Source: a bacterium (GTDB taxonomy: Bacteria; Zixibacteria; MSB-5A5; GN15; FEB-12). From it: a DNA stretch of 64,000 bases. Below the pieces are notes generated by a model that was given only the letters and a program-made list of their open reading frames with translations, was not told the origin of the DNA and searched no databases. The translations under genes were made by a program, and so were the position numbers. The stretch is from assembly GCA_016708025.1 (NCBI GenBank), contig JADJGQ010000004.1, positions 196,903 to 260,902 of the forward strand. Direction: 5' to 3'. Within the stretch, counting starts at the first letter, position 1. Every line of letters starts with the position of its first letter. This document shows, in pieces, positions 1 through 64,000 of the stretch.

Positions 1-207
1 TCCCATGCCCAGGATCATCGTGTCGAGTCCAAAGAACCCGGCATTATGAAGATTGAGCAGGACAGTGGTCATGCCAAAGCCCAACAGGCCGAGGGGGGCT
101 GGATTGGCGGTGGTGTCTTTGATCTCAAGGAGAGACGATGATGCAGCTATCCGTTCGGTGGCGCCGTCGGTCTGCTGCGCTATGTGGAGTGATGTGTCCA
201 ATTTCAT
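1..207 (-). CDS. satP: GPR1/FUN34/YaaH-family succinate-acetate/proton symporter; only the N-terminal 69 aa are present because the gene runs off the left edge
   Basis: Absent from the ORF track because it is truncated. Reverse translation from the ATG at 207..205 gives [12 protein letters not shown]...[41 protein letters not shown]. The NPAPLGL-GFGMTT-LLNLHN-G block matches the N-terminal signature of E. coli SatP/YaaH. Confidence 0.85.
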
Positions 208-356
208 GAAAGTAGGATACTAGGGAGAGGCGAATTCGGCAATACTGAATAGAGGGAAATTGCCAAATTGCTGCAAGCGATTGGGAAACAATGAGACAGG
301 ACGGTCATCTGTCCGGTCTGACGACCGCATCCGGGCCAGGAGTCAGCCGGCGGATC

Positions 357-635
357 TCAGTTCGTATGCTTTTTCATGAGGTCATCGACCTCTTCGCGCG
401 AGAAGCTGTTCAGTTGGATCACGCGCGCTTTGGGGCGATAGACCGGCGGGACCATCATGAGTGCTTCGTGTTTGGTATCAACCTCGACGACAATTCGAGC
501 GGTGTGGTCACCGTCATAACATCCGTAGTCGGCGTGCGTCAGTAAATGCGAGCCGGTATCCTGAAGAACGCGTACGGCTCTGAGGCAGGCGATAGTCTCG
601 GCCTCGTGCGGGATCTCAATGTAGAATCTGGGCAT
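357..635 (-). CDS. hypothetical small protein (92 aa)
   Basis: Clean ORF with an ATG start and no competing frame. I recognised no motif. Confidence 0.5.
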   Translation of the reverse strand: MPRFYIEIPHEAETIACLRAVRVLQDTGSHLLTHADYGCYDGDHTARIVVEVDTKHEALMMVPPVYRPKARVIQLNSFSREEVDDLMKKHTN

Positions 636-815
636 ATGGGAAGTCCTCTCCTCATAGCATGTGGTGTCTGTTTGTTGGGATCGTCGACCCTCAGCCCGGT
701 GACGTAAAATAGAGCATTATAATCCATAATACAACAGGAAAATGGTTGGTCGGTGCAAGGCAGGGGAAAAGAGCTTTTGCTTTCGCACGGCTCGACTACC
801 TGCTATGTTTTATAG

Positions 816-1571
816 ATGGCTATCGCAGAGTCACCTATTCTGGAAATTCACGATCTGACCAAGCGGTATGGTACGGTCACGGCGGTGGACCATATTTCGT
901 TTGCCGTCAAGCAGGGGGAGATTATCGGCTTGCTTGGGCCGAATGGGGCGGGGAAATCCACCACCATCAATATGATCCTGGGGATACTGGAGCCGACCGA
1001 GGGGAGGATTCGGGTTTTTGGCAAGGAGCTGGCCAAGGAGCGGTCGGCGATATCAAACCAGGTCAATTTCGCTGCGGTGTATGCCCATGTGCCGCTAAAC
1101 CTGACGGTGCGGCAGAACCTTCGCGTGTTCGCTCTGCTTTATGGCGTGAAGGAATCGCGACAGCGAGTGAATAAATTGCTCAAAGAGTTCGACCTTGAGG
1201 TGTTTGCAGATTCGAAGGCCGGGCTGTTGTCTTCCGGTGAATTGAGTCGGTTGAGCCTAGCGAAAGCGGTGGTCAATGAGCCGCGGTTGTTGCTCCTGGA
1301 CGAACCGACCGCTTCGCTCGATCCGAGTATTGCCCAGATGATCCGGGAACGGATCCAGGGGTATGCACGGGAGCGGGGGACTGCGGTACTCTGGACCTCA
1401 CACAACATGCGGGAGATCGAGTCGGTGTGTGATCGGGTGCTCTTCCTATCGCATGGTAAGATACTGCTGTCGGGCGATCCGCGAACAGTGGCGAAGGAGT
1501 ATGGGAAAAAGGATCTGGAAGAGCTGTTTATCGCGGTGGCGCGAGAGCCGCTGTCTTTGAGGGAGGAGTGA
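816..1571 (+). CDS. ABC transporter ATP-binding protein (ABC-2/drug-exporter type)
   Basis: Walker A GPNGAGKST, signature LSSGELSRLSLA and Walker B LLLLDEPTASLD. It lies 1 nt from the downstream permease. Confidence 0.9.
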   Translation: MAIAESPILEIHDLTKRYGTVTAVDHISFAVKQGEIIGLLGPNGAGKSTTINMILGILEPTEGRIRVFGKELAKERSAISNQVNFAAVYAHVPLNLTVRQNLRVFALLYGVKESRQRVNKLLKEFDLEVFADSKAGLLSSGELSRLSLAKAVVNEPRLLLLDEPTASLDPSIAQMIRERIQGYARERGTAVLWTSHNMREIESVCDRVLFLSHGKILLSGDPRTVAKEYGKKDLEELFIAVAREPLSLREE

Positions 1572-1572
1572 G

Positions 1573-2382
1573 ATGTCGGCCAGCCGCGTGTACGCCATCT
1601 TCCTCCGCCAGATGTATCTTATCGCCGGGAATCCGACCCGGCTGTCATCGGTCTTTCTCTGGTTGCTGATCGATGTAGTGCAGTGGGGATTTGTCCGGAA
1701 GTACCTGACGACATTCGGCGAAGCAACCTTCAGTTTTGTCACGGTCATACTCGGGGCGATCATTTTCTTCGAATTTTGTGCCCGAATACAGCACGGGATC
1801 ATGACCAGTTTTCTGGAGGATATCTGGAGTCAGAATCTGATCAACTACTTTGCCTCGCCGCTGAAGTTGACAGAGTATCTCAGTGGGCTGGTGCTGACCA
1901 GTATCGTCACGGCGGTGGCGGGATTGTCGGCTATGGTGTTATTGGCGGGGGTTGCGTTTGGGTATGATGTGCTCGCGATGGGGATGCTGATCATGCCGTT
2001 TATGGTAATCTTGTTTCTGTTTGGTGCGGCTATGGGGGTTTTTGTATCGGGCGTGATCCTGCGATTCGGCCCGACTGCAGAATGGTTGGGGTGGCCGATC
2101 CCGTTTTTGTTGTCAGTTTTTGTGGGGGTTTACTATCCGATTGCCACGCTTCCCCAGGCGATGCAGGTCATAGCGCGGTTGATCCCGGCGAGTTATGTTT
2201 TTGAGAGTATGCGGGCGATCCTGTCGGGAGAGGCGGCCGTGGAGCGACTCTGGGTGAATTTGATCGTGGCGGGAGTGCTGGCAGTCGTTTATCTCGTCGG
2301 GGCGTACGCCTTTTTTGTGCGGATATATAAGCGGAATCTTCGGACTGGAGCGATCGCGCGGTTCAGCGCCGAGTCGCTCTGA
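1573..2382 (+). CDS. ABC-2 type transporter permease
   Basis: 269-aa hydrophobic protein with about 6 predicted TM segments, immediately after the ATPase (stop 1571, start 1573). Confidence 0.8.
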   Translation: MSASRVYAIFLRQMYLIAGNPTRLSSVFLWLLIDVVQWGFVRKYLTTFGEATFSFVTVILGAIIFFEFCARIQHGIMTSFLEDIWSQNLINYFASPLKLTEYLSGLVLTSIVTAVAGLSAMVLLAGVAFGYDVLAMGMLIMPFMVILFLFGAAMGVFVSGVILRFGPTAEWLGWPIPFLLSVFVGVYYPIATLPQAMQVIARLIPASYVFESMRAILSGEAAVERLWVNLIVAGVLAVVYLVGAYAFFVRIYKRNLRTGAIARFSAESL

Positions 2383-2740
2383 TCAGTCGAGATATTACCT
2401 GAAAAGCGGCCCCAAAAAAAGAACCTGCCAAGGAGAAATGCAGGGGGGGAGGGGGGAACTGCAATCCAGCCAAAGCAGGCTCAAATTTTTCAGCGCCAAG
2501 TGTGATGTAGGAGCAGACGGATTATCAGTCAGGTTAGACTACCTCTACCCCTTTTCAACAAATGCGAGGGTGCCACTGGGCGCCTCACGAATATCTAACA
2601 ATCAAAGTCGCAGCGCAACGGTGAATTTTGGGTTACATAATGGGTACTGTGACGTACCCTATGCAAGAAACAGATAATCATTGGTCTTGATGTCGCCGTT
2701 CGTGTGCTAATGCGTTGTATAACAATATATTGGGGCGTTC

Positions 2741-4030
2741 TCATACGGTTCCGTCACTGTCAGTTTCTGTCAGTACGGCAATTGATGAGAGGTAAGTAGC
2801 GAGATTTGCCTCAGAATTTTGTAATCCGAGCTTGCGACGGATCACTTTTCGTTGTTTGAGGACGGTTTGAACCGAGCTATTGCGGACTCCGGCAATCTCT
2901 TTACTGCTGTACCCGCGACGGATCAGGCTGCAGATCTGGATCTCCTGGGGGGTCAGGTGGCGGAATTTCTGTTCAAGGCGACTGACCAGCGGTGAAGTGA
3001 TCTCCTGCAGGCTTGAGCTGATCAGGTTCATATACTCTGCACAGCGGCCATCCACTTTCCCTTTCATATGTTCGAACAGCGGCATGACGACGCGGTCGAT
3101 GTTGGCCTGGATCTGCATGGCGGCGGCCCGTCGGCTTTCGCCGATCTGGTCGAGCAGGTCCTGTTGAAAGAGGTTCTTGCGTTGCAGGGTCTCGCGTTCG
3201 ATGGTGAGCTGGTCATTGGCCGCTTTAAGCTCCTGGGTTCGTTCGGCGATCTTTTTGGCGAGATCCTGCTGGGCCAGACGGAGTTGCTCCTCTGCCTCCT
3301 TATTGGCGGTGAGGTCAATATTGTGTATTTGCACCTGATTGGGTGGGATAAAGACGTAGTAGGCGCGCACGTACTTTTGCCCAGAGATCGACTTCATTTG
3401 ATAGAGCATTTCGCGCTGCACGACCTCGCGGGACTCCAGACATGTCCGCAAATCGGACATGATCTCCGACTGCTCGCCATAGAGAGCGGACGCTCGCAGG
3501 CCGATAAGTTTTGCCGCGCCGCCCAGGGTCATTGAAGCGGCGGCTTCGTTATAGCTGACCAGCTTGAAATCTGTTCCTGTCTGCTCCCAGGTAAATGTTG
3601 GGAGCGGGAGAGCGAGAAACTGGAGGCGGAAACGTTCCTCGGATTGTTGGAGGGCGATCTGTGTTTCGCGCTGTTGTGTGACGTTGCGCAGCAGCGTCAC
3701 AACATACTGAACCTTCTCTTCAATCACGATCGGCAGCAGTTCCACTTCAACAGTCAGTTGCTTCTTACCAAAGTGATAGAGTGACTCAGAGCGAAGCGGC
3801 TGAGCTGTGTCGAGAACGACCTGATAGTTGTCCTTGACCCGTTGGGGAAGGAAGCTAAAGACCTCGAACATTGGTCGGCCGATTAGGTCATCGACTTTCC
3901 AGTCAAATTCGGTGTTCCAGCGGCCAAGCGCCTGATTGCAGAAGACCATGCGGAAATCGCGGTCGACCACTATCACGGGCAGACTGATGGTGTTGACTGT
4001 ATGGCGTAATAGCGAAAGTTCATCAGGCAT
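2741..4030 (-). CDS. PAS-domain sensor fused to a LuxR/FixJ-type helix-turn-helix transcriptional regulator
   Basis: Two PAS-like N-terminal segments, a coiled-coil linker (QLRLAQQDLAKKIAERTQELKAANDQL) and a C-terminal LuxR HTH (LTPQEIQICSLIRRGYSSKEIAG...SVQTVLKQRKVIRRKLG). Confidence 0.8.
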   Translation of the reverse strand: MPDELSLLRHTVNTISLPVIVVDRDFRMVFCNQALGRWNTEFDWKVDDLIGRPMFEVFSFLPQRVKDNYQVVLDTAQPLRSESLYHFGKKQLTVEVELLPIVIEEKVQYVVTLLRNVTQQRETQIALQQSEERFRLQFLALPLPTFTWEQTGTDFKLVSYNEAAASMTLGGAAKLIGLRASALYGEQSEIMSDLRTCLESREVVQREMLYQMKSISGQKYVRAYYVFIPPNQVQIHNIDLTANKEAEEQLRLAQQDLAKKIAERTQELKAANDQLTIERETLQRKNLFQQDLLDQIGESRRAAAMQIQANIDRVVMPLFEHMKGKVDGRCAEYMNLISSSLQEITSPLVSRLEQKFRHLTPQEIQICSLIRRGYSSKEIAGVRNSSVQTVLKQRKVIRRKLGLQNSEANLATYLSSIAVLTETDSDGTV

Positions 4031-4275
4031 GCGACATCAGCTCCAATCCCTTACAGGTGCGACTATTATCTTAAGAAAACAAGTGAGGCTGAGGGGATAT
4101 CTTTTCTTCTCGTGGAGTCATCCGGCTATCTTAAAATCTATTCCAATCTAATCGCGAAATATATCTGGGACGAGATTCATCACGACGTTTACGGCATGGA
4201 TGCGGCTGGCCTTTTGACCTGCCGTGTTTGTACTCTTCCATATTCAGGCGGCTTCGGCCGTAAGGAAAGGTAGAA

Positions 4276-4794
4276 GTGAAAACGTTAGTGACAATGCTTA
4301 GCGCGTTGCTGCTGTGCGGCACAGTGGCGTTGGCTCAGCCGGATTCGATCGTCATTCTGCATACGAATGACACCCATGCGCATCTCTTGCCGTATGGGCC
4401 CAAGGACGCTGCGGGAAATTGGCAGTGGGGCGGATTTGCCCGAGTGGCGACGGTCATGCGTACCTTCGTGCGGGGCTTCTTCGGGGACTTTATGTTCCAG
4501 GAGTATCTGAGCATTCCTGAACTGAGTTTGATGAAGGCGATGGGATATGATGCCATTGCTTTGGGGAATCATGAGTTTGACCTTTTTCCTTCGACGTTGA
4601 TGTACATGCTCAGTCAGGCAGGATTGCCCGATCCGTCCATGCCTGTGTTATGCGCGAATCTGGATCTCAGCGGTGAGCCGGGAATGGGTTACTTCGTACA
4701 ACCATACACGATCAGAGAGTATGGAGGAACCGGTTGGCTTGTTTGCGACGTGCAAATGGGTGGTGGCGTGGAGGGTGGTTGTACTGCGGGTTAG
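4276..4794 (+). pseudogene. truncated 5'-nucleotidase/UshA-family metallophosphoesterase (N-terminal 172 aa only)
   Basis: GTG start after AAGGAAAGG. Signal peptide MKTLVTMLSALLLCGTVALA. Metallophosphoesterase motifs ILHTNDTHAHL and LGNHEFD. Family members are normally around 500 aa or more, but this frame decays after about 4740 and runs into the G-homopolymer region. Confidence 0.6.
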
Positions 4795-5008
4795 TTGCTG
4801 GTTGACTATTTGATAGTGGGCGGGCGCCTTACTGGGGGCGGTCGAGGTCAACGGCGGGAAATTCACCGGCGTTTGGTGGTCATATTGCCGGACGACTCTG
4901 TGTTGAAGGTGGTGAGTCGCGGATTTGACTACTACCCAATGGCGATTGACCATCTCCCGGAGGAGCCGACTATTGCCGGGGATGCTGGATGGGGATGGGC
5001 AGACCCTC

Positions 5009-5283
5009 GGGGGGGGGGCCGGCAGGAACGCGGGGGGGCGGCGGCCGGCGGCGGGGGGGGGGGGGTTTGTCGGCGCCGGAATTGGGGACCCGGAAAGTTC
5101 GCGTTTTGAGATGCCGGTCGTTTAGGGGGGGGAAAAACAAAGAAGGGGGGGTCCCCCGGTGGTGGGACAGCGCGGGGGGGGGATTTGAAAAGACGGGGGC
5201 CGCGGTCGCGGCTGGGGTTCCCCGCGGTGAGGCGGGGCTGAAGGCCAAATTGCCAAAAAGGTTGGCGGGGGGGGGGGGGGGGG
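5009..5283 (+). repeat. cluster of seven G homopolymers (7-17 nt), all on the + strand
   Basis: Runs counted directly: G10 5009-5018, G7 5032-5038, G13 5053-5065, G8 5125-5132, G7 5145-5151, G9 5174-5182, G17 5267-5283. No credible coding frame on either strand. Confidence 0.9.
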
Positions 5284-5372
5284 AGGGGCCCGGAAGGAGT
5301 GCCCCTGCCTGATTGGCTGTTCAGGAAGTTAACATTCCAGCGATCTGCCAATAGAGACTGATAGAATCCATC

Positions 5373-5400
5373 TTGACAAAAACGAGCTTTCCGGTATACT
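5373..5400 (+). promoter_or_regulatory. sigma70-type promoter of the tyrosine-operon leader
   Basis: TTGACA (5373-5378), 16-nt spacer, TATACT (5395-5400). It lies about 25 nt upstream of the leader ORF start. Confidence 0.6.
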
Positions 5401-5425
5401 GAGACTGTCAGGAGACAGAATTCAG

Positions 5426-5539
5426 ATGGTAGTCCAGACTTCCTACATAGCACCGCAATCCAATCCGAACGAAGAGGCGCGATACTGCGCGTCCTATTAT
5501 TACTCTCTTTACCCGGTGGTGGGCGGCATGGAAGTCTGA
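5426..5539 (+). CDS. candidate tyrosine-rich leader peptide (37 aa): MVVQTSYIAPQSNPNEEARYCASYYYSLYPVVGGMEV
   Basis: Absent from the ORF track because it is under 60 aa. AGGAGA (5410-5415) lies 10 nt before the ATG at 5426, and the TGA stop is at 5537-5539. Six of 37 codons are Tyr, including three consecutive ones (TAT TAT TAC, 5495-5503) and TAC at 5510. The ORF sits between the promoter and an intrinsic terminator, upstream of aroH-aroF-tyrA. Confidence 0.6.
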   Translation: MVVQTSYIAPQSNPNEEARYCASYYYSLYPVVGGMEV

Positions 5540-5575
5540 GCAGATCAGACCAAGACCAGAGCAGGCCCGCTACCG
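5514..5575 (+). promoter_or_regulatory. putative antiterminator pairing, mutually exclusive with the leader terminator
   Basis: CGGUGGUGGGC (5514-5524, leader codons 30-33) is complementary to GCCCGCUACCG (5565-5575) over 11 bp (9 Watson-Crick plus 2 G-U). The second segment contains most of the 5' arm of the terminator. Confidence 0.5.
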
Positions 5576-5595
5576 CAAGGAAGCGGGCCTTTTTC
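5563..5595 (+). terminator. intrinsic terminator (attenuator) upstream of aroH
   Basis: AGGCCCGCU (5563-5571) pairs with AGCGGGCCU (5582-5590). An inner CC/GG pair closes a GCAA tetraloop, followed by TTTTT (5591-5595). It lies 33 nt before the aroH ATG. Confidence 0.75.
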
Positions 5596-5627
5596 ATGAG
5601 TGATCTTACGAAGACGAGGAACAGCAA

Positions 5628-6005
5628 ATGATGGCCGTACGGGGTATTCGTGGAGCGGTGACGGTGGCAGCCAACAGCAAAGAGGCGATCACTTCGGCGA
5701 CGCGCGAGTTGTTGAACGCAATCGTCGCGGAGAATCAGCTTGAGCCGGACGATATCGCGGGGATCATGTTCACCTCGACGCCGGACCTGACGGCGGAATT
5801 CCCGGCATATGCCGTTCGCGGGCTTCACTGGCCGACGGTGCCACTTCTCTGTGCACAGGAAATAGATGTTCCGGGCGCTATGCAATCGGTGGTGCGAGTA
5901 TTACTGCTCGTGAATACCACCAGAACACCGCAAGAGATCAAACATCAATATCTGGGTGAGGCGAGGCAGTTACGCCCCGACCTGACCGAAGGAGATCCGG
6001 CATGA
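5628..6005 (+). CDS. aroH: chorismate mutase, AroH class
   Basis: MMAVRGIRGAVTV...TSTPDLTAEFPAYAVR...LRPDL is collinear with B. subtilis AroH (MMIRGIRGATTV...SATPDLHAVFPAKAVR...LRPDL). 125 aa. Confidence 0.9.
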   Translation: MMAVRGIRGAVTVAANSKEAITSATRELLNAIVAENQLEPDDIAGIMFTSTPDLTAEFPAYAVRGLHWPTVPLLCAQEIDVPGAMQSVVRVLLLVNTTRTPQEIKHQYLGEARQLRPDLTEGDPA

Positions 6006-7015
6006 TCATCGTAATGCGTTCGGATGCCACCGAAGAACGGCTGCAGCATGTTCTGGAACGGGTGCAGGAGTTGGGCTTTCGCCCACATCTGTCCCGTGGC
6101 GAGAAAAAGACGATCATCGGCGTGGTAGGCAATGGCAAGGTAGTCGATCCTGCCATTTTTCAGTCGTTGATCGGGGTCGAGTCAGTGGTGCCGATCCTCA
6201 AGCCATTCAAATTGTCGAGCAGGGAGTTCAAACCTGAGACCTCGGTCATTTCTATTGGCAATGTCAAAATAGGCGGGGAACAGGTAGTTGTGATGGCGGG
6301 TCCCTGCGCGGTTGAAACGCGAGACCAGATGATGGCCTCGGCAGAGGCTGTCGCCAAGGCGGGGGCGAAGATACTGCGCGGCGGGGCGTTCAAACCGAGA
6401 ACGTCGCCCTACAGCTTCCAGGGACTGGGTGAGCCGGGACTGGTCATCCTGAAGGAAGTGGGTGAGCAGTTCGGGTTGCCGATCGTCACCGAGGTGGTCT
6501 CACCACAAGATGTTGCGTTAGTCGCGAGCTATGCGGATGTTCTTCAGGTGGGAGCGCGCAATATGCAGAACTTCTCGCTACTTGAGGAGTGCGGCAAAAG
6601 TCATAAGCCGGTATTGCTCAAGCGGGGGTTGATGGCGACGATCGAAGAACTGCTGATGTCGGCAGAGTATATCCTGTCCAACGGAAATCCCAATGTGCTC
6701 TTATGTGAGCGGGGGATCAGGAGTTTCGAGAAGTGGACACGCAACACGCTGGATATCTCGGCGGTGCCGATTCTCAAGCAGTTGAGCCATTTGCCGGTGA
6801 TCGTCGATCCGAGCCACGCGGTCGGAAGGCGCGAATTGGTTGGGCCGGTATCCAAGGGGTCGATCGCTACTGGTGCTGACGGATTGATAATTGAAGTACA
6901 CCCCGATCCGGAACGGGCGCTTTCCGATGGTGTGCAGAGTATGTATCCGGCAGATTTTGCCGAACTAATGGATGATCTGGAACATATTGCACAGGCAGTC
7001 AAGCGAACGATATGA
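6002..7015 (+). CDS. aroF: 3-deoxy-7-phosphoheptulonate (DAHP) synthase, type I-beta, with an N-terminal ferredoxin-like regulatory domain
   Basis: 337 aa. The N-terminal ~70 aa (MIIVMRSDATEERLQHVLERVQELGF...) resemble the ACT/FL regulatory domain of Thermotoga-type DAHPS. Core motifs are GPCAVE, LRGGAFKPRTSPYSFQG, LQVGARNMQN and VIVDPSHA. It overlaps the aroH stop by 4 nt. Confidence 0.9.
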   Translation: MIIVMRSDATEERLQHVLERVQELGFRPHLSRGEKKTIIGVVGNGKVVDPAIFQSLIGVESVVPILKPFKLSSREFKPETSVISIGNVKIGGEQVVVMAGPCAVETRDQMMASAEAVAKAGAKILRGGAFKPRTSPYSFQGLGEPGLVILKEVGEQFGLPIVTEVVSPQDVALVASYADVLQVGARNMQNFSLLEECGKSHKPVLLKRGLMATIEELLMSAEYILSNGNPNVLLCERGIRSFEKWTRNTLDISAVPILKQLSHLPVIVDPSHAVGRRELVGPVSKGSIATGADGLIIEVHPDPERALSDGVQSMYPADFAELMDDLEHIAQAVKRTI

Positions 7016-7875
7016 AGAAATTTGGCGAGATGACCGGGCTGATAGTTGGTCTTGGACAGATCGGCGGTTCGATCGGGATGGAATTAGTGGGGCGACGGGT
7101 GGTCGCGCGAGTGATCGGGTTTGATGCGAATCGGGGGAGTATGTCCCGCGCCCTGGAGCGGCATGCGGTCGACCAGACCTCGGCGACTCTCAGAGCGGGT
7201 CTTGCGCAGGCCGATATGGTGATCCTCGCGACTCCGATCGACGTCACACTGCGTCTGCTTCCAACTGTGTTGGAAGTCCTCCCGAAGGGGAGTCTGTGTC
7301 TGGATGTTGCCAGCACGAAGGGGGGGATCATGCAATTGGTGCAGAAGCTGAAACCATCCGCGGGGTATGTTTCGCTTCATCCGATCGCCGGTACCGAAGG
7401 GACTGGGATCGAATCTTCACAGACCGGACTTTTTCAGGATAGGATCATAACATTCACTCAGGATAAAAGTGCATCATCGGCGCAGGTCAGGCTTGTTAAG
7501 CAGATGATACAGGCGATCGGCGGGAAGCCGTTGTTGATCGGCGCCAAGCGGCATGACCATCTACTGGCGCAGACAAGTCACCTTCCGTATGCGATCGCGA
7601 CGGCGCTTGTGCAGGTGGTAGCGGAGACCGGTCGAAGCGACAAGTTGCTCCAGCGATTGGCGGGCGGGAGTTTGCAGAGCGCAACGCGTGTGGCGAAGTC
7701 ATCGCCGGAGTTGACGCAGAATCTCCTGCAGAGCAATCGGGCGGAAGTGTGCGGCGCGATAGGGAGAATGGAAACGGAGCTGTCCAGATTGCGCAAGATG
7801 ATCCAGTCGAACGATAGTCAAGCGCTAGCGCAGTATGTTAAATCGGCTCACAAACGGGCAATTAAAGGGAAGTAG
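7012..7875 (+). CDS. tyrA: prephenate (or arogenate) dehydrogenase
   Basis: Rossmann motif GLGQIGGSIG, then HPIAGTE and the SHLPYAIA motifs typical of TyrA. It overlaps the aroF stop by 4 nt. Confidence 0.85.
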   Translation: MKKFGEMTGLIVGLGQIGGSIGMELVGRRVVARVIGFDANRGSMSRALERHAVDQTSATLRAGLAQADMVILATPIDVTLRLLPTVLEVLPKGSLCLDVASTKGGIMQLVQKLKPSAGYVSLHPIAGTEGTGIESSQTGLFQDRIITFTQDKSASSAQVRLVKQMIQAIGGKPLLIGAKRHDHLLAQTSHLPYAIATALVQVVAETGRSDKLLQRLAGGSLQSATRVAKSSPELTQNLLQSNRAEVCGAIGRMETELSRLRKMIQSNDSQALAQYVKSAHKRAIKGK

Positions 7876-7878
7876 CAG

Positions 7879-8991
7879 TTGGAACGTGCCTCACGAATTG
7901 GATCACTCGACATCAGCCTGATACGGCAGATCGCTGAAGCGGCGCCGGCAGGGGCGATCCCGCTAGGGATCGGTGAGCCGACCTGGGATCTTCCAGCGCC
8001 GGCCCTAAAGGTACTGCATGATTGGTCAGGGCGTGCGCCCTATGGAGCGGGGACGGGTCTACCAGAACTTCGGCAGGCAATTGCGACCTATTACGGCGTG
8101 ACGGTGGACCATGTGGTTGTGACGCAGGGGTCGATCGGCGGACTTTTTTCGCTATTGCAGGCATGGGTAGGAGCCGGGGATAGGGTTCTTCTGCCTGATC
8201 CGGGTTTTGTGACCTATCCAAATCTGGTTCGGTTTGCGCAGGCGGAACCGGTCTTCTATCCGCTGAATGAAGCCAATAGATTTCGCCTGGATGTGGCTCA
8301 GGTTCTTTCGCGCCTGGATGACAAGCGAGTCAAAGCGGTGATAGTGAATCATCCCTCGAACCCGACTGGTGCAGGGTGTGATGCTGACGATCTGAAAAGA
8401 CTGGCAGAGGAATGTCACGCTCGGGGGATTCTATTGATCTCGGACGAAGTTTACCGGGACCTCTATTTTGGTCATCGACCGGCGGGACTTCGCGAGCACT
8501 CGCCTCATGGTGTGGTAGTCAGTTCGGTCAGCAAAGGATGGGGAGCGCCGGGGTTGCGAGTGGGATGGATGATCGGTGACCCGGAGCTTCTGGCGCCAGC
8601 CAGGACAGTCCACAGCTATGCGACGACCTCGCCATCGTATGTGGCGCAGAAGGCGGCGCTGGCGCTGATCGAAAACAGCGAAGAGATACACCTAGCCGCG
8701 CGGAGAGAGCTACAGGCGCGGTGGGAGGCGTTACGCGAGGCCAAGCTACGGTATTTTGGGATCGCTGATCTTCCTCCAGATGGATCATTCTACCATTTCA
8801 TGCCATTGCCGGACGGGGCAGAGAGTGATCCCGTTGCGTTTGCGATCAAAGTACGAGATGAGGCCGGAGTGGTTGTGATCCCGGGTCTGGCGTTTGGCGA
8901 ACGAGGGAGGAGATATATGCGAGTGAGTTTCGCAGCCACGCCAGAACAGATTGACGAGGGGATCCGCCGCTTGGCACCGTACTGGCGTTGA
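7879..8991 (+). CDS. class I/II PLP-dependent aminotransferase, probably aromatic or aspartate aminotransferase
   Basis: TTG start 3 nt after the tyrA stop. NHPSNPTG and the PLP-lysine motif SVSKGWGAPGLRVGW are present. 370 aa. Confidence 0.8.
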   Translation: MERASRIGSLDISLIRQIAEAAPAGAIPLGIGEPTWDLPAPALKVLHDWSGRAPYGAGTGLPELRQAIATYYGVTVDHVVVTQGSIGGLFSLLQAWVGAGDRVLLPDPGFVTYPNLVRFAQAEPVFYPLNEANRFRLDVAQVLSRLDDKRVKAVIVNHPSNPTGAGCDADDLKRLAEECHARGILLISDEVYRDLYFGHRPAGLREHSPHGVVVSSVSKGWGAPGLRVGWMIGDPELLAPARTVHSYATTSPSYVAQKAALALIENSEEIHLAARRELQARWEALREAKLRYFGIADLPPDGSFYHFMPLPDGAESDPVAFAIKVRDEAGVVVIPGLAFGERGRRYMRVSFAATPEQIDEGIRRLAPYWR

Positions 8992-9011
8992 TCGTCTTCT
9001 TGCTTCACGGA

Positions 9012-9770
9012 CTATTTCGGCGGATGGTACATCCAGACATTCGGTTCGCAATAGGTGCCGATATCCGCTTTCAGATCGATCTCAATTGGATTTAATGCTC
9101 CCGGAATAATGTACTGGCCGGATTGTAAAAAGCGCAGGCCGGTCCATTTCTCCCATGAGGCAATGCTGTTTTTGACCCAGAATGCCTTGTGGCAGACAGA
9201 GACGACCCGTGCGCCGAGCCGGGCATGAACCCGCATCCAGGCATCAAAGGGGAGTCCTTCTTCAGTTTTCCACTTGATGTAGTCATCCATCGGAATCAGC
9301 GGATAATCAGACTTTCTATTTGGCCGTACCGGAGCGACCATGTGGGGAATACCCTGTTTGGCGCCGAGTGAGCGCATCGCTTTGACTACCTCGCCGCTCG
9401 CTCCTTTGGAGCGGAGCTGGGGGCTGATGCAGATCTGCAGGGCAGACTGATAGTTCGGGGTGCGGCCAGCGCGGCGATCTTCGATCCCCTTCATGAGCAC
9501 CCACTCCCAGCCTTCATCGGGAAGTTGTTCGACAGGTTTATCCCAGTAGAAGCTGATGGAATTCCCCTGCGCGACGAGGGAATCATCGCGGGTGTCAATC
9601 AGGCCGAACTGGTACTCGGGGAAATCAGAGAAGAGATACTTGAAATTAACGTCGGCTATCTCATTCTCGTACATGAAAGCCGGCCATGAGCTGCTGGTCA
9701 ACTCGTGGATCTTCGGTTCAATATCGGGCCGTTCGGCCGTGGTGACGAATTTGTAGTATGATTCAAGCAT
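9012..9770 (-). CDS. conserved hypothetical protein, possibly a GNAT-like acyltransferase fold
   Basis: 252-aa clean ORF. The central segment LRSKGASGEVVKAMRSLGAKQG resembles a GNAT acetyl-CoA-binding loop. The functional call is weak. Confidence 0.4.
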   Translation of the reverse strand: MLESYYKFVTTAERPDIEPKIHELTSSSWPAFMYENEIADVNFKYLFSDFPEYQFGLIDTRDDSLVAQGNSISFYWDKPVEQLPDEGWEWVLMKGIEDRRAGRTPNYQSALQICISPQLRSKGASGEVVKAMRSLGAKQGIPHMVAPVRPNRKSDYPLIPMDDYIKWKTEEGLPFDAWMRVHARLGARVVSVCHKAFWVKNSIASWEKWTGLRFLQSGQYIIPGALNPIEIDLKADIGTYCEPNVWMYHPPK

Positions 9771-9806
9771 AGCGGCGAAGATAGGGACGGTGAAAGAATC
9801 GGCAAG

Positions 9807-10664
9807 TCATTTTTCCGGGGGGAAAGTAGATTGTAGATAGATCTGGAGATTGGTGTCGAGGTTGATGATACCAAGTTTGCGTCGGATCATTTCGCGGTGT
9901 TTTTGAACCGTGGTAGGAGAGACTTTCAGCGTAAGGGCGATCTCGTTGCTGGTCAGACCGGACCTTATCAGGCGACAGATCTCCAGCTCACGAGGGGAGA
10001 GGGTAGGGAAATTCTGCTGGAGTGAGCTGATAAATGGTGAGGTGATCTCGGCCAGGTCCTTCTCCAGGATCGAGGCGAGGTGAAGAGTGCGTTTCTGAGT
10101 TGAGGTTTTCAGTTCGCGGATGGTCGGCGTAATGGCGCGTTTGATATTGGTGGCCAACTGAAGTCTGATCTGTCTGTTTTCGTCGTTCACATGTTCAAAC
10201 AGCTCGCGCAGTGCCGCCACCTTGCGGCCAAGCCCCTGGCATTCCTGGTGCGCCTGATAGGCTTCATTGCGCAAACCGGAGCGGAGCCTAGCGGCCTCGA
10301 GTTCTCTTCGAACCGCAAATGGCAGGCGGTCAAGATCAGTTAGCGTGAAGCAATCGTTGGCGCCCGCGGCAACCAAGTGGCCGAATGGGAGATTGGCGAT
10401 TGAAGCGGTGAATGCCATGATCGGGATGTCAAGACGGTGTTCTTCTCGCAGTCTGGCAGAAGTAGACAAGCCGACTGAATCGGAGTCCAGGTCGACGATA
10501 ATCAGTTCGCAGCCGCCAGCGAGGAATGCCTCGGTCAACTGTTCTGATGTTTCAATGAACTGCACGGCCAATTCGAAGCCGGATTCTTTTAGGGAATGAG
10601 AAATGGCCGGCCAGTGAGACTGGTCAGTCGCCAAAAAAAGAACTTTTAGAGTATCTTTGCGCAT
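9807..10664 (-). CDS. response-regulator receiver domain fused to a LuxR-type HTH
   Basis: I trimmed the track ORF (9807..10772) to the ATG at 10664 (MRKDTLKVLFLATD...). It has a receiver-like N-terminus (ELIIVDLDSD), a coiled coil and the LuxR HTH LSPRELEICRLIRSGLTSNEIA...TVQKHREMIRRKLG. Confidence 0.8.
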   Translation of the reverse strand: MRKDTLKVLFLATDQSHWPAISHSLKESGFELAVQFIETSEQLTEAFLAGGCELIIVDLDSDSVGLSTSARLREEHRLDIPIMAFTASIANLPFGHLVAAGANDCFTLTDLDRLPFAVRRELEAARLRSGLRNEAYQAHQECQGLGRKVAALRELFEHVNDENRQIRLQLATNIKRAITPTIRELKTSTQKRTLHLASILEKDLAEITSPFISSLQQNFPTLSPRELEICRLIRSGLTSNEIALTLKVSPTTVQKHREMIRRKLGIINLDTNLQIYLQSTFPPEK

Positions 10665-10904
10665 CAAAATCAAGTCTTTCGCACCACGGGTAATGATAAA
10701 TGATACAATCTGCGTTATCAGACCTCTTCCAAACAATTGCTCAAAAATAGACAACAAGGCCACATTCTGCAAGTAGAAAGGGATGAAGCGTTAGGGGTGA
10801 GGATTGGTCTGATTGGCTGTTAAAGACTGGCGTCGGGGAGTGGGTGTTTATATACTGGTCGGAGTTTCCGGACCCGAAAATTGGTGAATTCAGAGAGCGC
10901 ATTA

Positions 10905-11810
10905 ATGGATGTAACACGAACACCTAAGAAGATCGCGGCTGCTTTTTCGTATGCATGGCGGTTTCTGAAATCAATGGTCCACAAGGGGGAGGAGCAGCAC
11001 ATATTCCTGATGTCCGGGGGGCTGGCTTTTTCATTGGTATTCTGCATTATCCCCCTGGGTCTGATCGCTTTCTCCCTGTTAGGACTGGTGTTTGAAAAGA
11101 CCGCGCTGGCCGCGGAGATCGGTCAGTTTATTGATCGGGCAGTCCCGCACCAGCAGTTTGCGGATTCGCTGAAATCGGTCGTATTTGCCCGAGCGGAGGA
11201 GTTCAGGGTCTACAAAGGGATGGCGGGTCTGATCGGTATGCTGGGGCTATTATTGGCCGCCAGCGGATTATTCAGCAGTATGCGAACCGTGCTGAATGCG
11301 ATCTTTCACGCGTCGGGCGGCTCTCGTCTGTACAAGGAGAAATTTCGCGATCTGGGGATCGTGCTCCTGGTGCTTCTGTATTTTGTCCTCTCGATTGGGG
11401 TTGTGCCACTGATCGATGTGGCTTTAGCAATGGCCAGCAAGTTGAAGGCGCTGGAGTGGCTGGATCTTAAATTGGCACAGCGTTATCTCGTACATTTGGT
11501 GACAGTAGCTCTTATCCTGGGGGGATATGTGACGCTCTACCTGGCAGTACCACAACGACGACAGCCGATGCGGGTGGTGATGATCGCGGGACTGTCGGCG
11601 ACCATTCTCTGGTTTCTGGCGAAGGAAGCGTTTGGACTTTATGTGCTTCATGCCGCCAGCCTGAAAAAGATCTATGGCGCGTATGTAGTGGCGGTGATGC
11701 TTGGACTCTGGATCTACTACACATCGCTCGTTTTCATTGTCGGGGCGATGATCGGTCAGGTCTACAAAGAGCTGAGGGAAGCGCAAAGTATCGAAGCTGA
11801 TGCCAGTTGA
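10905..11810 (+). CDS. YihY/BrkB (ribonuclease BN-like) family inner-membrane protein
   Basis: Polytopic membrane protein with the family-typical MSGGLAFSLVFCIIPL segment. The first ATG is at 10905; the track begins at a TTG at 10881. Confidence 0.75.
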   Translation: MDVTRTPKKIAAAFSYAWRFLKSMVHKGEEQHIFLMSGGLAFSLVFCIIPLGLIAFSLLGLVFEKTALAAEIGQFIDRAVPHQQFADSLKSVVFARAEEFRVYKGMAGLIGMLGLLLAASGLFSSMRTVLNAIFHASGGSRLYKEKFRDLGIVLLVLLYFVLSIGVVPLIDVALAMASKLKALEWLDLKLAQRYLVHLVTVALILGGYVTLYLAVPQRRQPMRVVMIAGLSATILWFLAKEAFGLYVLHAASLKKIYGAYVVAVMLGLWIYYTSLVFIVGAMIGQVYKELREAQSIEADAS

Positions 11811-11860
11811 TTCCGGAAAGATGGACCTGGCCGGTGGTGCCACCGACCAGGTTGCAGAAT

Positions 11861-13540
11861 CTATATACGCGAGAGTTTTCGATACCGATTTCGGCGATTC
11901 TCGAACAGTCCGCTCCCCAATTCCTTCATTCGCCATTCTTCGTATTCCTGGTAGTTACCTTCGAACCACCTGACATTCCCTTCCCCTTCAAAGACCAACA
12001 GATGGGTGCAGATCCGGTTGAGGAAAAAGCGATCGTGGCTGATGATCATGGCGCAGCCGGAAAAGGCGAGGATCGCTTCCTCCAGCAGGCGGAGGGTGTT
12101 GACATCGAGGTCGTTGGTAGGTTCGTCGAGAAGGATCAGGTTGCCTCCGGCTTTGAGGATCTGAGCGAGGTGGGCGCGGTTGCGTTCGCCGCCCGAAAGC
12201 GCCTGGACCGATTTCTGCTGGTCCGAGCCTTTGAATCCAAAACGGGCCAGATATTGACGAGCCGGGACGGTTCGATTGCCAAACGGAATGTCACCATCGC
12301 CACCGCAGACTGCCTGAATCACGGGGAGGTCGGTGTTGAGCGAGTCGCGCATCTGTTCAACAAACGCCAGCTTGACGGTTGGTCCGACGGCGACTGTGCC
12401 GGTGTCCGGTTTTTCATCGCCGGTGATCATTTTGAAGAGGGTCGTTTTGCCGGCACCGTTCGGGCCGATCACGCCGACAACTGCCGCTTTGGGGAGTTTG
12501 AAGCTCATCTCTTTGATCAGTAGGTTGTCGCCATACCCTTTGGAGACCTTGTCAAATTCAACTACCTGGTCGCCGAGGTGGGGCGCAGGGGCGATGGTGA
12601 TAACGTGGTTTTCTTCTTTTGACGCGGCCGTCTCTTTCGCCACCAATTGTTCGTACTCAGCGAGGCGAGTACGAGACATTTCGTGGCGGTCCTTGTTGCT
12701 CATCTTGATCCAGGAGAGTTCGCGCTCGAGCATCCGCTTTCGGGGAGAATCCTGACCGGCTTCGCCAGCCAACCGCTTCAGTTTCTGTTCCAGCCAGGAG
12801 GTGTAGTTTCCTTCCCACGGTATTCCTTTGCCGCTCTCCAATTCGAGGATCCAACGGGTGATGTTATCCAGGAAATATCGATCGTGGGTCACGATGATGA
12901 CAGTGCCGGGGTATTCTTTGAGCTGGGCTTCGAGCCAGTCGACCGTCTCAGCATCGAGGTGGTTGGTCGGTTCGTCGAGGAGGACGAGGTCCGGCTGTTC
13001 CAGGAGGATCTTGCAGATCGCGACGCGGCGCTTTTCACCGCCGGAGAGAGTGGCCACAGAGCGGTCGTCATCGGGAAGGCAGAGGGCATCGGCGACGCGG
13101 TTGATCTTCTGGTCGAGATTCCAGGCATCGGCGGCATCGAGCTTGTCCTGCAGTTCTCCCATGCGGGTCATCGCCTTGTCCATTTCGGCATCGGAGAGCG
13201 GTTCGGCCAGTTTGGCGGTGATGGCATCATATTCGGCCATCAGTTGCTGAATCTCACCGAACGCCATTTCGAGGTTCTGTTTGACGGTGGCGGTTTCATC
13301 GAGTCGGGGTTCCTGGGGGACGATCCCGCGCTTGTAGCCGGGAGTGATCTCGGCGGTTCCCTGGAAGTGGTCATCCATCCCCGCCATGATCTTCAGGACG
13401 GTGGATTTTCCTGAACCGTTTTCTCCGACAATGCCGATCTTCGCGCCCGGGAAGAAACTGAGGTTGATGTCTTTCAGCACCTGTTTTTGGCCATAAAACT
13501 TGTTCAGGCGCAACATCGTGAAAATGAACTTATCTGCCAT
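11861..13540 (-). CDS. ettA: ABC-F ATPase, energy-dependent translational throttle protein EttA
   Basis: 559 aa with two ABC cassettes (GENGSGKST / LSGGEKRRVA; GPNGAGKTT / LSGGERNRAH) and no TM domain. The N-terminus MADKFIFTMLRLNKFYG and the overall length match EttA. Confidence 0.9.
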   Translation of the reverse strand: MADKFIFTMLRLNKFYGQKQVLKDINLSFFPGAKIGIVGENGSGKSTVLKIMAGMDDHFQGTAEITPGYKRGIVPQEPRLDETATVKQNLEMAFGEIQQLMAEYDAITAKLAEPLSDAEMDKAMTRMGELQDKLDAADAWNLDQKINRVADALCLPDDDRSVATLSGGEKRRVAICKILLEQPDLVLLDEPTNHLDAETVDWLEAQLKEYPGTVIIVTHDRYFLDNITRWILELESGKGIPWEGNYTSWLEQKLKRLAGEAGQDSPRKRMLERELSWIKMSNKDRHEMSRTRLAEYEQLVAKETAASKEENHVITIAPAPHLGDQVVEFDKVSKGYGDNLLIKEMSFKLPKAAVVGVIGPNGAGKTTLFKMITGDEKPDTGTVAVGPTVKLAFVEQMRDSLNTDLPVIQAVCGGDGDIPFGNRTVPARQYLARFGFKGSDQQKSVQALSGGERNRAHLAQILKAGGNLILLDEPTNDLDVNTLRLLEEAILAFSGCAMIISHDRFFLNRICTHLLVFEGEGNVRWFEGNYQEYEEWRMKELGSGLFENRRNRYRKLSRI

Positions 13541-13796
13541 ACGCTCTTTCTATTTGGGTTCGTTTGGGCCGTCCATTGGATGTGGTCGGCTGTCGGGAAG
13601 GACAGGAAAAAAGTTACTGCTGTCAAGTTCTGCGTGCGGCTGTTCGGCATGCCGTATGTGTACCGTTTTCATAGCAGGAAATGGGCAGATTGTGAGACAA
13701 CTGACTTGACTGGATTATCCATATTAGCTATGCTTGCGAGGATCGCCAATGTCTTGTACATACGGACCTAACTCAGTACGTGCCTCGGGAGGATCC

Positions 13797-15753
13797 ATGC
13801 GCACATTCGCCGTTTTGCTGTTTATCACCCTGACAGTCATCATTATGTCTCCATCGAATCTGACCTTTGCCGGTGAGAAGGGGCCGGAGTTCGGCAAAGT
13901 CACCGATGCCGAGTGGCAGTTGTCATTTCCGCCCAAATACCCGGAAGCGAATGCCATAATCGTGTTCGATCGGTGCAGTCTGATGGTTGGTCCGCCCTCG
14001 GAGGGGAGCGGGATCGAAATCCGGCGGCATGTGCGGATGAAGATCCTTCGCCCGGCAGGGGCGGAAGAGATCGGCGAGGTGGAGATTCCGTATCGCGATG
14101 GAGATCGACTCAAGGATGTGAAGGCGCAGACGATCCGACCTGATGGGACGGTCACGAAAGTGGAAGGGAAGGATTTTTTCGAGAAGACGGTCGAAGACTG
14201 GAAGGTCAGGACATTCTCTTTTCCGGCGGCAGACAGCGGCTGTATAGTTGAATATACCTATCGTAATTTCAACAATCGATATTACTATCTCAAGCCGTGG
14301 GATTTTCAGACAGATATCTATACTCTGGAGTCTCGTTTTGCGCTGACGTTGTATCCGGGGTTCACTTACAGTTCCTCCTACAGCAATGTACCGGTCACCA
14401 AGCGGGACCCGGTTGTTACCGAGTCAGTTGCTCCCGGGGATATCTTCACGACGCTCAAGTGTTTTGTTTGGCGAATGGAGAATCTTCCTCCGCTGGTTGA
14501 TGAACCGTACGGTGGAGTCGAGGCGGATTACCAGTCGAGCCTCAATTATCAGCTTGTTTCGTACAAGTATCCTAAGTCGGGGTACATCGAGAAATATATT
14601 GAAGGGTGGGAGGATCTGGGAGAAAAGCAGGACAAGTTTCTGCGAGACTACTATTCCAACGGAAAGGTGAAGCCGCTGCTGGAGCCGTTGATCGCGGGGA
14701 TCACCGATCCGCTGGAGAAGACCCGACGGATCTACCAGTATGTGACGGCGAATTATGCGGCGAAGGCAGATCCAGTCGGTTACTGGCTGTCGCACGATAA
14801 TCTCAATCAGATGCTCAAGGAGGGGTATGGGACTCCGGAAGAGAAGAATCTCATGCTGGTGCACATGCTTCGGGAGGCGGGGATCCAGAGCTGGCCGGTG
14901 GAGATCAGCACGCGCGATCATAAGCGGTTTAATCCTGAGGTGTTCCAGATCCAGCAGTTCAACCACGTTATCTGCTATGCGCAGTTGGATGACAGCAGTG
15001 GCATTTACATGGATGCCACGACCAAGTACTGTCCCTTTGGGATGCTTCCGCCGAACAGCCTGGTGGAAGGTGGGTTTCTGATCGATGGGAAGAAGTCGCA
15101 GTTGGTCAGGGTGTTTTATACCGATCGTCGGACTTACCGACTGGATGAAACATATGCTGATCGACAGTCTTGGCGCGGCGCGCTGTTCCACCACGTGCAG
15201 TATGACCGGTTATCTGGCATCCAATTTTGGACGGTTGAGTGAAGAGAAGTCCCTGGATGATTTTATCGATGACTATTTCCTTGACTATGTCGGGGAGAAT
15301 CGGACGCTCGAATCCAAATCGCTGACGGCTGATTCGACCGGCCGACTGGTGATCACCTTTGTTTATACTGTGCCGGAATTTGCTAGAGAGTTGGATAACA
15401 ATCTGGTGGTGAAGCCGGTGAGCTATCGGTTCCGCGAGAATCCGTTCACACGGGAGAAGCGGGTTTATCCGATCGACTTTGATTTTCCATATGTCTATCA
15501 CAACGTGGTGATAATTGGCAGTAGTAGACCGATGGTGACGGCGACGCTTCCGCAGCAGGTGACCAGTGCAGCGCCGGGAATCACGTACAAGCGATTGGCG
15601 CAGTTTATCGACGGCAAGGTGCAACTGGATGCCAAGCTGACGATCACCAATGATCTGCTGGAACCGGATGCGTATCCCGAGGTGAAAAAACTGTTCGAGG
15701 ATGTTGCGCACGCGTCACAGGATGAGGTGATTTTGCATATGGGAGCCCAGTGA
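13797..15753 (+). pseudogene. DUF3857 / transglutaminase-like / DUF3858 protein, split by a +1 frameshift and lacking the catalytic Cys
   Basis: Two overlapping track ORFs (13734..15242 and 15085..15753) are together collinear with the downstream 625-aa paralog. The frame switch maps to GAAAC at about 15147-15151. A signal peptide (MRTFAVLLFITLTVIIMSPSNLTFA) starts at 13797. The paralog's GYGDCKG motif reads GYGTPEE here. Confidence 0.6.
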
Positions 15754-17627
15754 TGTCTCGCGTTGCAACCTGGCTTCTGCTTTTGATCTTCGTTTGCGGT
15801 TTTTCTGCATTCGCCGGCGAGGGGGACGAGGTCGCCCGGTTTGATTACGTTCGCTGGAAGTGCGATGTCATGGGGAGCAGTGCGACTGTCACCGTTCAAT
15901 TACAGTTGACGATCCTGAATCCAGCGGGGAAAGATTTTGGCGCGGTCAGCTTGACTGAGTCAAAGTATTCCCGGGTACGGAGTGCGGAGTACCGTCTGCT
16001 CGGTCCGAATGGGAAACCGATCCAGAAATTGAAGTTGGGTGATCTGACGAAGGCGTGCGGTTTTGGCGCGGGATTCGAATTGTACACTGACATCTGTCAT
16101 TATTTCGGCTCGTTTGCGTTTCCCAGCTATCCGGCAGTCATTGAGGCAACCTATACCAAAGAGTTTGACAATCTTTCCTTCATTGGGGCGCCGATTTTAC
16201 AGCATAATGATGCCTCGATCACGCTGCTGGAGATGACCCTGAATTGTGATGTCCAGCACCCGCTGGCCTGGAAGCTGTATGGGCTCGATGTCGAGCCGAC
16301 TGTGACGACCAACGGAAACCGGATGAACGCGGCTTGGCGGTTTGAGAATCTCCCGCCTGATCCGGAGATCAATCGGCTTCCGCTGGAAGAGAAGGGGAAG
16401 CCGTACATTGCGTTTGCTGATGAGACGTTCGAGCTGGAGGGGTACAAAGTAGAGGGGAGAACCTGGAAGAATCTTGGGGTCTGGTACAATAAACTTGCCG
16501 CGAAGCAGTACTTACCCGAAGGAACCAGTGTTGCCGCGACAGCGGGGACGATGGAGGATGCTCGACGGATCTACCGGGAGTTGATCAAATCGACGCGATA
16601 TGTGGCGGTTGAGGTTGGGCTTTCCGGTTGGCAGCCGCTTCCGGCGCAGGGAGTGGCCAGCAAAGGGTATGGCGACTGTAAGGGTCTCTCGACACTGCTG
16701 GTGTCGCGTTTGCGCGCCGCGGGGATCACGGCCTATCCGGTGTTGGTCCGAACTACCAGTCTGGGATTGATCGATCCGGAGTTCGTCACCGATGGGTTCA
16801 ATCATTTGATCACTTGTGCGGTGGTGGGGTCTGATACGCTGTGGCTGGACCCGACCTGTTCGGAGTGTCTGCCGGGGGATCTTCCGTCAATGGACGAAAA
16901 CACGCTGGCGTTGCTGGTGAATGACAGTGGCGGAGTATTAGTACGATTGCCGCAATCAACTTCGGCGGAGAATGTCCTCACCCGCGCGGTGCAGATGGTG
17001 ATCGATGATTCTACGTTCGTGCATCTGAAGGTCAAGGCGACTGCGATCGGGAACATGAGTCACTCGTTGCGGAATTTTCTCAAGCATGCCCAACGAGATC
17101 AGTTGGCGGATTTCACACACGACTACCTGATGAGCGGAGACCGTCGATTCAAGGTTCTCAGCCAGAAGCATGCGGGAGTCGACACGCTTGATATCCCTGT
17201 ATCGATCATGGGGGAACTTGAGGGGACACGCAAACTCGACCGGATCAAACAGACGGCCTATGTGAATCCGTTTGTGGTGGTGAGCCGGGACAAGCTGGAT
17301 GATATTCGACTCAGTGGGCGGACACTTCCGCTCAGTCTCGCTTATCCGTATTCAGTCTATGATTCGGTGAATATAGGCGGTTCTATTCTGGCGCAGTGTG
17401 ACTCGGTAGTCCTTCCGCCGCAGGACTCCTGTCAGTTTACGGGAGGGAAGATGGTGGTGTCTTACGCCATGACCGACCAGGGGCCGGTCGCGATTGCCCG
17501 CCAGGAATATACGCAGGCGGTGGTTCAGCCGGAACATTTTCCCGAGCTACAGACCTTTATAACATCCTATCGAAAGCTCCTTGATCGTCCGATCAAACTG
17601 CACCTGAAGTCGGCGACCAACAGGTAG
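15750..17627 (+). CDS. exported transglutaminase-like cysteine protease family protein (DUF3857 / TGase core / DUF3858 architecture)
   Basis: Signal peptide present. The Cys-His-Asp triad context is intact: GYGDCKGLSTLL, GFNHLI, LWLDPT. The start is GTG at 15750 or ATG at 15753, overlapping the upstream stop (TGATG). Confidence 0.8.
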   Translation: MMSRVATWLLLLIFVCGFSAFAGEGDEVARFDYVRWKCDVMGSSATVTVQLQLTILNPAGKDFGAVSLTESKYSRVRSAEYRLLGPNGKPIQKLKLGDLTKACGFGAGFELYTDICHYFGSFAFPSYPAVIEATYTKEFDNLSFIGAPILQHNDASITLLEMTLNCDVQHPLAWKLYGLDVEPTVTTNGNRMNAAWRFENLPPDPEINRLPLEEKGKPYIAFADETFELEGYKVEGRTWKNLGVWYNKLAAKQYLPEGTSVAATAGTMEDARRIYRELIKSTRYVAVEVGLSGWQPLPAQGVASKGYGDCKGLSTLLVSRLRAAGITAYPVLVRTTSLGLIDPEFVTDGFNHLITCAVVGSDTLWLDPTCSECLPGDLPSMDENTLALLVNDSGGVLVRLPQSTSAENVLTRAVQMVIDDSTFVHLKVKATAIGNMSHSLRNFLKHAQRDQLADFTHDYLMSGDRRFKVLSQKHAGVDTLDIPVSIMGELEGTRKLDRIKQTAYVNPFVVVSRDKLDDIRLSGRTLPLSLAYPYSVYDSVNIGGSILAQCDSVVLPPQDSCQFTGGKMVVSYAMTDQGPVAIARQEYTQAVVQPEHFPELQTFITSYRKLLDRPIKLHLKSATNR

Positions 17628-17735
17628 CCTCGACTTTAACAGAAATTAACTCCCGTCTTTGGAATTGGTCGGCTATGTTGCGAGTGAGTTCAGTAAGAAC
17701 TTACCGATCAACTGGCAAATTACCGTGGAGCAGAT

Positions 17736-19196
17736 ATGCGTATTGTGCATGGGATAATGGTATCAGTCGCCCTCGTCCTGATCTCTATCAGCAACAGCAA
17801 GGGAGAGGATTCTACCGGCCGGACGGAGTTGGCGAAAACGGTGACAGGTGGCAGGGTGCTGGCGTATATCGATGCGTTTAATTCAGGGGATACCGCGGAT
17901 ATGCGGCAGTTTTTTGAGCAGCATATCAGCGAGCAGGGGAAAGCCAATCGGCCTGTGGCAGTCCGTGTCGAGCGCTATCAGGGGATGGTGGGCCAGATCC
18001 GGACAATCAATCTGCAGCGAGTTGAGTCTGTCTCTGAAGAGGTTTCGGTGGTTTATGCAACCAATGGGCGAGGGGAGTGGATGCAGTTGCAGTTTGAATT
18101 TGAAGCAGAGCCGCCGCACTTTCTGGCGGGATTGGGAATCGAATTAATGGAAGAGCCACCCTCTGCAGAGCCTTCGACACCACTGACTCGCGCAGAGGCA
18201 GTCGCCGCTATCGATAAGCTGGTCGATTCATTGGCTCGTGAGGATAGCTTTTCGGGGAATCTGCTGTTGGGATTCGATGGTAACGTGGTTCTGACCAAGT
18301 CGGTGGGGATGGCGGACCGTTCGCTGGGCGTGCCGAACAAGCTGTCGACCAAATTCAATCTTGGGTCAATCAATAAGATATTCACTAAGATAGCGATAGC
18401 TCAGCTAGTGCAGGGGGAGAAGATCAGCCTGGAGGCACCGTTCGGCAAGTACCTGATCGACTATCCAAACCGTGATGTGGCTTCGCGGGTGACAGTGAGA
18501 CAGCTTCTCGATATGACCTCGGGGATCGGCGACTTTTTTGGGTCGGCCTTTGAGAATAGCCCAAAAGATCGGTTCAGGAGCAACAGCGACTACATCCCGT
18601 TGTTTGCTTCGGATCCGCTCTGGTTTGAACCGGGGACAGACCGTCGTTACTCCAACGGGAGTTATGTCCTGCTTGGAGCGATTGTTGAGGCTGTCAGCGG
18701 AACCTCATACTACCAATACGTTAGAGATCATATTTATGCGCCAGCCGGAATGACCAACAGCGACTCGTATGCCCTCGATGAGATCGTATCGGATCTGGCC
18801 AGGGGGTATACGCGGGGGGAGAATCCTGAGGATGACCGGCTTCGCCCGAACATCTATACCCTTCCGGCCAGGGGAAGTGCGGCGGGTGGCGGGTATGCGA
18901 CTGTCGATGATCTGTTCAGGTTTCATCAGGCGCTTGCCGCGGGGAAGTTACTGGATGCCGGGCACACTGCCTGGATATTGACTGGCGAGCCGCCGTCTCA
19001 GCAGGCAAAAGAGGTCACCCTGCCATTGTCTCAAGGGGGGCTAGGGATAGCGGGTGGATCGCCGGGGGTGAATGCGGCGGTGGAGTCGGATCTGGCCGCG
19101 GGGTATACATTGGTGGTCCTTTCTAATCTTGATCCTCCGAGCGCGGAGCAGTTGGCGGGCAAAGTCCGGCGGTTGCTCCAGCGGGTCCGTCGGTAA
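17736..19196 (+). CDS. serine hydrolase of the beta-lactamase / penicillin-binding family
   Basis: Signal peptide present. SxxK motif (GSINKIFT) and a YSN motif (RRYSNGSY) follow an extra ~140-aa N-terminal domain. Confidence 0.85.
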   Translation: MRIVHGIMVSVALVLISISNSKGEDSTGRTELAKTVTGGRVLAYIDAFNSGDTADMRQFFEQHISEQGKANRPVAVRVERYQGMVGQIRTINLQRVESVSEEVSVVYATNGRGEWMQLQFEFEAEPPHFLAGLGIELMEEPPSAEPSTPLTRAEAVAAIDKLVDSLAREDSFSGNLLLGFDGNVVLTKSVGMADRSLGVPNKLSTKFNLGSINKIFTKIAIAQLVQGEKISLEAPFGKYLIDYPNRDVASRVTVRQLLDMTSGIGDFFGSAFENSPKDRFRSNSDYIPLFASDPLWFEPGTDRRYSNGSYVLLGAIVEAVSGTSYYQYVRDHIYAPAGMTNSDSYALDEIVSDLARGYTRGENPEDDRLRPNIYTLPARGSAAGGGYATVDDLFRFHQALAAGKLLDAGHTAWILTGEPPSQQAKEVTLPLSQGGLGIAGGSPGVNAAVESDLAAGYTLVVLSNLDPPSAEQLAGKVRRLLQRVRR

Positions 19197-19276
19197 GCCA
19201 AGAACTAAGTAGCGGAGCGGTTTGTCCCGTCCTATCTTGCGGCTTCCGCGAGAGCGAAAAGTACGGAAACAATTAT

Positions 19277-19288
19277 GTAAGTGCTTAC
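19277..19288. promoter_or_regulatory. palindrome GTAAG-TG-CTTAC, a candidate MarR operator
   Basis: Perfect 5+5 inverted repeat 55 nt upstream of the MarR-GNAT start codon. Confidence 0.3.
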
Positions 19289-19342
19289 GTAAACTGAGCA
19301 GAGACGCCCGGGGAGGCGTCGCCGCCAAAGGACGGGGTAACG

Positions 19343-20317
19343 ATGGACCTCATCAAGGAACTGGGACCACTGGCACTGGGGAGCCGGCTTCGCCGGCTCA
19401 GCGAACGACTGATGCGCGATATCACGCGCGTGTACGATGCCCAGCAGGTGGAGTTTGAGCCGCGCTGGTTTGCTGTCACCTACCTGTTGAACAAGGAAGG
19501 GGCGATGAATGTCACGGCGATCGCACGGGCGCTCGGGCTGACCCATCCGGCGATCAACCAGATCGCGGATGCGATGGTCAAGCGGGGACTGCTGGTCGGG
19601 CACAAAGGGAAGTCGGATGAGCGGCAGCGGATGCTCAGCCTCACTCCTAAGGCCCGGGAGACAGTCAAGCGATTGACCCCGGTCTGGGAGGAGATCGAGG
19701 CAGCGAATCGCGAGTTGTTGCGGTCGGCCGGCAAGGATCTCCTGACAATGGTCACCCTGATCGAGAAGGATCTTGATCGCACAGATATGTATCAGCGGGT
19801 GATGACTCGATTGCAGGACCGTCGGCTTGCGGCAATCGAGGTGGTTGAATACAAGCCGGCCTTCAAGAAGCACTTTAAGTCTATCAATGTCGAGTGGCTG
19901 AGGAAGTACTTTGAGGTTGAGCCGGCGGACGAGGTGTTGTTGAACGATCCGGTCGGGAAGATCATTAACAAGGGAGGGATGGTCTTTTTCGCTCGGCTGG
20001 ACGGTGAGGTTGTCGGAACCTGCGCGTTAATCAAGCGGGGGCCGCGCGAGTATGAGCTTGGCAAGATGGGAGTGGTGCCGAAAGCCCAAGGGCAACAAGT
20101 GGGCCGGTGTTTGCTGACGGTGGCGATCAACTACGCCAAGCAGAACGGGGCAGAGGCGGTCTACCTGCACACGAGTCCGAAGTTGGCGGCGGCCACCAGT
20201 CTTTACCTGTCGGAAGGGTTTGTGGAGGTACCGTTTGACCAGGCGGCCCACGAGCATCACCGACCATCGATCAAAATGAGGTTAGAATTTCGCTCGCCTA
20301 AAAGGCGAAAAAGGTAA
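19343..20317 (+). CDS. MarR-family winged-helix regulator fused to a GNAT N-acetyltransferase
   Basis: The N-terminal ~150 aa are MarR-like (MNVTAIARALGLTHPAINQIADAMVKRGLL...). The C-terminal ~165 aa are GNAT, with the acetyl-CoA motif MGVVPKAQGQQVGRCLL. Confidence 0.8.
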   Translation: MDLIKELGPLALGSRLRRLSERLMRDITRVYDAQQVEFEPRWFAVTYLLNKEGAMNVTAIARALGLTHPAINQIADAMVKRGLLVGHKGKSDERQRMLSLTPKARETVKRLTPVWEEIEAANRELLRSAGKDLLTMVTLIEKDLDRTDMYQRVMTRLQDRRLAAIEVVEYKPAFKKHFKSINVEWLRKYFEVEPADEVLLNDPVGKIINKGGMVFFARLDGEVVGTCALIKRGPREYELGKMGVVPKAQGQQVGRCLLTVAINYAKQNGAEAVYLHTSPKLAAATSLYLSEGFVEVPFDQAAHEHHRPSIKMRLEFRSPKRRKR

Positions 20318-20336
20318 GAGAGAGGAGCGGACAACT

Positions 20337-21698
20337 ATGAAAACGTACGTAATTCGCGCAATGATCCTGGCGATTCTGGTGGTGGGGAGTTGCATCGCCT
20401 TCGTGCCGAACGGAAGCGCACAGACAGTGGTGGCGGGAGGGCAGGATGAGCCGATCGCCGATGCGCGCAAAGCAGAGATCATCGACAGCGTCTCGGCGCT
20501 GGTAAACCGGGCGTACGTTTTTCCCGAAGTGGCCAAAAAGATGGAGACCGCCATTCGCAAGAAGCTGAAATCCGGCGGATACCGTGAATTCGCCACGGCG
20601 GTGCCATTCCTGACTGCCTTGCACAAGGATCTTCGCGATGTCTGTAAGGACGGACACTTTGGAGTGAGGTACGACCCGAATCCACGTCCGGCGGGAGATT
20701 CGATCTCGCCAGAAATGGAAAAGGAGTACTTAGAATCCGAACGTCGGGCGAACTACGGCTTTGAGAAGATGGAGATTCTCACCGGGAATATTGGCTATTT
20801 CAAACTGATGGGCTTTACGCCGACCGATATAGCCGGACCAACCGCCATTGCGGCGATGGGATTCCTGCAGAATTGCGATGCCCTGATTATTGACCTTCGC
20901 GAAAATGGCGGCGGTGATCCGACCATGATCCAGTTGATCTCGAGTTATTTCTTTGATCAGGTGGTTCATCTCAACAGCTTTGAGGAGCGTGGTAATGATA
21001 CGCTCAAGCAGTTCTGGACCAGCCTCGGCGTGGTCGGCAAAAAGCTGACGGGTATCCCGATCTACGTACTGACCAGCAACTACACCTTCTCGGCGGCAGA
21101 GGAGTTCAGCTACAATCTGAAGAATCTGAAGCGTGCAACCATTGTCGGTGAGACGACCGGCGGAGGGGCGCATCCGGTGAATGAGTATGCGTTCCCTAAT
21201 CTCAAGGTGTCGATGCGAGTGCCGTATGCGCGAGCGATCAATCCGGTAACCGGCACCAACTGGGAGGGAGTCGGAGTAAAACCGGATATTGATGTACCGG
21301 CAGAGAAAGCGCTGGTCGCGGCGCAATTGGATGCCTTCAGGAAAATGCAGGAAACGACCGGCAATCCGGATCGAAAGCGGGAATATGCCTGGATCGCGAC
21401 CCGACTGGATGCTGAGTTAAATCCGCCGACTGTGACGGAAAGCGATCTTTCTCCGTGCGCCGGGCTGTACGGACCTCGCACCATTACCTTTGAGGGGGGT
21501 GAGCTCCATTCGCAAAGAGAGGGGGGGCCGAAGTTTCCGCTGGTGGCGATGACACGTGATCTGTTTCGTATTGGAGGCGCCGGTCCCGATCGGATGCGAT
21601 TGAAATTCCAGCGAGACAGCTCCGGTACGGTGACTGGAGCGGTGGCAATCTTTCTGGATGGCCGGGAAGAGAACTTCCCGCGAAAGTCGGCGAACTGA
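20337..21698 (+). CDS. S41-family (tail-specific / IRBP-like) peptidase
   Basis: Signal peptide present. Family motifs IIDLRENGGGDP and TFSAAEEF are present. 453 aa. Confidence 0.8.
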   Translation: MKTYVIRAMILAILVVGSCIAFVPNGSAQTVVAGGQDEPIADARKAEIIDSVSALVNRAYVFPEVAKKMETAIRKKLKSGGYREFATAVPFLTALHKDLRDVCKDGHFGVRYDPNPRPAGDSISPEMEKEYLESERRANYGFEKMEILTGNIGYFKLMGFTPTDIAGPTAIAAMGFLQNCDALIIDLRENGGGDPTMIQLISSYFFDQVVHLNSFEERGNDTLKQFWTSLGVVGKKLTGIPIYVLTSNYTFSAAEEFSYNLKNLKRATIVGETTGGGAHPVNEYAFPNLKVSMRVPYARAINPVTGTNWEGVGVKPDIDVPAEKALVAAQLDAFRKMQETTGNPDRKREYAWIATRLDAELNPPTVTESDLSPCAGLYGPRTITFEGGELHSQREGGPKFPLVAMTRDLFRIGGAGPDRMRLKFQRDSSGTVTGAVAIFLDGREENFPRKSAN

Positions 21699-21729
21699 AC
21701 GGATTTTTCGCTTCACATATAATGTAGGC

Positions 21730-21762
21730 AAAGAGAGCTGTCCGAGGGGGACAGCTCTCTTT
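21730..21762 (+). terminator. 14-bp perfect hairpin downstream of the S41 peptidase gene
   Basis: AAAGAGAGCTGTCC (21730-21743), loop GAGGG, GGACAGCTCTCTTT (21749-21762). The T-tract is weak (TTTGTAT). Confidence 0.6.
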
Positions 21763-21868
21763 GTATGATTGCCGCTTTACGAACTGTTCAGAATCGTGCA
21801 TTTTTCCTGTATCTGAACTGACATTTCTCCGTACTGAGAGGAAACGTTCACAAGCAGGACCCTCACAC

Positions 21869-22753
21869 ATGCAATTAGAGATCACAAATCTCTCCAAGCA
21901 GTACAAGGGGGGAGTCTGGGGATTACGCGATTTTTCCCTGTCACTCCGTCCCGGTATTCTCGGACTTCTTGGCCCGAATGGGGCGGGGAAGTCGACCTTG
22001 ATGCGCATTCTCGCGACAGTGACCAAACCGACAGAGGGGAAAGTCACCTGGAATGGGACAGATATTGGGCGCGAACCAAATCTGTTGCGCGAGCAGCTCG
22101 GCTATCTGCCGCAGGATTTTGGGGTTTATCCGCATCTTTCCGCGCAGGAATTTCTTGAGTATCTGGCGGCAGCCAAAGGGCTTCATGGTGCGACTGCCAA
22201 GCGACGGATCGAGGAGTTGCTGTTGCTGGTTAATTTGCAGGATGCGCGCAAACGGCAGGTGGGCGGATTTTCCGGGGGGATGCGCCAGCGCGTTGGTATT
22301 GCGGCGGCTTTGCTGAATGATCCCAAGCTATTGATCGTGGATGAACCGACGGCGGGATTGGATCCGGAGGAGCGAGTTCGATTCCGCAATCTGCTTAGCG
22401 ATTTTTCCGGCGAACGAATAGTCATTCTCTCGACTCATATCGTTTCTGATGTTGAGTCGATCGCGACCGGGATCACGCTTATCCAGAAGGGGAAGCTGCT
22501 GGTATCGGCGCCTCCCGATGAGCTGCTCTCGCGCGCGGAGGGGAAAGTATGGGAACTGAATATTGCGTCGGACGATCTGCCGTCACTCAGGCAGAAACAC
22601 CTCGTCACGGCAGTTGTACGGCGAAGTGATGGATTGCGAGTGCGGATAGTGTCTGATTCAGCGCCAAACGGCGGCGCGCAGGCCGTTACTCCATCGCTTG
22701 AAGATATCTACCTCTGGTATATGGCGTACGAACGAGAGCGGGCTGTCGCATGA
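21869..22753 (+). CDS. ABC transporter ATP-binding protein
   Basis: Trimmed to the ATG at 21869 (MQLEITNLSKQY). Walker A GPNGAGKST, signature FSGGMRQRVG and Walker B LLIVDEPTAGLD are present. It overlaps the next gene by 4 nt. Confidence 0.9.
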   Translation: MQLEITNLSKQYKGGVWGLRDFSLSLRPGILGLLGPNGAGKSTLMRILATVTKPTEGKVTWNGTDIGREPNLLREQLGYLPQDFGVYPHLSAQEFLEYLAAAKGLHGATAKRRIEELLLLVNLQDARKRQVGGFSGGMRQRVGIAAALLNDPKLLIVDEPTAGLDPEERVRFRNLLSDFSGERIVILSTHIVSDVESIATGITLIQKGKLLVSAPPDELLSRAEGKVWELNIASDDLPSLRQKHLVTAVVRRSDGLRVRIVSDSAPNGGAQAVTPSLEDIYLWYMAYERERAVA

Positions 22754-24348
22754 ACAAGATGGCGGTGCTCTATCATATTGCGCGGGCCGATTTTCTCGAG
22801 CGGATCCGTCGTCCCAGCTTTTTCGTTGTCCTGGTGCTCAGTCTGTATGTTGGCTATTTGTTCGTACCGGAGGCGGATGCCGGGTATCTGACGGTGGGGA
22901 TCGGGGATATGCGGGGTATCTACAATTCCGCCTGGATCGGCATCACCTACTCGCTCATGTGCTCGACCTTTCTTTCCGTCATAGGTTTCTATCTCATCAA
23001 AAACTCTGTCGCGCGCGACAGAGATACCCGCGTCGCTCAATTGCTTGCCAGTACCAGACTCACGGGGTTTGAGTATCTGCTGGGGAAAACGCTGAGCAAT
23101 TTCAGCCTGCTTGGCGCGGTCGTGGCGACTTTGATGGTGACTGCGATCGCCACGCAGTTGATCCGGGCCGAGGATACCACCATACATCTGGGGCAGATTG
23201 TCACGCCGACACTGGTCATGGCGCTACCCCTTTTATTGGTGATCTCAGCACTGGCGGTGTTGTTTGAAGTTACTCCGCTGTTGCGAGGGGCGCTGGGGAA
23301 TGTTGCCTACTTTTTTCTCTGGAACCTGATGCTGGTGTTATCGCTGGTGACCAACGAGACAGAGGGTCACGCGATGCGCGGAGCAAACGATCTACCGGGG
23401 CTTACCAGGATATTTGAACAGTTGTGCCGGAAGGTGGCGGAAGAGACCGGCCAGACTTTTGAGAGGGCGTCGGTCGGGATTCAGCTCATCGCCGATGCTG
23501 AGCGGCCGACTACTTTCCTCTGGAATGGAATGCAATGGACGCCGGGGATGGTTTTTGAGCGCTTGATCTGGGTGGCTTTCGCGGTCGGCATTGTTCTGAT
23601 TGCTGTACCGATCTTTCGCCGGTTCGAGTCACTCTCGATCGCTCCGACAGTCGACAAAAAGAAACAGAACGGCGATGCGGAAGGGATTGTGGCGATACCA
23701 TCATCCAGCGAGAATCGGACATTGACACCGATCAGAGAACGGCTCCATGTCGGCCTCGTGCCGATGTTGCGTGTAGAACTGTGGCTGGCATTACGCGGAG
23801 CCAATCGGTGGTGGTATCTCGGGATGGGAGTACTGGTCCTGGTATGTCTGGTGACTCCGCTGGAGGTTGCTCGCAAGTTTATTTTCCCGATTGCCTGGAT
23901 CTGGCCGATGGCGATCTGGTCATCCATGGGGACGCGTGAGAAAAAGCATGCGGTTGAACAAGTGATGTTTACCAACCCGCATTTCCTGAAGTGTCAATTT
24001 CCCGCAATGTGGCTCAGTGGGCTTTTGGTAACGGCAGTCGCAGGGAGCGGGATGGCGATCCGATTTTTGATCGCCGGAGAAATGAATAGTCTATTTGCAT
24101 GGGGTGTCGGGCTGTTTTTTATCCCGACGTTTGCCCTGGCGGCGGGAGTCTGGACCGGGAGAGCGTTGCTCTTTGAAGCGATCTACGTGGCACTCTGGTA
24201 TATCGGGCCAATGAACCAAGTGCCGTTTCTGGACTTCATGGGAGCGACTTCCTCAGTCACTCCGGCGATAAGTATTGCCTTTGCGATAGTGACCGGGATC
24301 ATGCTGTCGGCAGCCTGGATAGGCCGCCGACAACAGATGAGTTTGTAA
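22750..24348 (+). CDS. polytopic membrane protein, probable permease partner of the upstream ABC ATPase
   Basis: 532 aa with many hydrophobic segments. Translationally coupled (ATGA) to the ATPase. Confidence 0.6.
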   Translation: MNKMAVLYHIARADFLERIRRPSFFVVLVLSLYVGYLFVPEADAGYLTVGIGDMRGIYNSAWIGITYSLMCSTFLSVIGFYLIKNSVARDRDTRVAQLLASTRLTGFEYLLGKTLSNFSLLGAVVATLMVTAIATQLIRAEDTTIHLGQIVTPTLVMALPLLLVISALAVLFEVTPLLRGALGNVAYFFLWNLMLVLSLVTNETEGHAMRGANDLPGLTRIFEQLCRKVAEETGQTFERASVGIQLIADAERPTTFLWNGMQWTPGMVFERLIWVAFAVGIVLIAVPIFRRFESLSIAPTVDKKKQNGDAEGIVAIPSSSENRTLTPIRERLHVGLVPMLRVELWLALRGANRWWYLGMGVLVLVCLVTPLEVARKFIFPIAWIWPMAIWSSMGTREKKHAVEQVMFTNPHFLKCQFPAMWLSGLLVTAVAGSGMAIRFLIAGEMNSLFAWGVGLFFIPTFALAAGVWTGRALLFEAIYVALWYIGPMNQVPFLDFMGATSSVTPAISIAFAIVTGIMLSAAWIGRRQQMSL

Positions 24349-24350
24349 GC

Positions 24351-25517
24351 TTAGCGAGTTTTGAGGGCCTGGACAATGCGCAGGCGTGATGCGCGTACTG
24401 CCGGGAGGAAGCCGCCTATAATGCCCATGATGATCGAGAAGATCAGCGAATTGATCGCTATTTCCGGGGACATGCGGAAGGAAAAGGCCAGTTCCGCAAA
24501 GGTATCAAAGTTGGTGGTCGAGATCTCGACGAATTGAAGAGAGGTCGCCAGGAGAATTCCAATAACTCCTCCCACGATCGCGATAAAAAGCGACTCAAAG
24601 AGAAATGCGCCGAGGACCGAGGCACGTGAGAATCCGAGGGCGCGCAGTGTACCGATCTCGACCGTACGGTTGGCGACCGAAGCGTACATTGTGATCATCG
24701 CTCCCACAATGGCGCCGAATGAGAAAATGACAGAAATCGCCACCCCCAACATATTGATGAATCCGCTGAAGGCCGCCGACTGCTTGTGGTAGTACTCTCT
24801 TTCCGGCAGAACATCAACCTGAAGGCGTGGATCCGCTTCCAGTCGCTTCTTGATATCCGCAAACGAATGTGCGGGGTCGACTGCAAAGGTGAGCGAAGAG
24901 TAGATAGGTCGTTCGAAAGCGGCCATAAACTGGTCAACGTCACCACAAATCTCTGATTCAAAGCCTGAGCCGCCAGCTTCAAACAGTCCTACCACAGTCC
25001 AGTCCCGCTGACCGAAACGGACTGTCTCGCCGAGTCCACACCCGACAAAATTCCCGGCGACTTTGACACCGGCGATGATCTCGGAAGTGCCGGGTTGAAA
25101 CATGCGTCCCTGAGTGATCTTGACATGAGGACGGACCTTGAATGAACCATCGCTGATGCCGCGAACCGGGACGTTGGATTCTTCGCCGTTGGTCCGCTTG
25201 GGCAGACTGATGAGTAAGAGGACCTCGTTGGCAAACATCGGCTGACCACCGGCATCGCGCATGATCCCCTGATCGGTCTTGATAATGTCGGCCGCTTCAC
25301 GACCCACCAGGGAGACCAATTCGGTATTGGCGGCTTTACGGACAACGATTGCATTCTGGCTCGACCCGGTGGCCACGAGAGTCTGTTCCAGGCCGTTCGT
25401 GAGCATCAAGACGGCACAGAAAACAAATACGACCAGCGCGATACCGCTGAGGGTCAGGATAGAAGTCAACTTGCGAGCGAAGCTGTTCTTGTATGAATAG
25501 TTCAATAGTTTTGGCAT
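24351..25517 (-). CDS. ABC transporter permease, FtsX/MacB-like
   Basis: N-terminal TM, a large periplasmic domain and a C-terminal FtsX-type 3-TM bundle. Part of an adaptor-ATPase-permease-permease operon. Confidence 0.85.
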   Translation of the reverse strand: MPKLLNYSYKNSFARKLTSILTLSGIALVVFVFCAVLMLTNGLEQTLVATGSSQNAIVVRKAANTELVSLVGREAADIIKTDQGIMRDAGGQPMFANEVLLLISLPKRTNGEESNVPVRGISDGSFKVRPHVKITQGRMFQPGTSEIIAGVKVAGNFVGCGLGETVRFGQRDWTVVGLFEAGGSGFESEICGDVDQFMAAFERPIYSSLTFAVDPAHSFADIKKRLEADPRLQVDVLPEREYYHKQSAAFSGFINMLGVAISVIFSFGAIVGAMITMYASVANRTVEIGTLRALGFSRASVLGAFLFESLFIAIVGGVIGILLATSLQFVEISTTNFDTFAELAFSFRMSPEIAINSLIFSIIMGIIGGFLPAVRASRLRIVQALKTR

Positions 25518-25528
25518 AGCAGTAACTC

Positions 25529-26686
25529 CTAATCCACCACCCGCAGACCATCAACGATGGAGGTCCGCAGTGCTTTCATGGCCGGGAAGATGGCGGCCAG
25601 GATTCCCACGATGAGAGCCGATCCACCGGCGAGAATGAAGGTCAGTGCCGGCATCGGGAAGGCGCTGAAGTATAACGCCATGGCCACTTTCATCAGGCCG
25701 ACGATGGGGAAGGTGAGGGCGATCCCGAGTGCGCCTCCCAGACATGCAATCAAAAATGACTCGCCAAAAATCAGTCCCACTATATGGCCGTTGCCGAATC
25801 CGAGCGTCTTAAGAACGGCGTACTCACCGATCCGTTCGCGGGCGGTCATGGCCATAGTGTTCGCCAACACGAGCAGGACGATCCCGATGACCATGATCGA
25901 GACGATCTGCATGCCGACGATGATTGAGCCGGACATCTCGACAAAACTGAGAGCGAATGCTTCCTCGGTCTGTGTCTTGGTTTCCGCGGCTGAGTTGTCG
26001 AACATGGCGTCAATCTCGTTAGAAATGGCGGTGGCGCGGGACGGATCATCGATCTGTATCATAAACCAGCCGACCTGGCCGGCGCGTGGCGGCATCTCCT
26101 GACGCATCCGTTCATCGACATAGGCATAGTGAAAGATGAACGAGCTTTCATCGGTATTCTCTTTGGCACCCGTGTAGATGCCGCGGATCACAAAGTCCCA
26201 ATCGCCGGGATAAATATCGCCGATGATGCGGACCGGGTCGCCGACCTTAAAGCCAAAACGATCGGCGAGTCGTCGTCCGACAATGACGGCATTGCGCTCT
26301 TTGAGGAAGGTTTCTTTCTGGTCCGGCGGGATCAGAAATTCCGGATACATTTTGAGGTAAGGTTCTGCCTCGACCGCGAATTTGGGGAAGAAGTTCGCAG
26401 GATCGACATAAATGCCGCCAAACCACTGCGCGTGGGCGACAGACTGTACGCCCGGGACGGCGGCGATCTTCGATTGATAGGAGATCGGCAGGGTGAAAAT
26501 GATGGAAACATCGTTGTTGGCCACCAGCCGATTGGGGGAGGAGGCCGATGCCTGGCTGTACCAGGCCTCGATCGCCGTACGGATGACCGCAAAGGCCATG
26601 ACGGCGATCGCCATGCCAATGATTGTCAAAGCCGTGCGGAGCTTGTGACGTCCGGCATTGCGGATGGTTAACTTGAAGATATTCAC
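25529..26686 (-). CDS. ABC transporter permease, FtsX/MacB-like (paralog of 24351..25517)
   Basis: Same architecture as its neighbour. It overlaps the ATPase gene by 4 nt. Confidence 0.85.
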   Translation of the reverse strand: MNIFKLTIRNAGRHKLRTALTIIGMAIAVMAFAVIRTAIEAWYSQASASSPNRLVANNDVSIIFTLPISYQSKIAAVPGVQSVAHAQWFGGIYVDPANFFPKFAVEAEPYLKMYPEFLIPPDQKETFLKERNAVIVGRRLADRFGFKVGDPVRIIGDIYPGDWDFVIRGIYTGAKENTDESSFIFHYAYVDERMRQEMPPRAGQVGWFMIQIDDPSRATAISNEIDAMFDNSAAETKTQTEEAFALSFVEMSGSIIVGMQIVSIMVIGIVLLVLANTMAMTARERIGEYAVLKTLGFGNGHIVGLIFGESFLIACLGGALGIALTFPIVGLMKVAMALYFSAFPMPALTFILAGGSALIVGILAAIFPAMKALRTSIVDGLRVVD

Positions 26687-27375
26687 TTTGCCCCGTTCCC
26701 GTTGACCAGCTCACCTTTGTCCAGGTGACGGGTGATGTGCGCCTTTTCTGCCGCCCGGGGATCGTGAGTGACCATCACAATGGTCTTCTTGTACTGTTTG
26801 TTAAGCTGCGACAACAGCTCCATGATATCTTCGGCGGACTTTTTGTCGAGGTCGCCGGTAGGCTCATCGGCCAGGATAACGTTTGGATCGGTCACCAGGG
26901 CACGGGCGATAGCTACGCGCTGTTCCTGTCCACCGGAGAGCTGATTCGGGTAGTGCCGCATCCGGTCACCCAAGCCAACGATACTCAGGGCGGTTTCGAC
27001 CTGTTTCTTTCGCTCAGCCTTGTTCAGTTTGGTCAGCATCAGGGGAAGCTCAACATTTTCGAAGGCGGTGAGCACAGGGATAAGGTTGTAGAACTGGAAG
27101 ATGAATCCGATGTTTCTCTGGCGCCAGCGGGCAAGTTCAGCGTCACTCAGTCCGGAGATCTGGGATTCAGCTACAGTCACATTTCCCTGGGTAGGGCGGT
27201 CGATCCCTGCCAGCAAATTGAGCAGAGTGGTTTTGCCGGAGCCTGATGGCCCCATGAGGGCGACGAATTCTCCTTCGGGGATGGAGAAGGAGATTGACCG
27301 AAGTACCGGTATCTCGATCGTGTCGCGCCAGTACGACTTAAAGACATTTTCGACTTTGACCATCGCTTGTGACAT
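26683..27375 (-). CDS. ABC transporter ATP-binding protein, MacB/LolD type
   Basis: Walker [10 protein letters not shown], signature [15 protein letters not shown] and Walker [12 protein letters not shown]. Confidence 0.9.
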
Positions 27376-27390
27376 ATCTACAATCCTTAC

Positions 27391-28581
27391 CTAAGATGAT
27401 ATTTCTATCTTTTGCCCGGAGCTCATTTTCCCCGGAGGAGTGAGAACGACGCGGTCACCGTTCGCTAAGCCGGAGATGACCTCTACCATGCGACCAAGTT
27501 CGCGACCCGTCTCAACAGGCACCATGGTGACCAATTCGCCATCAATGCGAAAGACAACCGACTGACCATCCCGATCGGTGATTGCGTCCTTGGGGACCGC
27601 TAATATCCGGGCGGTGGTCGATGCGGCCGCGGCGGTATCGAGGAAGAAATTAACCCGGGCAGACATTTCCGGTAACACTTTATCATCGATCTGAGTGAAA
27701 GTGACTTTGGTCAGCACGGTGGCGCGTGATCGGTCCGCGGTCGGGACTATCTTTTTTACTTTGGCGGCATAGCGAACAGTCGGATACGCATCGAGAATGA
27801 TCTCAGCCGGTTGCCCGACCTGTACTCGATTGATGTTTGATTCAGAGACATCCGCCTCGACCTCGAGAGAGTTCATGTCCGCAAGGGTAACGACGGATCC
27901 CTTTGAGGATGCCGACGATGCAAACGGAGCGACGATCTCGCCAACCTCGGCGTTTTTGGTCAGGATGGTCCCGGCGAACGGGGCACGAATATAGGTATTC
28001 TCGAGATTGACGGAGGCGGTGGTGACGGATGCTTCAGCCCCGGCGACCGCGGCAAGCGCCGCCATGTAGTTTGATTCAGCGGTCTCGACTTCGGCGGTGG
28101 TCACTGCGCCGGATTCTTTCAGTCCTGTGTAGCGACGGTAGGTCCGACCGGCGTTGAGAGAATCTACTTTAGCTTGTTCGAGTTGTGCCTTGGCCACCTG
28201 CAGGTTAGCACGGATGTCCTCATTGTCGAGGATTGCGATAACCTCTCCCGATTTCACGACATCCCCTTCTTCAAAGTCGAGCCTGACCAGTCTCCCGGTT
28301 CCTTTTGAGGCGACTTCGGCTTTGCGCTGGGCGACCACATAGCCGGTGGCGACGAGGCTCGCGGCGGCATCCGATCCGGAGATCATGCTGGCCGTTCCCA
28401 CTTTCACCTGGGTCCCCGGAGTGACCGACTCTTTGAAGATGAAGTAGCCGACGATAATTGCGGCCAAGAGAAGAACCAGTCCGATCCAGGTCCAGGCCTT
28501 ACTGCGAGGACGGTCATCAAAACGCTTTTCTTTGGATATGCGCAGGGCAGACAGGTCTGGTCGTGGCGTATTCTCTTCCAT
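27391..28581 (-). CDS. efflux periplasmic adaptor (HlyD/MFP family)
   Basis: Trimmed to the ATG at 28581 (MEENTPRPDL...). It has a single N-terminal TM, a coiled-coil hairpin and lipoyl/beta-barrel-like segments. First gene of the MacAB-like operon. Confidence 0.85.
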   Translation of the reverse strand: MEENTPRPDLSALRISKEKRFDDRPRSKAWTWIGLVLLLAAIIVGYFIFKESVTPGTQVKVGTASMISGSDAAASLVATGYVVAQRKAEVASKGTGRLVRLDFEEGDVVKSGEVIAILDNEDIRANLQVAKAQLEQAKVDSLNAGRTYRRYTGLKESGAVTTAEVETAESNYMAALAAVAGAEASVTTASVNLENTYIRAPFAGTILTKNAEVGEIVAPFASSASSKGSVVTLADMNSLEVEADVSESNINRVQVGQPAEIILDAYPTVRYAAKVKKIVPTADRSRATVLTKVTFTQIDDKVLPEMSARVNFFLDTAAAASTTARILAVPKDAITDRDGQSVVFRIDGELVTMVPVETGRELGRMVEVISGLANGDRVVLTPPGKMSSGQKIEISS

Positions 28582-28748
28582 GTACTCTTTTCCCGGGTTT
28601 TGTTGGGTATTACGGTCTATAACGAACGCCGAAACGCGAGGTTTCGCACGAATTATCACATTCAGCAAATTACCGCATTGCGGTTAGGACCGCAAGTCTT
28701 GCTCGGTTCCCCACATGATCCTAACAATTTAAAGGGGAGAAGGCCGTG

Positions 28749-29060
28749 CTACCAGATGCCGAGGATATCCTTGGCATAATCTGAGCACATTTCTTTGGGG
28801 TCCCAGGGCGGGTCCCAGACCAAGACGACTTCGACCTTGGTGACGCCATCCATCTGCTCAACCTCGCGATGAACCATCGCCAGCAACATCTCGCCATATG
28901 GGCAGGCAGGAGTGGTGAGGGTCATCTTGACTTTGACGACTCCGTCATCTTCCGGGACAACATCGTATATCAAACCCAGGTCAACGATCCCGATCCGGAT
29001 CTCCGGGTCATGAATCGGCTTGAGGACCTCAATGATCTGTTCTTTGGAAGGTACCGGCAT
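28749..29060 (-). CDS. DUF59/SufT-type Fe-S cluster assembly protein
   Basis: 103 aa with IHDPEIRIGIVDLGLIY and TLTTPACPYG motifs. Last gene of the suf operon. Confidence 0.8.
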   Translation of the reverse strand: MPVPSKEQIIEVLKPIHDPEIRIGIVDLGLIYDVVPEDDGVVKVKMTLTTPACPYGEMLLAMVHREVEQMDGVTKVEVVLVWDPPWDPKEMCSDYAKDILGIW

Positions 29061-29551
29061 TATTTCGTCTCGTGGTCATCTTCGGTGGTGATGGTGGTAT
29101 TGGTGATCTCGTGTTTGCCGTCCTCGTAGTTCTTCATCCCTTCAATAAGGGTGACCCAGGCAAGCAGGGCACACTTGATGCGAACCGGGAACTGGCGAAC
29201 GCCCTTGAGGGCATCGATATCCCCCAGGTCATCCGGGATCTGCACTTCTTCGCCTTTGAGCATTTTCCGGACGATCTCGGCGATCCGTCGGACCTCATCG
29301 AATGAGCGTCCCTTGACGGTCTCAGCGAGCATTGAGCCGGAGGCTACCGAAATGGCGCAGCCGTGGCAATTCACATGTACATCTTTGACCACGCCATGGT
29401 CCATCTCAACGTCGAGAGATATCTCATCGCCACAGGAGGGGTTCTGGCCGTGGGTGGTGATATCCGCATGGGGAAGGGGTTTCTTCCCGCGCGGGGAACG
29501 ATAGTGATCGAGAATTATCTCGCGATACATGTCGTCAAGCGATGGTGTCAT
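29060..29551 (-). CDS. sufU: SUF-system NifU/IscU-like scaffold / sulfur acceptor SufU
   Basis: YREIILDHYRSPRGK, NPSCGDE and the CHGCAIS motif are present. Confidence 0.85.
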   Translation of the reverse strand: MTPSLDDMYREIILDHYRSPRGKKPLPHADITTHGQNPSCGDEISLDVEMDHGVVKDVHVNCHGCAISVASGSMLAETVKGRSFDEVRRIAEIVRKMLKGEEVQIPDDLGDIDALKGVRQFPVRIKCALLAWVTLIEGMKNYEDGKHEITNTTITTEDDHETK

Positions 29552-30825
29552 ACGCCGAAATACTTTCTCATTTCAACCAGGGCATCGTAGAGGGCGTCGA
29601 TGTCGGCCTCGGTATTGTAAATGTAGAATGACGCGCGAGCGGTGGCCACCTTGCCCAGTGTCCTCATCAATGGCTGGGCGCAATGGTGTCCGGCTCGAAT
29701 GGCGATCCCGCGGGAATCAAGAAAGGTGCTGATGTCGTGCGGGTGAATGCTGGGATCGGTAAAGGAGACCGCGCCGCCGCGGGTGGCGGACTCCTGCGGT
29801 CCCTGTATCTCTATCCCCTTGAGGGAGGTGAGTCTATCGATGGCGTACTTGGTCAGCATAATTTCGTGCGTGCGGATCTCTTCCATACCGAGCGACTCAA
29901 GATAGGTCAGCGCGGCATCAAAGGCGATCACGTCGGCGATATTCGGCGTGCCGGCCTCGAACTTCCAGGGGAGTTCATTAAAAGTGACCCGATCGAATGA
30001 AACCTCGCGGATCATCTCGCCGCCAAAGTTGAAGGGGGGCATCGCCTGCAGGACTGAACGTCTTCCCCAGAGTACGCCAACGCCGGTTGGCCCGAGCATC
30101 TTGTGAGCGGAGAAAGAGTAGAAGTCAATGCCGTACTCCGCCGGCCGGATAGTCATATGCGGAGCGGCCTGAGCGCCGTCGACCACTACGGTCGCTCCAA
30201 CCGATTTTGCTTTTGCGGCGATCTGCTGAACCGGATTGATCGTTCCCAACACGTTAGAGACATGGGGGAAAGCGACCAGCTTGGTTTTGGAAGTAATGAT
30301 CGTGTCGATATCGGAGAGGTCGAGGTGACCGCAGACCGTGATCGGGATCTTCTTGATGATGGCGTTCTTGCGTTTCGCCAGCATCACCCACGGCACGAAA
30401 TTGGCGTGGTGCTCCATTTCGGTGATGACGATCTCATCGCCCGCCTTGATATTCTGTTCACCCCATGAGTAGGCGATCAGGTTAAGCGCCTCGGTGGTCC
30501 CTTTGGTGAAGATCACTTCTTCGGTTGGGACATCGCCAATAAACCGCGCTACATGAGCGCGCGATTCCTCGAATGCTTCGGTTGAACGCTCCGCAAGGGT
30601 ATGGAGACCCCGGTGAATGTTCGAGTTCATTTTGCGGTAATAGTCGATCAGCGCATTGATCACCGCGCGGGGCTTCTGCGTGGTGGCCGCGTTGTCGAGA
30701 TAGATCAGTCGGTGGCTGTTGACCCGTTCCTCGAGGATCGGGAAATCCGCCTTGATCCGTTCTATGTCCAGTCCGACCGGGGCGGAAGAGACCTCGATCG
30801 ATCGGTGCGGTCTGTCAGAACTCAT
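29548..30825 (-). CDS. sufS: cysteine desulfurase SufS (class V aminotransferase)
   Basis: PLP-lysine context FSAHKMLGPTGVG and active-site region RAGHHCAQP are present. 425 aa. Confidence 0.9.
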   Translation of the reverse strand: MSSDRPHRSIEVSSAPVGLDIERIKADFPILEERVNSHRLIYLDNAATTQKPRAVINALIDYYRKMNSNIHRGLHTLAERSTEAFEESRAHVARFIGDVPTEEVIFTKGTTEALNLIAYSWGEQNIKAGDEIVITEMEHHANFVPWVMLAKRKNAIIKKIPITVCGHLDLSDIDTIITSKTKLVAFPHVSNVLGTINPVQQIAAKAKSVGATVVVDGAQAAPHMTIRPAEYGIDFYSFSAHKMLGPTGVGVLWGRRSVLQAMPPFNFGGEMIREVSFDRVTFNELPWKFEAGTPNIADVIAFDAALTYLESLGMEEIRTHEIMLTKYAIDRLTSLKGIEIQGPQESATRGGAVSFTDPSIHPHDISTFLDSRGIAIRAGHHCAQPLMRTLGKVATARASFYIYNTEADIDALYDALVEMRKYFGV

Positions 30826-30854
30826 AGTCTATATGTCCTGGTTCCTTTGAGTGC

Positions 30855-31166
30855 TTAGTCAAGGAACACAAAAATATCGTTGTCTTCAACCTTTACCTGC
30901 AGAGTTTCGATCGGGACGAGCGCCGGCGGAGCGGTAACCTCGCCGGTATGCAGGTGGAATCGGGCGCCGTGGCGGGTACACATGATCTCCTCGCCGCGAA
31001 TCCTTCCGGTATGGATCGGCTCGCCGTCGTGGGTACACTCGTCATTTACCGCATAAAACCCTTCGGCGGTATGGGCGACAATGAACCGATTGTAGCCGAT
31101 CTCAAAAGCCTTTAATTTTCCTGCAGGAATGTCATCGACAGAGGCCACCCGGACGAAAGCACCCAT
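30855..31166 (-). CDS. Rieske [2Fe-2S] ferredoxin-like protein embedded in the suf operon
   Basis: Rieske ligand boxes CTHDGEP and CTRHGARF are present. 103 aa. Confidence 0.85.
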   Translation of the reverse strand: MGAFVRVASVDDIPAGKLKAFEIGYNRFIVAHTAEGFYAVNDECTHDGEPIHTGRIRGEEIMCTRHGARFHLHTGEVTAPPALVPIETLQVKVEDNDIFVFLD

Positions 31167-31167
31167 G

Positions 31168-32484
31168 TCAGATGACCTCCAACCGTTCGGCGGCGTATTT
31201 CGCGATTCGCTCCTGAAGGTCGGCCGGGACCAGTTTCAGCGTGGGCGCGATGAAGCCTGTCACCACCATGCGAACCGCGTCGGGGTGGTGGATCCCACGG
31301 CTCTTGAGGTAAAAGAGGTCCATCGGGTCGATCGGTCCAACCGTTGCGCCGTGAGTACAGGTTACTTCTTCGTTGAGGATCTCCAGTTCGGGGATCGACT
31401 CCGCCCGCGTATTCGGGTTGAGAAGCAGGTTCCGGTTTTCCTGGTACGCTTCGCACACCTGGGCATTGTGATCGATCCGGATCAAGCCGGTATACGCAGA
31501 GAGCGCACGGTCACGGAGCACAACCTTGAAATCGATATTCGATTTGGTTTTGCCGACCGCGTGGTGGTGCAACGTGTGATTGTCAAAATGCTGTCTGGCC
31601 GCGCCGAACAGAACTCCATACATGTTCGATTCTGCACCGGGGCCGTTCATAATGACACCGAAATTCTGTTTAGTGACTGCCGCGCCGAAAACGAGCGCGA
31701 TTGTCAGCATATTCGCACCCTGGGCCGCGCTGGCGCGGTGAGTCAGGTAGGAATGCGTTCCTTCCGCCTGGCGTTGCAGGCTGACGTAGCGGACGCGGCT
31801 GTCTTGCAAGCCAAAGATCTCGACTGCACCATTGGAATGTGCAACACCGCTCGTGGCATCGGGAGCGCCACCGCCGTATTCATCGATAAGGGTCAATTCA
31901 GCATTTTTGCCGACGACCACCAGAAGTCGGGGATATTGCGCAGAGTTGGCCAGGCCAGCCTCGCGCAAGAGGTGCATCGGCTGTTCGACCGACTTGCCAT
32001 CCGGTACGTAGATGAAGATACCATCATTCCAGAGGGCGCCATTGAGCGCCTCGAATTTGCCGGTTTTGGCGCCGATCAATTTGTAGAGATACTGCGAGAC
32101 GATCTCATGGTGTGATTCAACCGCTTCAGAAAGCGGCTTGACCACCACACCCTGTTTTGTCAAGGCATCGGTGCCAAAGACTTCGACGCGTCGTCCACCC
32201 AGATCAGTCACCAGGCAGGAGATATGACCCTCGGCCAGATGCTGTTTTTCCAGGCGTTCAATGGCATCGTATGAGTCAGTGAATGCCGTATCAGCTATGG
32301 CGTCGCGATCGACCACGAACTTGGCCGGGTCGGTGTAGCGCCAGAGATGCAGCCCGCGCGGGGGCAGGGGGGTGGCATTAAAGTTCTCACGGGCGAAATG
32401 GCGCAATTCGCGAAGCCATTTCGGGCCGCGCTCCAGTTCCGGAGCAAATTCAGGTATCGTATATCCAGTCTCAGTCATTTCCAT
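31168..32484 (-). CDS. sufD: Fe-S cluster assembly protein SufD
   Basis: 438-aa SufB/D-family beta-helix protein downstream of sufB, with a 1-nt overlap at 32484. Confidence 0.85.
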   Translation of the reverse strand: MEMTETGYTIPEFAPELERGPKWLRELRHFARENFNATPLPPRGLHLWRYTDPAKFVVDRDAIADTAFTDSYDAIERLEKQHLAEGHISCLVTDLGGRRVEVFGTDALTKQGVVVKPLSEAVESHHEIVSQYLYKLIGAKTGKFEALNGALWNDGIFIYVPDGKSVEQPMHLLREAGLANSAQYPRLLVVVGKNAELTLIDEYGGGAPDATSGVAHSNGAVEIFGLQDSRVRYVSLQRQAEGTHSYLTHRASAAQGANMLTIALVFGAAVTKQNFGVIMNGPGAESNMYGVLFGAARQHFDNHTLHHHAVGKTKSNIDFKVVLRDRALSAYTGLIRIDHNAQVCEAYQENRNLLLNPNTRAESIPELEILNEEVTCTHGATVGPIDPMDLFYLKSRGIHHPDAVRMVVTGFIAPTLKLVPADLQERIAKYAAERLEVI

Positions 32485-33920
32485 TATCCGACCGAACCTT
32501 CCATTTCAAGCTGAATCAGTCGATTCAGTTCAACTGCGTACTCCAGAGGGAGTTCTTTGGTGAACGGCTCCATGAAGCCGTTGACGATCAACAGGCGTGC
32601 TTCATCCTCGGTCAGCCCACGGCTGGTGAGGTAGAAGAGTTGCTCTTCAGCCACTTTCGACACGCGGGCCTCATGCTCCACCCGCACCTTGTCGGCATCG
32701 ATCTCCATGGTCGGATAGGTATCCGAGCGGGCGTCACGACCGATGAGCAACGCATCGCATTCAACCGAGATCTTCGAGTTGATGGCGTTTTTGTGAACTT
32801 TGGCCAGACCACGATACGAAGCGCGGCCATTATCCTTGGAGATTGATTTCGAGGTAATGCGTGACGAGGTATTCGGCGCGGCATGGATAACCTTGGCGCC
32901 AGCATCCTGATGCTGATCGACTCCGGCAAACGCGACCGAGAGAACCTCGCCGCGGGCGCCTTCACCGAGCAGATTGATGCAGGGGTATTTCATGGTCAGG
33001 CGCGAGCCGAGATTACCGTCGACCCATTCGACGGTCGCATTCGCGTAGGCGTTCGCCCGTTTGGTCACCAGATTGTAGATGTTGCGCGACCAGTTCTGGA
33101 TGGTGGTATATCGAATGTACGATCCCTCCATCGCGATCAGTTCAACCACCGCGGAGTGCAGCGAGTCGGTCGAATAGACCGGAGCGGTGCAACCCTCGAT
33201 GTAATGGACGCGGGAGCCTTTGTCGGCGATAATGAGTGTGCGCTCGAACTGTCCCATGTTCTCCGCATTGATGCGGAAATAAGCCTGGAGCGGGACTTTG
33301 ACATCGACGCCCGGCGGGACATAAATGAATGAACCACCCGACCAGACGGCCGTATTGAGGGCGGCGAATTTATTATCGGTGGACGGGATCACCGAAGCGA
33401 AATACTTCTGCACGATCTCGGGGAACTGGCGAAGACCGGAATCCATATCGAGAAAGAGGATCCCCTGCTTGGTCAGTTCTTCCTTCATCGAGTGGTAAAC
33501 CACTTCTGATTCATACTGAGCGGAGACGCCGCCAAGGAAGCTCTTTTCGGCTTCGGGGATACCGAGGCGGTCAAAGGTCTTCTTGATATAATCCGGGACA
33601 TCATCCCAGCTTTTCTGCTGGTTTTCGATCGGCTTCATGAAGTAGTAGATATTCTCGAAATCGATCTCGCCGAGCAGTTTGGTGTTGCCCCATTTCGGCA
33701 TCGGCTTGGCATAAAAGATGTCGAGCGCCTCGTGGCGGATATCATTCATCCACTTCGGCTCTTTCTTCATGCGCGAGATCATCTCGACGACTTCATGATT
33801 CAGGCCGCGCGCTCCCTTGTGGAAGTAGTCGACCGGATCGTGAAAACCGTACTTGGTCGCGTAATCCGCATTAAGCGACGAGAGATCCTGTTTTTGCTGG
33901 TCTATATTCAGATCAGACAT
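32484..33920 (-). CDS. sufB: Fe-S cluster assembly scaffold SufB
   Basis: 478 aa with highly conserved SufB blocks (AVELIA...[30 protein letters not shown]). Confidence 0.95.
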
Positions 33921-33923
33921 TCG

Positions 33924-34694
33924 TCAAACACCTGCTTTCTGAGCAACTTCCGCCTCGACCCAGTCGTACCCCTGGTCCTCGAGCTTGAGCGCGAGATCCG
34001 CGCCGCCCGACTTCACCAGTTTGCCGGCCATCATCACATGGACAAAATCCGGCTTGATGTAGTTCAAGAGGCGCTGATAGTGAGTCACCATCAGGACACC
34101 GTTGGCGTCCGAGTGGTACTTGTTGATCCCTTCGGCGACGGTCTTGAGCGCGTCGATATCGAGCCCAGAGTCGGTTTCGTCGAGAATCGCCATTTTGGGA
34201 TTCAGGACCGACATCTGGAGGATCTCGATCCGTTTCTTTTCACCGCCGGAGAATCCTTCGTTGAGATAGCGGGTGGCGAAGACCTCATCGATCTCGAGGT
34301 CGGCCATTTTGGCCCGCATCAATTTTCTGAAGTCCGACATTTCGGCATCTTTGCCGCGATGGGCCTGCAGTGCAGAGCGGAGGAAATTGGCGACGGTGAC
34401 GCCCGGGATGGCCAGCGGATACTGGAAGGCGAGAAAGAGACCGGCACGCGAACGCTCATCAGCTTCCATCTCGAGAATATCCACACCATTCAATTTCGCC
34501 CAACCTTTGGTGATCTGATAGTTGGGGTGCCCCATCAGGGCGTTGGAGAGGGAAGACTTGCCGGAACCATTCGGTCCCATGATCGCGTGTACCTCGCCGG
34601 CGTTGATGGTCAGGGTGACGCCATTGACCACCTGCTTGCCATCGACCACTACATGTATGTCGCCACATTCGAACAGCGGCTGTTGAGATGCCAT
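33924..34694 (-). CDS. sufC: Fe-S cluster assembly ATPase SufC
   Basis: Walker A GPNGSGKSS, signature FSGGEKKRIEILQ and Walker B AILDETDSGLD. I prefer the ATG at 34694 (AAGGA upstream) over the track's GTG at 34730. Confidence 0.95.
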   Translation of the reverse strand: MASQQPLFECGDIHVVVDGKQVVNGVTLTINAGEVHAIMGPNGSGKSSLSNALMGHPNYQITKGWAKLNGVDILEMEADERSRAGLFLAFQYPLAIPGVTVANFLRSALQAHRGKDAEMSDFRKLMRAKMADLEIDEVFATRYLNEGFSGGEKKRIEILQMSVLNPKMAILDETDSGLDIDALKTVAEGINKYHSDANGVLMVTHYQRLLNYIKPDFVHVMMAGKLVKSGGADLALKLEDQGYDWVEAEVAQKAGV

Positions 34695-34729
34695 TGAAAC
34701 TCTATCCTTTCGAATCCCGATATTGTTCA

Positions 34730-35245
34730 CTATTCCAGAAAGATGCGGCCACTCGGCTGGTTGAGTTCTTCCTCAAGTGCCGCCTGGCCGACTCGTATAT
34801 GTTCCTGATTGAGGCGGAGCATCTTGGCCTTTTCGGAGGTCAACAGATCCGCGAGAGTTGTTTGTCCCAGGAATGACTGCACATAGCCGGCCACTCCGCC
34901 GAGGACATCCGAGATGGAGCACGTGCCCAGATGGACACACTCTTTTGCATGGCCAGTATACTTCTGGCAATGCTGTGGATCGATCAGTGGTCCGCCAAGT
35001 GCGGTCATCACTTCATACAGATTGATCTCACCGGGATCGCGTGCGATGGAGAAGCCGCCGCCACGTCCGCGTTCAGCAGTGACCAGACCTGCTCGACGCA
35101 AAATCGCGAGGAGTTTGGATGCATAGGGGACCGACAGTCCTTCTGCCTCGGCGATATCTGAGATCGACAATTGCCCGGAGGTTCCGACCCGAGCGAGTGC
35201 CAGAAGGCATCGCAGGCCATACTCTTCAACTGCTGATATTCTCAT
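34730..35245 (-). CDS. Rrf2-family transcriptional regulator (IscR/SufR-like), first gene of the suf operon
   Basis: Rrf2 N-terminal wHTH (MRISAVEEYGLRCLLALAR...ISDIAEAEGLSVPYASKLLAILRRAGLV). Cys residues in the C-terminal half could ligate a cluster. Confidence 0.85.
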   Translation of the reverse strand: MRISAVEEYGLRCLLALARVGTSGQLSISDIAEAEGLSVPYASKLLAILRRAGLVTAERGRGGGFSIARDPGEINLYEVMTALGGPLIDPQHCQKYTGHAKECVHLGTCSISDVLGGVAGYVQSFLGQTTLADLLTSEKAKMLRLNQEHIRVGQAALEEELNQPSGRIFLE

Positions 35246-35448
35246 AGTCTCACAACGAATTAAGGTTTTAATACTCCGTTTTAACCGTCCAAGTATACCT
35301 AATCTGTACGGTTCTGTAAACTATCATTTTTAACTCCACTTTAGGTTATTGGTTCCTCTGAAAAGCGAGTTGGGCAAAATAGTCTTTTTTTCGCTTCTCA
35401 CTTGCGGTTGGGAGTGCCGAACGGTATTCTGTCGTTGAATCTATAGGC

Positions 35449-36018
35449 TTGAAGGACAATCGTTTACCGACTATGCAACTTCATGATATGCTGGCTTTGG
35501 CCTTTGCGCTGGCGCTCGACGCTTTTGCGGTCGCGGCGGCCGTCGGAATAAAGCTTGGGAAGATCGACCGGTGGGTTGTCTTCAGGCTCTCCTGGCACTT
35601 TGGGTTTGCCCAGTTTGGGATGCCAATTGTCGGCTGGCTGGCGGGAGAACAGATCTACAAGTATGTCGGATCGTTGGGGAATTGGATCGCCGCGGTCGTA
35701 TTGCTCATCATCGGCGTGCGACTGATCTGGGAGCAAAGCAAGCCGGAGGAACGGGCATGGCAGGGGGACCCCACACGCGGAGCGTCGCTTTTAGTTTTGA
35801 TGTTTGCTACTTCGATTGATGCACTGGCGGCGGGGTTGTCACTCGCGTTGATCGGAGTTGAGATATTGCAGCCATCTCTGATCATCGGTGTGGTGGCGGC
35901 GGTGATGACGATTGTTGGTCTGGCATCGGGGAGACAGGTAGGGGCGAAGTTCGGGAAAGTGGCGGGGATAATCGGGGGATTGATCTTGATCGGATTGGCG
36001 GTGAAGGCGGTAGTGTAG
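35449..36018 (+). CDS. mntP: manganese efflux pump MntP
   Basis: Internally duplicated 6-TM protein with the paired DAFAV/DALAAG motifs of MntP. The start is uncertain: TTG 35449, ATG 35473 or ATG 35488. Confidence 0.8.
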   Translation: MKDNRLPTMQLHDMLALAFALALDAFAVAAAVGIKLGKIDRWVVFRLSWHFGFAQFGMPIVGWLAGEQIYKYVGSLGNWIAAVVLLIIGVRLIWEQSKPEERAWQGDPTRGASLLVLMFATSIDALAAGLSLALIGVEILQPSLIIGVVAAVMTIVGLASGRQVGAKFGKVAGIIGGLILIGLAVKAVV

Positions 36019-36067
36019 GAATCAGGCAGACGGTGACGTTTGCCGAGCAAGCATTGGAGGGATAGGC

Positions 36068-36655
36068 ATGTCTTCGATTTTCCGTGGTTCTTGCATTGTA
36101 GTCGGAGGTTTCTGTCTCTTCATATTGATGAACTGCACTGCAAGCAGAAAGCAGAAGGCCGAAAGCGCAGGCGTTCCGATCGCGCTCATGGAGATTCCGC
36201 GATGGTCTGTTGAGATTGCGCCGCCATCAAAGGGCGCAGGAGGAGATTCTGCCGCCGTTTTGTACTCCGGCGCGATCAAGAAAACTTATCCTTCAGATGT
36301 GCAGAACTATCTCGAGCATGTTAAGGACCGGTTGATCAGCAAACATAAAGTCGATCTCTCCGAGAATTTTCCGGAACATGGGTACATTGTGATAGAGCTC
36401 AAAGGTTCTGAGATCCAATACACTCGGACGGCCGAAGAGCTGGTACTGCATGAGATCGATCCACCAGATGGCGCAGGTCATACACCTCATCGGGAGGCAA
36501 ACACTACCAAGATGCGGTCCAAGAATCACACTGCAGTAGTTTCTTTCTATGACATGGCGGGAAGGGGAATCTGGCAGTTGACGGTATTTGACGCTAAGAA
36601 ACCGGGCAAACTGGCTGATCAAATAGCCAAGTGTCTGAAACGGCCCGGCAAATGA
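36068..36655 (+). CDS. hypothetical lipoprotein
   Basis: Signal peptide with a lipobox-like LMNC. No recognisable domain. Confidence 0.5.
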   Translation: MSSIFRGSCIVVGGFCLFILMNCTASRKQKAESAGVPIALMEIPRWSVEIAPPSKGAGGDSAAVLYSGAIKKTYPSDVQNYLEHVKDRLISKHKVDLSENFPEHGYIVIELKGSEIQYTRTAEELVLHEIDPPDGAGHTPHREANTTKMRSKNHTAVVSFYDMAGRGIWQLTVFDAKKPGKLADQIAKCLKRPGK

Positions 36656-36716
36656 GAATTCCGTTTGACGATCAGGGAACTTTGAATAATCCTGTTCATT
36701 CATAGTACTACCAGAT

Positions 36717-37025
36717 ATGCAAAACGCGAATTTCAGAGTCTTTACTTCTCGCATGACGCCGAAAAACAAACTTCTGGCGGCGTTTGTTATCATTTTCGTT
36801 CTCCTGGCGGCGCTCGCCATGCTACTGGTGGTGACGGTCGGGGGGGCGGTTGCGGCGATCGCCAACGGTCTGATCGGTTCGGTCAGGCGGCTGTTCGGAT
36901 TTGGGCAGAAGAATCCCGAAGTAGGGCAGAGTCAGCAACAGACTCCATACACGAGCCAGCGTCGATCTTCACAGGCGTACGAAGGGTTGGATCCGGAGAA
37001 GCGGATCGACCAGCCGCGGGAATAG
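36717..37025 (+). CDS. hypothetical small membrane protein
   Basis: One strong TM segment (LLAAFVIIFVLLAALAMLLVVTVGGAVAAIA). 102 aa. Confidence 0.4.
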   Translation: MQNANFRVFTSRMTPKNKLLAAFVIIFVLLAALAMLLVVTVGGAVAAIANGLIGSVRRLFGFGQKNPEVGQSQQQTPYTSQRRSSQAYEGLDPEKRIDQPRE

Positions 37026-37038
37026 AGCGTGATTAAGT

Positions 37039-37145
37039 AATCGCACTTCGACTTCGCTCAGTGCGATTGCTGTGCTGTGTTGCGCGGCAGAGCTCCCGCT
37101 CTGCCCGAGCTGTTGACTGAAGAAGGGCAGACGGGGACGTCTGCC
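37039..37145. repeat. three 8-bp-stem hairpins in a convergent intergenic region (terminator / REP-like)
   Basis: AATCGCAC/GTGCGATT (37039-37068). GGCAGAGC-TCCC-GCTCTGCC (37086-37105). GGCAGACG-GGGA-CGTCTGCC (37126-37145). The last two share the GGCAGA arm. Confidence 0.6.
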
Positions 37146-37170
37146 GCTCAGTCGCCGCGGGGATAATCAG

Positions 37171-38952
37171 CTAGACTGTCAGCAGACGGTTCTCGAATTT
37201 CTTGCGGCGGTCATAGGGAGTGATATCCGCCAACTCACCCCGTCTGACCCGACGTTTCATCTCTTTCCAGAAATCTGCCGTATAGAGGTCGCCGTGAATT
37301 CGGCGGAATATCCCCTTGAGTGGAAAAGGAATCCCGGAATACCGCTCGGTTTCATCGAGGAAGAAATCGTTTGGCATGGCGGCGATCCGGTCGGAATCAT
37401 CCTCTAACTCTTCCAGTTCGTTTTTCGGCGGCGGTTTGTGCCGGAAATTGACCTGTTCCAGGGGGCAGACATCATCGTAATCAAACAGCACCACTCTGCC
37501 GCGTCTCGTCACGCCGTAGTTCCAGATATTAAAGAGGTCTGACGGGAAGATCCCGATCGATGCGAGGTCTTTCAGGAAGTAACCGAAATCGATGACCACC
37601 CGCCGGATCGATTCTGCGTCCTGCTCTTCCATCAAATAGATAGGGAGTGGTGTCACTTTGCGTTGCAGGTAGAGATGGTGGATGACAACGTATTCCCGCT
37701 CAATACTGACTGCTCCGGACGCAGCGGTGGCGAATTCGTGCAGCAGGTCGGCGGAAAAGCGTTTCCGTTTGAAGCGGAGATTCTCGAACTCCTGGGTGTC
37801 GACCAGACGACCGACACGGTCGCGGTGACAAACAAATTCGTACTGTCTGACGATCTCTTCGCGAGTCGTGCGCTTGCTGGTGGTTTCTTCGCTCCGGAGA
37901 AAGCACGGGCGGTCCTTGATGATCTTAAAGACATAGCCCAAGTCGGGGAGGGTGAAGCCGATCATGACCGCGCCTTCTTTGCCGGGAGCGATAACAAACT
38001 TCTCCCGCGACTCATGCACGAACGAGTGCAGCATGCGATAGAACTCGGTTTTCCCATGTTTGGTGTAGCCTAGCGAAAAATAGAGATCTGAGAGAGGTTT
38101 GGACGGGAGGATCGAACGAAGAAACTCAATCAGTTCATGATGCCATTTGACCTGAACATGGAAGTAGCTGAAGGCAAAGCTGAAAACGATGGAAGCATCG
38201 ACCTCATCCAACAGGGCGGTATCGACATAAATGCCATCGAGACTATTATAGAGCGGGAGGATAAGGGGGAGCAAGTGACCATCAGCACGAATCCGTCCGA
38301 CAAGATAGGCGACCTTGTTGCGGAAAAACGGCGCCTTGATCATATCGATCTCAAACCCACCGCGATAGTGCATGATCGGCCAGACCCGCAGGTTGATTTC
38401 CTGGGAGACAAGTGTTGCATCGGCCTCAAGATCTCTGAATCTGGCCTCGAAGCCGAATTGCCGGAGAATATCCGCGATGACCTTTTCTGTCGGGCCGTTC
38501 ACGTGGTAGGTGCGGAATATCCGCCTGGACGGGTTCTTCTTGGGATTTGGGGTGCGCTGACTGAAGAACTCAACATCGCGGTTGATACCGACAGTCTGGA
38601 GGATCTTGCGGGTGGTGGAATTGAAGTAGGTTTCGGCGAGGTCGCGGTCGTAGCGTCCCCGGATCGCCGAGCGAAAACGTGATTTGATGAGACGCCAGAC
38701 CTGCGGGTCACGGAGTGAATCACCCAGGCATTGACTGAGCATCTGCTCGGCCAGATCGAGCGAGTTTTCGTAGAGGTCGAGGCGCATGGTGGCGATCCGC
38801 TGGCGTTCTTTCCAGTCGCGTTGCTCGAATGTGAGGCGGGACATTCCGGTCAAGCGCTCGAAATCGGCACGATGTTCCTCATGCATGGCGAGGATAAGAT
38901 GTGCGGCATGGGAGACGGTGGTTGTGGACGGAAACTGCGTTGAGCGCGCCAT
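37171..38952 (-). CDS. aceK: isocitrate dehydrogenase kinase/phosphatase
   Basis: 593 aa, collinear with E. coli AceK. FKIIKDRP...HRDRVGRLVDTQEFENL matches FKVIKDRF...EHDRVGRMADTQEFENF, and NYGVTRRGRVVLFDYDDV matches NFGVTRHGRVVFYDYDEI. Confidence 0.9.
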   Translation of the reverse strand: MARSTQFPSTTTVSHAAHLILAMHEEHRADFERLTGMSRLTFEQRDWKERQRIATMRLDLYENSLDLAEQMLSQCLGDSLRDPQVWRLIKSRFRSAIRGRYDRDLAETYFNSTTRKILQTVGINRDVEFFSQRTPNPKKNPSRRIFRTYHVNGPTEKVIADILRQFGFEARFRDLEADATLVSQEINLRVWPIMHYRGGFEIDMIKAPFFRNKVAYLVGRIRADGHLLPLILPLYNSLDGIYVDTALLDEVDASIVFSFAFSYFHVQVKWHHELIEFLRSILPSKPLSDLYFSLGYTKHGKTEFYRMLHSFVHESREKFVIAPGKEGAVMIGFTLPDLGYVFKIIKDRPCFLRSEETTSKRTTREEIVRQYEFVCHRDRVGRLVDTQEFENLRFKRKRFSADLLHEFATAASGAVSIEREYVVIHHLYLQRKVTPLPIYLMEEQDAESIRRVVIDFGYFLKDLASIGIFPSDLFNIWNYGVTRRGRVVLFDYDDVCPLEQVNFRHKPPPKNELEELEDDSDRIAAMPNDFFLDETERYSGIPFPLKGIFRRIHGDLYTADFWKEMKRRVRRGELADITPYDRRKKFENRLLTV

Positions 38953-39042
38953 ACGACCTCCTCGACATGGTCAGAAGTGTCCATATTTAATATAGGTCGT
39001 TAAGTGTTGCTCAGCAATAGGACTGTGTGAAGAGGGGGCGGG

Positions 39043-39378
39043 TTAGCGACTTCGTTCCGGGTCCGGGAAATCACGGTAGAGGGCTGCCTGGGTCCGACTA
39101 CAGGCGGCATACACCGGGATATGGAGCCGTTCGATCTCGCCGGTTCGACTGGCAACGGTGCCGAAGGCGGCATCCAGTTGAGCCAGATCGCGGGTTGCGA
39201 CGACTATATGAAACTCCCCAAGCGTTTCCGGGCCAAAGCCGAATTTCCGGCGAGTGAGGGTGAAAGACTCGATCTGGCCACGCTTTTGCAGATTTCCGAG
39301 GTAAGCGTCGACCGCATCGCAGAACTCGAGGTCTTTGTGGCTCTCTTTGAGGTCGGCCCAGATATGGAGGTAGTTCAT
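39043..39378 (-). CDS. conserved hypothetical 111-aa protein (tandem paralog B)
   Basis: MNYLHIWADLKESHKDLEFCD...ALYRDFPD. By my hand alignment, 71 of 111 residues are identical to the upstream gene. Confidence 0.7.
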   Translation of the reverse strand: MNYLHIWADLKESHKDLEFCDAVDAYLGNLQKRGQIESFTLTRRKFGFGPETLGEFHIVVATRDLAQLDAAFGTVASRTGEIERLHIPVYAACSRTQAALYRDFPDPERSR

Positions 39379-39710
39379 CGGACTCTCTCCTTGTCCGGGA
39401 AATCACGGTAGAGGGCAGACCGGAAATCGGTCACGGCGCTATAGACCTTGCGGTGCAGGTCCTCAATCTCTCCCGTGCGACGGGCCACTACGGAGAAGGC
39501 GGATTCCAGTTGGGGGAGGTCACGAACTTGGATCACAATATGGAACTCTCCGAGATCCGATGGTCCAAAGCCAAACTTGCGCCGGGTGATAGTATATCCC
39601 TCGATGGCCTGCTGTGATCTCAGCGCCCCCAGATAGCCATGCACATTGTCGCAGAACTCAAGGTCGCGATGGCTGTCCTTCAGATTGACCCAGATATGGT
39701 AGTAGTTCAC
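39375..39710 (-). CDS. conserved hypothetical 111-aa protein (tandem paralog A)
   Basis: MNYYHIWVNLKDSHRDLEFCD...ALYRDFPD. It overlaps paralog B by 4 nt (ATGA). Confidence 0.7.
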   Translation of the reverse strand: MNYYHIWVNLKDSHRDLEFCDNVHGYLGALRSQQAIEGYTITRRKFGFGPSDLGEFHIVIQVRDLPQLESAFSVVARRTGEIEDLHRKVYSAVTDFRSALYRDFPDKERVR

Positions 39711-39946
39711 CTTGTCCTCTGTCGGTAGTGTGTGAGGAGGGAATATGCGATAAAGAGGGGAGGTTCGTCCAGTGGTTTCAACGACAGATTTAATCTTGAT
39801 TGGGCAAGGGGGTTGCGCCAGGTCCGCGGATGTGTATCTTGTAGGTGCAATATCTTCGCACGCAAAACGTAACGGCTCAGGCCGCTTGATATAGAAGGTT
39901 CGGGCGCAGGAAAGCGCCAGATTGGACAGATACTGGGAGGTATCCG

Positions 39947-40504
39947 ATGCGTGCGTTCTCCATTCTGCTCTTTATGTTTGCTCTGTTGATGGTTTGCGCC
40001 TGCCAGCCATCGCTCCTGCCATTTTTCTCCACCCTTGATGAGGTCGGCATCCCCAGCATGGTCGGATCATGGGTGGAGGTTGGTGACGATGCACCACCGA
40101 CGGTCTGGTCGATTGTGGGGGATTCCAACGGATATCAAGTGACCGCGATCGAGGACAGTACACAGAAGGAGTATGAGATCCACGCCTTCAAGTTGGGGGA
40201 TCTCTATTTTCTGGATATCGTGCAGGAGATGACCTGGTCGCAGGATGCGCTCAATGGTGATCTCTTTTTGCAGCAGCATCTGGTCGCCCGGGTTATTCCG
40301 TTTGCTGACAGCATGCAGATCGGCATTTTGAATAGCGAGTGGTGCGCGGAGATGATCGACGAGGAGGAGATACGCGTCCCGTTTGTGGTGATGGAATCAG
40401 GCTATCTGTTGACCGCTAGTGCTGAGCAGATTCGTCCGATGCTGATCAAATATGGGGATGATCCGGATGCATTTCCGCTGGTGACTATGTATCGCCAGCC
40501 GTGA
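39947..40504 (+). CDS. hypothetical lipoprotein
   Basis: Signal peptide MRAFSILLFMFALLMVCAC with lipobox-like Cys residues. No recognised domain. Confidence 0.5.
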   Translation: MRAFSILLFMFALLMVCACQPSLLPFFSTLDEVGIPSMVGSWVEVGDDAPPTVWSIVGDSNGYQVTAIEDSTQKEYEIHAFKLGDLYFLDIVQEMTWSQDALNGDLFLQQHLVARVIPFADSMQIGILNSEWCAEMIDEEEIRVPFVVMESGYLLTASAEQIRPMLIKYGDDPDAFPLVTMYRQP

Positions 40505-41107
40505 TCAGCTCTGCTGATTGAGTCGTGCGATGATCAGATCGCGGGCCGCCTGGAGGGCCCGTCCGCGATGTGAAACCTGGTTCTTTTCGTCGAGAGACAT
40601 TTCCGAAAAGCACTTATTGAGCGGGGGATAGAAGAAGACAGGGTCATATCCAAACCCTCTGTCGCCAATCACGGTAGTCGTGATGAGTCCTTCCGCGACT
40701 CCTTCGACTGTGTCGACTGAACCATCTTCCCAGATTATGGCAATAACGCAGCGGAAGCGGGCTGTCCGCTTTTCCTGTGGGACGCCAGCCAGTTCAAGCA
40801 GCAGTTTGGTGTAATTATCTTTGTACGTAACGTTTTCGCCGGCGTAGCGGGAGGAGTAGACGCCGGGGGCGCCATTGAGCGCGTCAACTTCAAGACCGCT
40901 GTCATCGGCCAGAGCCGGAAGTTCGCAGAATTCGGCGATAGCGCGCGCTTTGAGAATGGCGTTTTCAATTAGCGTGCTGCCGGTCTCTTCGGGGTCAGGA
41001 AAATCAAGGAAATCGTCAGCGGTCAGGATTGTGACCGGAAGCTCTTCCAGCAGATGTTTGATCTCTTTGACTTTGTCGCGATTGTTGGTGGCGAGGACTA
41101 GCTGCAT
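40505..41107 (-). CDS. rdgB: dITP/XTP pyrophosphatase (RdgB/HAM1 family)
   Basis: LVLATNNRDKVKEI, ETGSTLIENAILKA, ADDSGLEVDALNGAPGVYSSRYAG and GFGYDPVF motifs are present. Confidence 0.9.
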   Translation of the reverse strand: MQLVLATNNRDKVKEIKHLLEELPVTILTADDFLDFPDPEETGSTLIENAILKARAIAEFCELPALADDSGLEVDALNGAPGVYSSRYAGENVTYKDNYTKLLLELAGVPQEKRTARFRCVIAIIWEDGSVDTVEGVAEGLITTTVIGDRGFGYDPVFFYPPLNKCFSEMSLDEKNQVSHRGRALQAARDLIIARLNQQS

Positions 41108-41115
41108 ATCACTTT

Positions 41116-41739
41116 TCAGCGTTGAGTGACGATCGTGAGAGTTGGCAGGTCAAAGATATCCGATGGGGCGATGACTGGTTCTTCAAGTGGGACGTTGTCG
41201 CCATAGCGACGTCTGAGCTGTTCTTTGACGATCGGATGGTCGAACTTGTATTCTTTCAGTTTACGCAGTGTGCCGAGATCGATCCCGACCGCATGATAGA
41301 TCTTCCAGACCAGCTCCGAGCAATACAACTGGTCATCGGACCAGTTGAACTGACCATCGTAATTCCGTCCAACAAATCTATCGGCGGCGACGCGCATGCT
41401 GTCGATCTTCGCCCTGGTCAAAATCGAGTCTGCACTTGCAAGACGTTTGACGACGAACTTTTGCTCAGCGCCCCGGGCGATGAACTCTTCGTAGGTTGAA
41501 TAGCGGACTGTCCCGCCCGCCTCGATCACCCACGGTTTGCCATCGCGAATAAAGATCAGCCCCATGTGGGTGATCTCCGAGCCGGTGACCAGTGAGATCG
41601 CCTGACTCAAATTGGAGAGCGAACGGTGGAAAACGATATCACCATCACGAAGAACCGCTGTTGAGTCAGCGGCCGAACCGGATACAACGAGAGAGAGGAG
41701 AAGCAGGAGAGAGAAAAGGGAAAGTCTGCAGTGTTTCAT
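41116..41739 (-). CDS. YiiX-family permuted papain-like (NlpC/P60 superfamily) hydrolase
   Basis: Signal peptide present. HMGLIF and the catalytic-Cys context LYCSELVWKIY are typical of YiiX-like proteins. Confidence 0.65.
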   Translation of the reverse strand: MKHCRLSLFSLLLLLSLVVSGSAADSTAVLRDGDIVFHRSLSNLSQAISLVTGSEITHMGLIFIRDGKPWVIEAGGTVRYSTYEEFIARGAEQKFVVKRLASADSILTRAKIDSMRVAADRFVGRNYDGQFNWSDDQLYCSELVWKIYHAVGIDLGTLRKLKEYKFDHPIVKEQLRRRYGDNVPLEEPVIAPSDIFDLPTLTIVTQR

Positions 41740-41749
41740 CTAGGCGTCC

Positions 41750-42568
41750 CTAGTACCTGCTGATATCCACGCGGGTGATATTGTCGACTACTTCGCCAAG
41801 GAAACGGGTCGCTACAGAAGAGAATTTCTCGGGGACATCGGAGACGAAAAACTTGTGCTCGCCCGGAAGGTTGTGCCCTTTGTCTGTGGCGGCATTAAGC
41901 AGATGTTCACTCTGCATCAAGTCGCGGGCAACGCGGGCGGTCTCCTCGCCGGAGTCGATCAGCATCACTCGATCCCCCATAACATCGGCGATCACATGCT
42001 TGAGCAGTGGATAATGGGTACAGCCAAGGATCAGGGTGTCGACATCAACATCCTTCATAGTTTTGAGATAATCTCTGGCGATCAGGTAGGTTGCTTCTTT
42101 GTTGATATACCCTTCCTCGACCAGCGGGACGAAGAGGGGACAGGCGAGGGAGAAGACCTTGATCTTGGGGTCGATCTCATGAATGGTCCGTGCATATGAA
42201 TTGGAGCTGATCGTGGCGACCGTGCCGATAACGCCGATCCGCCCGGACTGAGTTCGCGCGACTGCCGCTTTTGCGCCCGGTTCGATCACGCCGATCATCT
42301 GAACATCGGAGCCCTTGCGGACTTCGTCGAGGGCGACCGCAGAGGCGGTATTGCAGGCACAGATGATGAACTTTACATGGTGCTCCATCAGGAAGGCGAC
42401 ATCCTGATGCGTGAAGCTGGTGATGATCTCTTTGGAACGTCCACCATAGGGGGCCCTGCCAACATCGCCAAAGTAGATGACATCCTCATGCGGGAGGATC
42501 TTGAAGAGTTCGCGGGCAACCGTCAGGCCGCCGACGCCGGAATCAAAAACACCAATTGGTAGTTCCAT
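41750..42568 (-). CDS. murI: glutamate racemase
   Basis: IGVFDSGVGGLTV, CACNTASA and LGCTHYPLL motifs are present. Confidence 0.9.
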   Translation of the reverse strand: MELPIGVFDSGVGGLTVARELFKILPHEDVIYFGDVGRAPYGGRSKEIITSFTHQDVAFLMEHHVKFIICACNTASAVALDEVRKGSDVQMIGVIEPGAKAAVARTQSGRIGVIGTVATISSNSYARTIHEIDPKIKVFSLACPLFVPLVEEGYINKEATYLIARDYLKTMKDVDVDTLILGCTHYPLLKHVIADVMGDRVMLIDSGEETARVARDLMQSEHLLNAATDKGHNLPGEHKFFVSDVPEKFSSVATRFLGEVVDNITRVDISRY

Positions 42569-42576
42569 CTGGTCAC

Positions 42577-44148
42577 TTACTCTTTGTCTGCGGGGCCGTT
42601 ATATTTGGCGGCAAATTCCTTGATTGCCTCGAAAACTCCGGTCGCGACTTTCTTTTGGTAGGCCGGGCTTTTCAGTAGTTTGACCTCGGCTCGATTTGAA
42701 ATGAAGGCTGACTCCACCAGCACGGACGGCGTGAAGACTTTGTTCAGAACGAAAAATCCAGCCTGGTCAACGCCGCGTGCAGGAGTCTCCAACGATTTGC
42801 GGAACTGGCGGTCGATCATCAGGGCGAATTCGTGTGATTCGGCCTGGAATTCGGTCATCAGCATTTCATTAAGGATCCCCATGATTGGATCCTCGAGCGA
42901 CATTCCGCTATCCATCTCTTCGGCTTCTTCATTCTCTTGCGATTCTTCGCCAGGGGTAGCCTGCATTTCACGAACGAAATAGCTGTTTTCCAGTTGTTCG
43001 ACTGCCCGCGCGGAGTCGTTTTTCGCCGGCGCGAGGAAAAAGACATTCCAGCCATTCGCTTTGCGACTGGGAGAGGCATTCGCGTGGATAGAAATAAACA
43101 GGTCAGCACCCGCGCGATTGGCGATATCAGCACGTTCCTGAAGAGTCAGATAGGTATCGGAGTTGCGGGTCATAATCACTTTGAAACGACCATCGGCGCG
43201 GATCAGATCGGCTAGTTGGCGGGCGATCGCCAGAGCAACATCTTTTTCCCGCGTTTTGTCCGGACCGATCGCGCCATAATCTTTGCCGCCATGTCCGGCA
43301 TCAACCACGATGACGTCAATTGTATTGTCGATAGTGGGAGTTTTCGGTTGTCCTGATCCGCCCGGAGCTTTGGTGGAATCGATCTGGAAAGTGACATCCG
43401 GAACGGATATCTGGATGCGGGTCGGCTCCTGGACCAGTTTGTGATGGGTCGTTTTGACTTGTTGCAGACCCTGGCGAACCTGGAAGCTGATCTGGGCGAC
43501 GCCGTCTTCCTGGATCGCCTGAAGCTTGACCAGCAGGCGCGAGTCGAGGCGGGATTCGATCTTTCCGATATTCAGCTTTCCATTGCGGATCGAGACATTG
43601 ATCCAGTTTCCTTCGGTCACAAAGACGCTATAGGCGAGTGGGTCGCTCAGCATGATCTCGATCAGCAGTCCGTTCGCTTTCGCCGAGAAAGCAATATCAG
43701 TGATATTGTATTTCCCCTTTTCCAGACTGACTTTGGAGTCCTTTTTGTCGAAGCGGATCCGTTCGGCAGAGATGCGATCGACAAACGGCATAAAAGTCTC
43801 GGCAGGGAGGTAGATATCTCCCTCCTTATATTCTGTGGCGTAGATCAGGTTGAAGAGGGAATCGTTCAGCCGAAAATAGGGAGAACCGATGAGAAAGGCG
43901 AAGCGGTAGCTTCCGACGACATAGCCGACCTCGTGTCCGGGGATCTCCCAGTCGACCACTCCGGAAATGACTCGCGACAACGAGACCAGGGAGAGGTATT
44001 CGACGCCGTCATGATTGTACGAGGCGATCTCAACCTCGCCTTCGGCAGACGCAATCTTGATCTTGGCAGAAAGCGATACTGTCAGCAAGAGGATGACGAG
44101 CAACGTGACCAGTGGCAGGGTCAGGCGTAAGCGAGAGGGGATTATCAT
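42577..44148 (-). CDS. N-acetylmuramoyl-L-alanine amidase (Amidase_3) with N-terminal AMIN-like domains
   Basis: The C-terminal catalytic domain carries VVDAGHGGKDYGA, ISIHANA and a SVLVESAFISN-type motif. N-terminal signal/TM present. Confidence 0.85.
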   Translation of the reverse strand: MIIPSRLRLTLPLVTLLVILLLTVSLSAKIKIASAEGEVEIASYNHDGVEYLSLVSLSRVISGVVDWEIPGHEVGYVVGSYRFAFLIGSPYFRLNDSLFNLIYATEYKEGDIYLPAETFMPFVDRISAERIRFDKKDSKVSLEKGKYNITDIAFSAKANGLLIEIMLSDPLAYSVFVTEGNWINVSIRNGKLNIGKIESRLDSRLLVKLQAIQEDGVAQISFQVRQGLQQVKTTHHKLVQEPTRIQISVPDVTFQIDSTKAPGGSGQPKTPTIDNTIDVIVVDAGHGGKDYGAIGPDKTREKDVALAIARQLADLIRADGRFKVIMTRNSDTYLTLQERADIANRAGADLFISIHANASPSRKANGWNVFFLAPAKNDSARAVEQLENSYFVREMQATPGEESQENEEAEEMDSGMSLEDPIMGILNEMLMTEFQAESHEFALMIDRQFRKSLETPARGVDQAGFFVLNKVFTPSVLVESAFISNRAEVKLLKSPAYQKKVATGVFEAIKEFAAKYNGPADKE

Positions 44149-44624
44149 TCGGGTCGTTTCAAATTCCTGAGAGTTGCGCGGTTGATCCTGCGCTTGGCAT
44201 CGGCTTCAGCGATCGCCTGGCGCTTGTCATACGTTTTACGTCCAATCCCAAGGCCAAGTTCAACTTTGGCGTGCTTTCCCTTGAAGTAGAGGGAAAGGGG
44301 GACTAGGGTCATCCCTTTCTGTTCGGTGCGGGCGAACAGCTTGCGGATCTCTTTCTTGTGCAGCAGCAACCGTCGTGGCCGGAGGGGGTCGATCTCCTGG
44401 TGGGTGGACATTTTGTATGGGTTGATGTGCATACTGATCAGCATAACAGACCCGTTCTGGACGATGGCGTAGGCCTCGTTTAGGCTGACTTTGCCCTCAC
44501 GAATCGACTTAACCTCGCTCCCCCGAAGCTCGATCCCGGCCTCGTAGGTATCGACTATCTCGTACTCGTGCCGTGCTTTACGGTTACGGGTGACGATCTG
44601 GATGTCATCCTTGTCGGTCTGCAT
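44145..44624 (-). CDS. smpB: SsrA-binding protein SmpB
   Basis: Trimmed to the ATG at 44624. NRKARHEYEI...GIELRGSEVKSIR...LLLHKKEI are classic SmpB blocks. Confidence 0.9.
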   Translation of the reverse strand: MQTDKDDIQIVTRNRKARHEYEIVDTYEAGIELRGSEVKSIREGKVSLNEAYAIVQNGSVMLISMHINPYKMSTHQEIDPLRPRRLLLHKKEIRKLFARTEQKGMTLVPLSLYFKGKHAKVELGLGIGRKTYDKRQAIAEADAKRRINRATLRNLKRPE

Positions 44625-44809
44625 AGCGGCAAGAATACCGGGCAGGCAGGCCATTGGCAACGAAAAAGACCAGAACCGACAAGATGGGGTATCCCACTGT
44701 CGTTTGGGAAAATAGGGGATGGTGGCTTCAAAAAACCGGACAAACTGACGACATTAATAGTACCGGGCGAACAGAAACGCCTTTTGGTAAAGGGGTATGG
44801 AGGAGACGC

Positions 44810-45187
44810 ATGACTACCGGTTCAGGGAAAAAGATCCTGGTGGTAGATGACGATCCGGCAATCAGTGGATTGATTTCCGCGATTCTTGGCAAGGATGGAT
44901 ATTCGGTGATAGTCGCGAATTGCGGCTCCGATGGGGTCCGCAAAGCAGGCGAAGAGCATCCGAAACTGGTTTTGATGGATATCACGATGCCGGATATGGA
45001 TGGATACGAGGCAACTCGTCTGATCAAGTCGGCTCCGGACATGAAGGATATTCCGGTGATATTTTTGACGGGACGGTCGGCCAGCGAAGATGGCGGCCGC
45101 GCATTTACGTCGGGCGGATTGACGTTCATGCGGAAGCCGTTTACCGCCCAGCAGTTGCGGGACCTGGTCTCGCTGGCGGTGCAATAG
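44810..45187 (+). CDS. single-domain CheY-like response regulator
   Basis: Trimmed to the ATG at 44810, with GGAGGAG upstream. KILVVDDD, LVLMDITMPDMDG and the conserved Lys context (RKPF) are present. Confidence 0.85.
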   Translation: MTTGSGKKILVVDDDPAISGLISAILGKDGYSVIVANCGSDGVRKAGEEHPKLVLMDITMPDMDGYEATRLIKSAPDMKDIPVIFLTGRSASEDGGRAFTSGGLTFMRKPFTAQQLRDLVSLAVQ

Positions 45188-45269
45188 TCTGCAGCCATGA
45201 GGCTAAACCAATGTTGGCTTCGTGCCGATACTTAATTCATGCAGCAACTGACAAGGACGGTCCCAGAGC

Positions 45270-45671
45270 ATGTCGTATAAGATAAAGATTCAGACCGCCA
45301 AAGTGCTTGTCGTGGATGACGAGCCTGAGATCACCGATATCGTCGAGACGTTTCTTGCCGAGGCGGGTTACACCGTCACCGTGGAGAATCACTCGCGTCA
45401 GGCGATCGCGAAAGCGAAAGAGTTCAAGCCCGATGTCGTGATCCTGGATATCATGATGCCGGACATCGATGGTTACGCTATCTGTCAGGAGATCAAGCAG
45501 GATCCCGCGCTGGCCAGCGTACCGATCATTTTCCTGACCGGTAAAGACCGGAATGATGACATGGGCCGTTCGTTCAAAGCCGGCGGAGACATGTTCATCA
45601 AAAAGCCGTTCTCCTGCGAACGGCTCCTTGAGATCGTTAATCTCGTCGTTATGTCGACCTCGCGCCACTGA
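45270..45671 (+). CDS. single-domain CheY-like response regulator
   Basis: KVLVVDDE, VVILDIMMPDIDG, FLTGK and KKPF motifs are present. Confidence 0.85.
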   Translation: MSYKIKIQTAKVLVVDDEPEITDIVETFLAEAGYTVTVENHSRQAIAKAKEFKPDVVILDIMMPDIDGYAICQEIKQDPALASVPIIFLTGKDRNDDMGRSFKAGGDMFIKKPFSCERLLEIVNLVVMSTSRH

Positions 45672-45702
45672 TCGCGGGGTCGTTCAGTTTCCCACCGTAA
45701 TT

Positions 45703-46704
45703 CTATCTGACAGCATCTGCCAGCTCATCGAGGAATTTCTGTTCTTCGACGCCGTGCATTTTACAAGCCATACTGACTGATTCAAACGCCTGTCCCGGAC
45801 AATCAAAACAACCCGAGCCAAAGTATCGCTGAAAGACGGCACGTGCTTCCGGATAGTTCTGCAGTACTTCGCCGATCATGGATGATCCATCAACCTGCGG
45901 CGACCCTGTTTTAGTTATCTTGATCCCGGCCTCTTCCAGATGGCGTTCGAGCGAATCGATCATTCCAGCCATATCGAGACCGTGATTCCGGCAGGCCATG
46001 CCGATCGTTACTCCCATCATTCTCACTTTGTCTATATGGCCCGGGAGCGCCAGCGAGGATAACCCTTTTGCAATGAGCAATTCTTTGACCGAGGGGACCA
46101 GATCGACCAGATCGGATACGCGTGAATGTTGCGACACGGTGACAGTTACTGCGGGCCGGGCTTCGGGTAGGGGTGTCCGAGTCGGTGGCGCCACGGCCAC
46201 TACCTGCGGGGACGGTGACTTTTGCACGACTATATTCGGTTGGAGTGCCGGTGCCGGTTTTTGCTGGAGAGTTGCCCAGATATTGATGACAAACATCAGG
46301 ATCGAAACCAATTGCAGTGTGGCAAAGATCTCAAAGCCGATTTCAAGCGATCGATTGTCCATTTGCAGCGCGAATCCCTTGGTCAGGACCATGCCGACCA
46401 GGCTGAGATTGCCGAGCCAGAAATGAACGGCGATCCATCCGGGGAAGCGAATGTCCGCGCCGTTGAATCGCGGGAGGATGAAGTAGCCGATGCCGAAAAC
46501 CATCATCGACATAAATCCCGCAAGGTTAAAGTGGGTATGCGCGTACTTGGCAAAATAGGCGAGACTGGGCAATGAGTTGAACATCGCAAGAATCGAACCG
46601 ATCGCCAGGTAGGCGACTGAGGCGTAGATAAACCGTTTCATATACGGGGTCATGCTGATCTCCTGAATCGTAACGTTGAGCGGAAGATCGGATGGTTGTT
46701 GCAC
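45703..46704 (-). CDS. membrane protein (about 4 TM with an HTH histidine pair) fused to two DUF1858-like redox-disulfide domains
   Basis: The N-terminal ~150 aa are hydrophobic (AHTHFNLAGFMSMMVFGIGYFILPRF). A Pro-rich linker follows. The C-terminus carries two helical DUF1858-type modules, the last with GCFDCPG. The start codon is uncertain. Confidence 0.5.
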   Translation of the reverse strand: MQQPSDLPLNVTIQEISMTPYMKRFIYASVAYLAIGSILAMFNSLPSLAYFAKYAHTHFNLAGFMSMMVFGIGYFILPRFNGADIRFPGWIAVHFWLGNLSLVGMVLTKGFALQMDNRSLEIGFEIFATLQLVSILMFVINIWATLQQKPAPALQPNIVVQKSPSPQVVAVAPPTRTPLPEARPAVTVTVSQHSRVSDLVDLVPSVKELLIAKGLSSLALPGHIDKVRMMGVTIGMACRNHGLDMAGMIDSLERHLEEAGIKITKTGSPQVDGSSMIGEVLQNYPEARAVFQRYFGSGCFDCPGQAFESVSMACKMHGVEEQKFLDELADAVR

Positions 46705-46961
46705 GAAGTCCTTGATTTAGGTCAAACCGGGCGGTTATAGGCGCAAAAACAGGGAGTTAGCCTCAGTCGCAGAGGGAAATGACGGTCAAACATAGACTTA
46801 ACTGGGCCAATATTTTGTTTAAGAACGGCGCCCCGCCGGTCGAACAGGTGTATAAGGATTAGTCACGACAATCGCTCGATTAATCAGCGTTTCTTGGTAA
46901 TTGTGTATTCTCCCAGCAAGTCCGGGTACTGGTTCAACCGCCTTTTAGCAAGGAGGAAGGA

Positions 46962-47450
46962 ATGAGGTCATTGACGAAGCGATTTGTGGGGCTTGGCCTG
47001 TTGGTACTTCTCTGTACCGGCACGGCTCTGGCTCAACCGGTATCGTCGCGGCATGGAGTCGGCCCGTACTTTGGATTTGGGGCTGATCCAGACCAATTCA
47101 TAGTGGGAGGTCAGGGGATAATCGGACTGTCTGGTTCGCGGGTACATTTCAGTCCGAGTATGGATTTCGGCATAGGTGATGAGATCAATGCAGTCACGAT
47201 CAATTTTGATGTCACCTATGACTTTTTGCCGGCCAGCTCGAGAGTGGCGTTTTATGCCGGAGCCGGCCCGACCCTGGCATTTCTGTCATCGGACCGTTAC
47301 GATGACGACACCGAGGCTGGATTGTCTTTGGTCACCGGTGTGAAACTCCCGGGCAAAACGGGGAATTCGTTTAATATCGGTATACGGGCAGGACTGGGGG
47401 ACATCCCTGAAATGCGGATGACCGCGGCCTATATCTTCAATATGCGTTAA
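46962..47450 (+). CDS. small outer-membrane beta-barrel protein (OmpA-beta-barrel / OmpW-like)
   Basis: Signal peptide ending in ALA-Q, alternating hydrophobic beta-strand patterns and an aromatic-rich C-terminus (AAYIFNMR). Confidence 0.5.
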   Translation: MRSLTKRFVGLGLLVLLCTGTALAQPVSSRHGVGPYFGFGADPDQFIVGGQGIIGLSGSRVHFSPSMDFGIGDEINAVTINFDVTYDFLPASSRVAFYAGAGPTLAFLSSDRYDDDTEAGLSLVTGVKLPGKTGNSFNIGIRAGLGDIPEMRMTAAYIFNMR

Positions 47451-47562
47451 GTGGCGATAAAGGGAGATTCCGGAAAGTCGGAACACCGGCCGTTGGAGTT
47501 CAAGGAATAACTCCGGCGGCCGTTTTATTTTGGGATCAGATGGATTGCTGATAAACGAAAAA

Positions 47563-47585
47563 CGGCGGGGTCTCAAACCCCGCCG
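47563..47585. terminator. GC-rich hairpin between convergent genes (bidirectional terminator candidate)
   Basis: CGGCGGGGT (47563-47571), loop CTCAA, ACCCCGCCG (47577-47585). An A-run precedes it, giving a U-tract for the minus-strand transcript. Confidence 0.7.
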
Positions 47586-47612
47586 GCGAGTTGAAGATAG
47601 ATCGGCAAGTGT

Positions 47613-48056
47613 TTAGACCGCCGATTTCATTTTTTCCTGCGGCAGGACGATCTCTTTCCATTCCAGCGCCTTGGTCGGGCAGAAATGAGCGCAGACCGGA
47701 TCGCCACCACAGAGATCACACTTTATGACGAGGTTGTGCAGTTTGTCATGGAGCGAGCAGCCAAAGGGACAGGCAGCAACGCAGGCCATACAACGGACAC
47801 AAACTTTCGGGTCTATCTCATACGCGCCAGTCACCGGGTTAAGAGTGATGGCGTTGACCAGGCATGATTTGACGCAGGCCGGGTCCTCACACTGAAAACA
47901 GACGACCGGGACATAAAGGTCCTTAAATCCACCAGCGAGCGGATAAATTCTGCTTCGTCCCGGTTTGCCATCCACCTGATGAGTGAACGAGCAGGCCAGT
48001 TCACAGGTCCGGCAGCCGGTGCAGAGGTCGGGTTTGACCATGAAGCGGTGATTCAT
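47613..48056 (-). CDS. 4Fe-4S dicluster ferredoxin-type protein (DmsB/HycB-like)
   Basis: Cys clusters CTGCRTCELAC, CFQCEDPAC, CVRCMACVAACP and CDLCGGDPVC are present. Confidence 0.85.
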   Translation of the reverse strand: MNHRFMVKPDLCTGCRTCELACSFTHQVDGKPGRSRIYPLAGGFKDLYVPVVCFQCEDPACVKSCLVNAITLNPVTGAYEIDPKVCVRCMACVAACPFGCSLHDKLHNLVIKCDLCGGDPVCAHFCPTKALEWKEIVLPQEKMKSAV

Positions 48057-48841
48057 TTCAGATCCTCCCGACTCCAGGCAGCAATGGCGCCCATGTTGGT
48101 TGCGGTCTCCTTGCGATGTGATTCATCATTCAAGTCGAAATAGTCTGCCGGGATATTCCGGTGCGCAATCAGGTACTCGGCGAATTCGCGGGTAATGGTC
48201 GGCGCGCCGGTCCGCTTGTCGGTCACCATCTCAAACTGCTTCTTCCAAATAGTTCTGGTTTTGCCCGAATCGGTGAACTTGATGTAATTGGTTGGGCAGT
48301 TGAGAGCGCAGGCGAGACAGCCGACACAACTCTCCGGAGCTTCACCCAATGGCGGGGCGATCTCACGACCGTGGCCGCGATTGACGGTCGAGATCGCATG
48401 GAAACCCATCGTATCGCAGATGCGGGTGCAGATGCCGCAGAGGATACAATCGTTCGGTTCCGGGACTGGCTGGAAGCTGGTGGAATTTATGCCGTAATCC
48501 GCGGCGAGCTGTTGAATCAAGGGTGTGTGCGGATTACGGGCTAACATCAGGTCGATAATTGTTTTGCGCAGTTCGATCACCTGGTTTGAATGGGTCTGAA
48601 CGATCAGACCATCGGCCACGGGGTAGAGGCAGGAGGTGACCATGTCGGACCAGCCGTTCCATTCCGCTTTGGTGATCTCCACCATGCAAACGCGGCAGCC
48701 GCCATAGGGTTCGACAGCGTCATGCTGGCACAGGGCAGGGACATCGATCCCTTCGCGGCGAAGGACCTTGAGGAGGTACTCGCCTTCAGTCGCCCGGACC
48801 AGCTTGCCGTTGACGGTTATCGTAACAGTTTTCATACTCAT
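48053..48841 (-). CDS. NuoG/HydA-N-terminal-like iron-sulfur protein ([2Fe-2S] plus [4Fe-4S] domains, no catalytic domain)
   Basis: Trimmed to the ATG at 48841, which overlaps the upstream stop. It has a plant-type 2Fe-2S N-terminus (ITVNGK...C..D...C.VC), then CILCGICTRIC and CVGCLACALNCP. At about 262 aa it has no H-cluster or molybdopterin domain. Confidence 0.8.
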   Translation of the reverse strand: MSMKTVTITVNGKLVRATEGEYLLKVLRREGIDVPALCQHDAVEPYGGCRVCMVEITKAEWNGWSDMVTSCLYPVADGLIVQTHSNQVIELRKTIIDLMLARNPHTPLIQQLAADYGINSTSFQPVPEPNDCILCGICTRICDTMGFHAISTVNRGHGREIAPPLGEAPESCVGCLACALNCPTNYIKFTDSGKTRTIWKKQFEMVTDKRTGAPTITREFAEYLIAHRNIPADYFDLNDESHRKETATNMGAIAAWSREDLK

Positions 48842-50697
48842 TTGACCTCGATCGCGTCGAACTTGCAGACCGCCACACAGGCGCCGCACTTCTCGCATTT
48901 ATCCTGGTGGATGAAGTGTGGCTTTTTCTTTTCACCGGTGATGGCATTGTAAGCGCAGGCCGTGATACAGGCGACACAGCCGGTGCACTTGTCTTCAAGA
49001 ACGGTATAGGTGATGAGCGATTTGCAGACGCCGGCCGGGCAACGTTTCTCCCGAATGTGCGCCAGGTATTCATCACGGAAATATCGGATAGTCGACAGGA
49101 ATGGATTCGGACCGGATTTCCCCAGTCCACAGAGCGAACCAACGATGATCGACTCGGAGAGCTTCTCCATTCTGACGAGATCTTCTTCGGTTCCTTCGCC
49201 ATTGCAGATCTTGATGGTCAATTCATGCAATTGGTAAAGACCTTCACGACAGGGAACGCATTTGCCGCACGACTCAGATACCAGGAACGACAGGAAGTAA
49301 CGGGCGACATCCACCATGCAGGTTTTGTCATCCATCACGATCATGCCGCCGGAACCCATCATTGAACCGTTTTTGGTCAGGGAATCGAAATCAACCGGAA
49401 GGTCCAGCATTGATTCAGGGAGACAACCGCCCGAGGGTCCACCGGTCTGAACGGCTTTGAACGGCCGATTCTCCAGAATGCCGCCGCCGATCTCATAAAT
49501 GATCGTGCGTAGCGTAGTCCCCATCGCTACTTCGATCAGGCCGGTATTGCGGACTTTACCAACCAGCGAAAACGCCTTGGTCCCGCTGTTGTTCTTGCAG
49601 CCGATGGAGGTAAACCAATCGGCTCCTTTGAGCATAATGATCGGGACATTGGCAAAGGTCTCGACATTATTCAGCACGGTTGGCTGATCATGCAGACCTT
49701 TCACCACCGAGCGGATATATTTGGCGCGTGGTTCGCCGACTTCGCCAGCCACCGAGCGCATAAGGGCCGATGATTCGCCGCAGACAAAGGCTCCGGCGCC
49801 GCGATTGATCCGGATACGGAAAGAGAAGTCGGTGCCGAGAATGTTGTCGCCAAGCAGACCGTTGGCTTCGCATTCATCGATCGCCTTCTGCAGATGAACG
49901 ACCGCCAACGGGTATTCATCGCGAACGTAGATATATCCCTGCTTGGCGCCGATCGCGAAGGCGCAGATCATCATCCCTTCAAGGACGGAGTGCGGATCGC
50001 CTTCCATGATAGAGCGATCCATGAAGGCGCCGGGGTCACCTTCGTCACCGTTGCAGATGACGTAGTGAATATCCGACTGCACGCTTTTGCAGGTGCGCCA
50101 CTTTTTGCCGGCGGGGAATCCACCGCCCCCACGACCACGCAGGCCGGACTTAATGATCTCATCGATGACCGTGTCGGGGGTCATGGTGGTCAATACCTTG
50201 GCGAGCGCCTGGTACCCCTCGACAGCGATATATTCGCGGATATCATTCGCGGCGATCTTGCCGAGATTGCGGAGAGCGATTCGCGACTGATGCGCAAAGA
50301 AATTAACATCGTGATACCGTTCGATTCGATGTTCCGTCACCGGGTCTTTGTAGAGGAGCGGGGAGAGGATCTCGCCGTTGGCGATCGTCTTATCAACGAT
50401 GGCGGCGACATCTTTCGGTTTCACGCGGGTGTAGAATGTCCCTTGCGGTTCGATCACGACCAGTGGTCCCTGCTCGCAGAAACCATGACAGCCGGTCTCT
50501 TTGACGGCTTCGACGGTGAAGTCCTTGATATTTTTTTCGGCCAGATGCGCATGGAAGGCATCGACAATCGCGCGAGCGCCATTGGCCAGACAGCCGGTAC
50601 CGCAGCAGACGATCACCTTCTTGGGGAATCGTTCCTGTTTTGCCGCCAGTTCAACGTGGCGTTTCTTCAGTTCCTGAGGATTGGCAATGATGCACAT
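48838..50697 (-). CDS. NuoF/HydB-type NADH-binding flavoprotein with an N-terminal thioredoxin-like [2Fe-2S] domain and two C-terminal [4Fe-4S] ferredoxin domains
   Basis: CCGTGC...CHGFC (N-terminal 2Fe-2S). GLRGRGGGGFPAGKKW (FMN/NADH site). ESCGKCVPCREG (N3-type cluster). CTGCVACITAC and CEKCGACVAVC at the C-terminus. Confidence 0.9.
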   Translation of the reverse strand: MCIIANPQELKKRHVELAAKQERFPKKVIVCCGTGCLANGARAIVDAFHAHLAEKNIKDFTVEAVKETGCHGFCEQGPLVVIEPQGTFYTRVKPKDVAAIVDKTIANGEILSPLLYKDPVTEHRIERYHDVNFFAHQSRIALRNLGKIAANDIREYIAVEGYQALAKVLTTMTPDTVIDEIIKSGLRGRGGGGFPAGKKWRTCKSVQSDIHYVICNGDEGDPGAFMDRSIMEGDPHSVLEGMMICAFAIGAKQGYIYVRDEYPLAVVHLQKAIDECEANGLLGDNILGTDFSFRIRINRGAGAFVCGESSALMRSVAGEVGEPRAKYIRSVVKGLHDQPTVLNNVETFANVPIIMLKGADWFTSIGCKNNSGTKAFSLVGKVRNTGLIEVAMGTTLRTIIYEIGGGILENRPFKAVQTGGPSGGCLPESMLDLPVDFDSLTKNGSMMGSGGMIVMDDKTCMVDVARYFLSFLVSESCGKCVPCREGLYQLHELTIKICNGEGTEEDLVRMEKLSESIIVGSLCGLGKSGPNPFLSTIRYFRDEYLAHIREKRCPAGVCKSLITYTVLEDKCTGCVACITACAYNAITGEKKKPHFIHQDKCEKCGACVAVCKFDAIEVK

Positions 50698-50698
50698 A

Positions 50699-51169
50699 TT
50701 AACTGTCCTTCAGGATCTTCTTGGCGGTGTTGACTTTGACGCCGCCATGGTATTTTTCGTTGACGATCACGACCGGGGCCATGGCACAGGCGCCCACACA
50801 GGCGACGACTTCGATGGAGAACTCCATATCCGAGGTCGTTTGTCCTGCCTTGATCCCCAGATGATTTTCTATCTGATCCTGGATCAGGGCAGCTCCGCGA
50901 ATATGACAGGCGGTACCGGTACAGATCCGGACGATTCGTTTTCCTTTCGGAACGAGGGAGAAGGCATTGTAAAAGGTCGCGACCGAAAAGACCTTGGAGA
51001 GCGGTACATCGAGCGCTTCGGCGGTCGCTTTGAGCGCCTCACAGGGCAGGTAGCGGTATTCGCGCTGGATCTCCTGCAGGATCATGATCAGCGAACCCGG
51101 CTCTTGCGGATGCCGCGCGATCAGGTCCGGCAATTTGGAGAAATCGTGGCTGACCGAAGGTGTGCTCAC
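50699..51169 (-). CDS. NuoE/HydC-type thioredoxin-like [2Fe-2S] protein
   Basis: ICTGTACHIRG...CVGACAMAP ligand pattern present. 156 aa. It overlaps the oxidoreductase gamma gene by 4 nt. Confidence 0.85.
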   Translation of the reverse strand: MSTPSVSHDFSKLPDLIARHPQEPGSLIMILQEIQREYRYLPCEALKATAEALDVPLSKVFSVATFYNAFSLVPKGKRIVRICTGTACHIRGAALIQDQIENHLGIKAGQTTSDMEFSIEVVACVGACAMAPVVIVNEKYHGGVKVNTAKKILKDS

Positions 51170-51729
51170 GCATGGCTCCTTTCGGCGAGGGCGGCTTGCC
51201 CGAATTTATAGCCGGCTTCGAAAACTTTCATATTGGTCTCAAGCAGATTCTTTTTCGATCCAAGTTTCTCTTCGAGAACTTTGAGCACGGTCTTGTATTC
51301 CACGAGTCCAGTCGCCGCAACGAAACATCCCAGCACGGCGACATTGGTTGATTTCACCGATCCTCCCTCCAGCGCCATTTGATTGGCCGGGATCAGTATC
51401 TGGGTGATATCGGTCCGGTCGCTACTGACGCTTATGAGGGATGAATTGACTATCAGCAATCCGCCAGCTTTCACGCGAGGAGAAAACTTGTCAAACGATG
51501 GGCGATTGAATACGCAGCATGCCGATGGGTTATTGATAACCGGGGAGCCGATGCGGAGATCGCTGATCACGACGGTGCAATAGGCTGTTCCTCCGCGCAT
51601 CTCCGGGCCGTAGGAGGGCAGCCAGACGACATTTTTCCCCTCTTTAATGCCGCTGTAGGCGAGCAACTGTCCCGCGACCATGACGCCCTGGCCGCCGAAA
51701 CCGGCCATGGTGACTTCGTACTGCTTCAC
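51166..51729 (-). CDS. 2-oxoacid:ferredoxin oxidoreductase, gamma subunit
   Basis: GFGGQGV...SYGPEMRGG motifs present. 187 aa. Confidence 0.85.
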   Translation of the reverse strand: MKQYEVTMAGFGGQGVMVAGQLLAYSGIKEGKNVVWLPSYGPEMRGGTAYCTVVISDLRIGSPVINNPSACCVFNRPSFDKFSPRVKAGGLLIVNSSLISVSSDRTDITQILIPANQMALEGGSVKSTNVAVLGCFVAATGLVEYKTVLKVLEEKLGSKKNLLETNMKVFEAGYKFGQAALAERSHA

Positions 51730-52481
51730 TTCACCTCCTCAGGTGTCTTGTAGACACCGAGCGGGAAGTAGCTCTTCAGATTCGCTTCCACCCAATTGGT
51801 CGATTCCGCGGGGGTTTTTCCCCAGTTGGTCGGACAGGTGGAGAGGACCTCGACGAGCGAGAAGCACTTGTTTTCGATCTGATACTGGAAGGCCCGACGA
51901 ATCGCCTTCTTGGTGCGAATGATCTGTTGCGGATTGTGCACCGCGACACGCTCCAAATACGACGGCGTGACCAGACCGGAGAGCAGTTCGCACATGCGAA
52001 TCGGCATACCGGTTTTGGCAGTGTCGCGACCCAGTGGGCAGGTGGTTGCGACTTGTCCGGACAGGGTAGTCGGGGCCATCTGGCCTCCGGTCATGCCATA
52101 GATGGCGTTGTTTACGAAGATAGTTGTGAACTTCTCGCCGCGATTGGCGGCGTGAATGATCTCGCTCATGCCGATCGAGGCCAGGTCACCATCGCCCTGA
52201 TAGGTAAACACGATCATATCGGGGCGGATCCGCTTGAAGCCGGTCGCCAGCGCAGGGGCGCGACCATGCGGTGATTCCAGAAAATCAGTATTGAAGTAAT
52301 TGTATGCCAGAACCGAGCAACCGACCGGCGCAACGCCGACAGTCCGCTCGCGCACGCCCAGCTCATCGAGAACTTCCGCCACCAGCCGATGGATCACGCC
52401 ATGCGTGCAACCGGGGCAGTAGTGCGTCACGACATCCTGGAGCGACTCCGGCCGTGCAAATGTAGTAGTCAAAGTATGCAT
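51726..52481 (-). CDS. 2-oxoacid:ferredoxin oxidoreductase, beta (TPP-binding) subunit
   Basis: CPGCTHG near the N-terminus and the TPP motif GDGDLASIG...NNAIYGMTGGQ are present. Confidence 0.9.
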   Translation of the reverse strand: MHTLTTTFARPESLQDVVTHYCPGCTHGVIHRLVAEVLDELGVRERTVGVAPVGCSVLAYNYFNTDFLESPHGRAPALATGFKRIRPDMIVFTYQGDGDLASIGMSEIIHAANRGEKFTTIFVNNAIYGMTGGQMAPTTLSGQVATTCPLGRDTAKTGMPIRMCELLSGLVTPSYLERVAVHNPQQIIRTKKAIRRAFQYQIENKCFSLVEVLSTCPTNWGKTPAESTNWVEANLKSYFPLGVYKTPEEVK

Positions 52482-52485
52482 AACG

Positions 52486-53574
52486 TCATGCCTTCGCTTT
52501 CGCCGGCGTTCCGGCAGCGAGCAGTTGCTTGATCTGATCGATCACTTCTTCCGGAGACGGAACTATTCCGCCGGTCCGGCCAAAGAACTTCACCGGTCTC
52601 TGTCTGGCGACGACGCGTTCGACATCCTCCACCATCTGTCCCATACTCATTTCCACGGTCAGGACTGTCTCGATATTCGGCTTAGTCGCTTCCGCGTACA
52701 ATTGCGATTCGGGGAAGGGGAAACAGGAGATCGGTCGGAAGAGACCGACTGAGATCCCCTCGGTCTCGAGTTCATCGATGGCGGTCTGGCAGATTCTCGC
52801 CATTGTGCCGTAGGCGACGAGCAGGATTTTGTTTTTGGGATTGGTCTTATAGCACTCGTAACGGATCTCGTCGCGCTTCATCATCTCATATTTCTGGTGC
52901 AGGACGATGTTGTTTTTCTCGAGCGCGATCGGATCGAGGAAGAGTGACTTGACCACAAGCGGACGTCGCTCGCTCGCGCCGGTCGCGGCCCAGGTTTTGG
53001 CGGGGAGAGGCGGTTCAGTATGTTCGTCCGGGAATTCAACCGGTTCCATCATCTGGCCGATCATGCCATCGCCGATGATCATCACCGGATTGCGATACTT
53101 GTCGGCGAGGTAGAAGGCCTGCATGGTCAGGTCGACCGCTTCCTGAATGGTTGATGGGGCAAGAACCAGCAACCGGTAGTCACCATGGCCGCCGCCTTTG
53201 GTTGCCTGGAAATAGTCTGACTGAGCCGGGAGGATGCCACCGAGTCCGGGTCCGCCGCGCATGATATTCAAAAGGACCACGGGTAGTTGAGCGCCGGCCA
53301 TGTAAGAGATCGATTCCTGCATCAAAGAGATGCCGGGGCTGGAGGATGTGGTGAAGACCCGTTTGCCGGTTGAAGCCGCGCCAAACAGCATATTGCCGAC
53401 AGCGACCTCGGATTCGGCCTGGAGAAAAACTCCGCCGACCTCGGGGAGTCGTTTGGCGAGGTATTCGCCGACCTCGTTCTGCGGGGTGATCGGATACGCG
53501 AAATAGTAGAGGGCGCCGGCCCGTACTGCCGCTTCCGCGATCGCCTCATTCCCTTTCATCAATATCTTAGCCAT
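52486..53574 (-). CDS. 2-oxoacid:ferredoxin oxidoreductase, alpha subunit
   Basis: GNEAIAEAAVRAG...YPITPQNE...ESEVAV...TSSSPGISLM blocks are typical of KorA/VorB/OorA. Confidence 0.9.
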   Translation of the reverse strand: MAKILMKGNEAIAEAAVRAGALYYFAYPITPQNEVGEYLAKRLPEVGGVFLQAESEVAVGNMLFGAASTGKRVFTTSSSPGISLMQESISYMAGAQLPVVLLNIMRGGPGLGGILPAQSDYFQATKGGGHGDYRLLVLAPSTIQEAVDLTMQAFYLADKYRNPVMIIGDGMIGQMMEPVEFPDEHTEPPLPAKTWAATGASERRPLVVKSLFLDPIALEKNNIVLHQKYEMMKRDEIRYECYKTNPKNKILLVAYGTMARICQTAIDELETEGISVGLFRPISCFPFPESQLYAEATKPNIETVLTVEMSMGQMVEDVERVVARQRPVKFFGRTGGIVPSPEEVIDQIKQLLAAGTPAKAKA

Positions 53575-53586
53575 CGTTCACCACTC

Positions 53587-53820
53587 TCAATAATCGTACA
53601 GCACGTACATTTGCCCGTGATGGTTCACCGAGATGGCGGCATCGGGGCAGGTTATGGCGCAGATCCGGCAGCCGATACAGCGGGACGGGTCATGCATCTG
53701 CGCATGAAAATAACCGCGTAAGGTGATCTCTCGCGACATCGAGAGGATCTTCTGCGGGCATGCCTTGACGCACAGCTCGCATCCCTTGCAGTGGTTGGTG
53801 TCGATCACAACTCCAGGCAT
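53587..53820 (-). CDS. 2-oxoacid:ferredoxin oxidoreductase, delta (2x[4Fe-4S] ferredoxin) subunit
   Basis: CKGCELCVKACP and CIGCRICAITCP motifs present. 77 aa. Confidence 0.85.
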   Translation of the reverse strand: MPGVVIDTNHCKGCELCVKACPQKILSMSREITLRGYFHAQMHDPSRCIGCRICAITCPDAAISVNHHGQMYVLYDY

Positions 53821-54587
53821 CAGCGTATCCTCAGTCGTTTGTCAGTCCAGGTATTGCCGATATGTTCCCATGGTTTGACCAGTGCGCGGTCCAGGACCAG
53901 CATGGGAAGATCCAGGGTGGCCGGGTTCATTTGCGCGGCGATCGCTTTCACCGCGCTGACAAAAGCAATGGGAAGTGTACTTCGCTGGCTTACCCGGCGA
54001 GCCAGCGAAATACCTTCCTCTATGATCTCGACAGTAGTTTCCTGCATCAAGTGGGTATTGGAGATGATCCCGGTGAAGTGGAGGCGCGAAGAAGCCTCGA
54101 TCTCGTTCATCAATTGCAGTGTCCCCTCCAGGTCAGCCGTAAAGGGGCGACGGGCATTCAGAACCAGCAACATCTCGTAGCTTTCAGGATGGATTGCGTC
54201 AGCCAGAGAACTGAGGACTCGCGCGCCGATGTCATCACCGCCGACATCAAGGATCAACCACCCGTTGGGATTCTCCAGAGCGGTGCGAATTTCGGGAATG
54301 ATGATCGGCAGGTCGGCGTGAACATGCGGACCGGCGGGGACAAGTGACTTGACGCCGAAGGACTCCAGTTGCAGCGCAGCCTCGCGTGAGCGGAAATAGG
54401 GATTCACGACATCCAGATCGGCAATGGAGACAGGTTCGGTGCTATTTTGCGCAAGCTGTTTGGCTAGGTTGACTGAAATCTCCGACTTGCCCGAGCCATA
54501 GCCGCCGACGATGATAATCGTCCGATGGCGAAAGGAGGGGGAGGCAAATGTCGAAACTTCGTGCGCCATGGTCCAGTTTGCTTTCAT
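53820..54587 (-). CDS. MinD/ParA/CooC-superfamily P-loop ATPase, first gene of the oxidoreductase operon
   Basis: Walker A IIIVGGYGSGKSE and a Walker B-like WLILDVGGDD. The start of the delta gene shares 1 nt with its stop. Confidence 0.6.
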   Translation of the reverse strand: MKANWTMAHEVSTFASPSFRHRTIIIVGGYGSGKSEISVNLAKQLAQNSTEPVSIADLDVVNPYFRSREAALQLESFGVKSLVPAGPHVHADLPIIIPEIRTALENPNGWLILDVGGDDIGARVLSSLADAIHPESYEMLLVLNARRPFTADLEGTLQLMNEIEASSRLHFTGIISNTHLMQETTVEIIEEGISLARRVSQRSTLPIAFVSAVKAIAAQMNPATLDLPMLVLDRALVKPWEHIGNTWTDKRLRIR

Positions 54588-54720
54588 CTATCGTCCCTCC
54601 AGAAAAAGAGTTAGAGGTATTCGATAGAAAATTAGTCTTAATTGTCCACTCTTAAAAATATCGCCAGATTGGTCCGTGAAGTCAAGGCGAATTGTGAAAA
54701 AAATAACGATGAAATGATAT

Positions 54721-54749
54721 TTGACATCCGTTCGCTACACTCATTATAT
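54721..54749 (+). promoter_or_regulatory. sigma70-like promoter candidate for 54825..55679
   Basis: TTGACA (54721-54726), 17-nt spacer, TTATAT (54744-54749), inside an AT-rich divergent intergenic region. Confidence 0.4.
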
Positions 54750-54824
54750 TCTTGCAGAATAGAGGCTTACAGGTAAAGCGGACGTTTTTAGTAATAATTA
54801 AAACACACCGATAAGTATGATTTT

Positions 54825-55679
54825 ATGAGACAGACTTTTTGCCGTATTTTCTTGTCCGGTGCGGTCTTCGCTGCCGTATTCATGACCAGTTGTGGCAACC
54901 AAGAGAAGAGCGAAACAGCGCCTGATTCCGGAGCGGACAGCGCCGTCGTCGGTACCAGTTCTGCCTATCTGACCCGCCCGTGGGAGGACCCCAAGTTTGC
55001 TGGCTGGCAGAGGACGGAATTTGAAAATGTGGTGGTTTATTATCCGCCCACTCATCAGCATCAGGCAGACATGGCGCAGACGGCCAAGAACTACCGGAAC
55101 GCGATCACCAAGATCAGTGGCACAGCGCAACTTCCGGTGCCAACCGACACGATTCGGGTCTTTTACTTCACCGGTCCCGGGCAGGGGTTTGAGTTGACGC
55201 AGCGACCATTCCCGTACGGAGATTCGATTGCGGTCTACTATTGGCCGAATTACTCCCACGGGGTATCGCTGATGCAGCGACTCTTTTATAGCTATTTTGG
55301 CGGCTGGTCAACGCAGCAGATCATGCATCACGGCCTGATCGCCCTGTTCGACTTTTCGGGAGAGAATCACCACGAGACCACGCTGGAGTTTTTGCGGGAC
55401 ACGTTTTTCATTCCGCTATCCCGGCTGGCGAGTGACACGGCGATGGATAGCGATTATGAACGCTATCAGTCCGGCGAGGCTGGTTCGCTGGTAGCGTATA
55501 TCCTGGCTTCACGAGGTAGTACGGGGGTTGAGGCAATGTATCGTTCGACTCTCCCGTTCGACCAGGCCGTGCAACAGGTGATGGGGATCACGCTCGATTC
55601 GCTACAAAAGGAATGGATCAGTTTTATTGAGGCGAATGTCGGGCCTATTGACACGACGAAAGCAAAATCCGGGTCCTGA
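54825..55679 (+). CDS. hypothetical lipoprotein
   Basis: Signal peptide plus lipobox (FMTSC). No recognised domain. Confidence 0.5.
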   Translation: MRQTFCRIFLSGAVFAAVFMTSCGNQEKSETAPDSGADSAVVGTSSAYLTRPWEDPKFAGWQRTEFENVVVYYPPTHQHQADMAQTAKNYRNAITKISGTAQLPVPTDTIRVFYFTGPGQGFELTQRPFPYGDSIAVYYWPNYSHGVSLMQRLFYSYFGGWSTQQIMHHGLIALFDFSGENHHETTLEFLRDTFFIPLSRLASDTAMDSDYERYQSGEAGSLVAYILASRGSTGVEAMYRSTLPFDQAVQQVMGITLDSLQKEWISFIEANVGPIDTTKAKSGS

Positions 55680-55731
55680 ACGGGGTTCGGTCAGACTAGC
55701 GACCTGTTCTAATTATAGAGGTAACGCGATC

Positions 55732-56502
55732 ATGTCAGATGCTGAATGGAAAACTGCGATAACTGATATCGGCCCCGGGAAGATCCGGGTGCGGGGGTAC
55801 GATATTGCCGATATCATGGCCAACTTGTCCTATGCCGAGGTGGTCTACTTGATTCTGAAGGGGGAATTGCCGACCAAGGCCGAGGCGGCTTTGATGAATG
55901 CCATACTGGTTTCATCGATCGACCACGGCGCCTCGCCGCCCTCGGTTCTCGGCACACGAACGGTTCTCTCGGGCGGAAATTCGCTCAACGCGGCGATCGC
56001 TGGCGGAGTACTGGTTATCGGTGATACTCATGGCGGCGCGATCGAGCAGTCCGCGAAGATCCTTCAGGAGTGGGCGAAAAAAGAGGGAGAGCCATCTGTG
56101 CTCGCCGCCCAGATCGTCGATTGGCTCAATCAAACCAAAAAGCGAATGCCGGGATTCGGCCATCGCCTGCATAACGTTGACCCGCGCACGGGGAAACTGT
56201 TTGAGATAGCGGCGACACATGGCTACAGCGGCCGGCATATCGAGATCTGCAAAGCGCTGGAGACGGCCCTGGCGCAGAAGACGGGGAAGCAGCTTCCGAT
56301 CAACGTGGATGGCGCTATTGCGGCGGTGATCTCCGATATGGGGTTTGACTGGAGACTCGGCAAAGGGTTCTTTATCATCTCCCGCACACCGGGATTATTG
56401 GCGCACGCTTACGAAGAGATGACCCGGGAGAAGCCGATGCGGAAGCTTGGGCCAATGCCATTTGAGTATGATGGTCCGGCCGAACGGAAGATCCCGAAGT
56501 AG
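55732..56502 (+). CDS. short citrate-synthase-family protein, citryl-CoA lyase-like
   Basis: Trimmed to the ATG at 55732 (MSDAEWK), with AGAGG upstream. About 257 aa, with the citrate-synthase catalytic region GDTHGGA...PGFGHRLH..DPR. The length matches the short citryl-CoA lyase type rather than a full citrate synthase. Confidence 0.7.
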   Translation: MSDAEWKTAITDIGPGKIRVRGYDIADIMANLSYAEVVYLILKGELPTKAEAALMNAILVSSIDHGASPPSVLGTRTVLSGGNSLNAAIAGGVLVIGDTHGGAIEQSAKILQEWAKKEGEPSVLAAQIVDWLNQTKKRMPGFGHRLHNVDPRTGKLFEIAATHGYSGRHIEICKALETALAQKTGKQLPINVDGAIAAVISDMGFDWRLGKGFFIISRTPGLLAHAYEEMTREKPMRKLGPMPFEYDGPAERKIPK

Positions 56503-56599
56503 ATTTTTTATCCAAAATTACGTATCTTGTCAACCGGCATCCAGTATTGGGTGCCGGTTCTGTTGATTCACTGCAAACAAATATCCAGATCAGGGAATA

Positions 56600-58657
56600 A
56601 TGGCCAAGGCACGTCAGTCATCCATTACGGCATCGTCATTTGGAAAGCCGGGGCAGGTCGCGATGGTGATCTATGCGTTCGCCCTGGTCGCATATGCGAT
56701 AGCCGCCTTGGTCCCGACTGCCCGGATATGGGGGATCAACTGGTGGGGGTACTTTCCGATTTGGTCAATTGGGATCTGGCTGCTGCTAGGTTGCCTGCTC
56801 GCTGTTGCTGCTGTGAGAGCAGCCGATCGAGGCGGTTCTGCCGCAGGCGACAGAGATCTCTCTTCCAAATTCTACTGGATAGCCAGTCTTGGGACGGTTG
56901 GATCGATTATTCTAGCGTCTTTTCTTTTTCCAGCTACCACACACTTTTCCGGCGATGGCTACCAGTTGTTGAGCAGGCTTGCGGATGGTCGCACGATCTC
57001 CAAGGACTGGGATATAGGCTCGACAGCGCTGATCGAGTGGGTAAACAGGATATTTGACTGGAACAACGGCCCCGGCGCGCTCAGAACCTATCAGGTGGTC
57101 TCACTGGTAGCCGGTATTCTGGCGACTTTTGGATCGATTCTGTTGATTCAGCGACTTCAAGCGAACCGACTTCAGCGGTTGCTCTTTCTATTGGGGATGG
57201 TGACCGGTGGATATCTCTTGCTGTTTTTCGGACATGTGGAGAATTACGGCCTGCTGGTCGCACTGGTGCTTTTGTATTCGCTGGCCGGATATCTGGTCGC
57301 GGTGAATCGACTTTCCATAGTTTGGCTGATCCCGCTACTAGCAATCGCGCTGTTCCTTCACTTGATAGCCGTATCACTGATCCCCAGTTTTCTCTATCTG
57401 GCTACGCGCAATAGCAGTCTTCACGCCAGGCTGGAAGCGATCATCGCTCCAAGGCGCAGAGTGGTCGCGATCGTGGCCACAATTGTTCTGGCTGTTGTCT
57501 ATTTCGGGATCCAGCAGAATCTGCTGTTCCTGCAGTTCGCTCTGTTGCCGTTACTCCCTGACAGATTTGCAGTCGAAGGAGAGTGGCTCTTTTCGCCGAA
57601 ACATCTGATCGATATGCTGAATCTGGTGCTATTGCTCAGCCCGATGTCGCTTTTGCTTTTGATACAACGTTGGGGTGGAGAGGCAGACAATAGGGAAGCG
57701 ACCATCTCGCGCTATCTCGGGCTCCTGGTTCTGGGGACACTGGGCATGGTGTTTCTGATGCGGTCCGGGATCGGGATGCCGCGCGATTGGGATCTTTTCG
57801 CGATAGCCGGTCCGCCGCTGGTCTTGTCGACACTGGTGGTCCTGTTTCGCTGGGGGAGTGATAAGCGATGGTTGGTGCCGGTGATCGGATTGGCGATCTC
57901 GCTCAATCTGTTGATGTTGATCCCAAGGCTTATCGTCAATGTGCAGGGGGAGATAGCGGTACAACATTTTCGCGCATACCTTGATCTGGATTTTCTGCGC
58001 GGGCGGAACGCGCGAAAGCTGTTGGTGAATTATTACCGCGAAACGGGCAAGGTAATGGCGGCGGAACGTGAGCAGTCGCGAGCCGAGTCAGATTATCCGG
58101 AGAGTCATTTGTCCAGACAGGCGGCGACGCAATTGGCTAGTGGCAAGTATGCCGAGGCGGCATCGACCTATTGGCGGGTTATCGAAATGAATCCGCTTTA
58201 TCCTGATGGTTGGGCCAATCTTGGCGCAACGTACATGAATTTGGACAAACTGGACAGCGCGCATCATCTGCTGATGATCGCCAATCAAATGAATCCGAAT
58301 AACCAGCAGATCATCAATAATCTTGGGGTGGCTTCCACGAAATTGCAGCGACTCGAGGAAGCCGAGCGGTGGATACAGCGCGCGCTGGCGATCGACAGCA
58401 ATTACTGGCGGGCACATGGGAATTATGCCTATCTTCGATTGAGACAGGGGAGAGTGCCAGAGGCAATCGAATATTTCAGAAAGGTCTCAACCTTTGAGGG
58501 AGTGCCGGGGGAGTATCTCCGGACGATGGGCGATACGCTCGTCAGTATGAATGCGCCTGACCAGGCGCTTGAGCTTTATCGTATGGCGCTGGAGATCGGA
58601 CTCGACAGCACTAAAGGGACCGACCTGCTGAATCGCTATCCGCAATTGCGCAATTGA
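56600..58657 (+). CDS. large polytopic membrane protein with C-terminal TPR repeats (possible GT-C-fold glycosyltransferase)
   Basis: 685 aa with about 12 hydrophobic segments, then about 200 aa of TPR-like repeats (YPDGWANLGATYMNLDKLDSAHHLLMIANQMNP...). Confidence 0.55.
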   Translation: MAKARQSSITASSFGKPGQVAMVIYAFALVAYAIAALVPTARIWGINWWGYFPIWSIGIWLLLGCLLAVAAVRAADRGGSAAGDRDLSSKFYWIASLGTVGSIILASFLFPATTHFSGDGYQLLSRLADGRTISKDWDIGSTALIEWVNRIFDWNNGPGALRTYQVVSLVAGILATFGSILLIQRLQANRLQRLLFLLGMVTGGYLLLFFGHVENYGLLVALVLLYSLAGYLVAVNRLSIVWLIPLLAIALFLHLIAVSLIPSFLYLATRNSSLHARLEAIIAPRRRVVAIVATIVLAVVYFGIQQNLLFLQFALLPLLPDRFAVEGEWLFSPKHLIDMLNLVLLLSPMSLLLLIQRWGGEADNREATISRYLGLLVLGTLGMVFLMRSGIGMPRDWDLFAIAGPPLVLSTLVVLFRWGSDKRWLVPVIGLAISLNLLMLIPRLIVNVQGEIAVQHFRAYLDLDFLRGRNARKLLVNYYRETGKVMAAEREQSRAESDYPESHLSRQAATQLASGKYAEAASTYWRVIEMNPLYPDGWANLGATYMNLDKLDSAHHLLMIANQMNPNNQQIINNLGVASTKLQRLEEAERWIQRALAIDSNYWRAHGNYAYLRLRQGRVPEAIEYFRKVSTFEGVPGEYLRTMGDTLVSMNAPDQALELYRMALEIGLDSTKGTDLLNRYPQLRN

Positions 58658-58663
58658 GCCAAG

Positions 58664-60754
58664 ATGGAAATACAACCTTCATCGAACAATCAGCGATCAC
58701 TGCCTTGGTGGGCAATTCTGATGCTCATTCTCCTGACCGGGGTGAGTCTGCGAGTCGCGGATCTCACTGCCGATCTCCCCGGATATTTCGCCAGTAAATC
58801 ACAGGACCTGACCACTGATGGATCGTTCCTGACGCTGTATGCCCGGAATCAGATCGAGCAGGGGAGTTGGGATCCGCTCGGCTATACTCCCTGGCGCGAA
58901 TTTAAGCTGTCGCTGGTGACCGGCGTAAGTTACCTGACGTATACTACAATCGGCGTAAGCAGGTATGCATCAAATCTGGTCGGTGTGATTCTGAGCGCGG
59001 TCGGACTGATCCTCTTCTTGTTCGCCCTGGCACCATCGCTTTCTCGGAGGGGGATGGCGTATGCATCGGTAGCGCTGGCGGTCAGTTATCCGCTGATCAT
59101 CTACTCCCGCACCCCCCTGTCAGAAAACAGCCTGATCTTCTTTCTGGGCCTTATCTATCTGGTCTTAAGTCGCTTTTCCAGATTCTGGTGGGGAATTTTG
59201 CTAGCGGGAGCACTTGCGGCTCTTGCCGGATTATTGGGGAAAAGTAGCGGGTTTCTCCTGCTTGGACCATTGCTGATCGTCACACTTGCCCGATCCGAAA
59301 ATCGTACGCGCAGTAGTCTTCTGGTGGTTGCGTCATTCCTGACAGCCAGTCTGGTATACAGCCTCCTGTTTCTGGGGGAGCGTGGTCTGCTACAGTTCAT
59401 CCTGGCTCACACGGTCGCGCAACCTGGAGCGCCGGTCGGACTCAGTTCGCCGATCGGGTTTATTGAGACAATCATTTCATTTGGACGATCACGAATTCAT
59501 CAGTTAGCTCCGGTCGAGAGTCTGCTGGCGTATCTGGGCGTGTTGTCCGTGATCCTGAGAGGTATGCCGCGAACCGAACTGGCCAGAACGGCTTTGCTGT
59601 TTAATCTTGGATTAGTGTTGCTCTGGATATTGGGAATCGCGCCGTTCAACTATCTGCCGATGCGCTATGCTCTGCTGATCCTCCCATCCTTGACTGCGCT
59701 TGGCGCTCTCTGGCTTGACCGCGATGAATCCCAGGCACGCGTAACGCTTCGACAAATCGGCTGGTCGCGGCGACTCGCGCTTCTGCTCCTGAATTGGTAC
59801 CTGTTATTCGTCCTGGCGAATAGCCTGATCAGCGAAACGATGGTGTATGACGTTATTCAGCGGCAGGTCTGGTACGCGCTGGCAGGCGCAGTCTTGGTGA
59901 CCATCATTCAATTGCTGATCACCGGAAAACTGAGCAATCTCTTTTCGGCCAGTTATCGCGGTTGGTTAATGCCGGCATGCGTGGTCGCAGTGATAGCTAT
60001 CTCGTCTTGGCAGGTAGGGAGTTGGTGGGGGAGACGGACACACACTATTGATGAGGCAGTGAGAGATATCGCGGCGGTTGTCGGAAAAGACGCGGCGATC
60101 GGCGGCCCGTATGGCCCGGTACTTGCCGATGGAAATGGACGGCAGGGATTCCCATTGTTCATCGCCGAGGACTTTGATAAGTCGCGCGATATACTCAAGA
60201 AGTATGGGGTGACCCATCTGGCGCTGCTCAATGAGGATTGGCAGCGGCTCCAGAGTACTATCCCGGAAATGAGAAAAAGTTCGGTGGTCGCAAAATACTG
60301 GCTGCGGGATAATACTATCGTTCTGGTCAGGGTAGCTGGACTGTTCGGCGGAAGTGCCGCGACCTATAAGATGAGTTCGTATGAGTTGGCGCTTCTGGCA
60401 ACCGAGCATGGGGACAACAACACTGCGCTTGCTTTGCTCCAGTCGGCAATGGCGGAGTACCCGGATGCAAAGTCTCCCGCGATCAGCTATTACCATCTGT
60501 CGGTGACGCCGCAATCTATCGCCGGACTTGAGCCGACAATCCAACGTTTGCTGGCGGCCAACGGGTCGGATTTCACGATCAATCTTCTCGCCGCTGTCTA
60601 TTACCGGCATCTGGCGCAGATCAGCGGGGCGAATCAGTACAGTGACCGTGCGGAGCAGCTCAGGGCCGAGGCGGTCCGACTCTGTCCGGAGAATGAAACG
60701 GTTGTTCAAAACGGTTTTCAGCATTATGATCCGACTGTCCGGATCCTGCAATAG
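58664..60754 (+). CDS. large polytopic membrane protein with a soluble C-terminal TPR-like domain (possible ArnT/PMT-like GT-C glycosyltransferase)
   Basis: 696 aa. The N-terminal loop ADLTADLPGYFASKSQDLTTDGSFLTLYA contains acidic residues where GT-C enzymes carry their catalytic Asp. Clear paralog of the next gene. Confidence 0.55.
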   Translation: MEIQPSSNNQRSLPWWAILMLILLTGVSLRVADLTADLPGYFASKSQDLTTDGSFLTLYARNQIEQGSWDPLGYTPWREFKLSLVTGVSYLTYTTIGVSRYASNLVGVILSAVGLILFLFALAPSLSRRGMAYASVALAVSYPLIIYSRTPLSENSLIFFLGLIYLVLSRFSRFWWGILLAGALAALAGLLGKSSGFLLLGPLLIVTLARSENRTRSSLLVVASFLTASLVYSLLFLGERGLLQFILAHTVAQPGAPVGLSSPIGFIETIISFGRSRIHQLAPVESLLAYLGVLSVILRGMPRTELARTALLFNLGLVLLWILGIAPFNYLPMRYALLILPSLTALGALWLDRDESQARVTLRQIGWSRRLALLLLNWYLLFVLANSLISETMVYDVIQRQVWYALAGAVLVTIIQLLITGKLSNLFSASYRGWLMPACVVAVIAISSWQVGSWWGRRTHTIDEAVRDIAAVVGKDAAIGGPYGPVLADGNGRQGFPLFIAEDFDKSRDILKKYGVTHLALLNEDWQRLQSTIPEMRKSSVVAKYWLRDNTIVLVRVAGLFGGSAATYKMSSYELALLATEHGDNNTALALLQSAMAEYPDAKSPAISYYHLSVTPQSIAGLEPTIQRLLAANGSDFTINLLAAVYYRHLAQISGANQYSDRAEQLRAEAVRLCPENETVVQNGFQHYDPTVRILQ

Positions 60755-60784
60755 ATCAGGTCGGACAGACGGGATCAGAACGAG

Positions 60785-62854
60785 ATGAAAAAGCGCGCTT
60801 TATTTTACCTGGCATTGTTGGCGGCGTTCGCCCTGGCGGTTGGCCTTCGAATTACTGACATCACGGCAGACCTTCCGGCCTATTTTAGCGGCGGTGGACA
60901 GGACTTTACCACTGACTCCTCCTACCTGACATTGTATGCCAAGACCGCAGTTCAATTCGGCAGTTGGGATCTGTTTGGATTTGAGCCCTGGAGCGCGTTT
61001 AAGATCTCGATGATCTCAGGAGTCAGTTACCTCCTGTTTCTCGTGCTGGGAGTCTCACGGGCAACTGCCGCTTATGCCGGGACAGTTCTCCAGCTCTGCA
61101 GTCTGGCGCTGATAATAATCGGGTTGGCTCGGTATCTGAAACCTCGGTCTCTTGTCATGGTCGCCGTGCTATTTGCCACTAACTATCTGCTGGTGTTATA
61201 CGGACGGGTTCCGTTCTCAGAGAACGGAATGCTTTTCGTCGCTGCGCTCACGTTTCTGGTTTACGCATACTGGTTTGATCGGCTGTGGGGGAAGATCGCG
61301 GTTGGAGTGTTGATCGCATTGACCGCGCTATTGGGAAAAAGTTTCGGTTTCCTGCTCGCAGGCGGGCCGATCCTCTACTTGTTGATGACTGAGCGAAAGA
61401 AAGCAATCATGCCGGCGATATGGGTAATCGCGCCGATCATCGCCACCACGCTTATCTTTACGTCGATCTTCCACGGCGAGTCCGGGCTGTTTGGATTTAT
61501 TTATGAGTACGGGGTTGGTGAGCATGGCACGCCTCACGGATTCAGTTCACCGCTTGGATTCTTTGAGTCATTGATCTCGATCTCCTCCACCGGGCTGCAT
61601 GAATATACGCCGGCGCTGAGTATTCTCTTTTGGATTGCCGCGCTCATCCTGATCTGCACTACTCGCAAGCCCGATCCGTCCTCCAAGATCATGCTGTTCA
61701 TGGTCGGTTGGGTAATCTCCTGGCTGGTGGCGCTGTCACCATTCAACTATCACCCGGTCCGCTATCTGTTTGTGGTGATGATCCCGATCACAGTGATACT
61801 TGCCCTGGCGATCGAACGGCTGCAGGATGGCGGGTTGGCGCTGGTCAAGAAATGGCCGGTATGGCGAATGGTTCTGTTGCTGCTGGTCAATTGGTACGCG
61901 GCATTTACGCTGGGCAAAGGGATCTTTTACGATACCCGCGTGCCGGAAGTGATGCATCCGTTGGTCTGGAAGGCGCTGATAGCCGGCCTGTTGGTCAGTG
62001 CAGTTGTCTTTCTATTGGCGAGAGTTTCAAAATGGAAACCGATCATCGCGAACTCTGTACTAGTGCTGGTCGCGGTTGGGGGGATAGTCATGGCGACTGA
62101 TCTCTGGCAGTTCGGTCAGTGGTTCAGGATCAGGACGCACATGATCGATGATGCCGCGCGCGACACGGCGGCCCTTCTTGGTCCGGGAGCAGTAGTGGGG
62201 GGGCAGTATGGCCCCGCGGTTACATCGGACTCGAAATTCGGCAGTCTGCGGCTTTTTCTCCGGGATGATATACAGACGTTTCGTGAGCAATTACGGCAAT
62301 ATCCAGTGACGCATATTGCAGTTGGAAACAATAGTTTGGCCGACCAGATCGGCAATAGCGAACTGCTTAAGCGGGCGCCGGTGCTGACCACATTCTGGCT
62401 TCGGGATAATTTCGTGAAATTGCTTCGAGTAAATCACTTGAGCGGCAACGCTGAGGCGGAAAGATATCGGCCGAGTGAGTTTGAAGTGGCGATCGATCTT
62501 ATGTATGCCCGACGGTTCGAAGAGGCGGAACAGATGCTGGGGAGATTCATCCGCCAGCACCCGAAAAACAAGGCCGCGCTTCTCGAACAGTATTATCTAG
62601 TACAGTTCGTCCGGGGGCCAGCGGCCGCCAAGGATGCGCTTGACGCCTTGTACGCTAATTTCCACTCCGATTATGCGATCGGTCTGACTGCCGCGATCTA
62701 CTACAAGCAGATGGCAGAGCAGACTGGAAGCGCGGAAGCGCGGGCGAAAAGCCAGCGGTATCTTGAAGAGTCTGTTCGACTCAGTGGAAGTCAGGCGGAG
62801 AATACCCGCCGTATGTTTAGTACCTATCTCCCTTCAGATCGTGTGGTGAAATAG
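60785..62854 (+). CDS. paralog of 58664..60754: polytopic membrane protein with a TPR-like C-terminus
   Basis: 689 aa. TDITADLPAYFSGGGQDFTTDSSYLTLYA and many further blocks are collinear with the upstream gene. Confidence 0.55.
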   Translation: MKKRALFYLALLAAFALAVGLRITDITADLPAYFSGGGQDFTTDSSYLTLYAKTAVQFGSWDLFGFEPWSAFKISMISGVSYLLFLVLGVSRATAAYAGTVLQLCSLALIIIGLARYLKPRSLVMVAVLFATNYLLVLYGRVPFSENGMLFVAALTFLVYAYWFDRLWGKIAVGVLIALTALLGKSFGFLLAGGPILYLLMTERKKAIMPAIWVIAPIIATTLIFTSIFHGESGLFGFIYEYGVGEHGTPHGFSSPLGFFESLISISSTGLHEYTPALSILFWIAALILICTTRKPDPSSKIMLFMVGWVISWLVALSPFNYHPVRYLFVVMIPITVILALAIERLQDGGLALVKKWPVWRMVLLLLVNWYAAFTLGKGIFYDTRVPEVMHPLVWKALIAGLLVSAVVFLLARVSKWKPIIANSVLVLVAVGGIVMATDLWQFGQWFRIRTHMIDDAARDTAALLGPGAVVGGQYGPAVTSDSKFGSLRLFLRDDIQTFREQLRQYPVTHIAVGNNSLADQIGNSELLKRAPVLTTFWLRDNFVKLLRVNHLSGNAEAERYRPSEFEVAIDLMYARRFEEAEQMLGRFIRQHPKNKAALLEQYYLVQFVRGPAAAKDALDALYANFHSDYAIGLTAAIYYKQMAEQTGSAEARAKSQRYLEESVRLSGSQAENTRRMFSTYLPSDRVVK

Positions 62855-62857
62855 ATT

Positions 62858-63694
62858 ATGACCAATCGAAATCTCTTTCTTCTTTTGGCGGCAATGGCGA
62901 CAGGATCGCTGATTCAATGTAGCTCGCCCAAAAAGGTGACTGTGGCCGATGAAATTCCGGCAGAAGCACCCGCCGTGATCCCGGTAGATCTGAAGGTCGA
63001 GCCGGGCAATGAACGGATGACGATCGAATGGAAACAACAGGGGGACGGGCTGATCTCGGGGTACAACATTTATATCAGCGAATCACCGATCTTGTCGGAT
63101 ACTGCGGCTCCGGTCAATTTCGCGCCATATCCCGGCGATACAGACCCCGATGATGGCGTGGAGCGTTACGAAGCGGGTAGTCTCGAAAATGGGAAGAAGT
63201 ATTTCGTGACTGTCAGGGTGATCAATCCGGATCGAACCCTCTCGGCGCCCTCCAATCAGGCAATGACCATTTGCGGGCCGCGGGGCGAGATCTTGCTTGA
63301 TTCGCGATTTGCCGGAGAACAGGATGGATACGCACTGACCCGAGCCGCGTACGTCCGCTCCCAGAGTGATCAAAATGATCTCTATTTTTATAACTCAGGG
63401 GGAACTGATTATCTCGCCTCGCCGGACCGGCTTGATGGTTACAATCGAAAGAGCAGGTTCAATAAGCTGTCGTTGAAAGGGAGTCTCGCGGAGATCCGCT
63501 CGCGCGTGAGAAGTGTCAGTGAAATACCCAAGGCGGATCGCATCGCGGTCAAAGTCGGTGATTGGGTCCACGTGCGGACAGCGGATAACCGGAATGGTCT
63601 GCTACATGTGATCGGGTTTGCTGGCGAAGGGAAAGCGCGCGGTATTCGACTGGAGATTGCGTTTTGTCCGGCCGAGAATGAGATGATCTTCTGA
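62858..63694 (+). CDS. lipoprotein with a fibronectin type III-like domain
   Basis: Signal peptide with the lipobox LIQC. LKVEPGNERMTIEWKQQGDGLISGYNIYIS is a typical FN3 beginning. It starts 3 nt after the upstream stop. Confidence 0.5.
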   Translation: MTNRNLFLLLAAMATGSLIQCSSPKKVTVADEIPAEAPAVIPVDLKVEPGNERMTIEWKQQGDGLISGYNIYISESPILSDTAAPVNFAPYPGDTDPDDGVERYEAGSLENGKKYFVTVRVINPDRTLSAPSNQAMTICGPRGEILLDSRFAGEQDGYALTRAAYVRSQSDQNDLYFYNSGGTDYLASPDRLDGYNRKSRFNKLSLKGSLAEIRSRVRSVSEIPKADRIAVKVGDWVHVRTADNRNGLLHVIGFAGEGKARGIRLEIAFCPAENEMIF

Positions 63695-63699
63695 GCGGA

Positions 63700-64000
63700 T
63701 CAGCGCATCCGCTTTTCGATCGCGTCGCCAAAACGCTCGATATCGGTCATCTCCAGATAGACCTGTCCGGAGATCCGCATCCATAATTGGCCATTCCAGC
63801 CATGTATCTGGGCCTCGATCTTTTCCTCAAACAACATTTGGTCGCGCAGCGCAAACGCATCCGCTTTGGTACTTCCGAACGAGAGTGGCAGGGGGAGAGT
63901 CGCCATCGTCCCGATCATCTCTTTCGGAGTCGTGAGCGAAGTGCCAAATCGCTTGCAGAGACGGTTGGCTCCTTCCCATGCCACCGAATGGTTGTATTGT
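63700..64000 (-). CDS. C-terminal fragment of a class V aminotransferase-like PLP enzyme (gene continues beyond the right edge)
   Basis: The open frame reaches the window edge. The ending ...LWMRISGQVYLEMTDIERFGDAIEKRMR resembles the xxRIS.xxYN...D.erL C-terminus of class V aminotransferases and isopenicillin-N-epimerase-like proteins. Confidence 0.5.
   Translation of the reverse strand, partial: QYNHSVAWEGANRLCKRFGTSLTTPKEMIGTMATLPLPLSFGSTKADAFALRDQMLFEEKIEAQIHGWNGQLWMRISGQVYLEMTDIERFGDAIEKRMR

Follow-up and report, generated by a model that had tools for sequence, protein, structure and literature searches.

A predicted tyrosine-codon transcription attenuator upstream of a tyrosine-branch operon in Candidatus Zixiibacteriota

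Results

Genes and leader features at the locus

We analysed a 64,000-nucleotide stretch of Zixibacteria DNA, which is referred to here as the window. Four genes on its forward strand form an operon from 5628 to 8991, in which neighbouring genes are linked by 4-nt start/stop overlaps or a 3-nt gap. The initial annotation had read these genes as chorismate mutase, DAHP synthase, prephenate dehydrogenase and an aminotransferase, and Pfam confirmed all four assignments. The operon thus combines the first step of the shikimate pathway with the branch from chorismate to tyrosine. Gene order is identical in the relatives L001, L002 and L005, and every leader-bearing operon contains prephenate dehydrogenase while none contains prephenate dehydratase. 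The features of the leader and the operon are listed below.

5373-5400, + strand: sigma-70-type promoter (TTGACA 5373-5378, 16-nt spacer, TATACT 5395-5400)
5410-5415, + strand: Shine-Dalgarno sequence AGGAGA, 10 nt upstream of the leader ATG, read directly from the DNA
5426-5539, + strand: leader ORF of 37 codons, MVVQTSYIAPQSNPNEEARYCASYYYSLYPVVGGMEV, ATG at 5426, stop codon TGA at 5537-5539; translation predicted
5476-5493, + strand: pre-Tyr hairpin ending just upstream of the Tyr run, loop with conserved CGA-UAC
5495-5512, + strand: regulatory codons, TAT TAT TAC at 5495-5503 and TAC at 5510-5512
5509-5526, + strand: segments 1:2, local anti-antiterminator hairpin, UUACCCG 5509-5515 with UGGGCGG 5520-5526 (RNAalifold consensus of 9 leaders)
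5514-5524, + strand: segment 2, 5' strand of the antiterminator, CGGUGGUGGGC, pairing with GCCCGCUACCG at 5565-5575
5534-5550, + strand: stop-codon hairpin GUCUGA/UCAGAC, spanning the leader stop codon, inside the antiterminator loop
5563-5594, + strand: intrinsic terminator (segment 3 5563-5575, segment 4 5579-5590, T-tract 5590-5594)
5628-6005, + strand: AroH-type chorismate mutase (Pfam CM_1, E 2e-45)
6002-7015, + strand: DAHP synthase with an N-terminal FXD domain (Pfam DAHP_synth_1, E 2e-82)
7012-7875, + strand: prephenate dehydrogenase (Pfam PDH_N/PDH_C, E 5e-26)
7879-8991, + strand: class I/II aminotransferase (Pfam Aminotran_1_2, E 7e-59)

The promoter matches the consensus at 11 of 12 positions and is the top promoter-like site within 4000-10000, and its -35 region, CTTGACAAAA(T/A), is kept in all Zixibacteria homologs. 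Judging from the position of the promoter, transcription probably starts at about 5407. The AGGAGA motif also occurs in the leaders L001, L017, L019 and L099; a Shine-Dalgarno sequence was not found in the L005-type and L006-type leaders. The near-consensus promoter and the 37-codon ORF behind AGGAGA, with six Tyr codons of which three are consecutive, had been proposed in the initial annotation, and both were found where it had placed them.

The leader peptide contains six Tyr, and Phe and Trp codons are absent from the ORF. Among the 632 short ORFs of the window (20-60 aa, all six frames), YYY occurs only in the leader ORF, and Tyr makes up 2.9% of the residues in the long ORFs of the window. 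Two other places where a codon run is combined with a terminator, 14977-15117 (WW) and 40038-40210 (HH), fall within long ORFs and were dismissed as chance. Counterparts of the leader ORF are annotated as genes in public assemblies, and a profile search of a protein database with the leader peptide gave four further peptide variants. For the peptide itself, we found no Pfam or other family annotation.

Mutually exclusive RNA structures in the leader

The terminator follows the leader ORF and precedes the first gene. Its arms are AGGCCCGCU (5563-5571) and AGCGGGCCU (5582-5590), with an inner CC/GG pairing (5573-74 with 5579-80), a GCAA loop and five T residues at 5590-5594, and its folding energy is -22.2 kcal/mol. 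The antiterminator, formed by 5514-5524 and 5565-5575, comprises 11 bp including two G-U pairs, has a duplex energy of -20.8 kcal/mol, and is the minimum free energy structure for transcripts ending at 5575-5586. The two helices share 5565-5575 and are mutually exclusive. The initial annotation had described a terminator at 5563-5595, the 11-bp alternative pairing and two small hairpins at 5476-5493 and 5534-5550, and direct reading and folding bear out all of them. Every element of its four-part attenuator is thus present, and what it overlooked is the local 1:2 anti-antiterminator hairpin, whose core in the window (CCCG 5512-5515 with UGGG 5520-5523) is weak at -4.6 kcal/mol. The hairpin at 5476-5493 may act as an RNA polymerase pause or synchronisation hairpin. 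The one at 5534-5550 is present in the folded antiterminator conformer; a ribosome at the stop codon would presumably melt it, and the role given to it below is likewise presumptive.

We modelled the switch by folding transcripts that end before the 3' arm of the terminator, with ribosome positions masked. In these truncated folds of the window leader, the probability of the 2:3 pairing, P(2:3), was 0.99 and 0.91 when the mask mimicked stalling at the Tyr codons, and 0.00 when it mimicked a ribosome at the stop codon. When the complete leader was folded at equilibrium with the same kind of masks, the terminator won every time. The untranslated truncated leader already forms the antiterminator at equilibrium (P = 0.98), so for the window the classical superattenuation of an untranslated leader is not expected from the folds. 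According to the initial annotation, a ribosome at the stop codon would cover 5514-5524. The presumed footprint of about 5522-5550 reaches only the last 3 nt of that segment; masking it nevertheless abolishes the antiterminator, so the predicted outcome stands and the full coverage does not.

The masked folds of L001, L005 and L014 gave a switch similar to that of the window, and the four Anaerolineae leaders described below gave P(2:3) of 0 when free, 0.81-1.0 when stalled and 0 at the stop codon. In L006, L012 and L022 the thermodynamic switch was not clean. The stop codon of these three leaders lies 15-21 nt past segment 2, too far for a ribosome positioned there to cover that segment.

Conservation and covariation of the leader in Zixibacteria

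About 12 distinct leaders from Candidatus Zixiibacteriota show the same architecture, each ahead of a chorismate mutase/prephenate dehydrogenase operon. Conservation of the short Tyr-rich ORF in relatives was a point on which the initial annotation could have failed; an ORF with a Tyr run and a terminator upstream of the chorismate mutase gene were found in all Zixibacteria relatives, whose chorismate mutase identity ranges from 94% down to 58%. No leader was found at a chorismate mutase homolog with 67% identity (L009-L011), and a scan of metagenome contigs yielded 2 loci only. Metagenome-assembled genomes and metagenome contigs are the source of all sequences.

A run of 3 to 5 Tyr is kept in every Zixibacteria homolog, and the rest of the peptide diverges freely. 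The runs are YYYY in L001, L017, L019 and L099, YYYYY in L005, L014, L029 and L100, YSYYYY in L006 and L020, YYYWF in L012, WYYYY in L013 and YYYRYYY in L022. In L001 the region reads YWGYYYY, with Trp near the run. As some relatives carry Trp or Phe beside the run, specificity may not be purely for Tyr everywhere. Synonymous TAT/TAC swaps occur inside the run (L005, L029, L014). The leader ORFs of close relatives differ in length by a 3-nt indel only, and indels are multiples of 3. In 13 of 13 leaders the frame that begins with an ATG and contains the Tyr run is open; the other two frames are open in 1 and 7 of the 13. The swaps, the diverged peptide and the 3-nt indels suggest that selection acts on the Tyr run at the level of codons.

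Covariation was analysed on the trimmed leader region in an alignment of 12 related sequences, whose effective number is 3.7. The antiterminator is paired in 93.1% of cells across the 12 leaders, compared with 29-55% when the helix is slid, and has two pairs with compensatory double changes and three with one-sided changes. The terminator is paired in 98.5% of cells, with compensatory changes in four pairs. For both helices the covariation score was matched by 0 of 500 shuffles, a control that ignores phylogeny. The initial annotation had asked whether the 2:3 and 3:4 stems covary and whether the helix between 5514-5524 and 5565-5575 can compete with the terminator; both stems covary, and the helix is competitive in folding.

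In 14 of 14 leaders, segment 2 forms a local hairpin with sequence that lies at the Tyr run or follows it; the energies extend from -4.6 kcal/mol in the window to -15 kcal/mol. The pre-Tyr hairpin is present in 10 of 10 Zixibacteria leaders, where it ends 0-2 nt before the run (-5.4 to -10.3 kcal/mol). Two of its pairs show compensatory changes (RNAalifold); taken sequence by sequence, it is not significantly better than shuffles. It is absent from the Anaerolineae leaders.

Analogous leaders in Anaerolineae and a candidate Trp leader

Four genomes of Anaerolineae (Chloroflexota), L032, L038, L059 and L079, have analogous Tyr or Tyr/Phe leaders, with runs of YYYF in L038, YAYYFF in L059 and FAFYY in L079; L032 has its homolog in the cultured Anaerolinea thermophila. 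These leaders have no detectable sequence homology to the Zixibacteria leader and no match to its covariance model, so common ancestry is unsupported; what the two groups share is just the Tyr codons and the architecture. No Tyr-run leader was found at the Actinomycetota, Bacillota, Dehalococcoidia or other loci examined, and a weak short-ORF match in L023 (Bacillota) was judged dubious.

The Zixibacterium L006 also has a candidate Trp leader at 3043-3237, upstream of a trpE-like gene. It resembles the window leader in phylum, promoter and terminator (GGCCCGCUA...), whereas its regulatory codons are Trp-Arg-Trp and the gene that it precedes is trpE-like. The covariance model of the Tyr leader detects it with 27.5 bits (E about 1.5e-4), and its in-silico switch is the same as that of the Tyr leader. 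As a candidate, this Trp-codon attenuator indicates that the mechanism is in use in the phylum.

Comparison with known leaders

Rfam gave no relevant match at the gathering threshold across the whole window and 20 related loci. At E<=10 within 5250-5700, the best match was Trp_leader (RF00513) with 15.5 bits, which falls short of the gathering score of 41. T-box (RF00230) had no match at the gathering threshold, nor at E<=10 within 5250-5700. The initial annotation had singled out the T-box as the known class to exclude, and these scans of the window and related loci rule out the identities of T-box, known leader family and riboswitch. The leader shows no sequence or covariance-model similarity to the Trp_leader, Phe_leader, His_leader, Leu_leader and Thr_leader families of Rfam, none of which matches at threshold.

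Leader-peptide attenuation is documented for Trp, Phe, His, Leu, Thr and Ile/Val, and is predicted for Cys. To our knowledge, tyrosine is missing among the documented specificities, and control of tyrosine genes is attributed to TyrR or T-boxes. The initial annotation knew of no described Tyr-codon attenuator. A full-text literature search agrees in that it found no Tyr-specific leader peptide, with the reservation that older papers (Lopatovskaya 2010, Vitreschak 2004, Camakaris 1980) may predict one.

Like trpL, pheL and hisL of E. coli, the window leader has a promoter, a short ORF with tandem codons for the end product and a terminator before the first biosynthetic gene. It also shares with them regulatory codons 10-19 nt upstream of segment 2 and a predicted set of four RNA segments, in which 1:2 and 3:4 would be mutually exclusive with 2:3. 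It differs in that its regulatory codons are for tyrosine, its segment 1 forms a short, weak local hairpin, and its stop codon comes only after segment 2, not ahead of or inside it; the hosts of such leaders are Zixibacteria and Chloroflexota.

The nearest known case is aroR of Corynebacterium glutamicum, upstream of aroF, which has the codons Phe-Tyr-Phe and responds to Phe limitation, Tyr being without effect (Neshat et al. 2014, as summarised in PMC11802643). It too is an attenuator upstream of a DAHP synthase operon with Tyr among its regulatory codons. As aroR is described, the window leader is set apart by a pure Tyr run without Phe and by prephenate dehydrogenase in its operon. The RNA mechanism classically cited for tyrosine genes is the Tyr-specific T-box leader of Firmicutes (PMC1262725), which likewise reports tRNA-Tyr charging by means of alternative terminator and antiterminator structures in the 5' leaders of genes related to tyrosine. 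The T-box operates independently of translation, its specifier codon and T-box sequence binding uncharged tRNA directly. The window leader is too short for this and carries an ORF instead.

Discussion

We regard it as quite probable that the leader is a classical ribosome-mediated transcription attenuator, which would sense charged tRNA-Tyr and control the tyrosine-branch operon. This reading, already put forward in the initial annotation, draws on the anatomy of the leader, its conservation in relatives, the covariation of both helices, the 1:2 hairpin, the competitive 2:3 helix in masked folds, the codon-level pattern in the Tyr run, the content of the operon, the Anaerolineae analogues, the candidate Trp-codon attenuator in the same phylum and the absence of any matching Rfam family.

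In the proposed mechanism, transcription would start near 5407 and a ribosome would load onto the 37-codon leader ORF. When Tyr-tRNA is low, the ribosome would stall at TAT-TAT-TAC (5495-5503), and its leading edge, put at about 5508-5516, would cover segment 1. Segment 2 (5514-5524) would then be kept from folding back and would pair with the emerging segment 3 (5565-5575), so that the terminator would lose its 5' arm to this pairing and RNA polymerase would read into the chorismate mutase to aminotransferase genes. When Tyr-tRNA is ample, the ribosome would reach the stop codon (5537) and cover about 5522-5550, a stretch that takes in the stop-codon hairpin and the 3' end of segment 2. Pairing of 2:3 would be blocked, the 3:4 terminator would fold, and transcription would end at about 5594. 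Both the ribosome footprints used in this model and the response of termination to tyrosine supply are what we infer from the arrangement of the leader.

The attenuator could instead respond to the general supply of aromatic amino acids or to general translation capacity, and not to tyrosine in particular, a reading that has its precedent in aroR, where a Phe-Tyr-Phe leader answers to Phe and not to Tyr (PMC11802643), and that fits the presence of DAHP synthase, a common-pathway enzyme, in the operon. Trp or Phe also adjoins the run in L001, L012, L038, L059 and L079. We consider this reading unlikely, since the window leader has six Tyr codons and no Phe or Trp codon, the invariant feature of the Zixibacteria leaders is 3 to 5 consecutive Tyr, the operons always carry prephenate dehydrogenase and never prephenate dehydratase, and L006 has a separate Trp-codon leader before its trpE-like gene. 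It is also possible to think of a real switch with an incidental ORF, driven by a TRAP- or PyrR-like RNA-binding protein that recognises UAY repeats or the CGAUAC loop, or by a ligand-sensing RNA. Within Zixibacteria the nucleotides of the CGA-UAY hairpin loop are indeed conserved, no Shine-Dalgarno sequence is recognisable in L005-type and L006-type leaders, and the ribosome folding model is imperfect for L006, L012 and L022. Such a switch would not, however, account for an ATG frame that is open in all 13 leaders with indels in multiples of 3, for a run that changes by synonymous TAT/TAC swaps and holds no conserved nucleotide motif, or for Anaerolineae leaders that match in Tyr codons and architecture and not in sequence; a short leader without space for an aptamer, with no Rfam riboswitch or T-box match, argues in the same direction and makes a switch independent of translation quite improbable.

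The ORF might also encode a functional Tyr-rich micropeptide, either the precursor of a modified peptide or a small regulator, with the hairpin as its terminator and constitutive read-through into the operon. Two peptide motifs, MVVQ at the N-terminus and LYPVVGGM at the C-terminus, are kept inside the closest subfamily of leader peptides, as a functional peptide would have it. The codons for VVGG, however, are exactly the antiterminator strand, and both motifs are gone in L006, L012, L013 and L022 while the RNA pairing is retained; L006 keeps CGGCAGUGGG despite its different peptide. As the ORF always stands directly upstream of a Tyr-branch operon, in two phyla, and its product belongs to no annotated family, a micropeptide is a very remote prospect compared with tyrosine-responsive attenuation.

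What is new in the predicted tyrosine attenuator is most likely its specificity, the mechanism itself being the textbook one of trp, phe and his. We see about an even chance that these leaders represent the first class of Tyr-specific ribosome-mediated attenuators, which would have arisen at least twice, in Candidatus Zixiibacteriota and in Anaerolineae, and whose Zixibacteria form would be paralogous to the Trp-codon attenuator. If so, the missing aromatic member beside trpL and pheL would be filled and the paradigm extended to the last aromatic amino acid, and the specificity of an attenuator would be re-targetable by a swap of regulatory codons on a conserved scaffold of segments 2, 3 and 4. 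The apparent Trp/Tyr paralogy would offer a concrete case of how attenuator specificity evolves, and the mechanism would be at work in poorly studied phyla (Zixibacteria, Chloroflexota). The leader could serve as a regulatory signature for annotating Tyr-branch operons in metagenome-assembled genomes and, in synthetic biology, as a compact natural sensor of Tyr-tRNA. The version in Anaerolinea thermophila, a cultured organism, is accessible to experiment.

Anatomy of the leader and its operon

On reading 5100-5900, we found all the parts of a Tyr-codon attenuator that the initial annotation had described, from promoter to antiterminator. The leader RNA strands are numbered as segments 1-4.

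Features of the leader (window positions)
5373-5378 and 5395-5400, +: promoter, TTGACA and TATACT with a 16-nt spacer, 11/12 consensus match
5410-5415, +: Shine-Dalgarno sequence AGGAGA, 10 nt from the ATG at 5426
5426-5539, +: predicted leader ORF of 37 codons, MVVQTSYIAPQSNPNEEARYCASYYYSLYPVVGGMEV
5495-5503, +: Tyr run TAT TAT TAC (direct reading), with another Tyr codon at 5510-5512 and two further 5'
5514-5524 with 5565-5575, +: antiterminator (2:3), 11 bp, duplex -20.8 kcal/mol
5563-5571 and 5582-5590, +: arms of the terminator (3:4), with inner CC/GG pairs, GCAA loop and T5 at 5590-5594, -22.2 kcal/mol

The TTGACA/TATACT pair at 5373-5400 was the top promoter-like site between 4000 and 10000. 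Only 1 of the 632 short ORFs in the window (20-60 aa, six frames) contained YYY, and this was the leader ORF itself; in the window's long ORFs, 2.9% of all residues are Tyr. The four overlapping genes 3' of the leader had been named chorismate mutase (CM), DAHP synthase (DAHPS), prephenate dehydrogenase (PDH) and aminotransferase, and Pfam agreed (AroH-type CM, class I/II aminotransferase), adding a ferredoxin-like domain at the N-terminus of the DAHPS.

Conservation in the -35 region extends past the hexamer (CTTGACAAAA(T/A)NGA...) in the window (5370-5385) and in the related loci L001, L005, L006, L012, L013 and L022, and, in otherwise diverged Zixibacteria leaders, could reflect protein binding or a promoter element of extended type. 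LuxR/GerE-type regulators lie on both sides of the locus (2741-4030 and 9807-10772, both on the minus strand), one with PAS domains and the other with a receiver-like domain (Pfam); nothing in the Pfam annotation of the window ties them to the operon.

Upstream, at 4725-5340, the sequence turns G-rich (38-57% G, with long runs of poly-G), and no homology to the relatives was found for this block. It stands in place of ~1.7 kb of a Metallophos/5'-nucleotidase/Por_Secre_tail gene that is whole in L001, L017 and L019 and is kept in the window as a truncated 172-aa ORF (4276-4794). The block is probably a sequencing or assembly artefact. Because homology to the relatives restarts at ~5301-5349, depending on the relative, the leader is not affected by it.

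Leaders in related genomes

Relatives were gathered by searching the CM protein against a 5.8-billion-protein collection and retrieving the encoding contigs, and by scanning GTDB genomes with the clade alignment. The result places the window in Candidatus Zixiibacteriota, a few of the genomes carrying the label Ignavibacteriales. The Tyr-rich short ORF proved to be conserved: directly 5' of CM, all relatives at 77-94% CM identity, and also the distant Zixibacterium L022 (58%), carry a short ORF that starts with ATG and contains a Tyr run, and behind it a strong terminator.

Leader peptides at related loci (positions, where given, are those of the locus)
L001, L017, L019: MVVQTSYIASLSTDDAARYWGYYYYSLYPVVGGMSV
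L005, L014, L029: MVVQISQINRVATADIERYGYYYYYALYPVVGGMTV
L006 (L020 is a close variant): MLNTSLTASRYAAASARYYAYSYYYYADSHGSGRRLSEPE
L012: MTNLTATFALLRYARYGYYYWFTARRVVGSRHPV
L013: MTTGTTYFAAYTPARYGWYYYYTPRYIVGGR
L022: MKHKDIIPVAWSYSGYYYRYYYAFTGMTGSGYGKSMNP
L032 (Anaerolinea thermophila MAG), 2829-2969: MSLIGFAFAARYYYYGSSDMEAVGGA
L038, 2838-2975: MNKTASFRFFAYYYFGHRITAAVGRA
L059, 2789-2922: MIAHFWFSYAYYFFSSRKPVGPG
L079, 1073-1205: MRTLFVYRFAFYYDNRSRLPLAMLV

Gene callers had already annotated a 36-aa leader ORF in several assemblies, and a peptide profile search added four variants, each with YYYY or YYYYY. No leader was found at L009-L011 (CM homolog, 67% identity), nor at the other retrieved loci (Actinomycetota, Bacillota, Dehalococcoidia and further groups) except for a dubious weak match in L023.

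Four Anaerolineae (Chloroflexota) genomes, the last four in the list, showed the same architecture in unrelated sequence: the codon runs are Tyr or mixed Tyr/Phe, the antiterminator strand is of the GCCGUUGGC type, and the terminators are strong. PDH is part of every leader-bearing operon; the gene order is CM-DAHPS-PDH(-aminotransferase) or CM-PDH-aminotransferase in Zixibacteria and CM-DAHPS-PDH-EPSP synthase in Anaerolineae.

Leaders of the L005 type (L005, L029, L014, L100) have an extra ~75-nt hairpin-rich insert between promoter and leader ATG (L005 1760-1864) and no recognisable Shine-Dalgarno sequence. In L006 (244-261) and L020 (2764-2781) the leader ATG lies ~7 nt 3' of a TAGTATAAT/TAGTACAAT box, again without a Shine-Dalgarno sequence; if this box is the true -10 element, the mRNA may be leaderless.

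Among close relatives the Tyr run differs only by synonymous TAT/TAC changes (TAT TAC TAC TAT TAC in L005, TAT TAC TAT TAT TAC in L029, TAC TAC TAT TAT TAC in L014), the peptide outside the run diverges freely, and ORF lengths differ by 3-nt indels (114 versus 111 nt). The conserved C-terminal 'PVVGG' coincides exactly with the antiterminator strand. L006 retains this RNA strand, CGGCAGUGGG, despite encoding a different peptide, which puts the constraint at the PVVGG region on the RNA; in the run it lies on the Tyr codons.

Covariation and RNA structure

Both helices of the proposed switch covaried in an in-register alignment of 12 sequences, their covariation scores being matched by 0/500 shuffles each. 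The antiterminator was paired in 93.1% of cells (29-55% in slid controls), with compensatory double changes at 2 pairs (U-A to C-G; G-C to A-U) and one-sided changes at three more; one pair is C-G in the window, U-G in L001 and U-A in L005. For the terminator the figure was 98.5% (controls 36-64%), with compensatory double changes at 4 pairs. Since the two helices have a strand in common, the covariation is three-way, as a switch would predict.

The initial annotation had recognised these two helices and overlooked a third, which RNAalifold recovered from nine close leaders: the 3' half of segment 2 (UGGGCGG, 5520-5526) is paired with UUACCCG (5509-5515), in which the last Tyr codon lies. In 14/14 leaders, segment 2 forms a local hairpin with the region at or just past the Tyr run (-4.6 to -15 kcal/mol). 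The hairpin at 5509-5526 is predicted to be the classical 1:2 anti-antiterminator, sited under a ribosome stalled in the run.

Another hairpin (5476-5493 in the window) ends 0-2 nt 5' of the run in 10/10 Zixibacteria leaders and shows compensatory changes; tested singly against shuffles, its stability was not significantly higher in any leader, and it was absent from the Anaerolineae leaders. Followed by U-rich Tyr codons, it may serve as a pause or synchronisation hairpin. Its loop keeps a CGA (Arg)-UAY (Tyr) dicodon in all Zixibacteria leaders (window 5480-5485; between the two YYY runs in L022). As a rule, CGA is decoded slowly.

Switching in silico

At equilibrium the complete leader formed the terminator in every fold. 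Classical attenuators likewise favour the terminator at equilibrium, the decision being kinetic. We therefore folded transcripts ending just past segment 3, with a 29-nt mask for the ribosome.

Probability of the 2:3 antiterminator (free; stalled at first Tyr; stalled at last Tyr; ribosome at stop)
Window: 0.98; 0.99; 0.91; 0.00
L001, L005, L014: pattern resembling the window
Four Anaerolineae: 0; 0.86-1.0; 0.81-0.99; 0, a textbook switch
L006, L012, L022: switch not clean, the stop codon lying 15-21 nt beyond segment 2

The 2:3 helix of the window is competitive in the truncated transcript. A ribosome at the stop codon had been expected to block this helix by covering 5514-5524; in the model it does block it, although no more than the final 3 nt of that strand are covered; the 2:3 helix is lost because the ribosome sits on the stop-codon hairpin and the loop of the helix as well. 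In nearly all leaders 10-19 nt separate the last regulatory codon from segment 2, a spacing that, in the model, matches a segment 2 left free by a stalled ribosome. In L022 it was 30 nt from the first YYY run by script and ~18 nt from the second, counted by hand.

Mechanism and relation to known systems

The window leader is, in our judgement, most likely a ribosome-mediated transcription attenuator that senses tRNA-Tyr. A ribosome stalled in the Tyr run would cover the segment 1 side of the 1:2 hairpin and leave segment 2 free; one at the leader stop codon would abolish the 2:3 helix. It is improbable that a protein or ligand drives the switch with the leader ORF incidental, and we give similarly little credence to the ORF being a functional micropeptide. 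Hardly more plausible is a general aromatic sensor resembling aroR of C. glutamicum, the closest documented precedent, in which a Phe-Tyr-Phe leader 5' of aroF answers Phe limitation, not Tyr (PMC11802643).

The leader follows the mechanistic design of trpL, pheL and hisL, is not a T-box and reaches the threshold of no Rfam leader family. At gathering thresholds Rfam had no match in the entire window, and a permissive scan of 5250-5700 yielded nothing but Trp_leader, at 15.5 bits where the gathering score is 41 and so below threshold; neither scan found a T-box. A comparative survey places tyrosine under T-boxes, explicitly not attenuators (PMC1262725), and a Shewanella screen labelled an aroF motif 'attenuator sensing tyr-tRNA', its sole citation being a 1980 E. 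coli physiology paper (PMC2659441). No Tyr-codon leader peptide was described in the full-text literature searched; as this covers the older prediction literature incompletely, the novelty of the Tyr specificity is probable rather than certain.

Comparative sequence evidence indicates a real, conserved and well-supported feature, a classical attenuator of previously undocumented amino-acid specificity. The mechanism alone would not surprise a specialist; the covariation support is strong. A Tyr-codon attenuator would fill a conspicuous gap, in two under-studied phyla, and is directly testable.

A candidate Trp leader, possibly paralogous to the Tyr leader

The Zixibacteria leader was cast as a covariance model, which recovered all Zixibacteria Tyr leaders and found no second copy in the window. 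It detected none of the four Anaerolineae leaders, leaving these without detectable homology to the Zixibacteria RNA. Its single extra full-length match, L006 3043-3237 (27.5 bits, E ~1.5e-4), lies 5' of a trpE-like gene and is a candidate leader peptide with Trp codons (...QQYWRWYPGIRLSDGGSL; ...YWRWYPG...). The promoter there is CTTGACAAATT and the terminator, GGCCCGCUAUCAG/CUGAUAGCGGG + U8, is strong; Rfam Trp_leader did not match this leader. In silico it formed the antiterminator with a ribosome stalled at Trp and none with a ribosome at the stop. That the Tyr model finds it at full length, and that it also switches, suggests paralogy between Trp and Tyr attenuators within the Zixibacteria phylum.

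Two known riboswitches were seen at the loci compared: a SAM riboswitch (L059 2507-2635, minus strand), divergently oriented on the 5' side of this Anaerolineae Tyr/Phe leader locus, and a fluoride riboswitch (L027 3424-3489, plus strand) directly 3' of the CM gene of Desulfovirgula thermocuniculi.

Follow-up and report, generated by a model that had tools for sequence, protein, structure and literature searches.

The operon described here raises the question of whether a four-subunit 2-oxoacid:ferredoxin oxidoreductase and the adjacent NuoE-, NuoF- and NuoG-like proteins act as one unit that links 2-oxoacid conversion to NAD(H) and ferredoxin. This had been proposed in the original prediction, which was made from the sequence of a 64,000-nucleotide stretch of bacterial DNA (the window). 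An ORF check recovered all nine genes at the positions first given; they run in one direction on the minus strand (47613-54587), and Pfam and NCBIfam searches returned the same domains that had been inferred (Table 1). The junction spacings from gene 1 to gene 9 are -1, +12, +4, -4, -4, +1, -4 and -4 nt, that is, overlaps of 1-4 nt or gaps of at most 12 nt. The tight spacing reported earlier was thereby reproduced, but the overlap of the gamma and NuoE-like genes at 51166-51169 had been misread as ATGA: it is GTGA, in which the GTG start of the NuoE-like gene (bfuC) lies over the TGA stop of the gamma gene, with AGGAG 6 nt upstream. The mechanical ORF of the NuoG-like gene extends to 48898, inside the NuoF-like gene; its start at 48841 is backed by homologues of 256-264 aa. 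As predicted, the operon ends at a strong hairpin (47585-47563), which is followed by TTTTTCGTTT and is the top-ranked minus-strand terminator-like site of the region. A possible promoter precedes gene 1, within a divergent intergenic region of 237 nt. Since its 9/12 match is weak and the scan gave 8 such sites against a chance expectation of 4.9 +/- 2.3, we treat it as a candidate only.

Table 1. Genes and putative signals of the operon, with positions counted from the first nucleotide of the window.
Feature	Coordinates	Strand	Characteristics
Gene 1, SIMIBI-class P-loop NTPase	53820..54587	-	255 aa, cysteine-free, Walker A GGYGSGKS
Gene 2, oxidoreductase delta	53587..53820	-	77 aa, 2x[4Fe-4S], CxxCxxCxxxC twice
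Gene 3, oxidoreductase alpha	52486..53574	-	362 aa, VorB subfamily, YPITP motif at residue 27
Gene 4, oxidoreductase beta	51726..52481	-	251 aa, TPP_enzyme_C, TPP motif GDG-x24-NN
Gene 5, oxidoreductase gamma	51166..51729	-	187 aa, POR domain
Gene 6, BfuC (NuoE/HydC-like)	50699..51169	-	156 aa, 2Fe-2S_thioredx E 1.3e-48 (Pfam)
Gene 7, BfuB (NuoF/HydB-like)	48838..50697	-	619 aa, FMN/NAD(H) site, clusters B1-B5
Gene 8, BfuA Type 2 (NuoG-N-terminal-like)	48053..48841	-	262 aa, Fer2_4 + Fer4 dicluster
Gene 9, WorS/AorA-type polyferredoxin	47613..48056	-	147 aa, Fer4_11, four [4Fe-4S] motifs
Intrinsic terminator	47563..47585	-	10-bp stem (8 GC pairs), 3-nt loop, T-rich tail
Candidate promoter	54657..54685	-	TTGACT, 17 nt spacer, GATATT; consensus scan

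A shared operon alone is no proof of a stable complex. In a survey of gene neighbourhoods, the adjacency of oxidoreductase and NuoEF-like genes recurred, and about 19 independent genomes carry the whole nine-gene set with its order unchanged. The operon is conserved in Zixibacteria and related uncultured bacteria, and because every related locus long enough to display this order has it (16 loci from a genome scan, and further contigs from Zixibacteria or labelled Delongbacteria and Calditrichaeota), the arrangement is not a matter of chance. Loci with this VorB-type nine-gene order are referred to as class I, and those with a Por-type oxidoreductase beside bfuCBA as class II; in class II a different oxidoreductase lineage independently adjoins bfuCBA. 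The 4-nt overlap that translationally couples gamma to BfuC occurs in 21/21 class I loci and is the most conserved junction of all. No hydrogenase or FDH was found in or beside the operon in the class I loci examined (a subset, with flanks annotated or matched), nor was AOR or CODH seen as an alternative partner in class I flanks annotated or matched to window proteins. The NuoEF-like genes of these relatives are therefore not invariably neighbours of a hydrogenase or FDH, and the earlier view of the oxidoreductase as the sole catalytic partner encoded here agrees with the recurrent adjacency. Phylogenetic placement put the BfuB proteins of class I loci in a clade of their own, in line with the published picture in which BfuB clades follow the partner. 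One locus appeared to lack the oxidoreductase (L017), but a 100-N assembly gap lies at that point.

The oxidoreductase is, judging from its sequence and its delta-alpha-beta-gamma order, of the VorB type rather than the Por type. Its alpha subunit (POR_N and PFOR_II in Pfam) scores 519.6 bits against the NCBIfam VorB family NF005507 (cut-off 399), and in the PDB it comes closest to the 2-ketoacid/2-oxoglutarate enzymes 1yd7, 8ys5 and 6n2n and is far more distant from the Por-type alpha 9bt4_B. The pattern Cys22/25/55/216 in beta corresponds to one predicted [4Fe-4S] cluster, and the class I alignment keeps 8/8 Cys of delta. Of note, the cues to the substrate diverge, with alpha in the VorB subfamily and the nearest solved structures being 2-oxoglutarate enzymes.

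By the sequence criteria of Schut et al. 2022 (PMC9304861), the NuoE/F/G-like trio qualifies in every respect as a BfuC/B/A core, including all ligands of B1-B5 and C1. The [2Fe-2S] cluster C1 of BfuC is ligated by C83, C88, C124 and C128, all conserved in the class I alignment. BfuB consists of an N-terminal thioredoxin-like 2Fe-2S domain, Complex1_51K, NADH_4Fe-4S and a C-terminal 2x[4Fe-4S] domain, and both domains and ligands (B5, C31/36/70/74; B1, C477/480/483/523; B2, C460/C498/H547/C553/C558; B3/B4, C571-581 and C601-611) confirm the architecture of bifurcating beta subunits that had been noticed at the outset. Among class I loci, C498 is Cys in 13/21 and every other ligand is kept in 21/21. 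The top PDB matches of BfuB are bifurcating enzymes as well: 7t2r_B (E 2.5e-224), 8a6t_B and 9mqx_B (E 5.8e-222).

BfuA carries a [2Fe-2S] cluster (A1) and two [4Fe-4S] clusters (A2, A4). The initial description of this protein as devoid of an H-cluster or pterin domain was correct but incomplete, as a motif scan found the His-ligated [4Fe-4S] motif absent too. This BfuA is of Type 2; lacking its own catalytic domain, it depends on a donor module from outside. It matches WorA (9mqx_A, E 1.3e-44 in the PDB sequence search), to which its AF2 model aligns over 247/247 columns with a TM of 0.81. The resemblance includes a C-terminal helix (residues 239-261) and a C-terminal ribbon, whose homology to the Zn ribbon was established via the orthologue P0317; the four Zn cysteines are lost in the window copy and retained by some orthologues. 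Gene 9 in turn matches AorA (8c0z_C, E 3e-27) and WorS (9mqx_E, E 9.4e-26) in the PDB, and the N-terminal domain of PadI is its top NCBIfam match (E 7e-25). In the class I alignment its 16 cluster cysteines are conserved, its C-terminal tail is variable and no conserved WorS-like C-terminal helix was found; with a tail this short and not conserved, a WorS-type nanowire is not indicated. The BfuA C-terminal helix and the WorS-like gene co-occur in class I and are both missing from the Por-type class II.

The concept of an oxidoreductase-Bfu enzyme is already in print as Por-Bfu, which was predicted as a hypothesis in 2022 for Dehalococcoides mccartyi and syntrophic Deltaproteobacteria by Schut et al., who placed it in the reductive direction, in gluconeogenesis (PMC9304861), and which was said to lack a WorS homologue in the 2025 Wor-Bfu structure paper (PMC12318220). 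From its sequence features the present operon is a separate variant. It shares with Por-Bfu the four-subunit oxidoreductase directly upstream of bfuC-bfuB-bfuA, a Type 2 BfuA with A1, A2 and A4 only, and the same hypothesised NAD+/ferredoxin-coupled reaction. The Por-type enzyme has the order gamma-delta-alpha-beta, however, and is only 25-30% identical to the VorB-type one found here; the BfuB proteins are 55-59% identical across their separate clades; class II BfuA stops at the Zn finger, where ours continues into the helix; and the WorS-type polyferredoxin and P-loop NTPase genes have no counterpart in Por-Bfu.

The predicted reaction resembles that of WorABCSL in its low-potential third substrate, with a TPP-dependent oxidoreductase in place of the tungstopterin subunit WorL, and the operon shares with that enzyme a full-length WorA homologue, a WorS homologue and a BfuB that matches 9mqx_B. 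It differs in the Zn-finger cysteines of BfuA and the tail of gene 9. The Pad enzyme likewise has a dedicated module that carries electrons to NAD+ (here predicted); that module is the PadH flavoprotein, not NuoEF/Bfu. PadI of PadEFGHI (NADH-dependent phenylglyoxylate dehydrogenase; NF045762/64/66) combines polyferredoxin and beta in one protein, whereas here the polyferredoxin has a gene to itself, and our alpha, beta and gamma subunits score far under the Pad family cut-offs (NCBIfam). The ferredoxin-dependent four-subunit VOR-cluster enzymes (e.g. HpdDEFG of Clostridium scatologenes, PMC13285125, and the archaeal VorB family) have the same D-A-B-G layout, and our alpha subunit lies above the VorB cut-off, but those enzymes take free ferredoxin and carry no attached Bfu genes. 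In the solved structure of WorABCSL (PDB 9mqx; PMC12318220), an electron-bifurcating tungsten aldehyde oxidoreductase from Acetomicrobium mobile, WorA and WorS wire the catalytic subunit to the BfuBC core.

We consider it fairly probable that the operon encodes one multi-subunit Type 2 Bfu enzyme, in which the VorB-type oxidoreductase would supply the "third substrate" reaction. The original proposal of a single unit is supported by the comparative evidence, from which we infer both the complex and bifurcation: BfuA and gene 9 are the closest relatives of the very proteins that connect a catalytic subunit to BfuBC, and in PadI there is a precedent, by fusion, for joining a polyferredoxin to an NAD+-feeding oxidoreductase. 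The most likely function, to judge from sequence, would be reduction of NAD+ and ferredoxin coupled to 2-oxoacid oxidation. On the basis of Bfu-family structures, a 2-oxoacid and CoA would react with decarboxylation at the TPP on the alpha and beta subunits, and electrons would pass from the beta [4Fe-4S] cluster via the two delta clusters to the four clusters of the WorS-like polyferredoxin, then through BfuA (A4, A2, A1) and B1 of BfuB to the FMN/B2/C1 bifurcation site, where they would be split between NAD+ (hydride at FMN) and ferredoxin (via B2, B3 and B4). If the enzyme works as Wor-Bfu does, it would catalyse overall 2 2-oxoacid + 2 CoA + NAD+ + 2 Fd(ox) -> 2 acyl-CoA + 2 CO2 + NADH + 2 Fd(red). 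The BfuA C-terminal helix is probably where the polyferredoxin docks, like WorS on WorA; with the Zn cysteines of BfuA lost and no conserved WorS-like helix, the docking geometry may differ from that of WorABCSL. If the enzyme is bifurcating, exergonic NAD+ reduction would keep ferredoxin reduction going when substrate is scarce or the ferredoxin pool highly reduced.

Energetics alone do not make this rationale compelling, since electrons from a 2-oxoacid couple near -500 mV could reach NAD+ as well as ferredoxin without being bifurcated, and NAD+ as sole acceptor is enough to make 2-oxoacid oxidation exergonic. The Bfu module might then be a diaphorase only, passing all electrons via polyferredoxin, BfuA and B1 to FMN and NAD+ as in PadEFGHI or AorABC, with ferredoxin not an obligatory co-substrate. 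The best matches of gene 9 would suit such an enzyme, since PadI (family search) belongs to an NAD-dependent oxidoreductase and AorA (PDB search) to the NAD-linked AorABC. We nevertheless regard it as unlikely, because non-bifurcating NuoF/NuoE homologues lack B2-B5, including the B2 histidine (PMC9304861), whereas BfuB here retains them, and their retention throughout class I (apart from C498) indicates selection on the ferredoxin branch. It also seems improbable that two separate enzymes are merely co-transcribed, with a ferredoxin-dependent VorB-type oxidoreductase next to a BfuABC-polyferredoxin complex that re-oxidises ferredoxin as a ferredoxin:NAD+ oxidoreductase or uses a catalytic partner encoded elsewhere. 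Functionally linked enzymes are commonly co-transcribed, and the complete delta subunit provides a normal exit to free ferredoxin. Yet the invariant stop/start overlap falls exactly at the oxidoreductase/Bfu boundary, the class I flanks annotated or matched offer no other partner, the Bfu genes are never seen without the oxidoreductase among loci of the class I BfuB clade, and the family survey (PMC9304861) holds no precedent for a Bfu core with BfuA and polyferredoxin minus a third-substrate module.

The direction of the reaction has to be weighed as well. Run in reverse, the same complex would be a 2-oxoacid synthase that confurcates NADH and reduced ferredoxin for reductive carboxylation of an acyl-CoA, for instance to make 2-oxoglutarate from succinyl-CoA, or a branched 2-oxoacid from a branched acyl-CoA on the way to amino acids. 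In 13 class I genome-scan loci and in further contigs, a gene for citryl-CoA lyase (305.8 bits in NCBIfam, above cut-off) lies divergently beside the operon, a conserved position that would agree with a synthase. The reductive direction proposed for Por-Bfu (PMC9304861) points the same way. Archaeal VorB enzymes have been described as anabolic. We think a synthase very unlikely all the same, because NADH (about -280 mV) and ferredoxin (about -500 mV; both values from Table 1 of PMC9304861) would mix to ~-400 mV, a weaker reductant for a couple at ~-500 mV than ferredoxin by itself; in addition, one locus has a catabolic context, with a TRAP transporter and two GlcD/GlcF-type 2-hydroxyacid dehydrogenase pairs on the flanks of its operon. 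For the proposed complex, thermodynamics favours the oxidative (catabolic) direction.

Gene 1 gave no match in the NCBIfam and PDB sequence searches and weak CbiA/nSTAND3 matches only in Pfam. Its AF2 model (pLDDT 86) has the SRP GTPases Ffh/FtsY as top Foldseek matches, at a TM of about 0.5. The NTPase is probably an assembly or maturation factor. It is encoded by the first gene in all class I loci, and even homologues 42-49% identical to it are followed by VorB-type delta-alpha-beta genes.

The original prediction placed nine co-directional minus-strand genes at window positions 47613-54587 and read them as a 2-oxoacid:ferredoxin oxidoreductase coupled to a NuoEFG-like module, without hydrogenase or FDH. 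The ORF list bore out all nine genes, and HMM annotation with Pfam and NCBIfam gave the same identities as had been read from the sequence (see the table). Spacing is as tight as claimed (overlaps or gaps of at most 13 nt), with junctions of -1, +12, +4, -4, -4, +1, -4 and -4 nt. The overlaps at 48838-48841 and 48053-48056 both read ATGA. That at 51166-51169, at the boundary between the gamma subunit and bfuC, is indeed 4 nt long, although it had been given as ATGA and in fact reads GTGA, a GTG start with AGGAG before it. On the minus strand the best terminator-like site is the hairpin at 47585-47563 with the T-run behind it, in agreement with the proposed end of the set. Upstream lies a divergent intergenic region of 237 nt with one weak promoter-like match in a consensus scan. 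In such a scan no internal promoter or terminator was found at the gamma/BfuC junction, and site numbers were close to shuffled expectation, with the proviso that a sigma-70 consensus may not suit this phylum.

Genes of the operon (together 47613-54587) and features of its surroundings, in window positions
Feature	Description	Position	Strand	Basis
Gene 1	P-loop protein		-	weak CbiA/nSTAND3 similarity only (Pfam, NCBIfam)
Genes 2-5	delta, alpha, beta and gamma of 2-oxoacid:ferredoxin oxidoreductase		-	Pfam, NCBIfam
NuoE-like gene (bfuC)	[2Fe-2S] protein		-	Pfam, NCBIfam
NuoF-like gene (bfuB)	619 aa; N-terminal thioredoxin-like [2Fe-2S], C-terminal 2x[4Fe-4S] domains		-	Pfam, NCBIfam
NuoG-N-terminal-like gene (bfuA)	262 aa		-	Pfam, NCBIfam
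Gene 9	147-aa Fer4_11 protein		-	Pfam, NCBIfam
Putative lipoprotein	uncharacterised; between operon and citryl-CoA lyase gene	54825-55679	+	
Citryl-CoA lyase family protein		55627-56502	+	NCBIfam NF004869, 305.8 bits vs 212-bit cut-off
AceK	full-length; regulatory and kinase domains	37171-38952	-	E 1e-83, 1e-77
Membrane/DUF1858 protein	333 aa	45703-46704	-	
suf operon	sufC, sufB, sufD, sufS	29548-34730	-	

The electron-bifurcating Bfu family is defined by a BfuBC core with clusters B1-B5 and C1, in which BfuB has a NuoF-type FMN/NAD(H) domain, SLBB and NADH_4Fe-4S, with a 4Fe-4S ferredoxin domain at its C-terminus, and by a tightly coupled reaction of three substrates that needs both NAD(H) and ferredoxin (Schut et al. 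2022, PMC9304861). The NuoF-like protein of the window has this domain composition: Pfam returned Complex1_51K (E 2.5e-45), NADH_4Fe-4S (E 1e-28), Fer4/Fer4_7 and SLBB, the last at 24.3 bits and thus slightly below its 27-bit cut-off. In a PDB sequence search its best solved relatives were the B subunits of bifurcating enzymes, namely NiFe-HydB (7t2r_B, E 2.5e-224), HydB (8a6t_B), WorB (9mqx_B) and NfnB, and complex I NuoF scored far worse. Clusters B2-B5 are missing from non-bifurcating homologues, and B2 is ligated by Cys and His (PMC9304861). The B2 ligands C438, C476, H525, C531 and C536 of 7t2r_B align to C460, C498, H547, C553 and C558 of the window protein, in which the cysteines of B1, B3, B4 and B5 are also all present. 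Among loci of the window type (class I), C498 is a Cys in 13 of 21 and every other BfuB cluster ligand is kept in all 21. The C498 position is occupied by Thr in about two-thirds of BfuB sequences (PMC9304861); it is the one B2 position which the family allows to vary. BfuC contains a 2Fe-2S_thioredx domain (E 1.3e-48) with the conserved C1 ligands C83, C88, C124 and C128. The pair is therewith predicted to hold clusters B2-B5, the B2 histidine included, as well as C1, as expected of a Bfu core.

The NuoG-like subunit BfuA had been described as devoid of an H-cluster or molybdopterin domain. It indeed has no catalytic domain, and the loss goes further than described, as the His-ligated [4Fe-4S] motif is absent too: HxxxCxxCxxxxxC was not found in the BfuA sequence, whose twelve cysteines make up two CxxCxxCxxxC motifs and one [2Fe-2S] motif, with no further cluster motif. 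That A3 is the His-ligated cluster is our reading of the Bfu literature together with complex I and HydA structures. The predicted set of A1, A2 and A4, without A3, A5 or a catalytic domain and with extra subunits encoded in the cluster, corresponds to Type 2 BfuA, which relies on additional catalytic subunits (PMC9304861). Its best PDB sequence match, WorA (E 1.3e-44), is from a Type 2 enzyme, and an AlphaFold model of BfuA (pLDDT 82) aligned over all 247 WorA residues with a TM of 0.81. Residues 239-261 form a long C-terminal helix in this model. When sequences are aligned, BfuA of Por-type clusters (class II) ends right after a CxxC...CxxC Zn finger, whereas class I BfuA runs ~20 residues further. 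The four Zn cysteines are kept in some class I orthologues, where the C-terminus aligns to the WorA Zn finger (E 3.9e-5); window BfuA has D, T, N and S at these positions.

The gene 9 product is homologous to AorA (8c0z_C, E 3e-27) and WorS (9mqx_E, E 9.4e-26), four-cluster subunits that wire tungsten enzymes to NAD modules (for WorS, PMC12318220). In the class I alignment its 16 cluster cysteines are conserved and its C-terminal tail is short and variable, and so gives no indication of a WorS-type filament. Among NCBIfam families the best match (E 7e-25) is to a polyferredoxin domain at the N-terminus of PadI, the beta subunit of NADH-dependent phenylglyoxylate dehydrogenase, in which such a domain is fused to beta. 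By these matches and the BfuA model, BfuA is WorA-type and the polyferredoxin WorS-type.

The oxidoreductase genes are ordered delta-alpha-beta-gamma and have the features of a putative four-subunit enzyme of the VorB subfamily, that is, the motifs YPITP and GDG-x(24-27)-NN, a four-Cys pattern in beta, eight Cys in delta, and an alpha subunit scoring 519.6 bits against an NCBIfam VorB cut-off of 399. The nearest solved structures are 2-ketoacid/2-oxoglutarate enzymes and not Por-type. Hints on the substrate, which may be 2-oxoisovalerate, another alkyl- or aryl-pyruvate, or 2-oxoglutarate, diverge between the VorB family match, the 2-oxoglutarate-enzyme structures and a mixed genomic context, with citryl-CoA lyase and AceK near the operon and GlcD/GlcF pairs and a TRAP transporter in one locus. 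Enzymes of the VOR cluster differ in substrate and are known to take alkyl- and aryl-pyruvates (PMC13285125), and a literature search for specificity-determining residues gave nothing usable for substrate assignment.

We scanned one genome per species with the NuoF-like protein as query, which gave 80 loci, and searched every locus with the nine window proteins. Zixibacteria and other uncultured lineages supply the closest homologues of the query (95-68% identical). Twenty-six loci, in which BfuB is 67-95% identical to that of the window, make up class I; they belong to Zixibacteria, GN15, Ignavibacteriales-labelled MAGs and one Smithella bin. All nine genes are present, with their order kept, in the 16 of these 26 loci whose contig is long enough, and nine truncated loci all fit the same order. 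One locus (L017) appeared to have no oxidoreductase genes upstream and was set aside as uninformative, as a 100-N assembly gap lies exactly at that point. Further nine-gene sets were found on a JGI metagenome contig and in a Delongbacteria-labelled and a Calditrichaeota-labelled MAG. At the gamma/BfuC junction the genes overlap by 4 nt in all 21 loci compared, and no other junction of the operon is as well conserved. The adjacency of oxidoreductase and NuoEF-like genes thus recurs, and is not a peculiarity of this contig with relatives that sit beside hydrogenases. The operon is widespread in Zixibacteria and related uncultured lineages. In a neighbouring BfuB clade from Syntrophaceae and related MAGs (L025, L043, L060, L067 and L078), BfuA has 231 aa and a Cys-rich C-terminus unlike that of class I or II; no recognisable oxidoreductase lies alongside these Bfu genes.

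Every complete class I locus begins with gene 1. Its product of 255 aa has a Walker A motif and no cysteine, and gave neither a family match above cut-off (Pfam, NCBIfam) nor a PDB sequence match. SRP-type GTPases match its AlphaFold model (pLDDT 86) only at a TM of ~0.5, and the protein can therefore be placed no more precisely than in the SIMIBI class. Homologues of 42-49% identity, on short contigs, still lie upstream of VorB-type delta-alpha-beta(-gamma) genes; one of 37% identity has an unrelated context. Our guess is that this NTPase plays an accessory role in assembly or maturation. The wider family counts 2175 representatives at E <= 1e-3, unnamed except for automatic 'CbiA' labels, and two remote homologues, P0417 (681 aa) and P0440 (672 aa), have an N-terminal Mur-ligase-like fusion (Mur_ligase_M and Mur_ligase_C).

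We then considered how the operon relates to published systems. Por-Bfu, in which four pyruvate oxidoreductase subunits are encoded with bfuABC, was predicted in Dehalococcoides and syntrophic Proteobacteria and proposed to couple pyruvate to NAD and ferredoxin, as a prediction only (PMC9304861). A literature search for a characterised oxidoreductase-Bfu enzyme, or for any mention of one in Zixibacteria, returned only this 2022 prediction and one sentence in the 2025 structure paper on Wor-Bfu (WorABCSL of Acetomicrobium mobile). The WorA homologue of Por-Bfu has the Zn finger and lacks the C-terminal helix, and a WorS homologue is missing (PMC12318220). Nine of the 80 loci (class II; Deltaproteobacteria, Desulfatiglandales and Dehalococcoidales) match the published Por-Bfu type, with Por-type genes in the order gamma-delta-alpha-beta, then bfuC-bfuB-bfuA and nothing beyond. 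An oxidoreductase encoded adjacent to bfuCBA in one cluster is what they share with the window. Their oxidoreductase subunits are only 25-30% identical to those of the window (alpha 26-29%), and their BfuB, at 55-59% identity, is placed in another clade by a neighbour-joining tree that recovers class I as monophyletic. Por-Bfu pairs a Por-type enzyme with BfuB of a Por sub-clade (Chloroflexi/Deltaproteobacteria), whereas the window has a VorB-subfamily enzyme and a separate BfuB clade; Por-Bfu has seven subunits (A-G) with neither WorS homologue nor BfuA helix, whereas the window has a WorS homologue, a predicted helix and an NTPase gene.

With Wor-Bfu the operon shares the WorA-type BfuA and the WorS-type polyferredoxin. 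The tungstopterin subunit WorL belongs to WorABCSL, whereas no AOR-like gene of this type was found among the nine operon genes (Pfam, NCBIfam) or in the annotated class I flanks. WorA has a Zn finger and WorS a nanowire-building C-terminal helix; the BfuA of the window has lost the Zn cysteines, which some orthologues keep, and the polyferredoxin tail is short and variable. PadEFGHI differs in that the window subunits reach 54-88 bits against Pad equivalog cut-offs of 300-700, and in that the polyferredoxin is a separate gene instead of being fused to beta. These comparisons support the original prediction in kind; that kind had already been predicted in the literature (PMC9304861) and is therefore not new. 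Judged by its sequence, the operon is a distinct variant: its oxidoreductase comes from another lineage, its BfuB forms a clade apart, and it adds an NTPase, a helix as in WorA and a subunit of WorS type.

What the sequences show are the genes, ligands, homologies, synteny and translational coupling; from these we infer the complex and its electron path, coupling, substrate and direction. As the best-supported reading, the operon would encode one Type 2 Bfu complex that carries TPP, FMN and ~16 Fe-S clusters. In it, electrons released by oxidative decarboxylation of a 2-oxoacid would pass from the beta [4Fe-4S] cluster over two delta clusters to the four polyferredoxin clusters, from there to A4, A2 and A1 of BfuA, and through B1 of BfuB to the FMN/B2/C1 site. 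At this site they would be split between NAD+ and, via B2, B3 and B4, ferredoxin, a pathway through the Bfu core that is established for NiFe-Bfu and Wor-Bfu (PMC9304861, PMC12318220). Were the module an NAD-only diaphorase like that of the Pad or AorABC enzymes, the conservation of the B2-B5 ligands would be hard to account for, and we disfavour such an arrangement. We also disfavour two separate enzymes that are merely co-transcribed, because the overlap at the module boundary is invariant, the flanks examined hold no alternative partner, and no class I BfuB was found without an oxidoreductase.

The same complex could in principle run as a 2-oxoacid synthase, which is thermodynamically less attractive: for a couple near -500 mV, the electrons obtained by confurcation of NADH and ferredoxin have less reducing power than those of ferredoxin by itself (potentials in Table 1 of PMC9304861). 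For the bifurcating complex we therefore favour the oxidative direction, also because one locus lies between 2-hydroxyacid dehydrogenase genes and a TRAP transporter. Given the conserved, divergently transcribed citryl-CoA lyase gene next door, a TCA-cycle/2-oxoglutarate role is still conceivable. It is possible, if to us slightly on the doubtful side, that the Bfu core recruited 2-oxoacid oxidoreductases at least twice, the second time re-using the whole WorABCS 'plug and wire' scaffold (WorA-type BfuA with docking helix, and WorS-type polyferredoxin), with a TPP enzyme replacing the tungsten subunit and a cysteine-free SIMIBI NTPase added as a new assembly factor. If so, FCB-group anaerobes would own an NAD+- and ferredoxin-coupled oxidation step for 2-oxoacids, possibly 2-oxoglutarate, whose subunits are today mistaken for those of complex I or of a hydrogenase diaphorase.

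Bfu enzymes set the NADH/ferredoxin balance in anaerobes, and to our knowledge no member with a 2-oxoacid as third substrate has been purified; the operon offers a second, differently built candidate for such an enzyme. Current annotations call its genes 'NADH-quinone oxidoreductase subunit F', 'bidirectional [NiFe] hydrogenase diaphorase subunit' and 'cobalamin biosynthesis protein CbiA', names that would steer metabolic reconstructions wrongly, to respiration or hydrogen metabolism. The paired presence (class I) or absence (Por-type) of the BfuA helix and the WorS-like subunit suggests a testable rule for plugging catalytic modules into the Bfu core, and the conserved gene 1 NTPase is an unexplored accessory-factor candidate. 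The operon is thus a good experimental target and a useful annotation correction. Its significance is limited, since the general concept was already published (PMC9304861) and comes as no conceptual surprise, and the present case is built from sequence and models.

In the genome scan, 13 class I loci retain the lipoprotein and citryl-CoA lyase genes in this position, divergent from the operon (citryl-CoA lyase identity 70-96%), as do further metagenome contigs; the Smithella-bin and Delongbacteria-labelled loci lack them. The pair could point to a TCA-cycle/2-oxoglutarate link, or simply reflect synteny at the level of the phylum. The window also encodes AceK (isocitrate dehydrogenase kinase/phosphatase). 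This protein is best known from Proteobacteria with a glyoxylate shunt, and is therefore unexpected in a presumably anaerobic Zixibacteria genome. Several Zixibacteria conserve a set of genes downstream of the operon (STAS, SpoIIE, Nudix, histidine kinase, sigma-54 regulator), which were dismissed as regulatory or housekeeping and gave no metabolic clue. At the locus of Smithella sp. PtaU1.Bin162 (L081, MVRV01000149), two tandem pairs of a GlcD-like FAD oxidase and a CCG-domain Fe-S protein (2-hydroxyacid dehydrogenase type) lie at 459-6085, upstream of the nine-gene operon, and a DctPQM TRAP transporter lies at 13280-16224, downstream of it, which is a catabolic organic-acid context. BfuA looks split there (153 aa plus a fragment), probably through an assembly error.

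Just past the operon terminator and on the same strand, a gene conserved in the closest relatives (L001, L004) encodes a protein in which an N-terminal membrane domain, weakly similar to haem-copper oxidase subunit I (C-terminal part), is followed by DUF1858, a 'hybrid cluster protein-associated redox disulfide' domain, at the C-terminus. A suf Fe-S assembly operon lies at a distance of ~13 kb from the nine-gene operon, whose complex would require ~16 Fe-S clusters; the proximity is probably coincidental. Finally, GC skew is strongly positive (0.12-0.19) over window positions 1-24000, a stretch with genes on both strands, and 0.01-0.08 thereafter.
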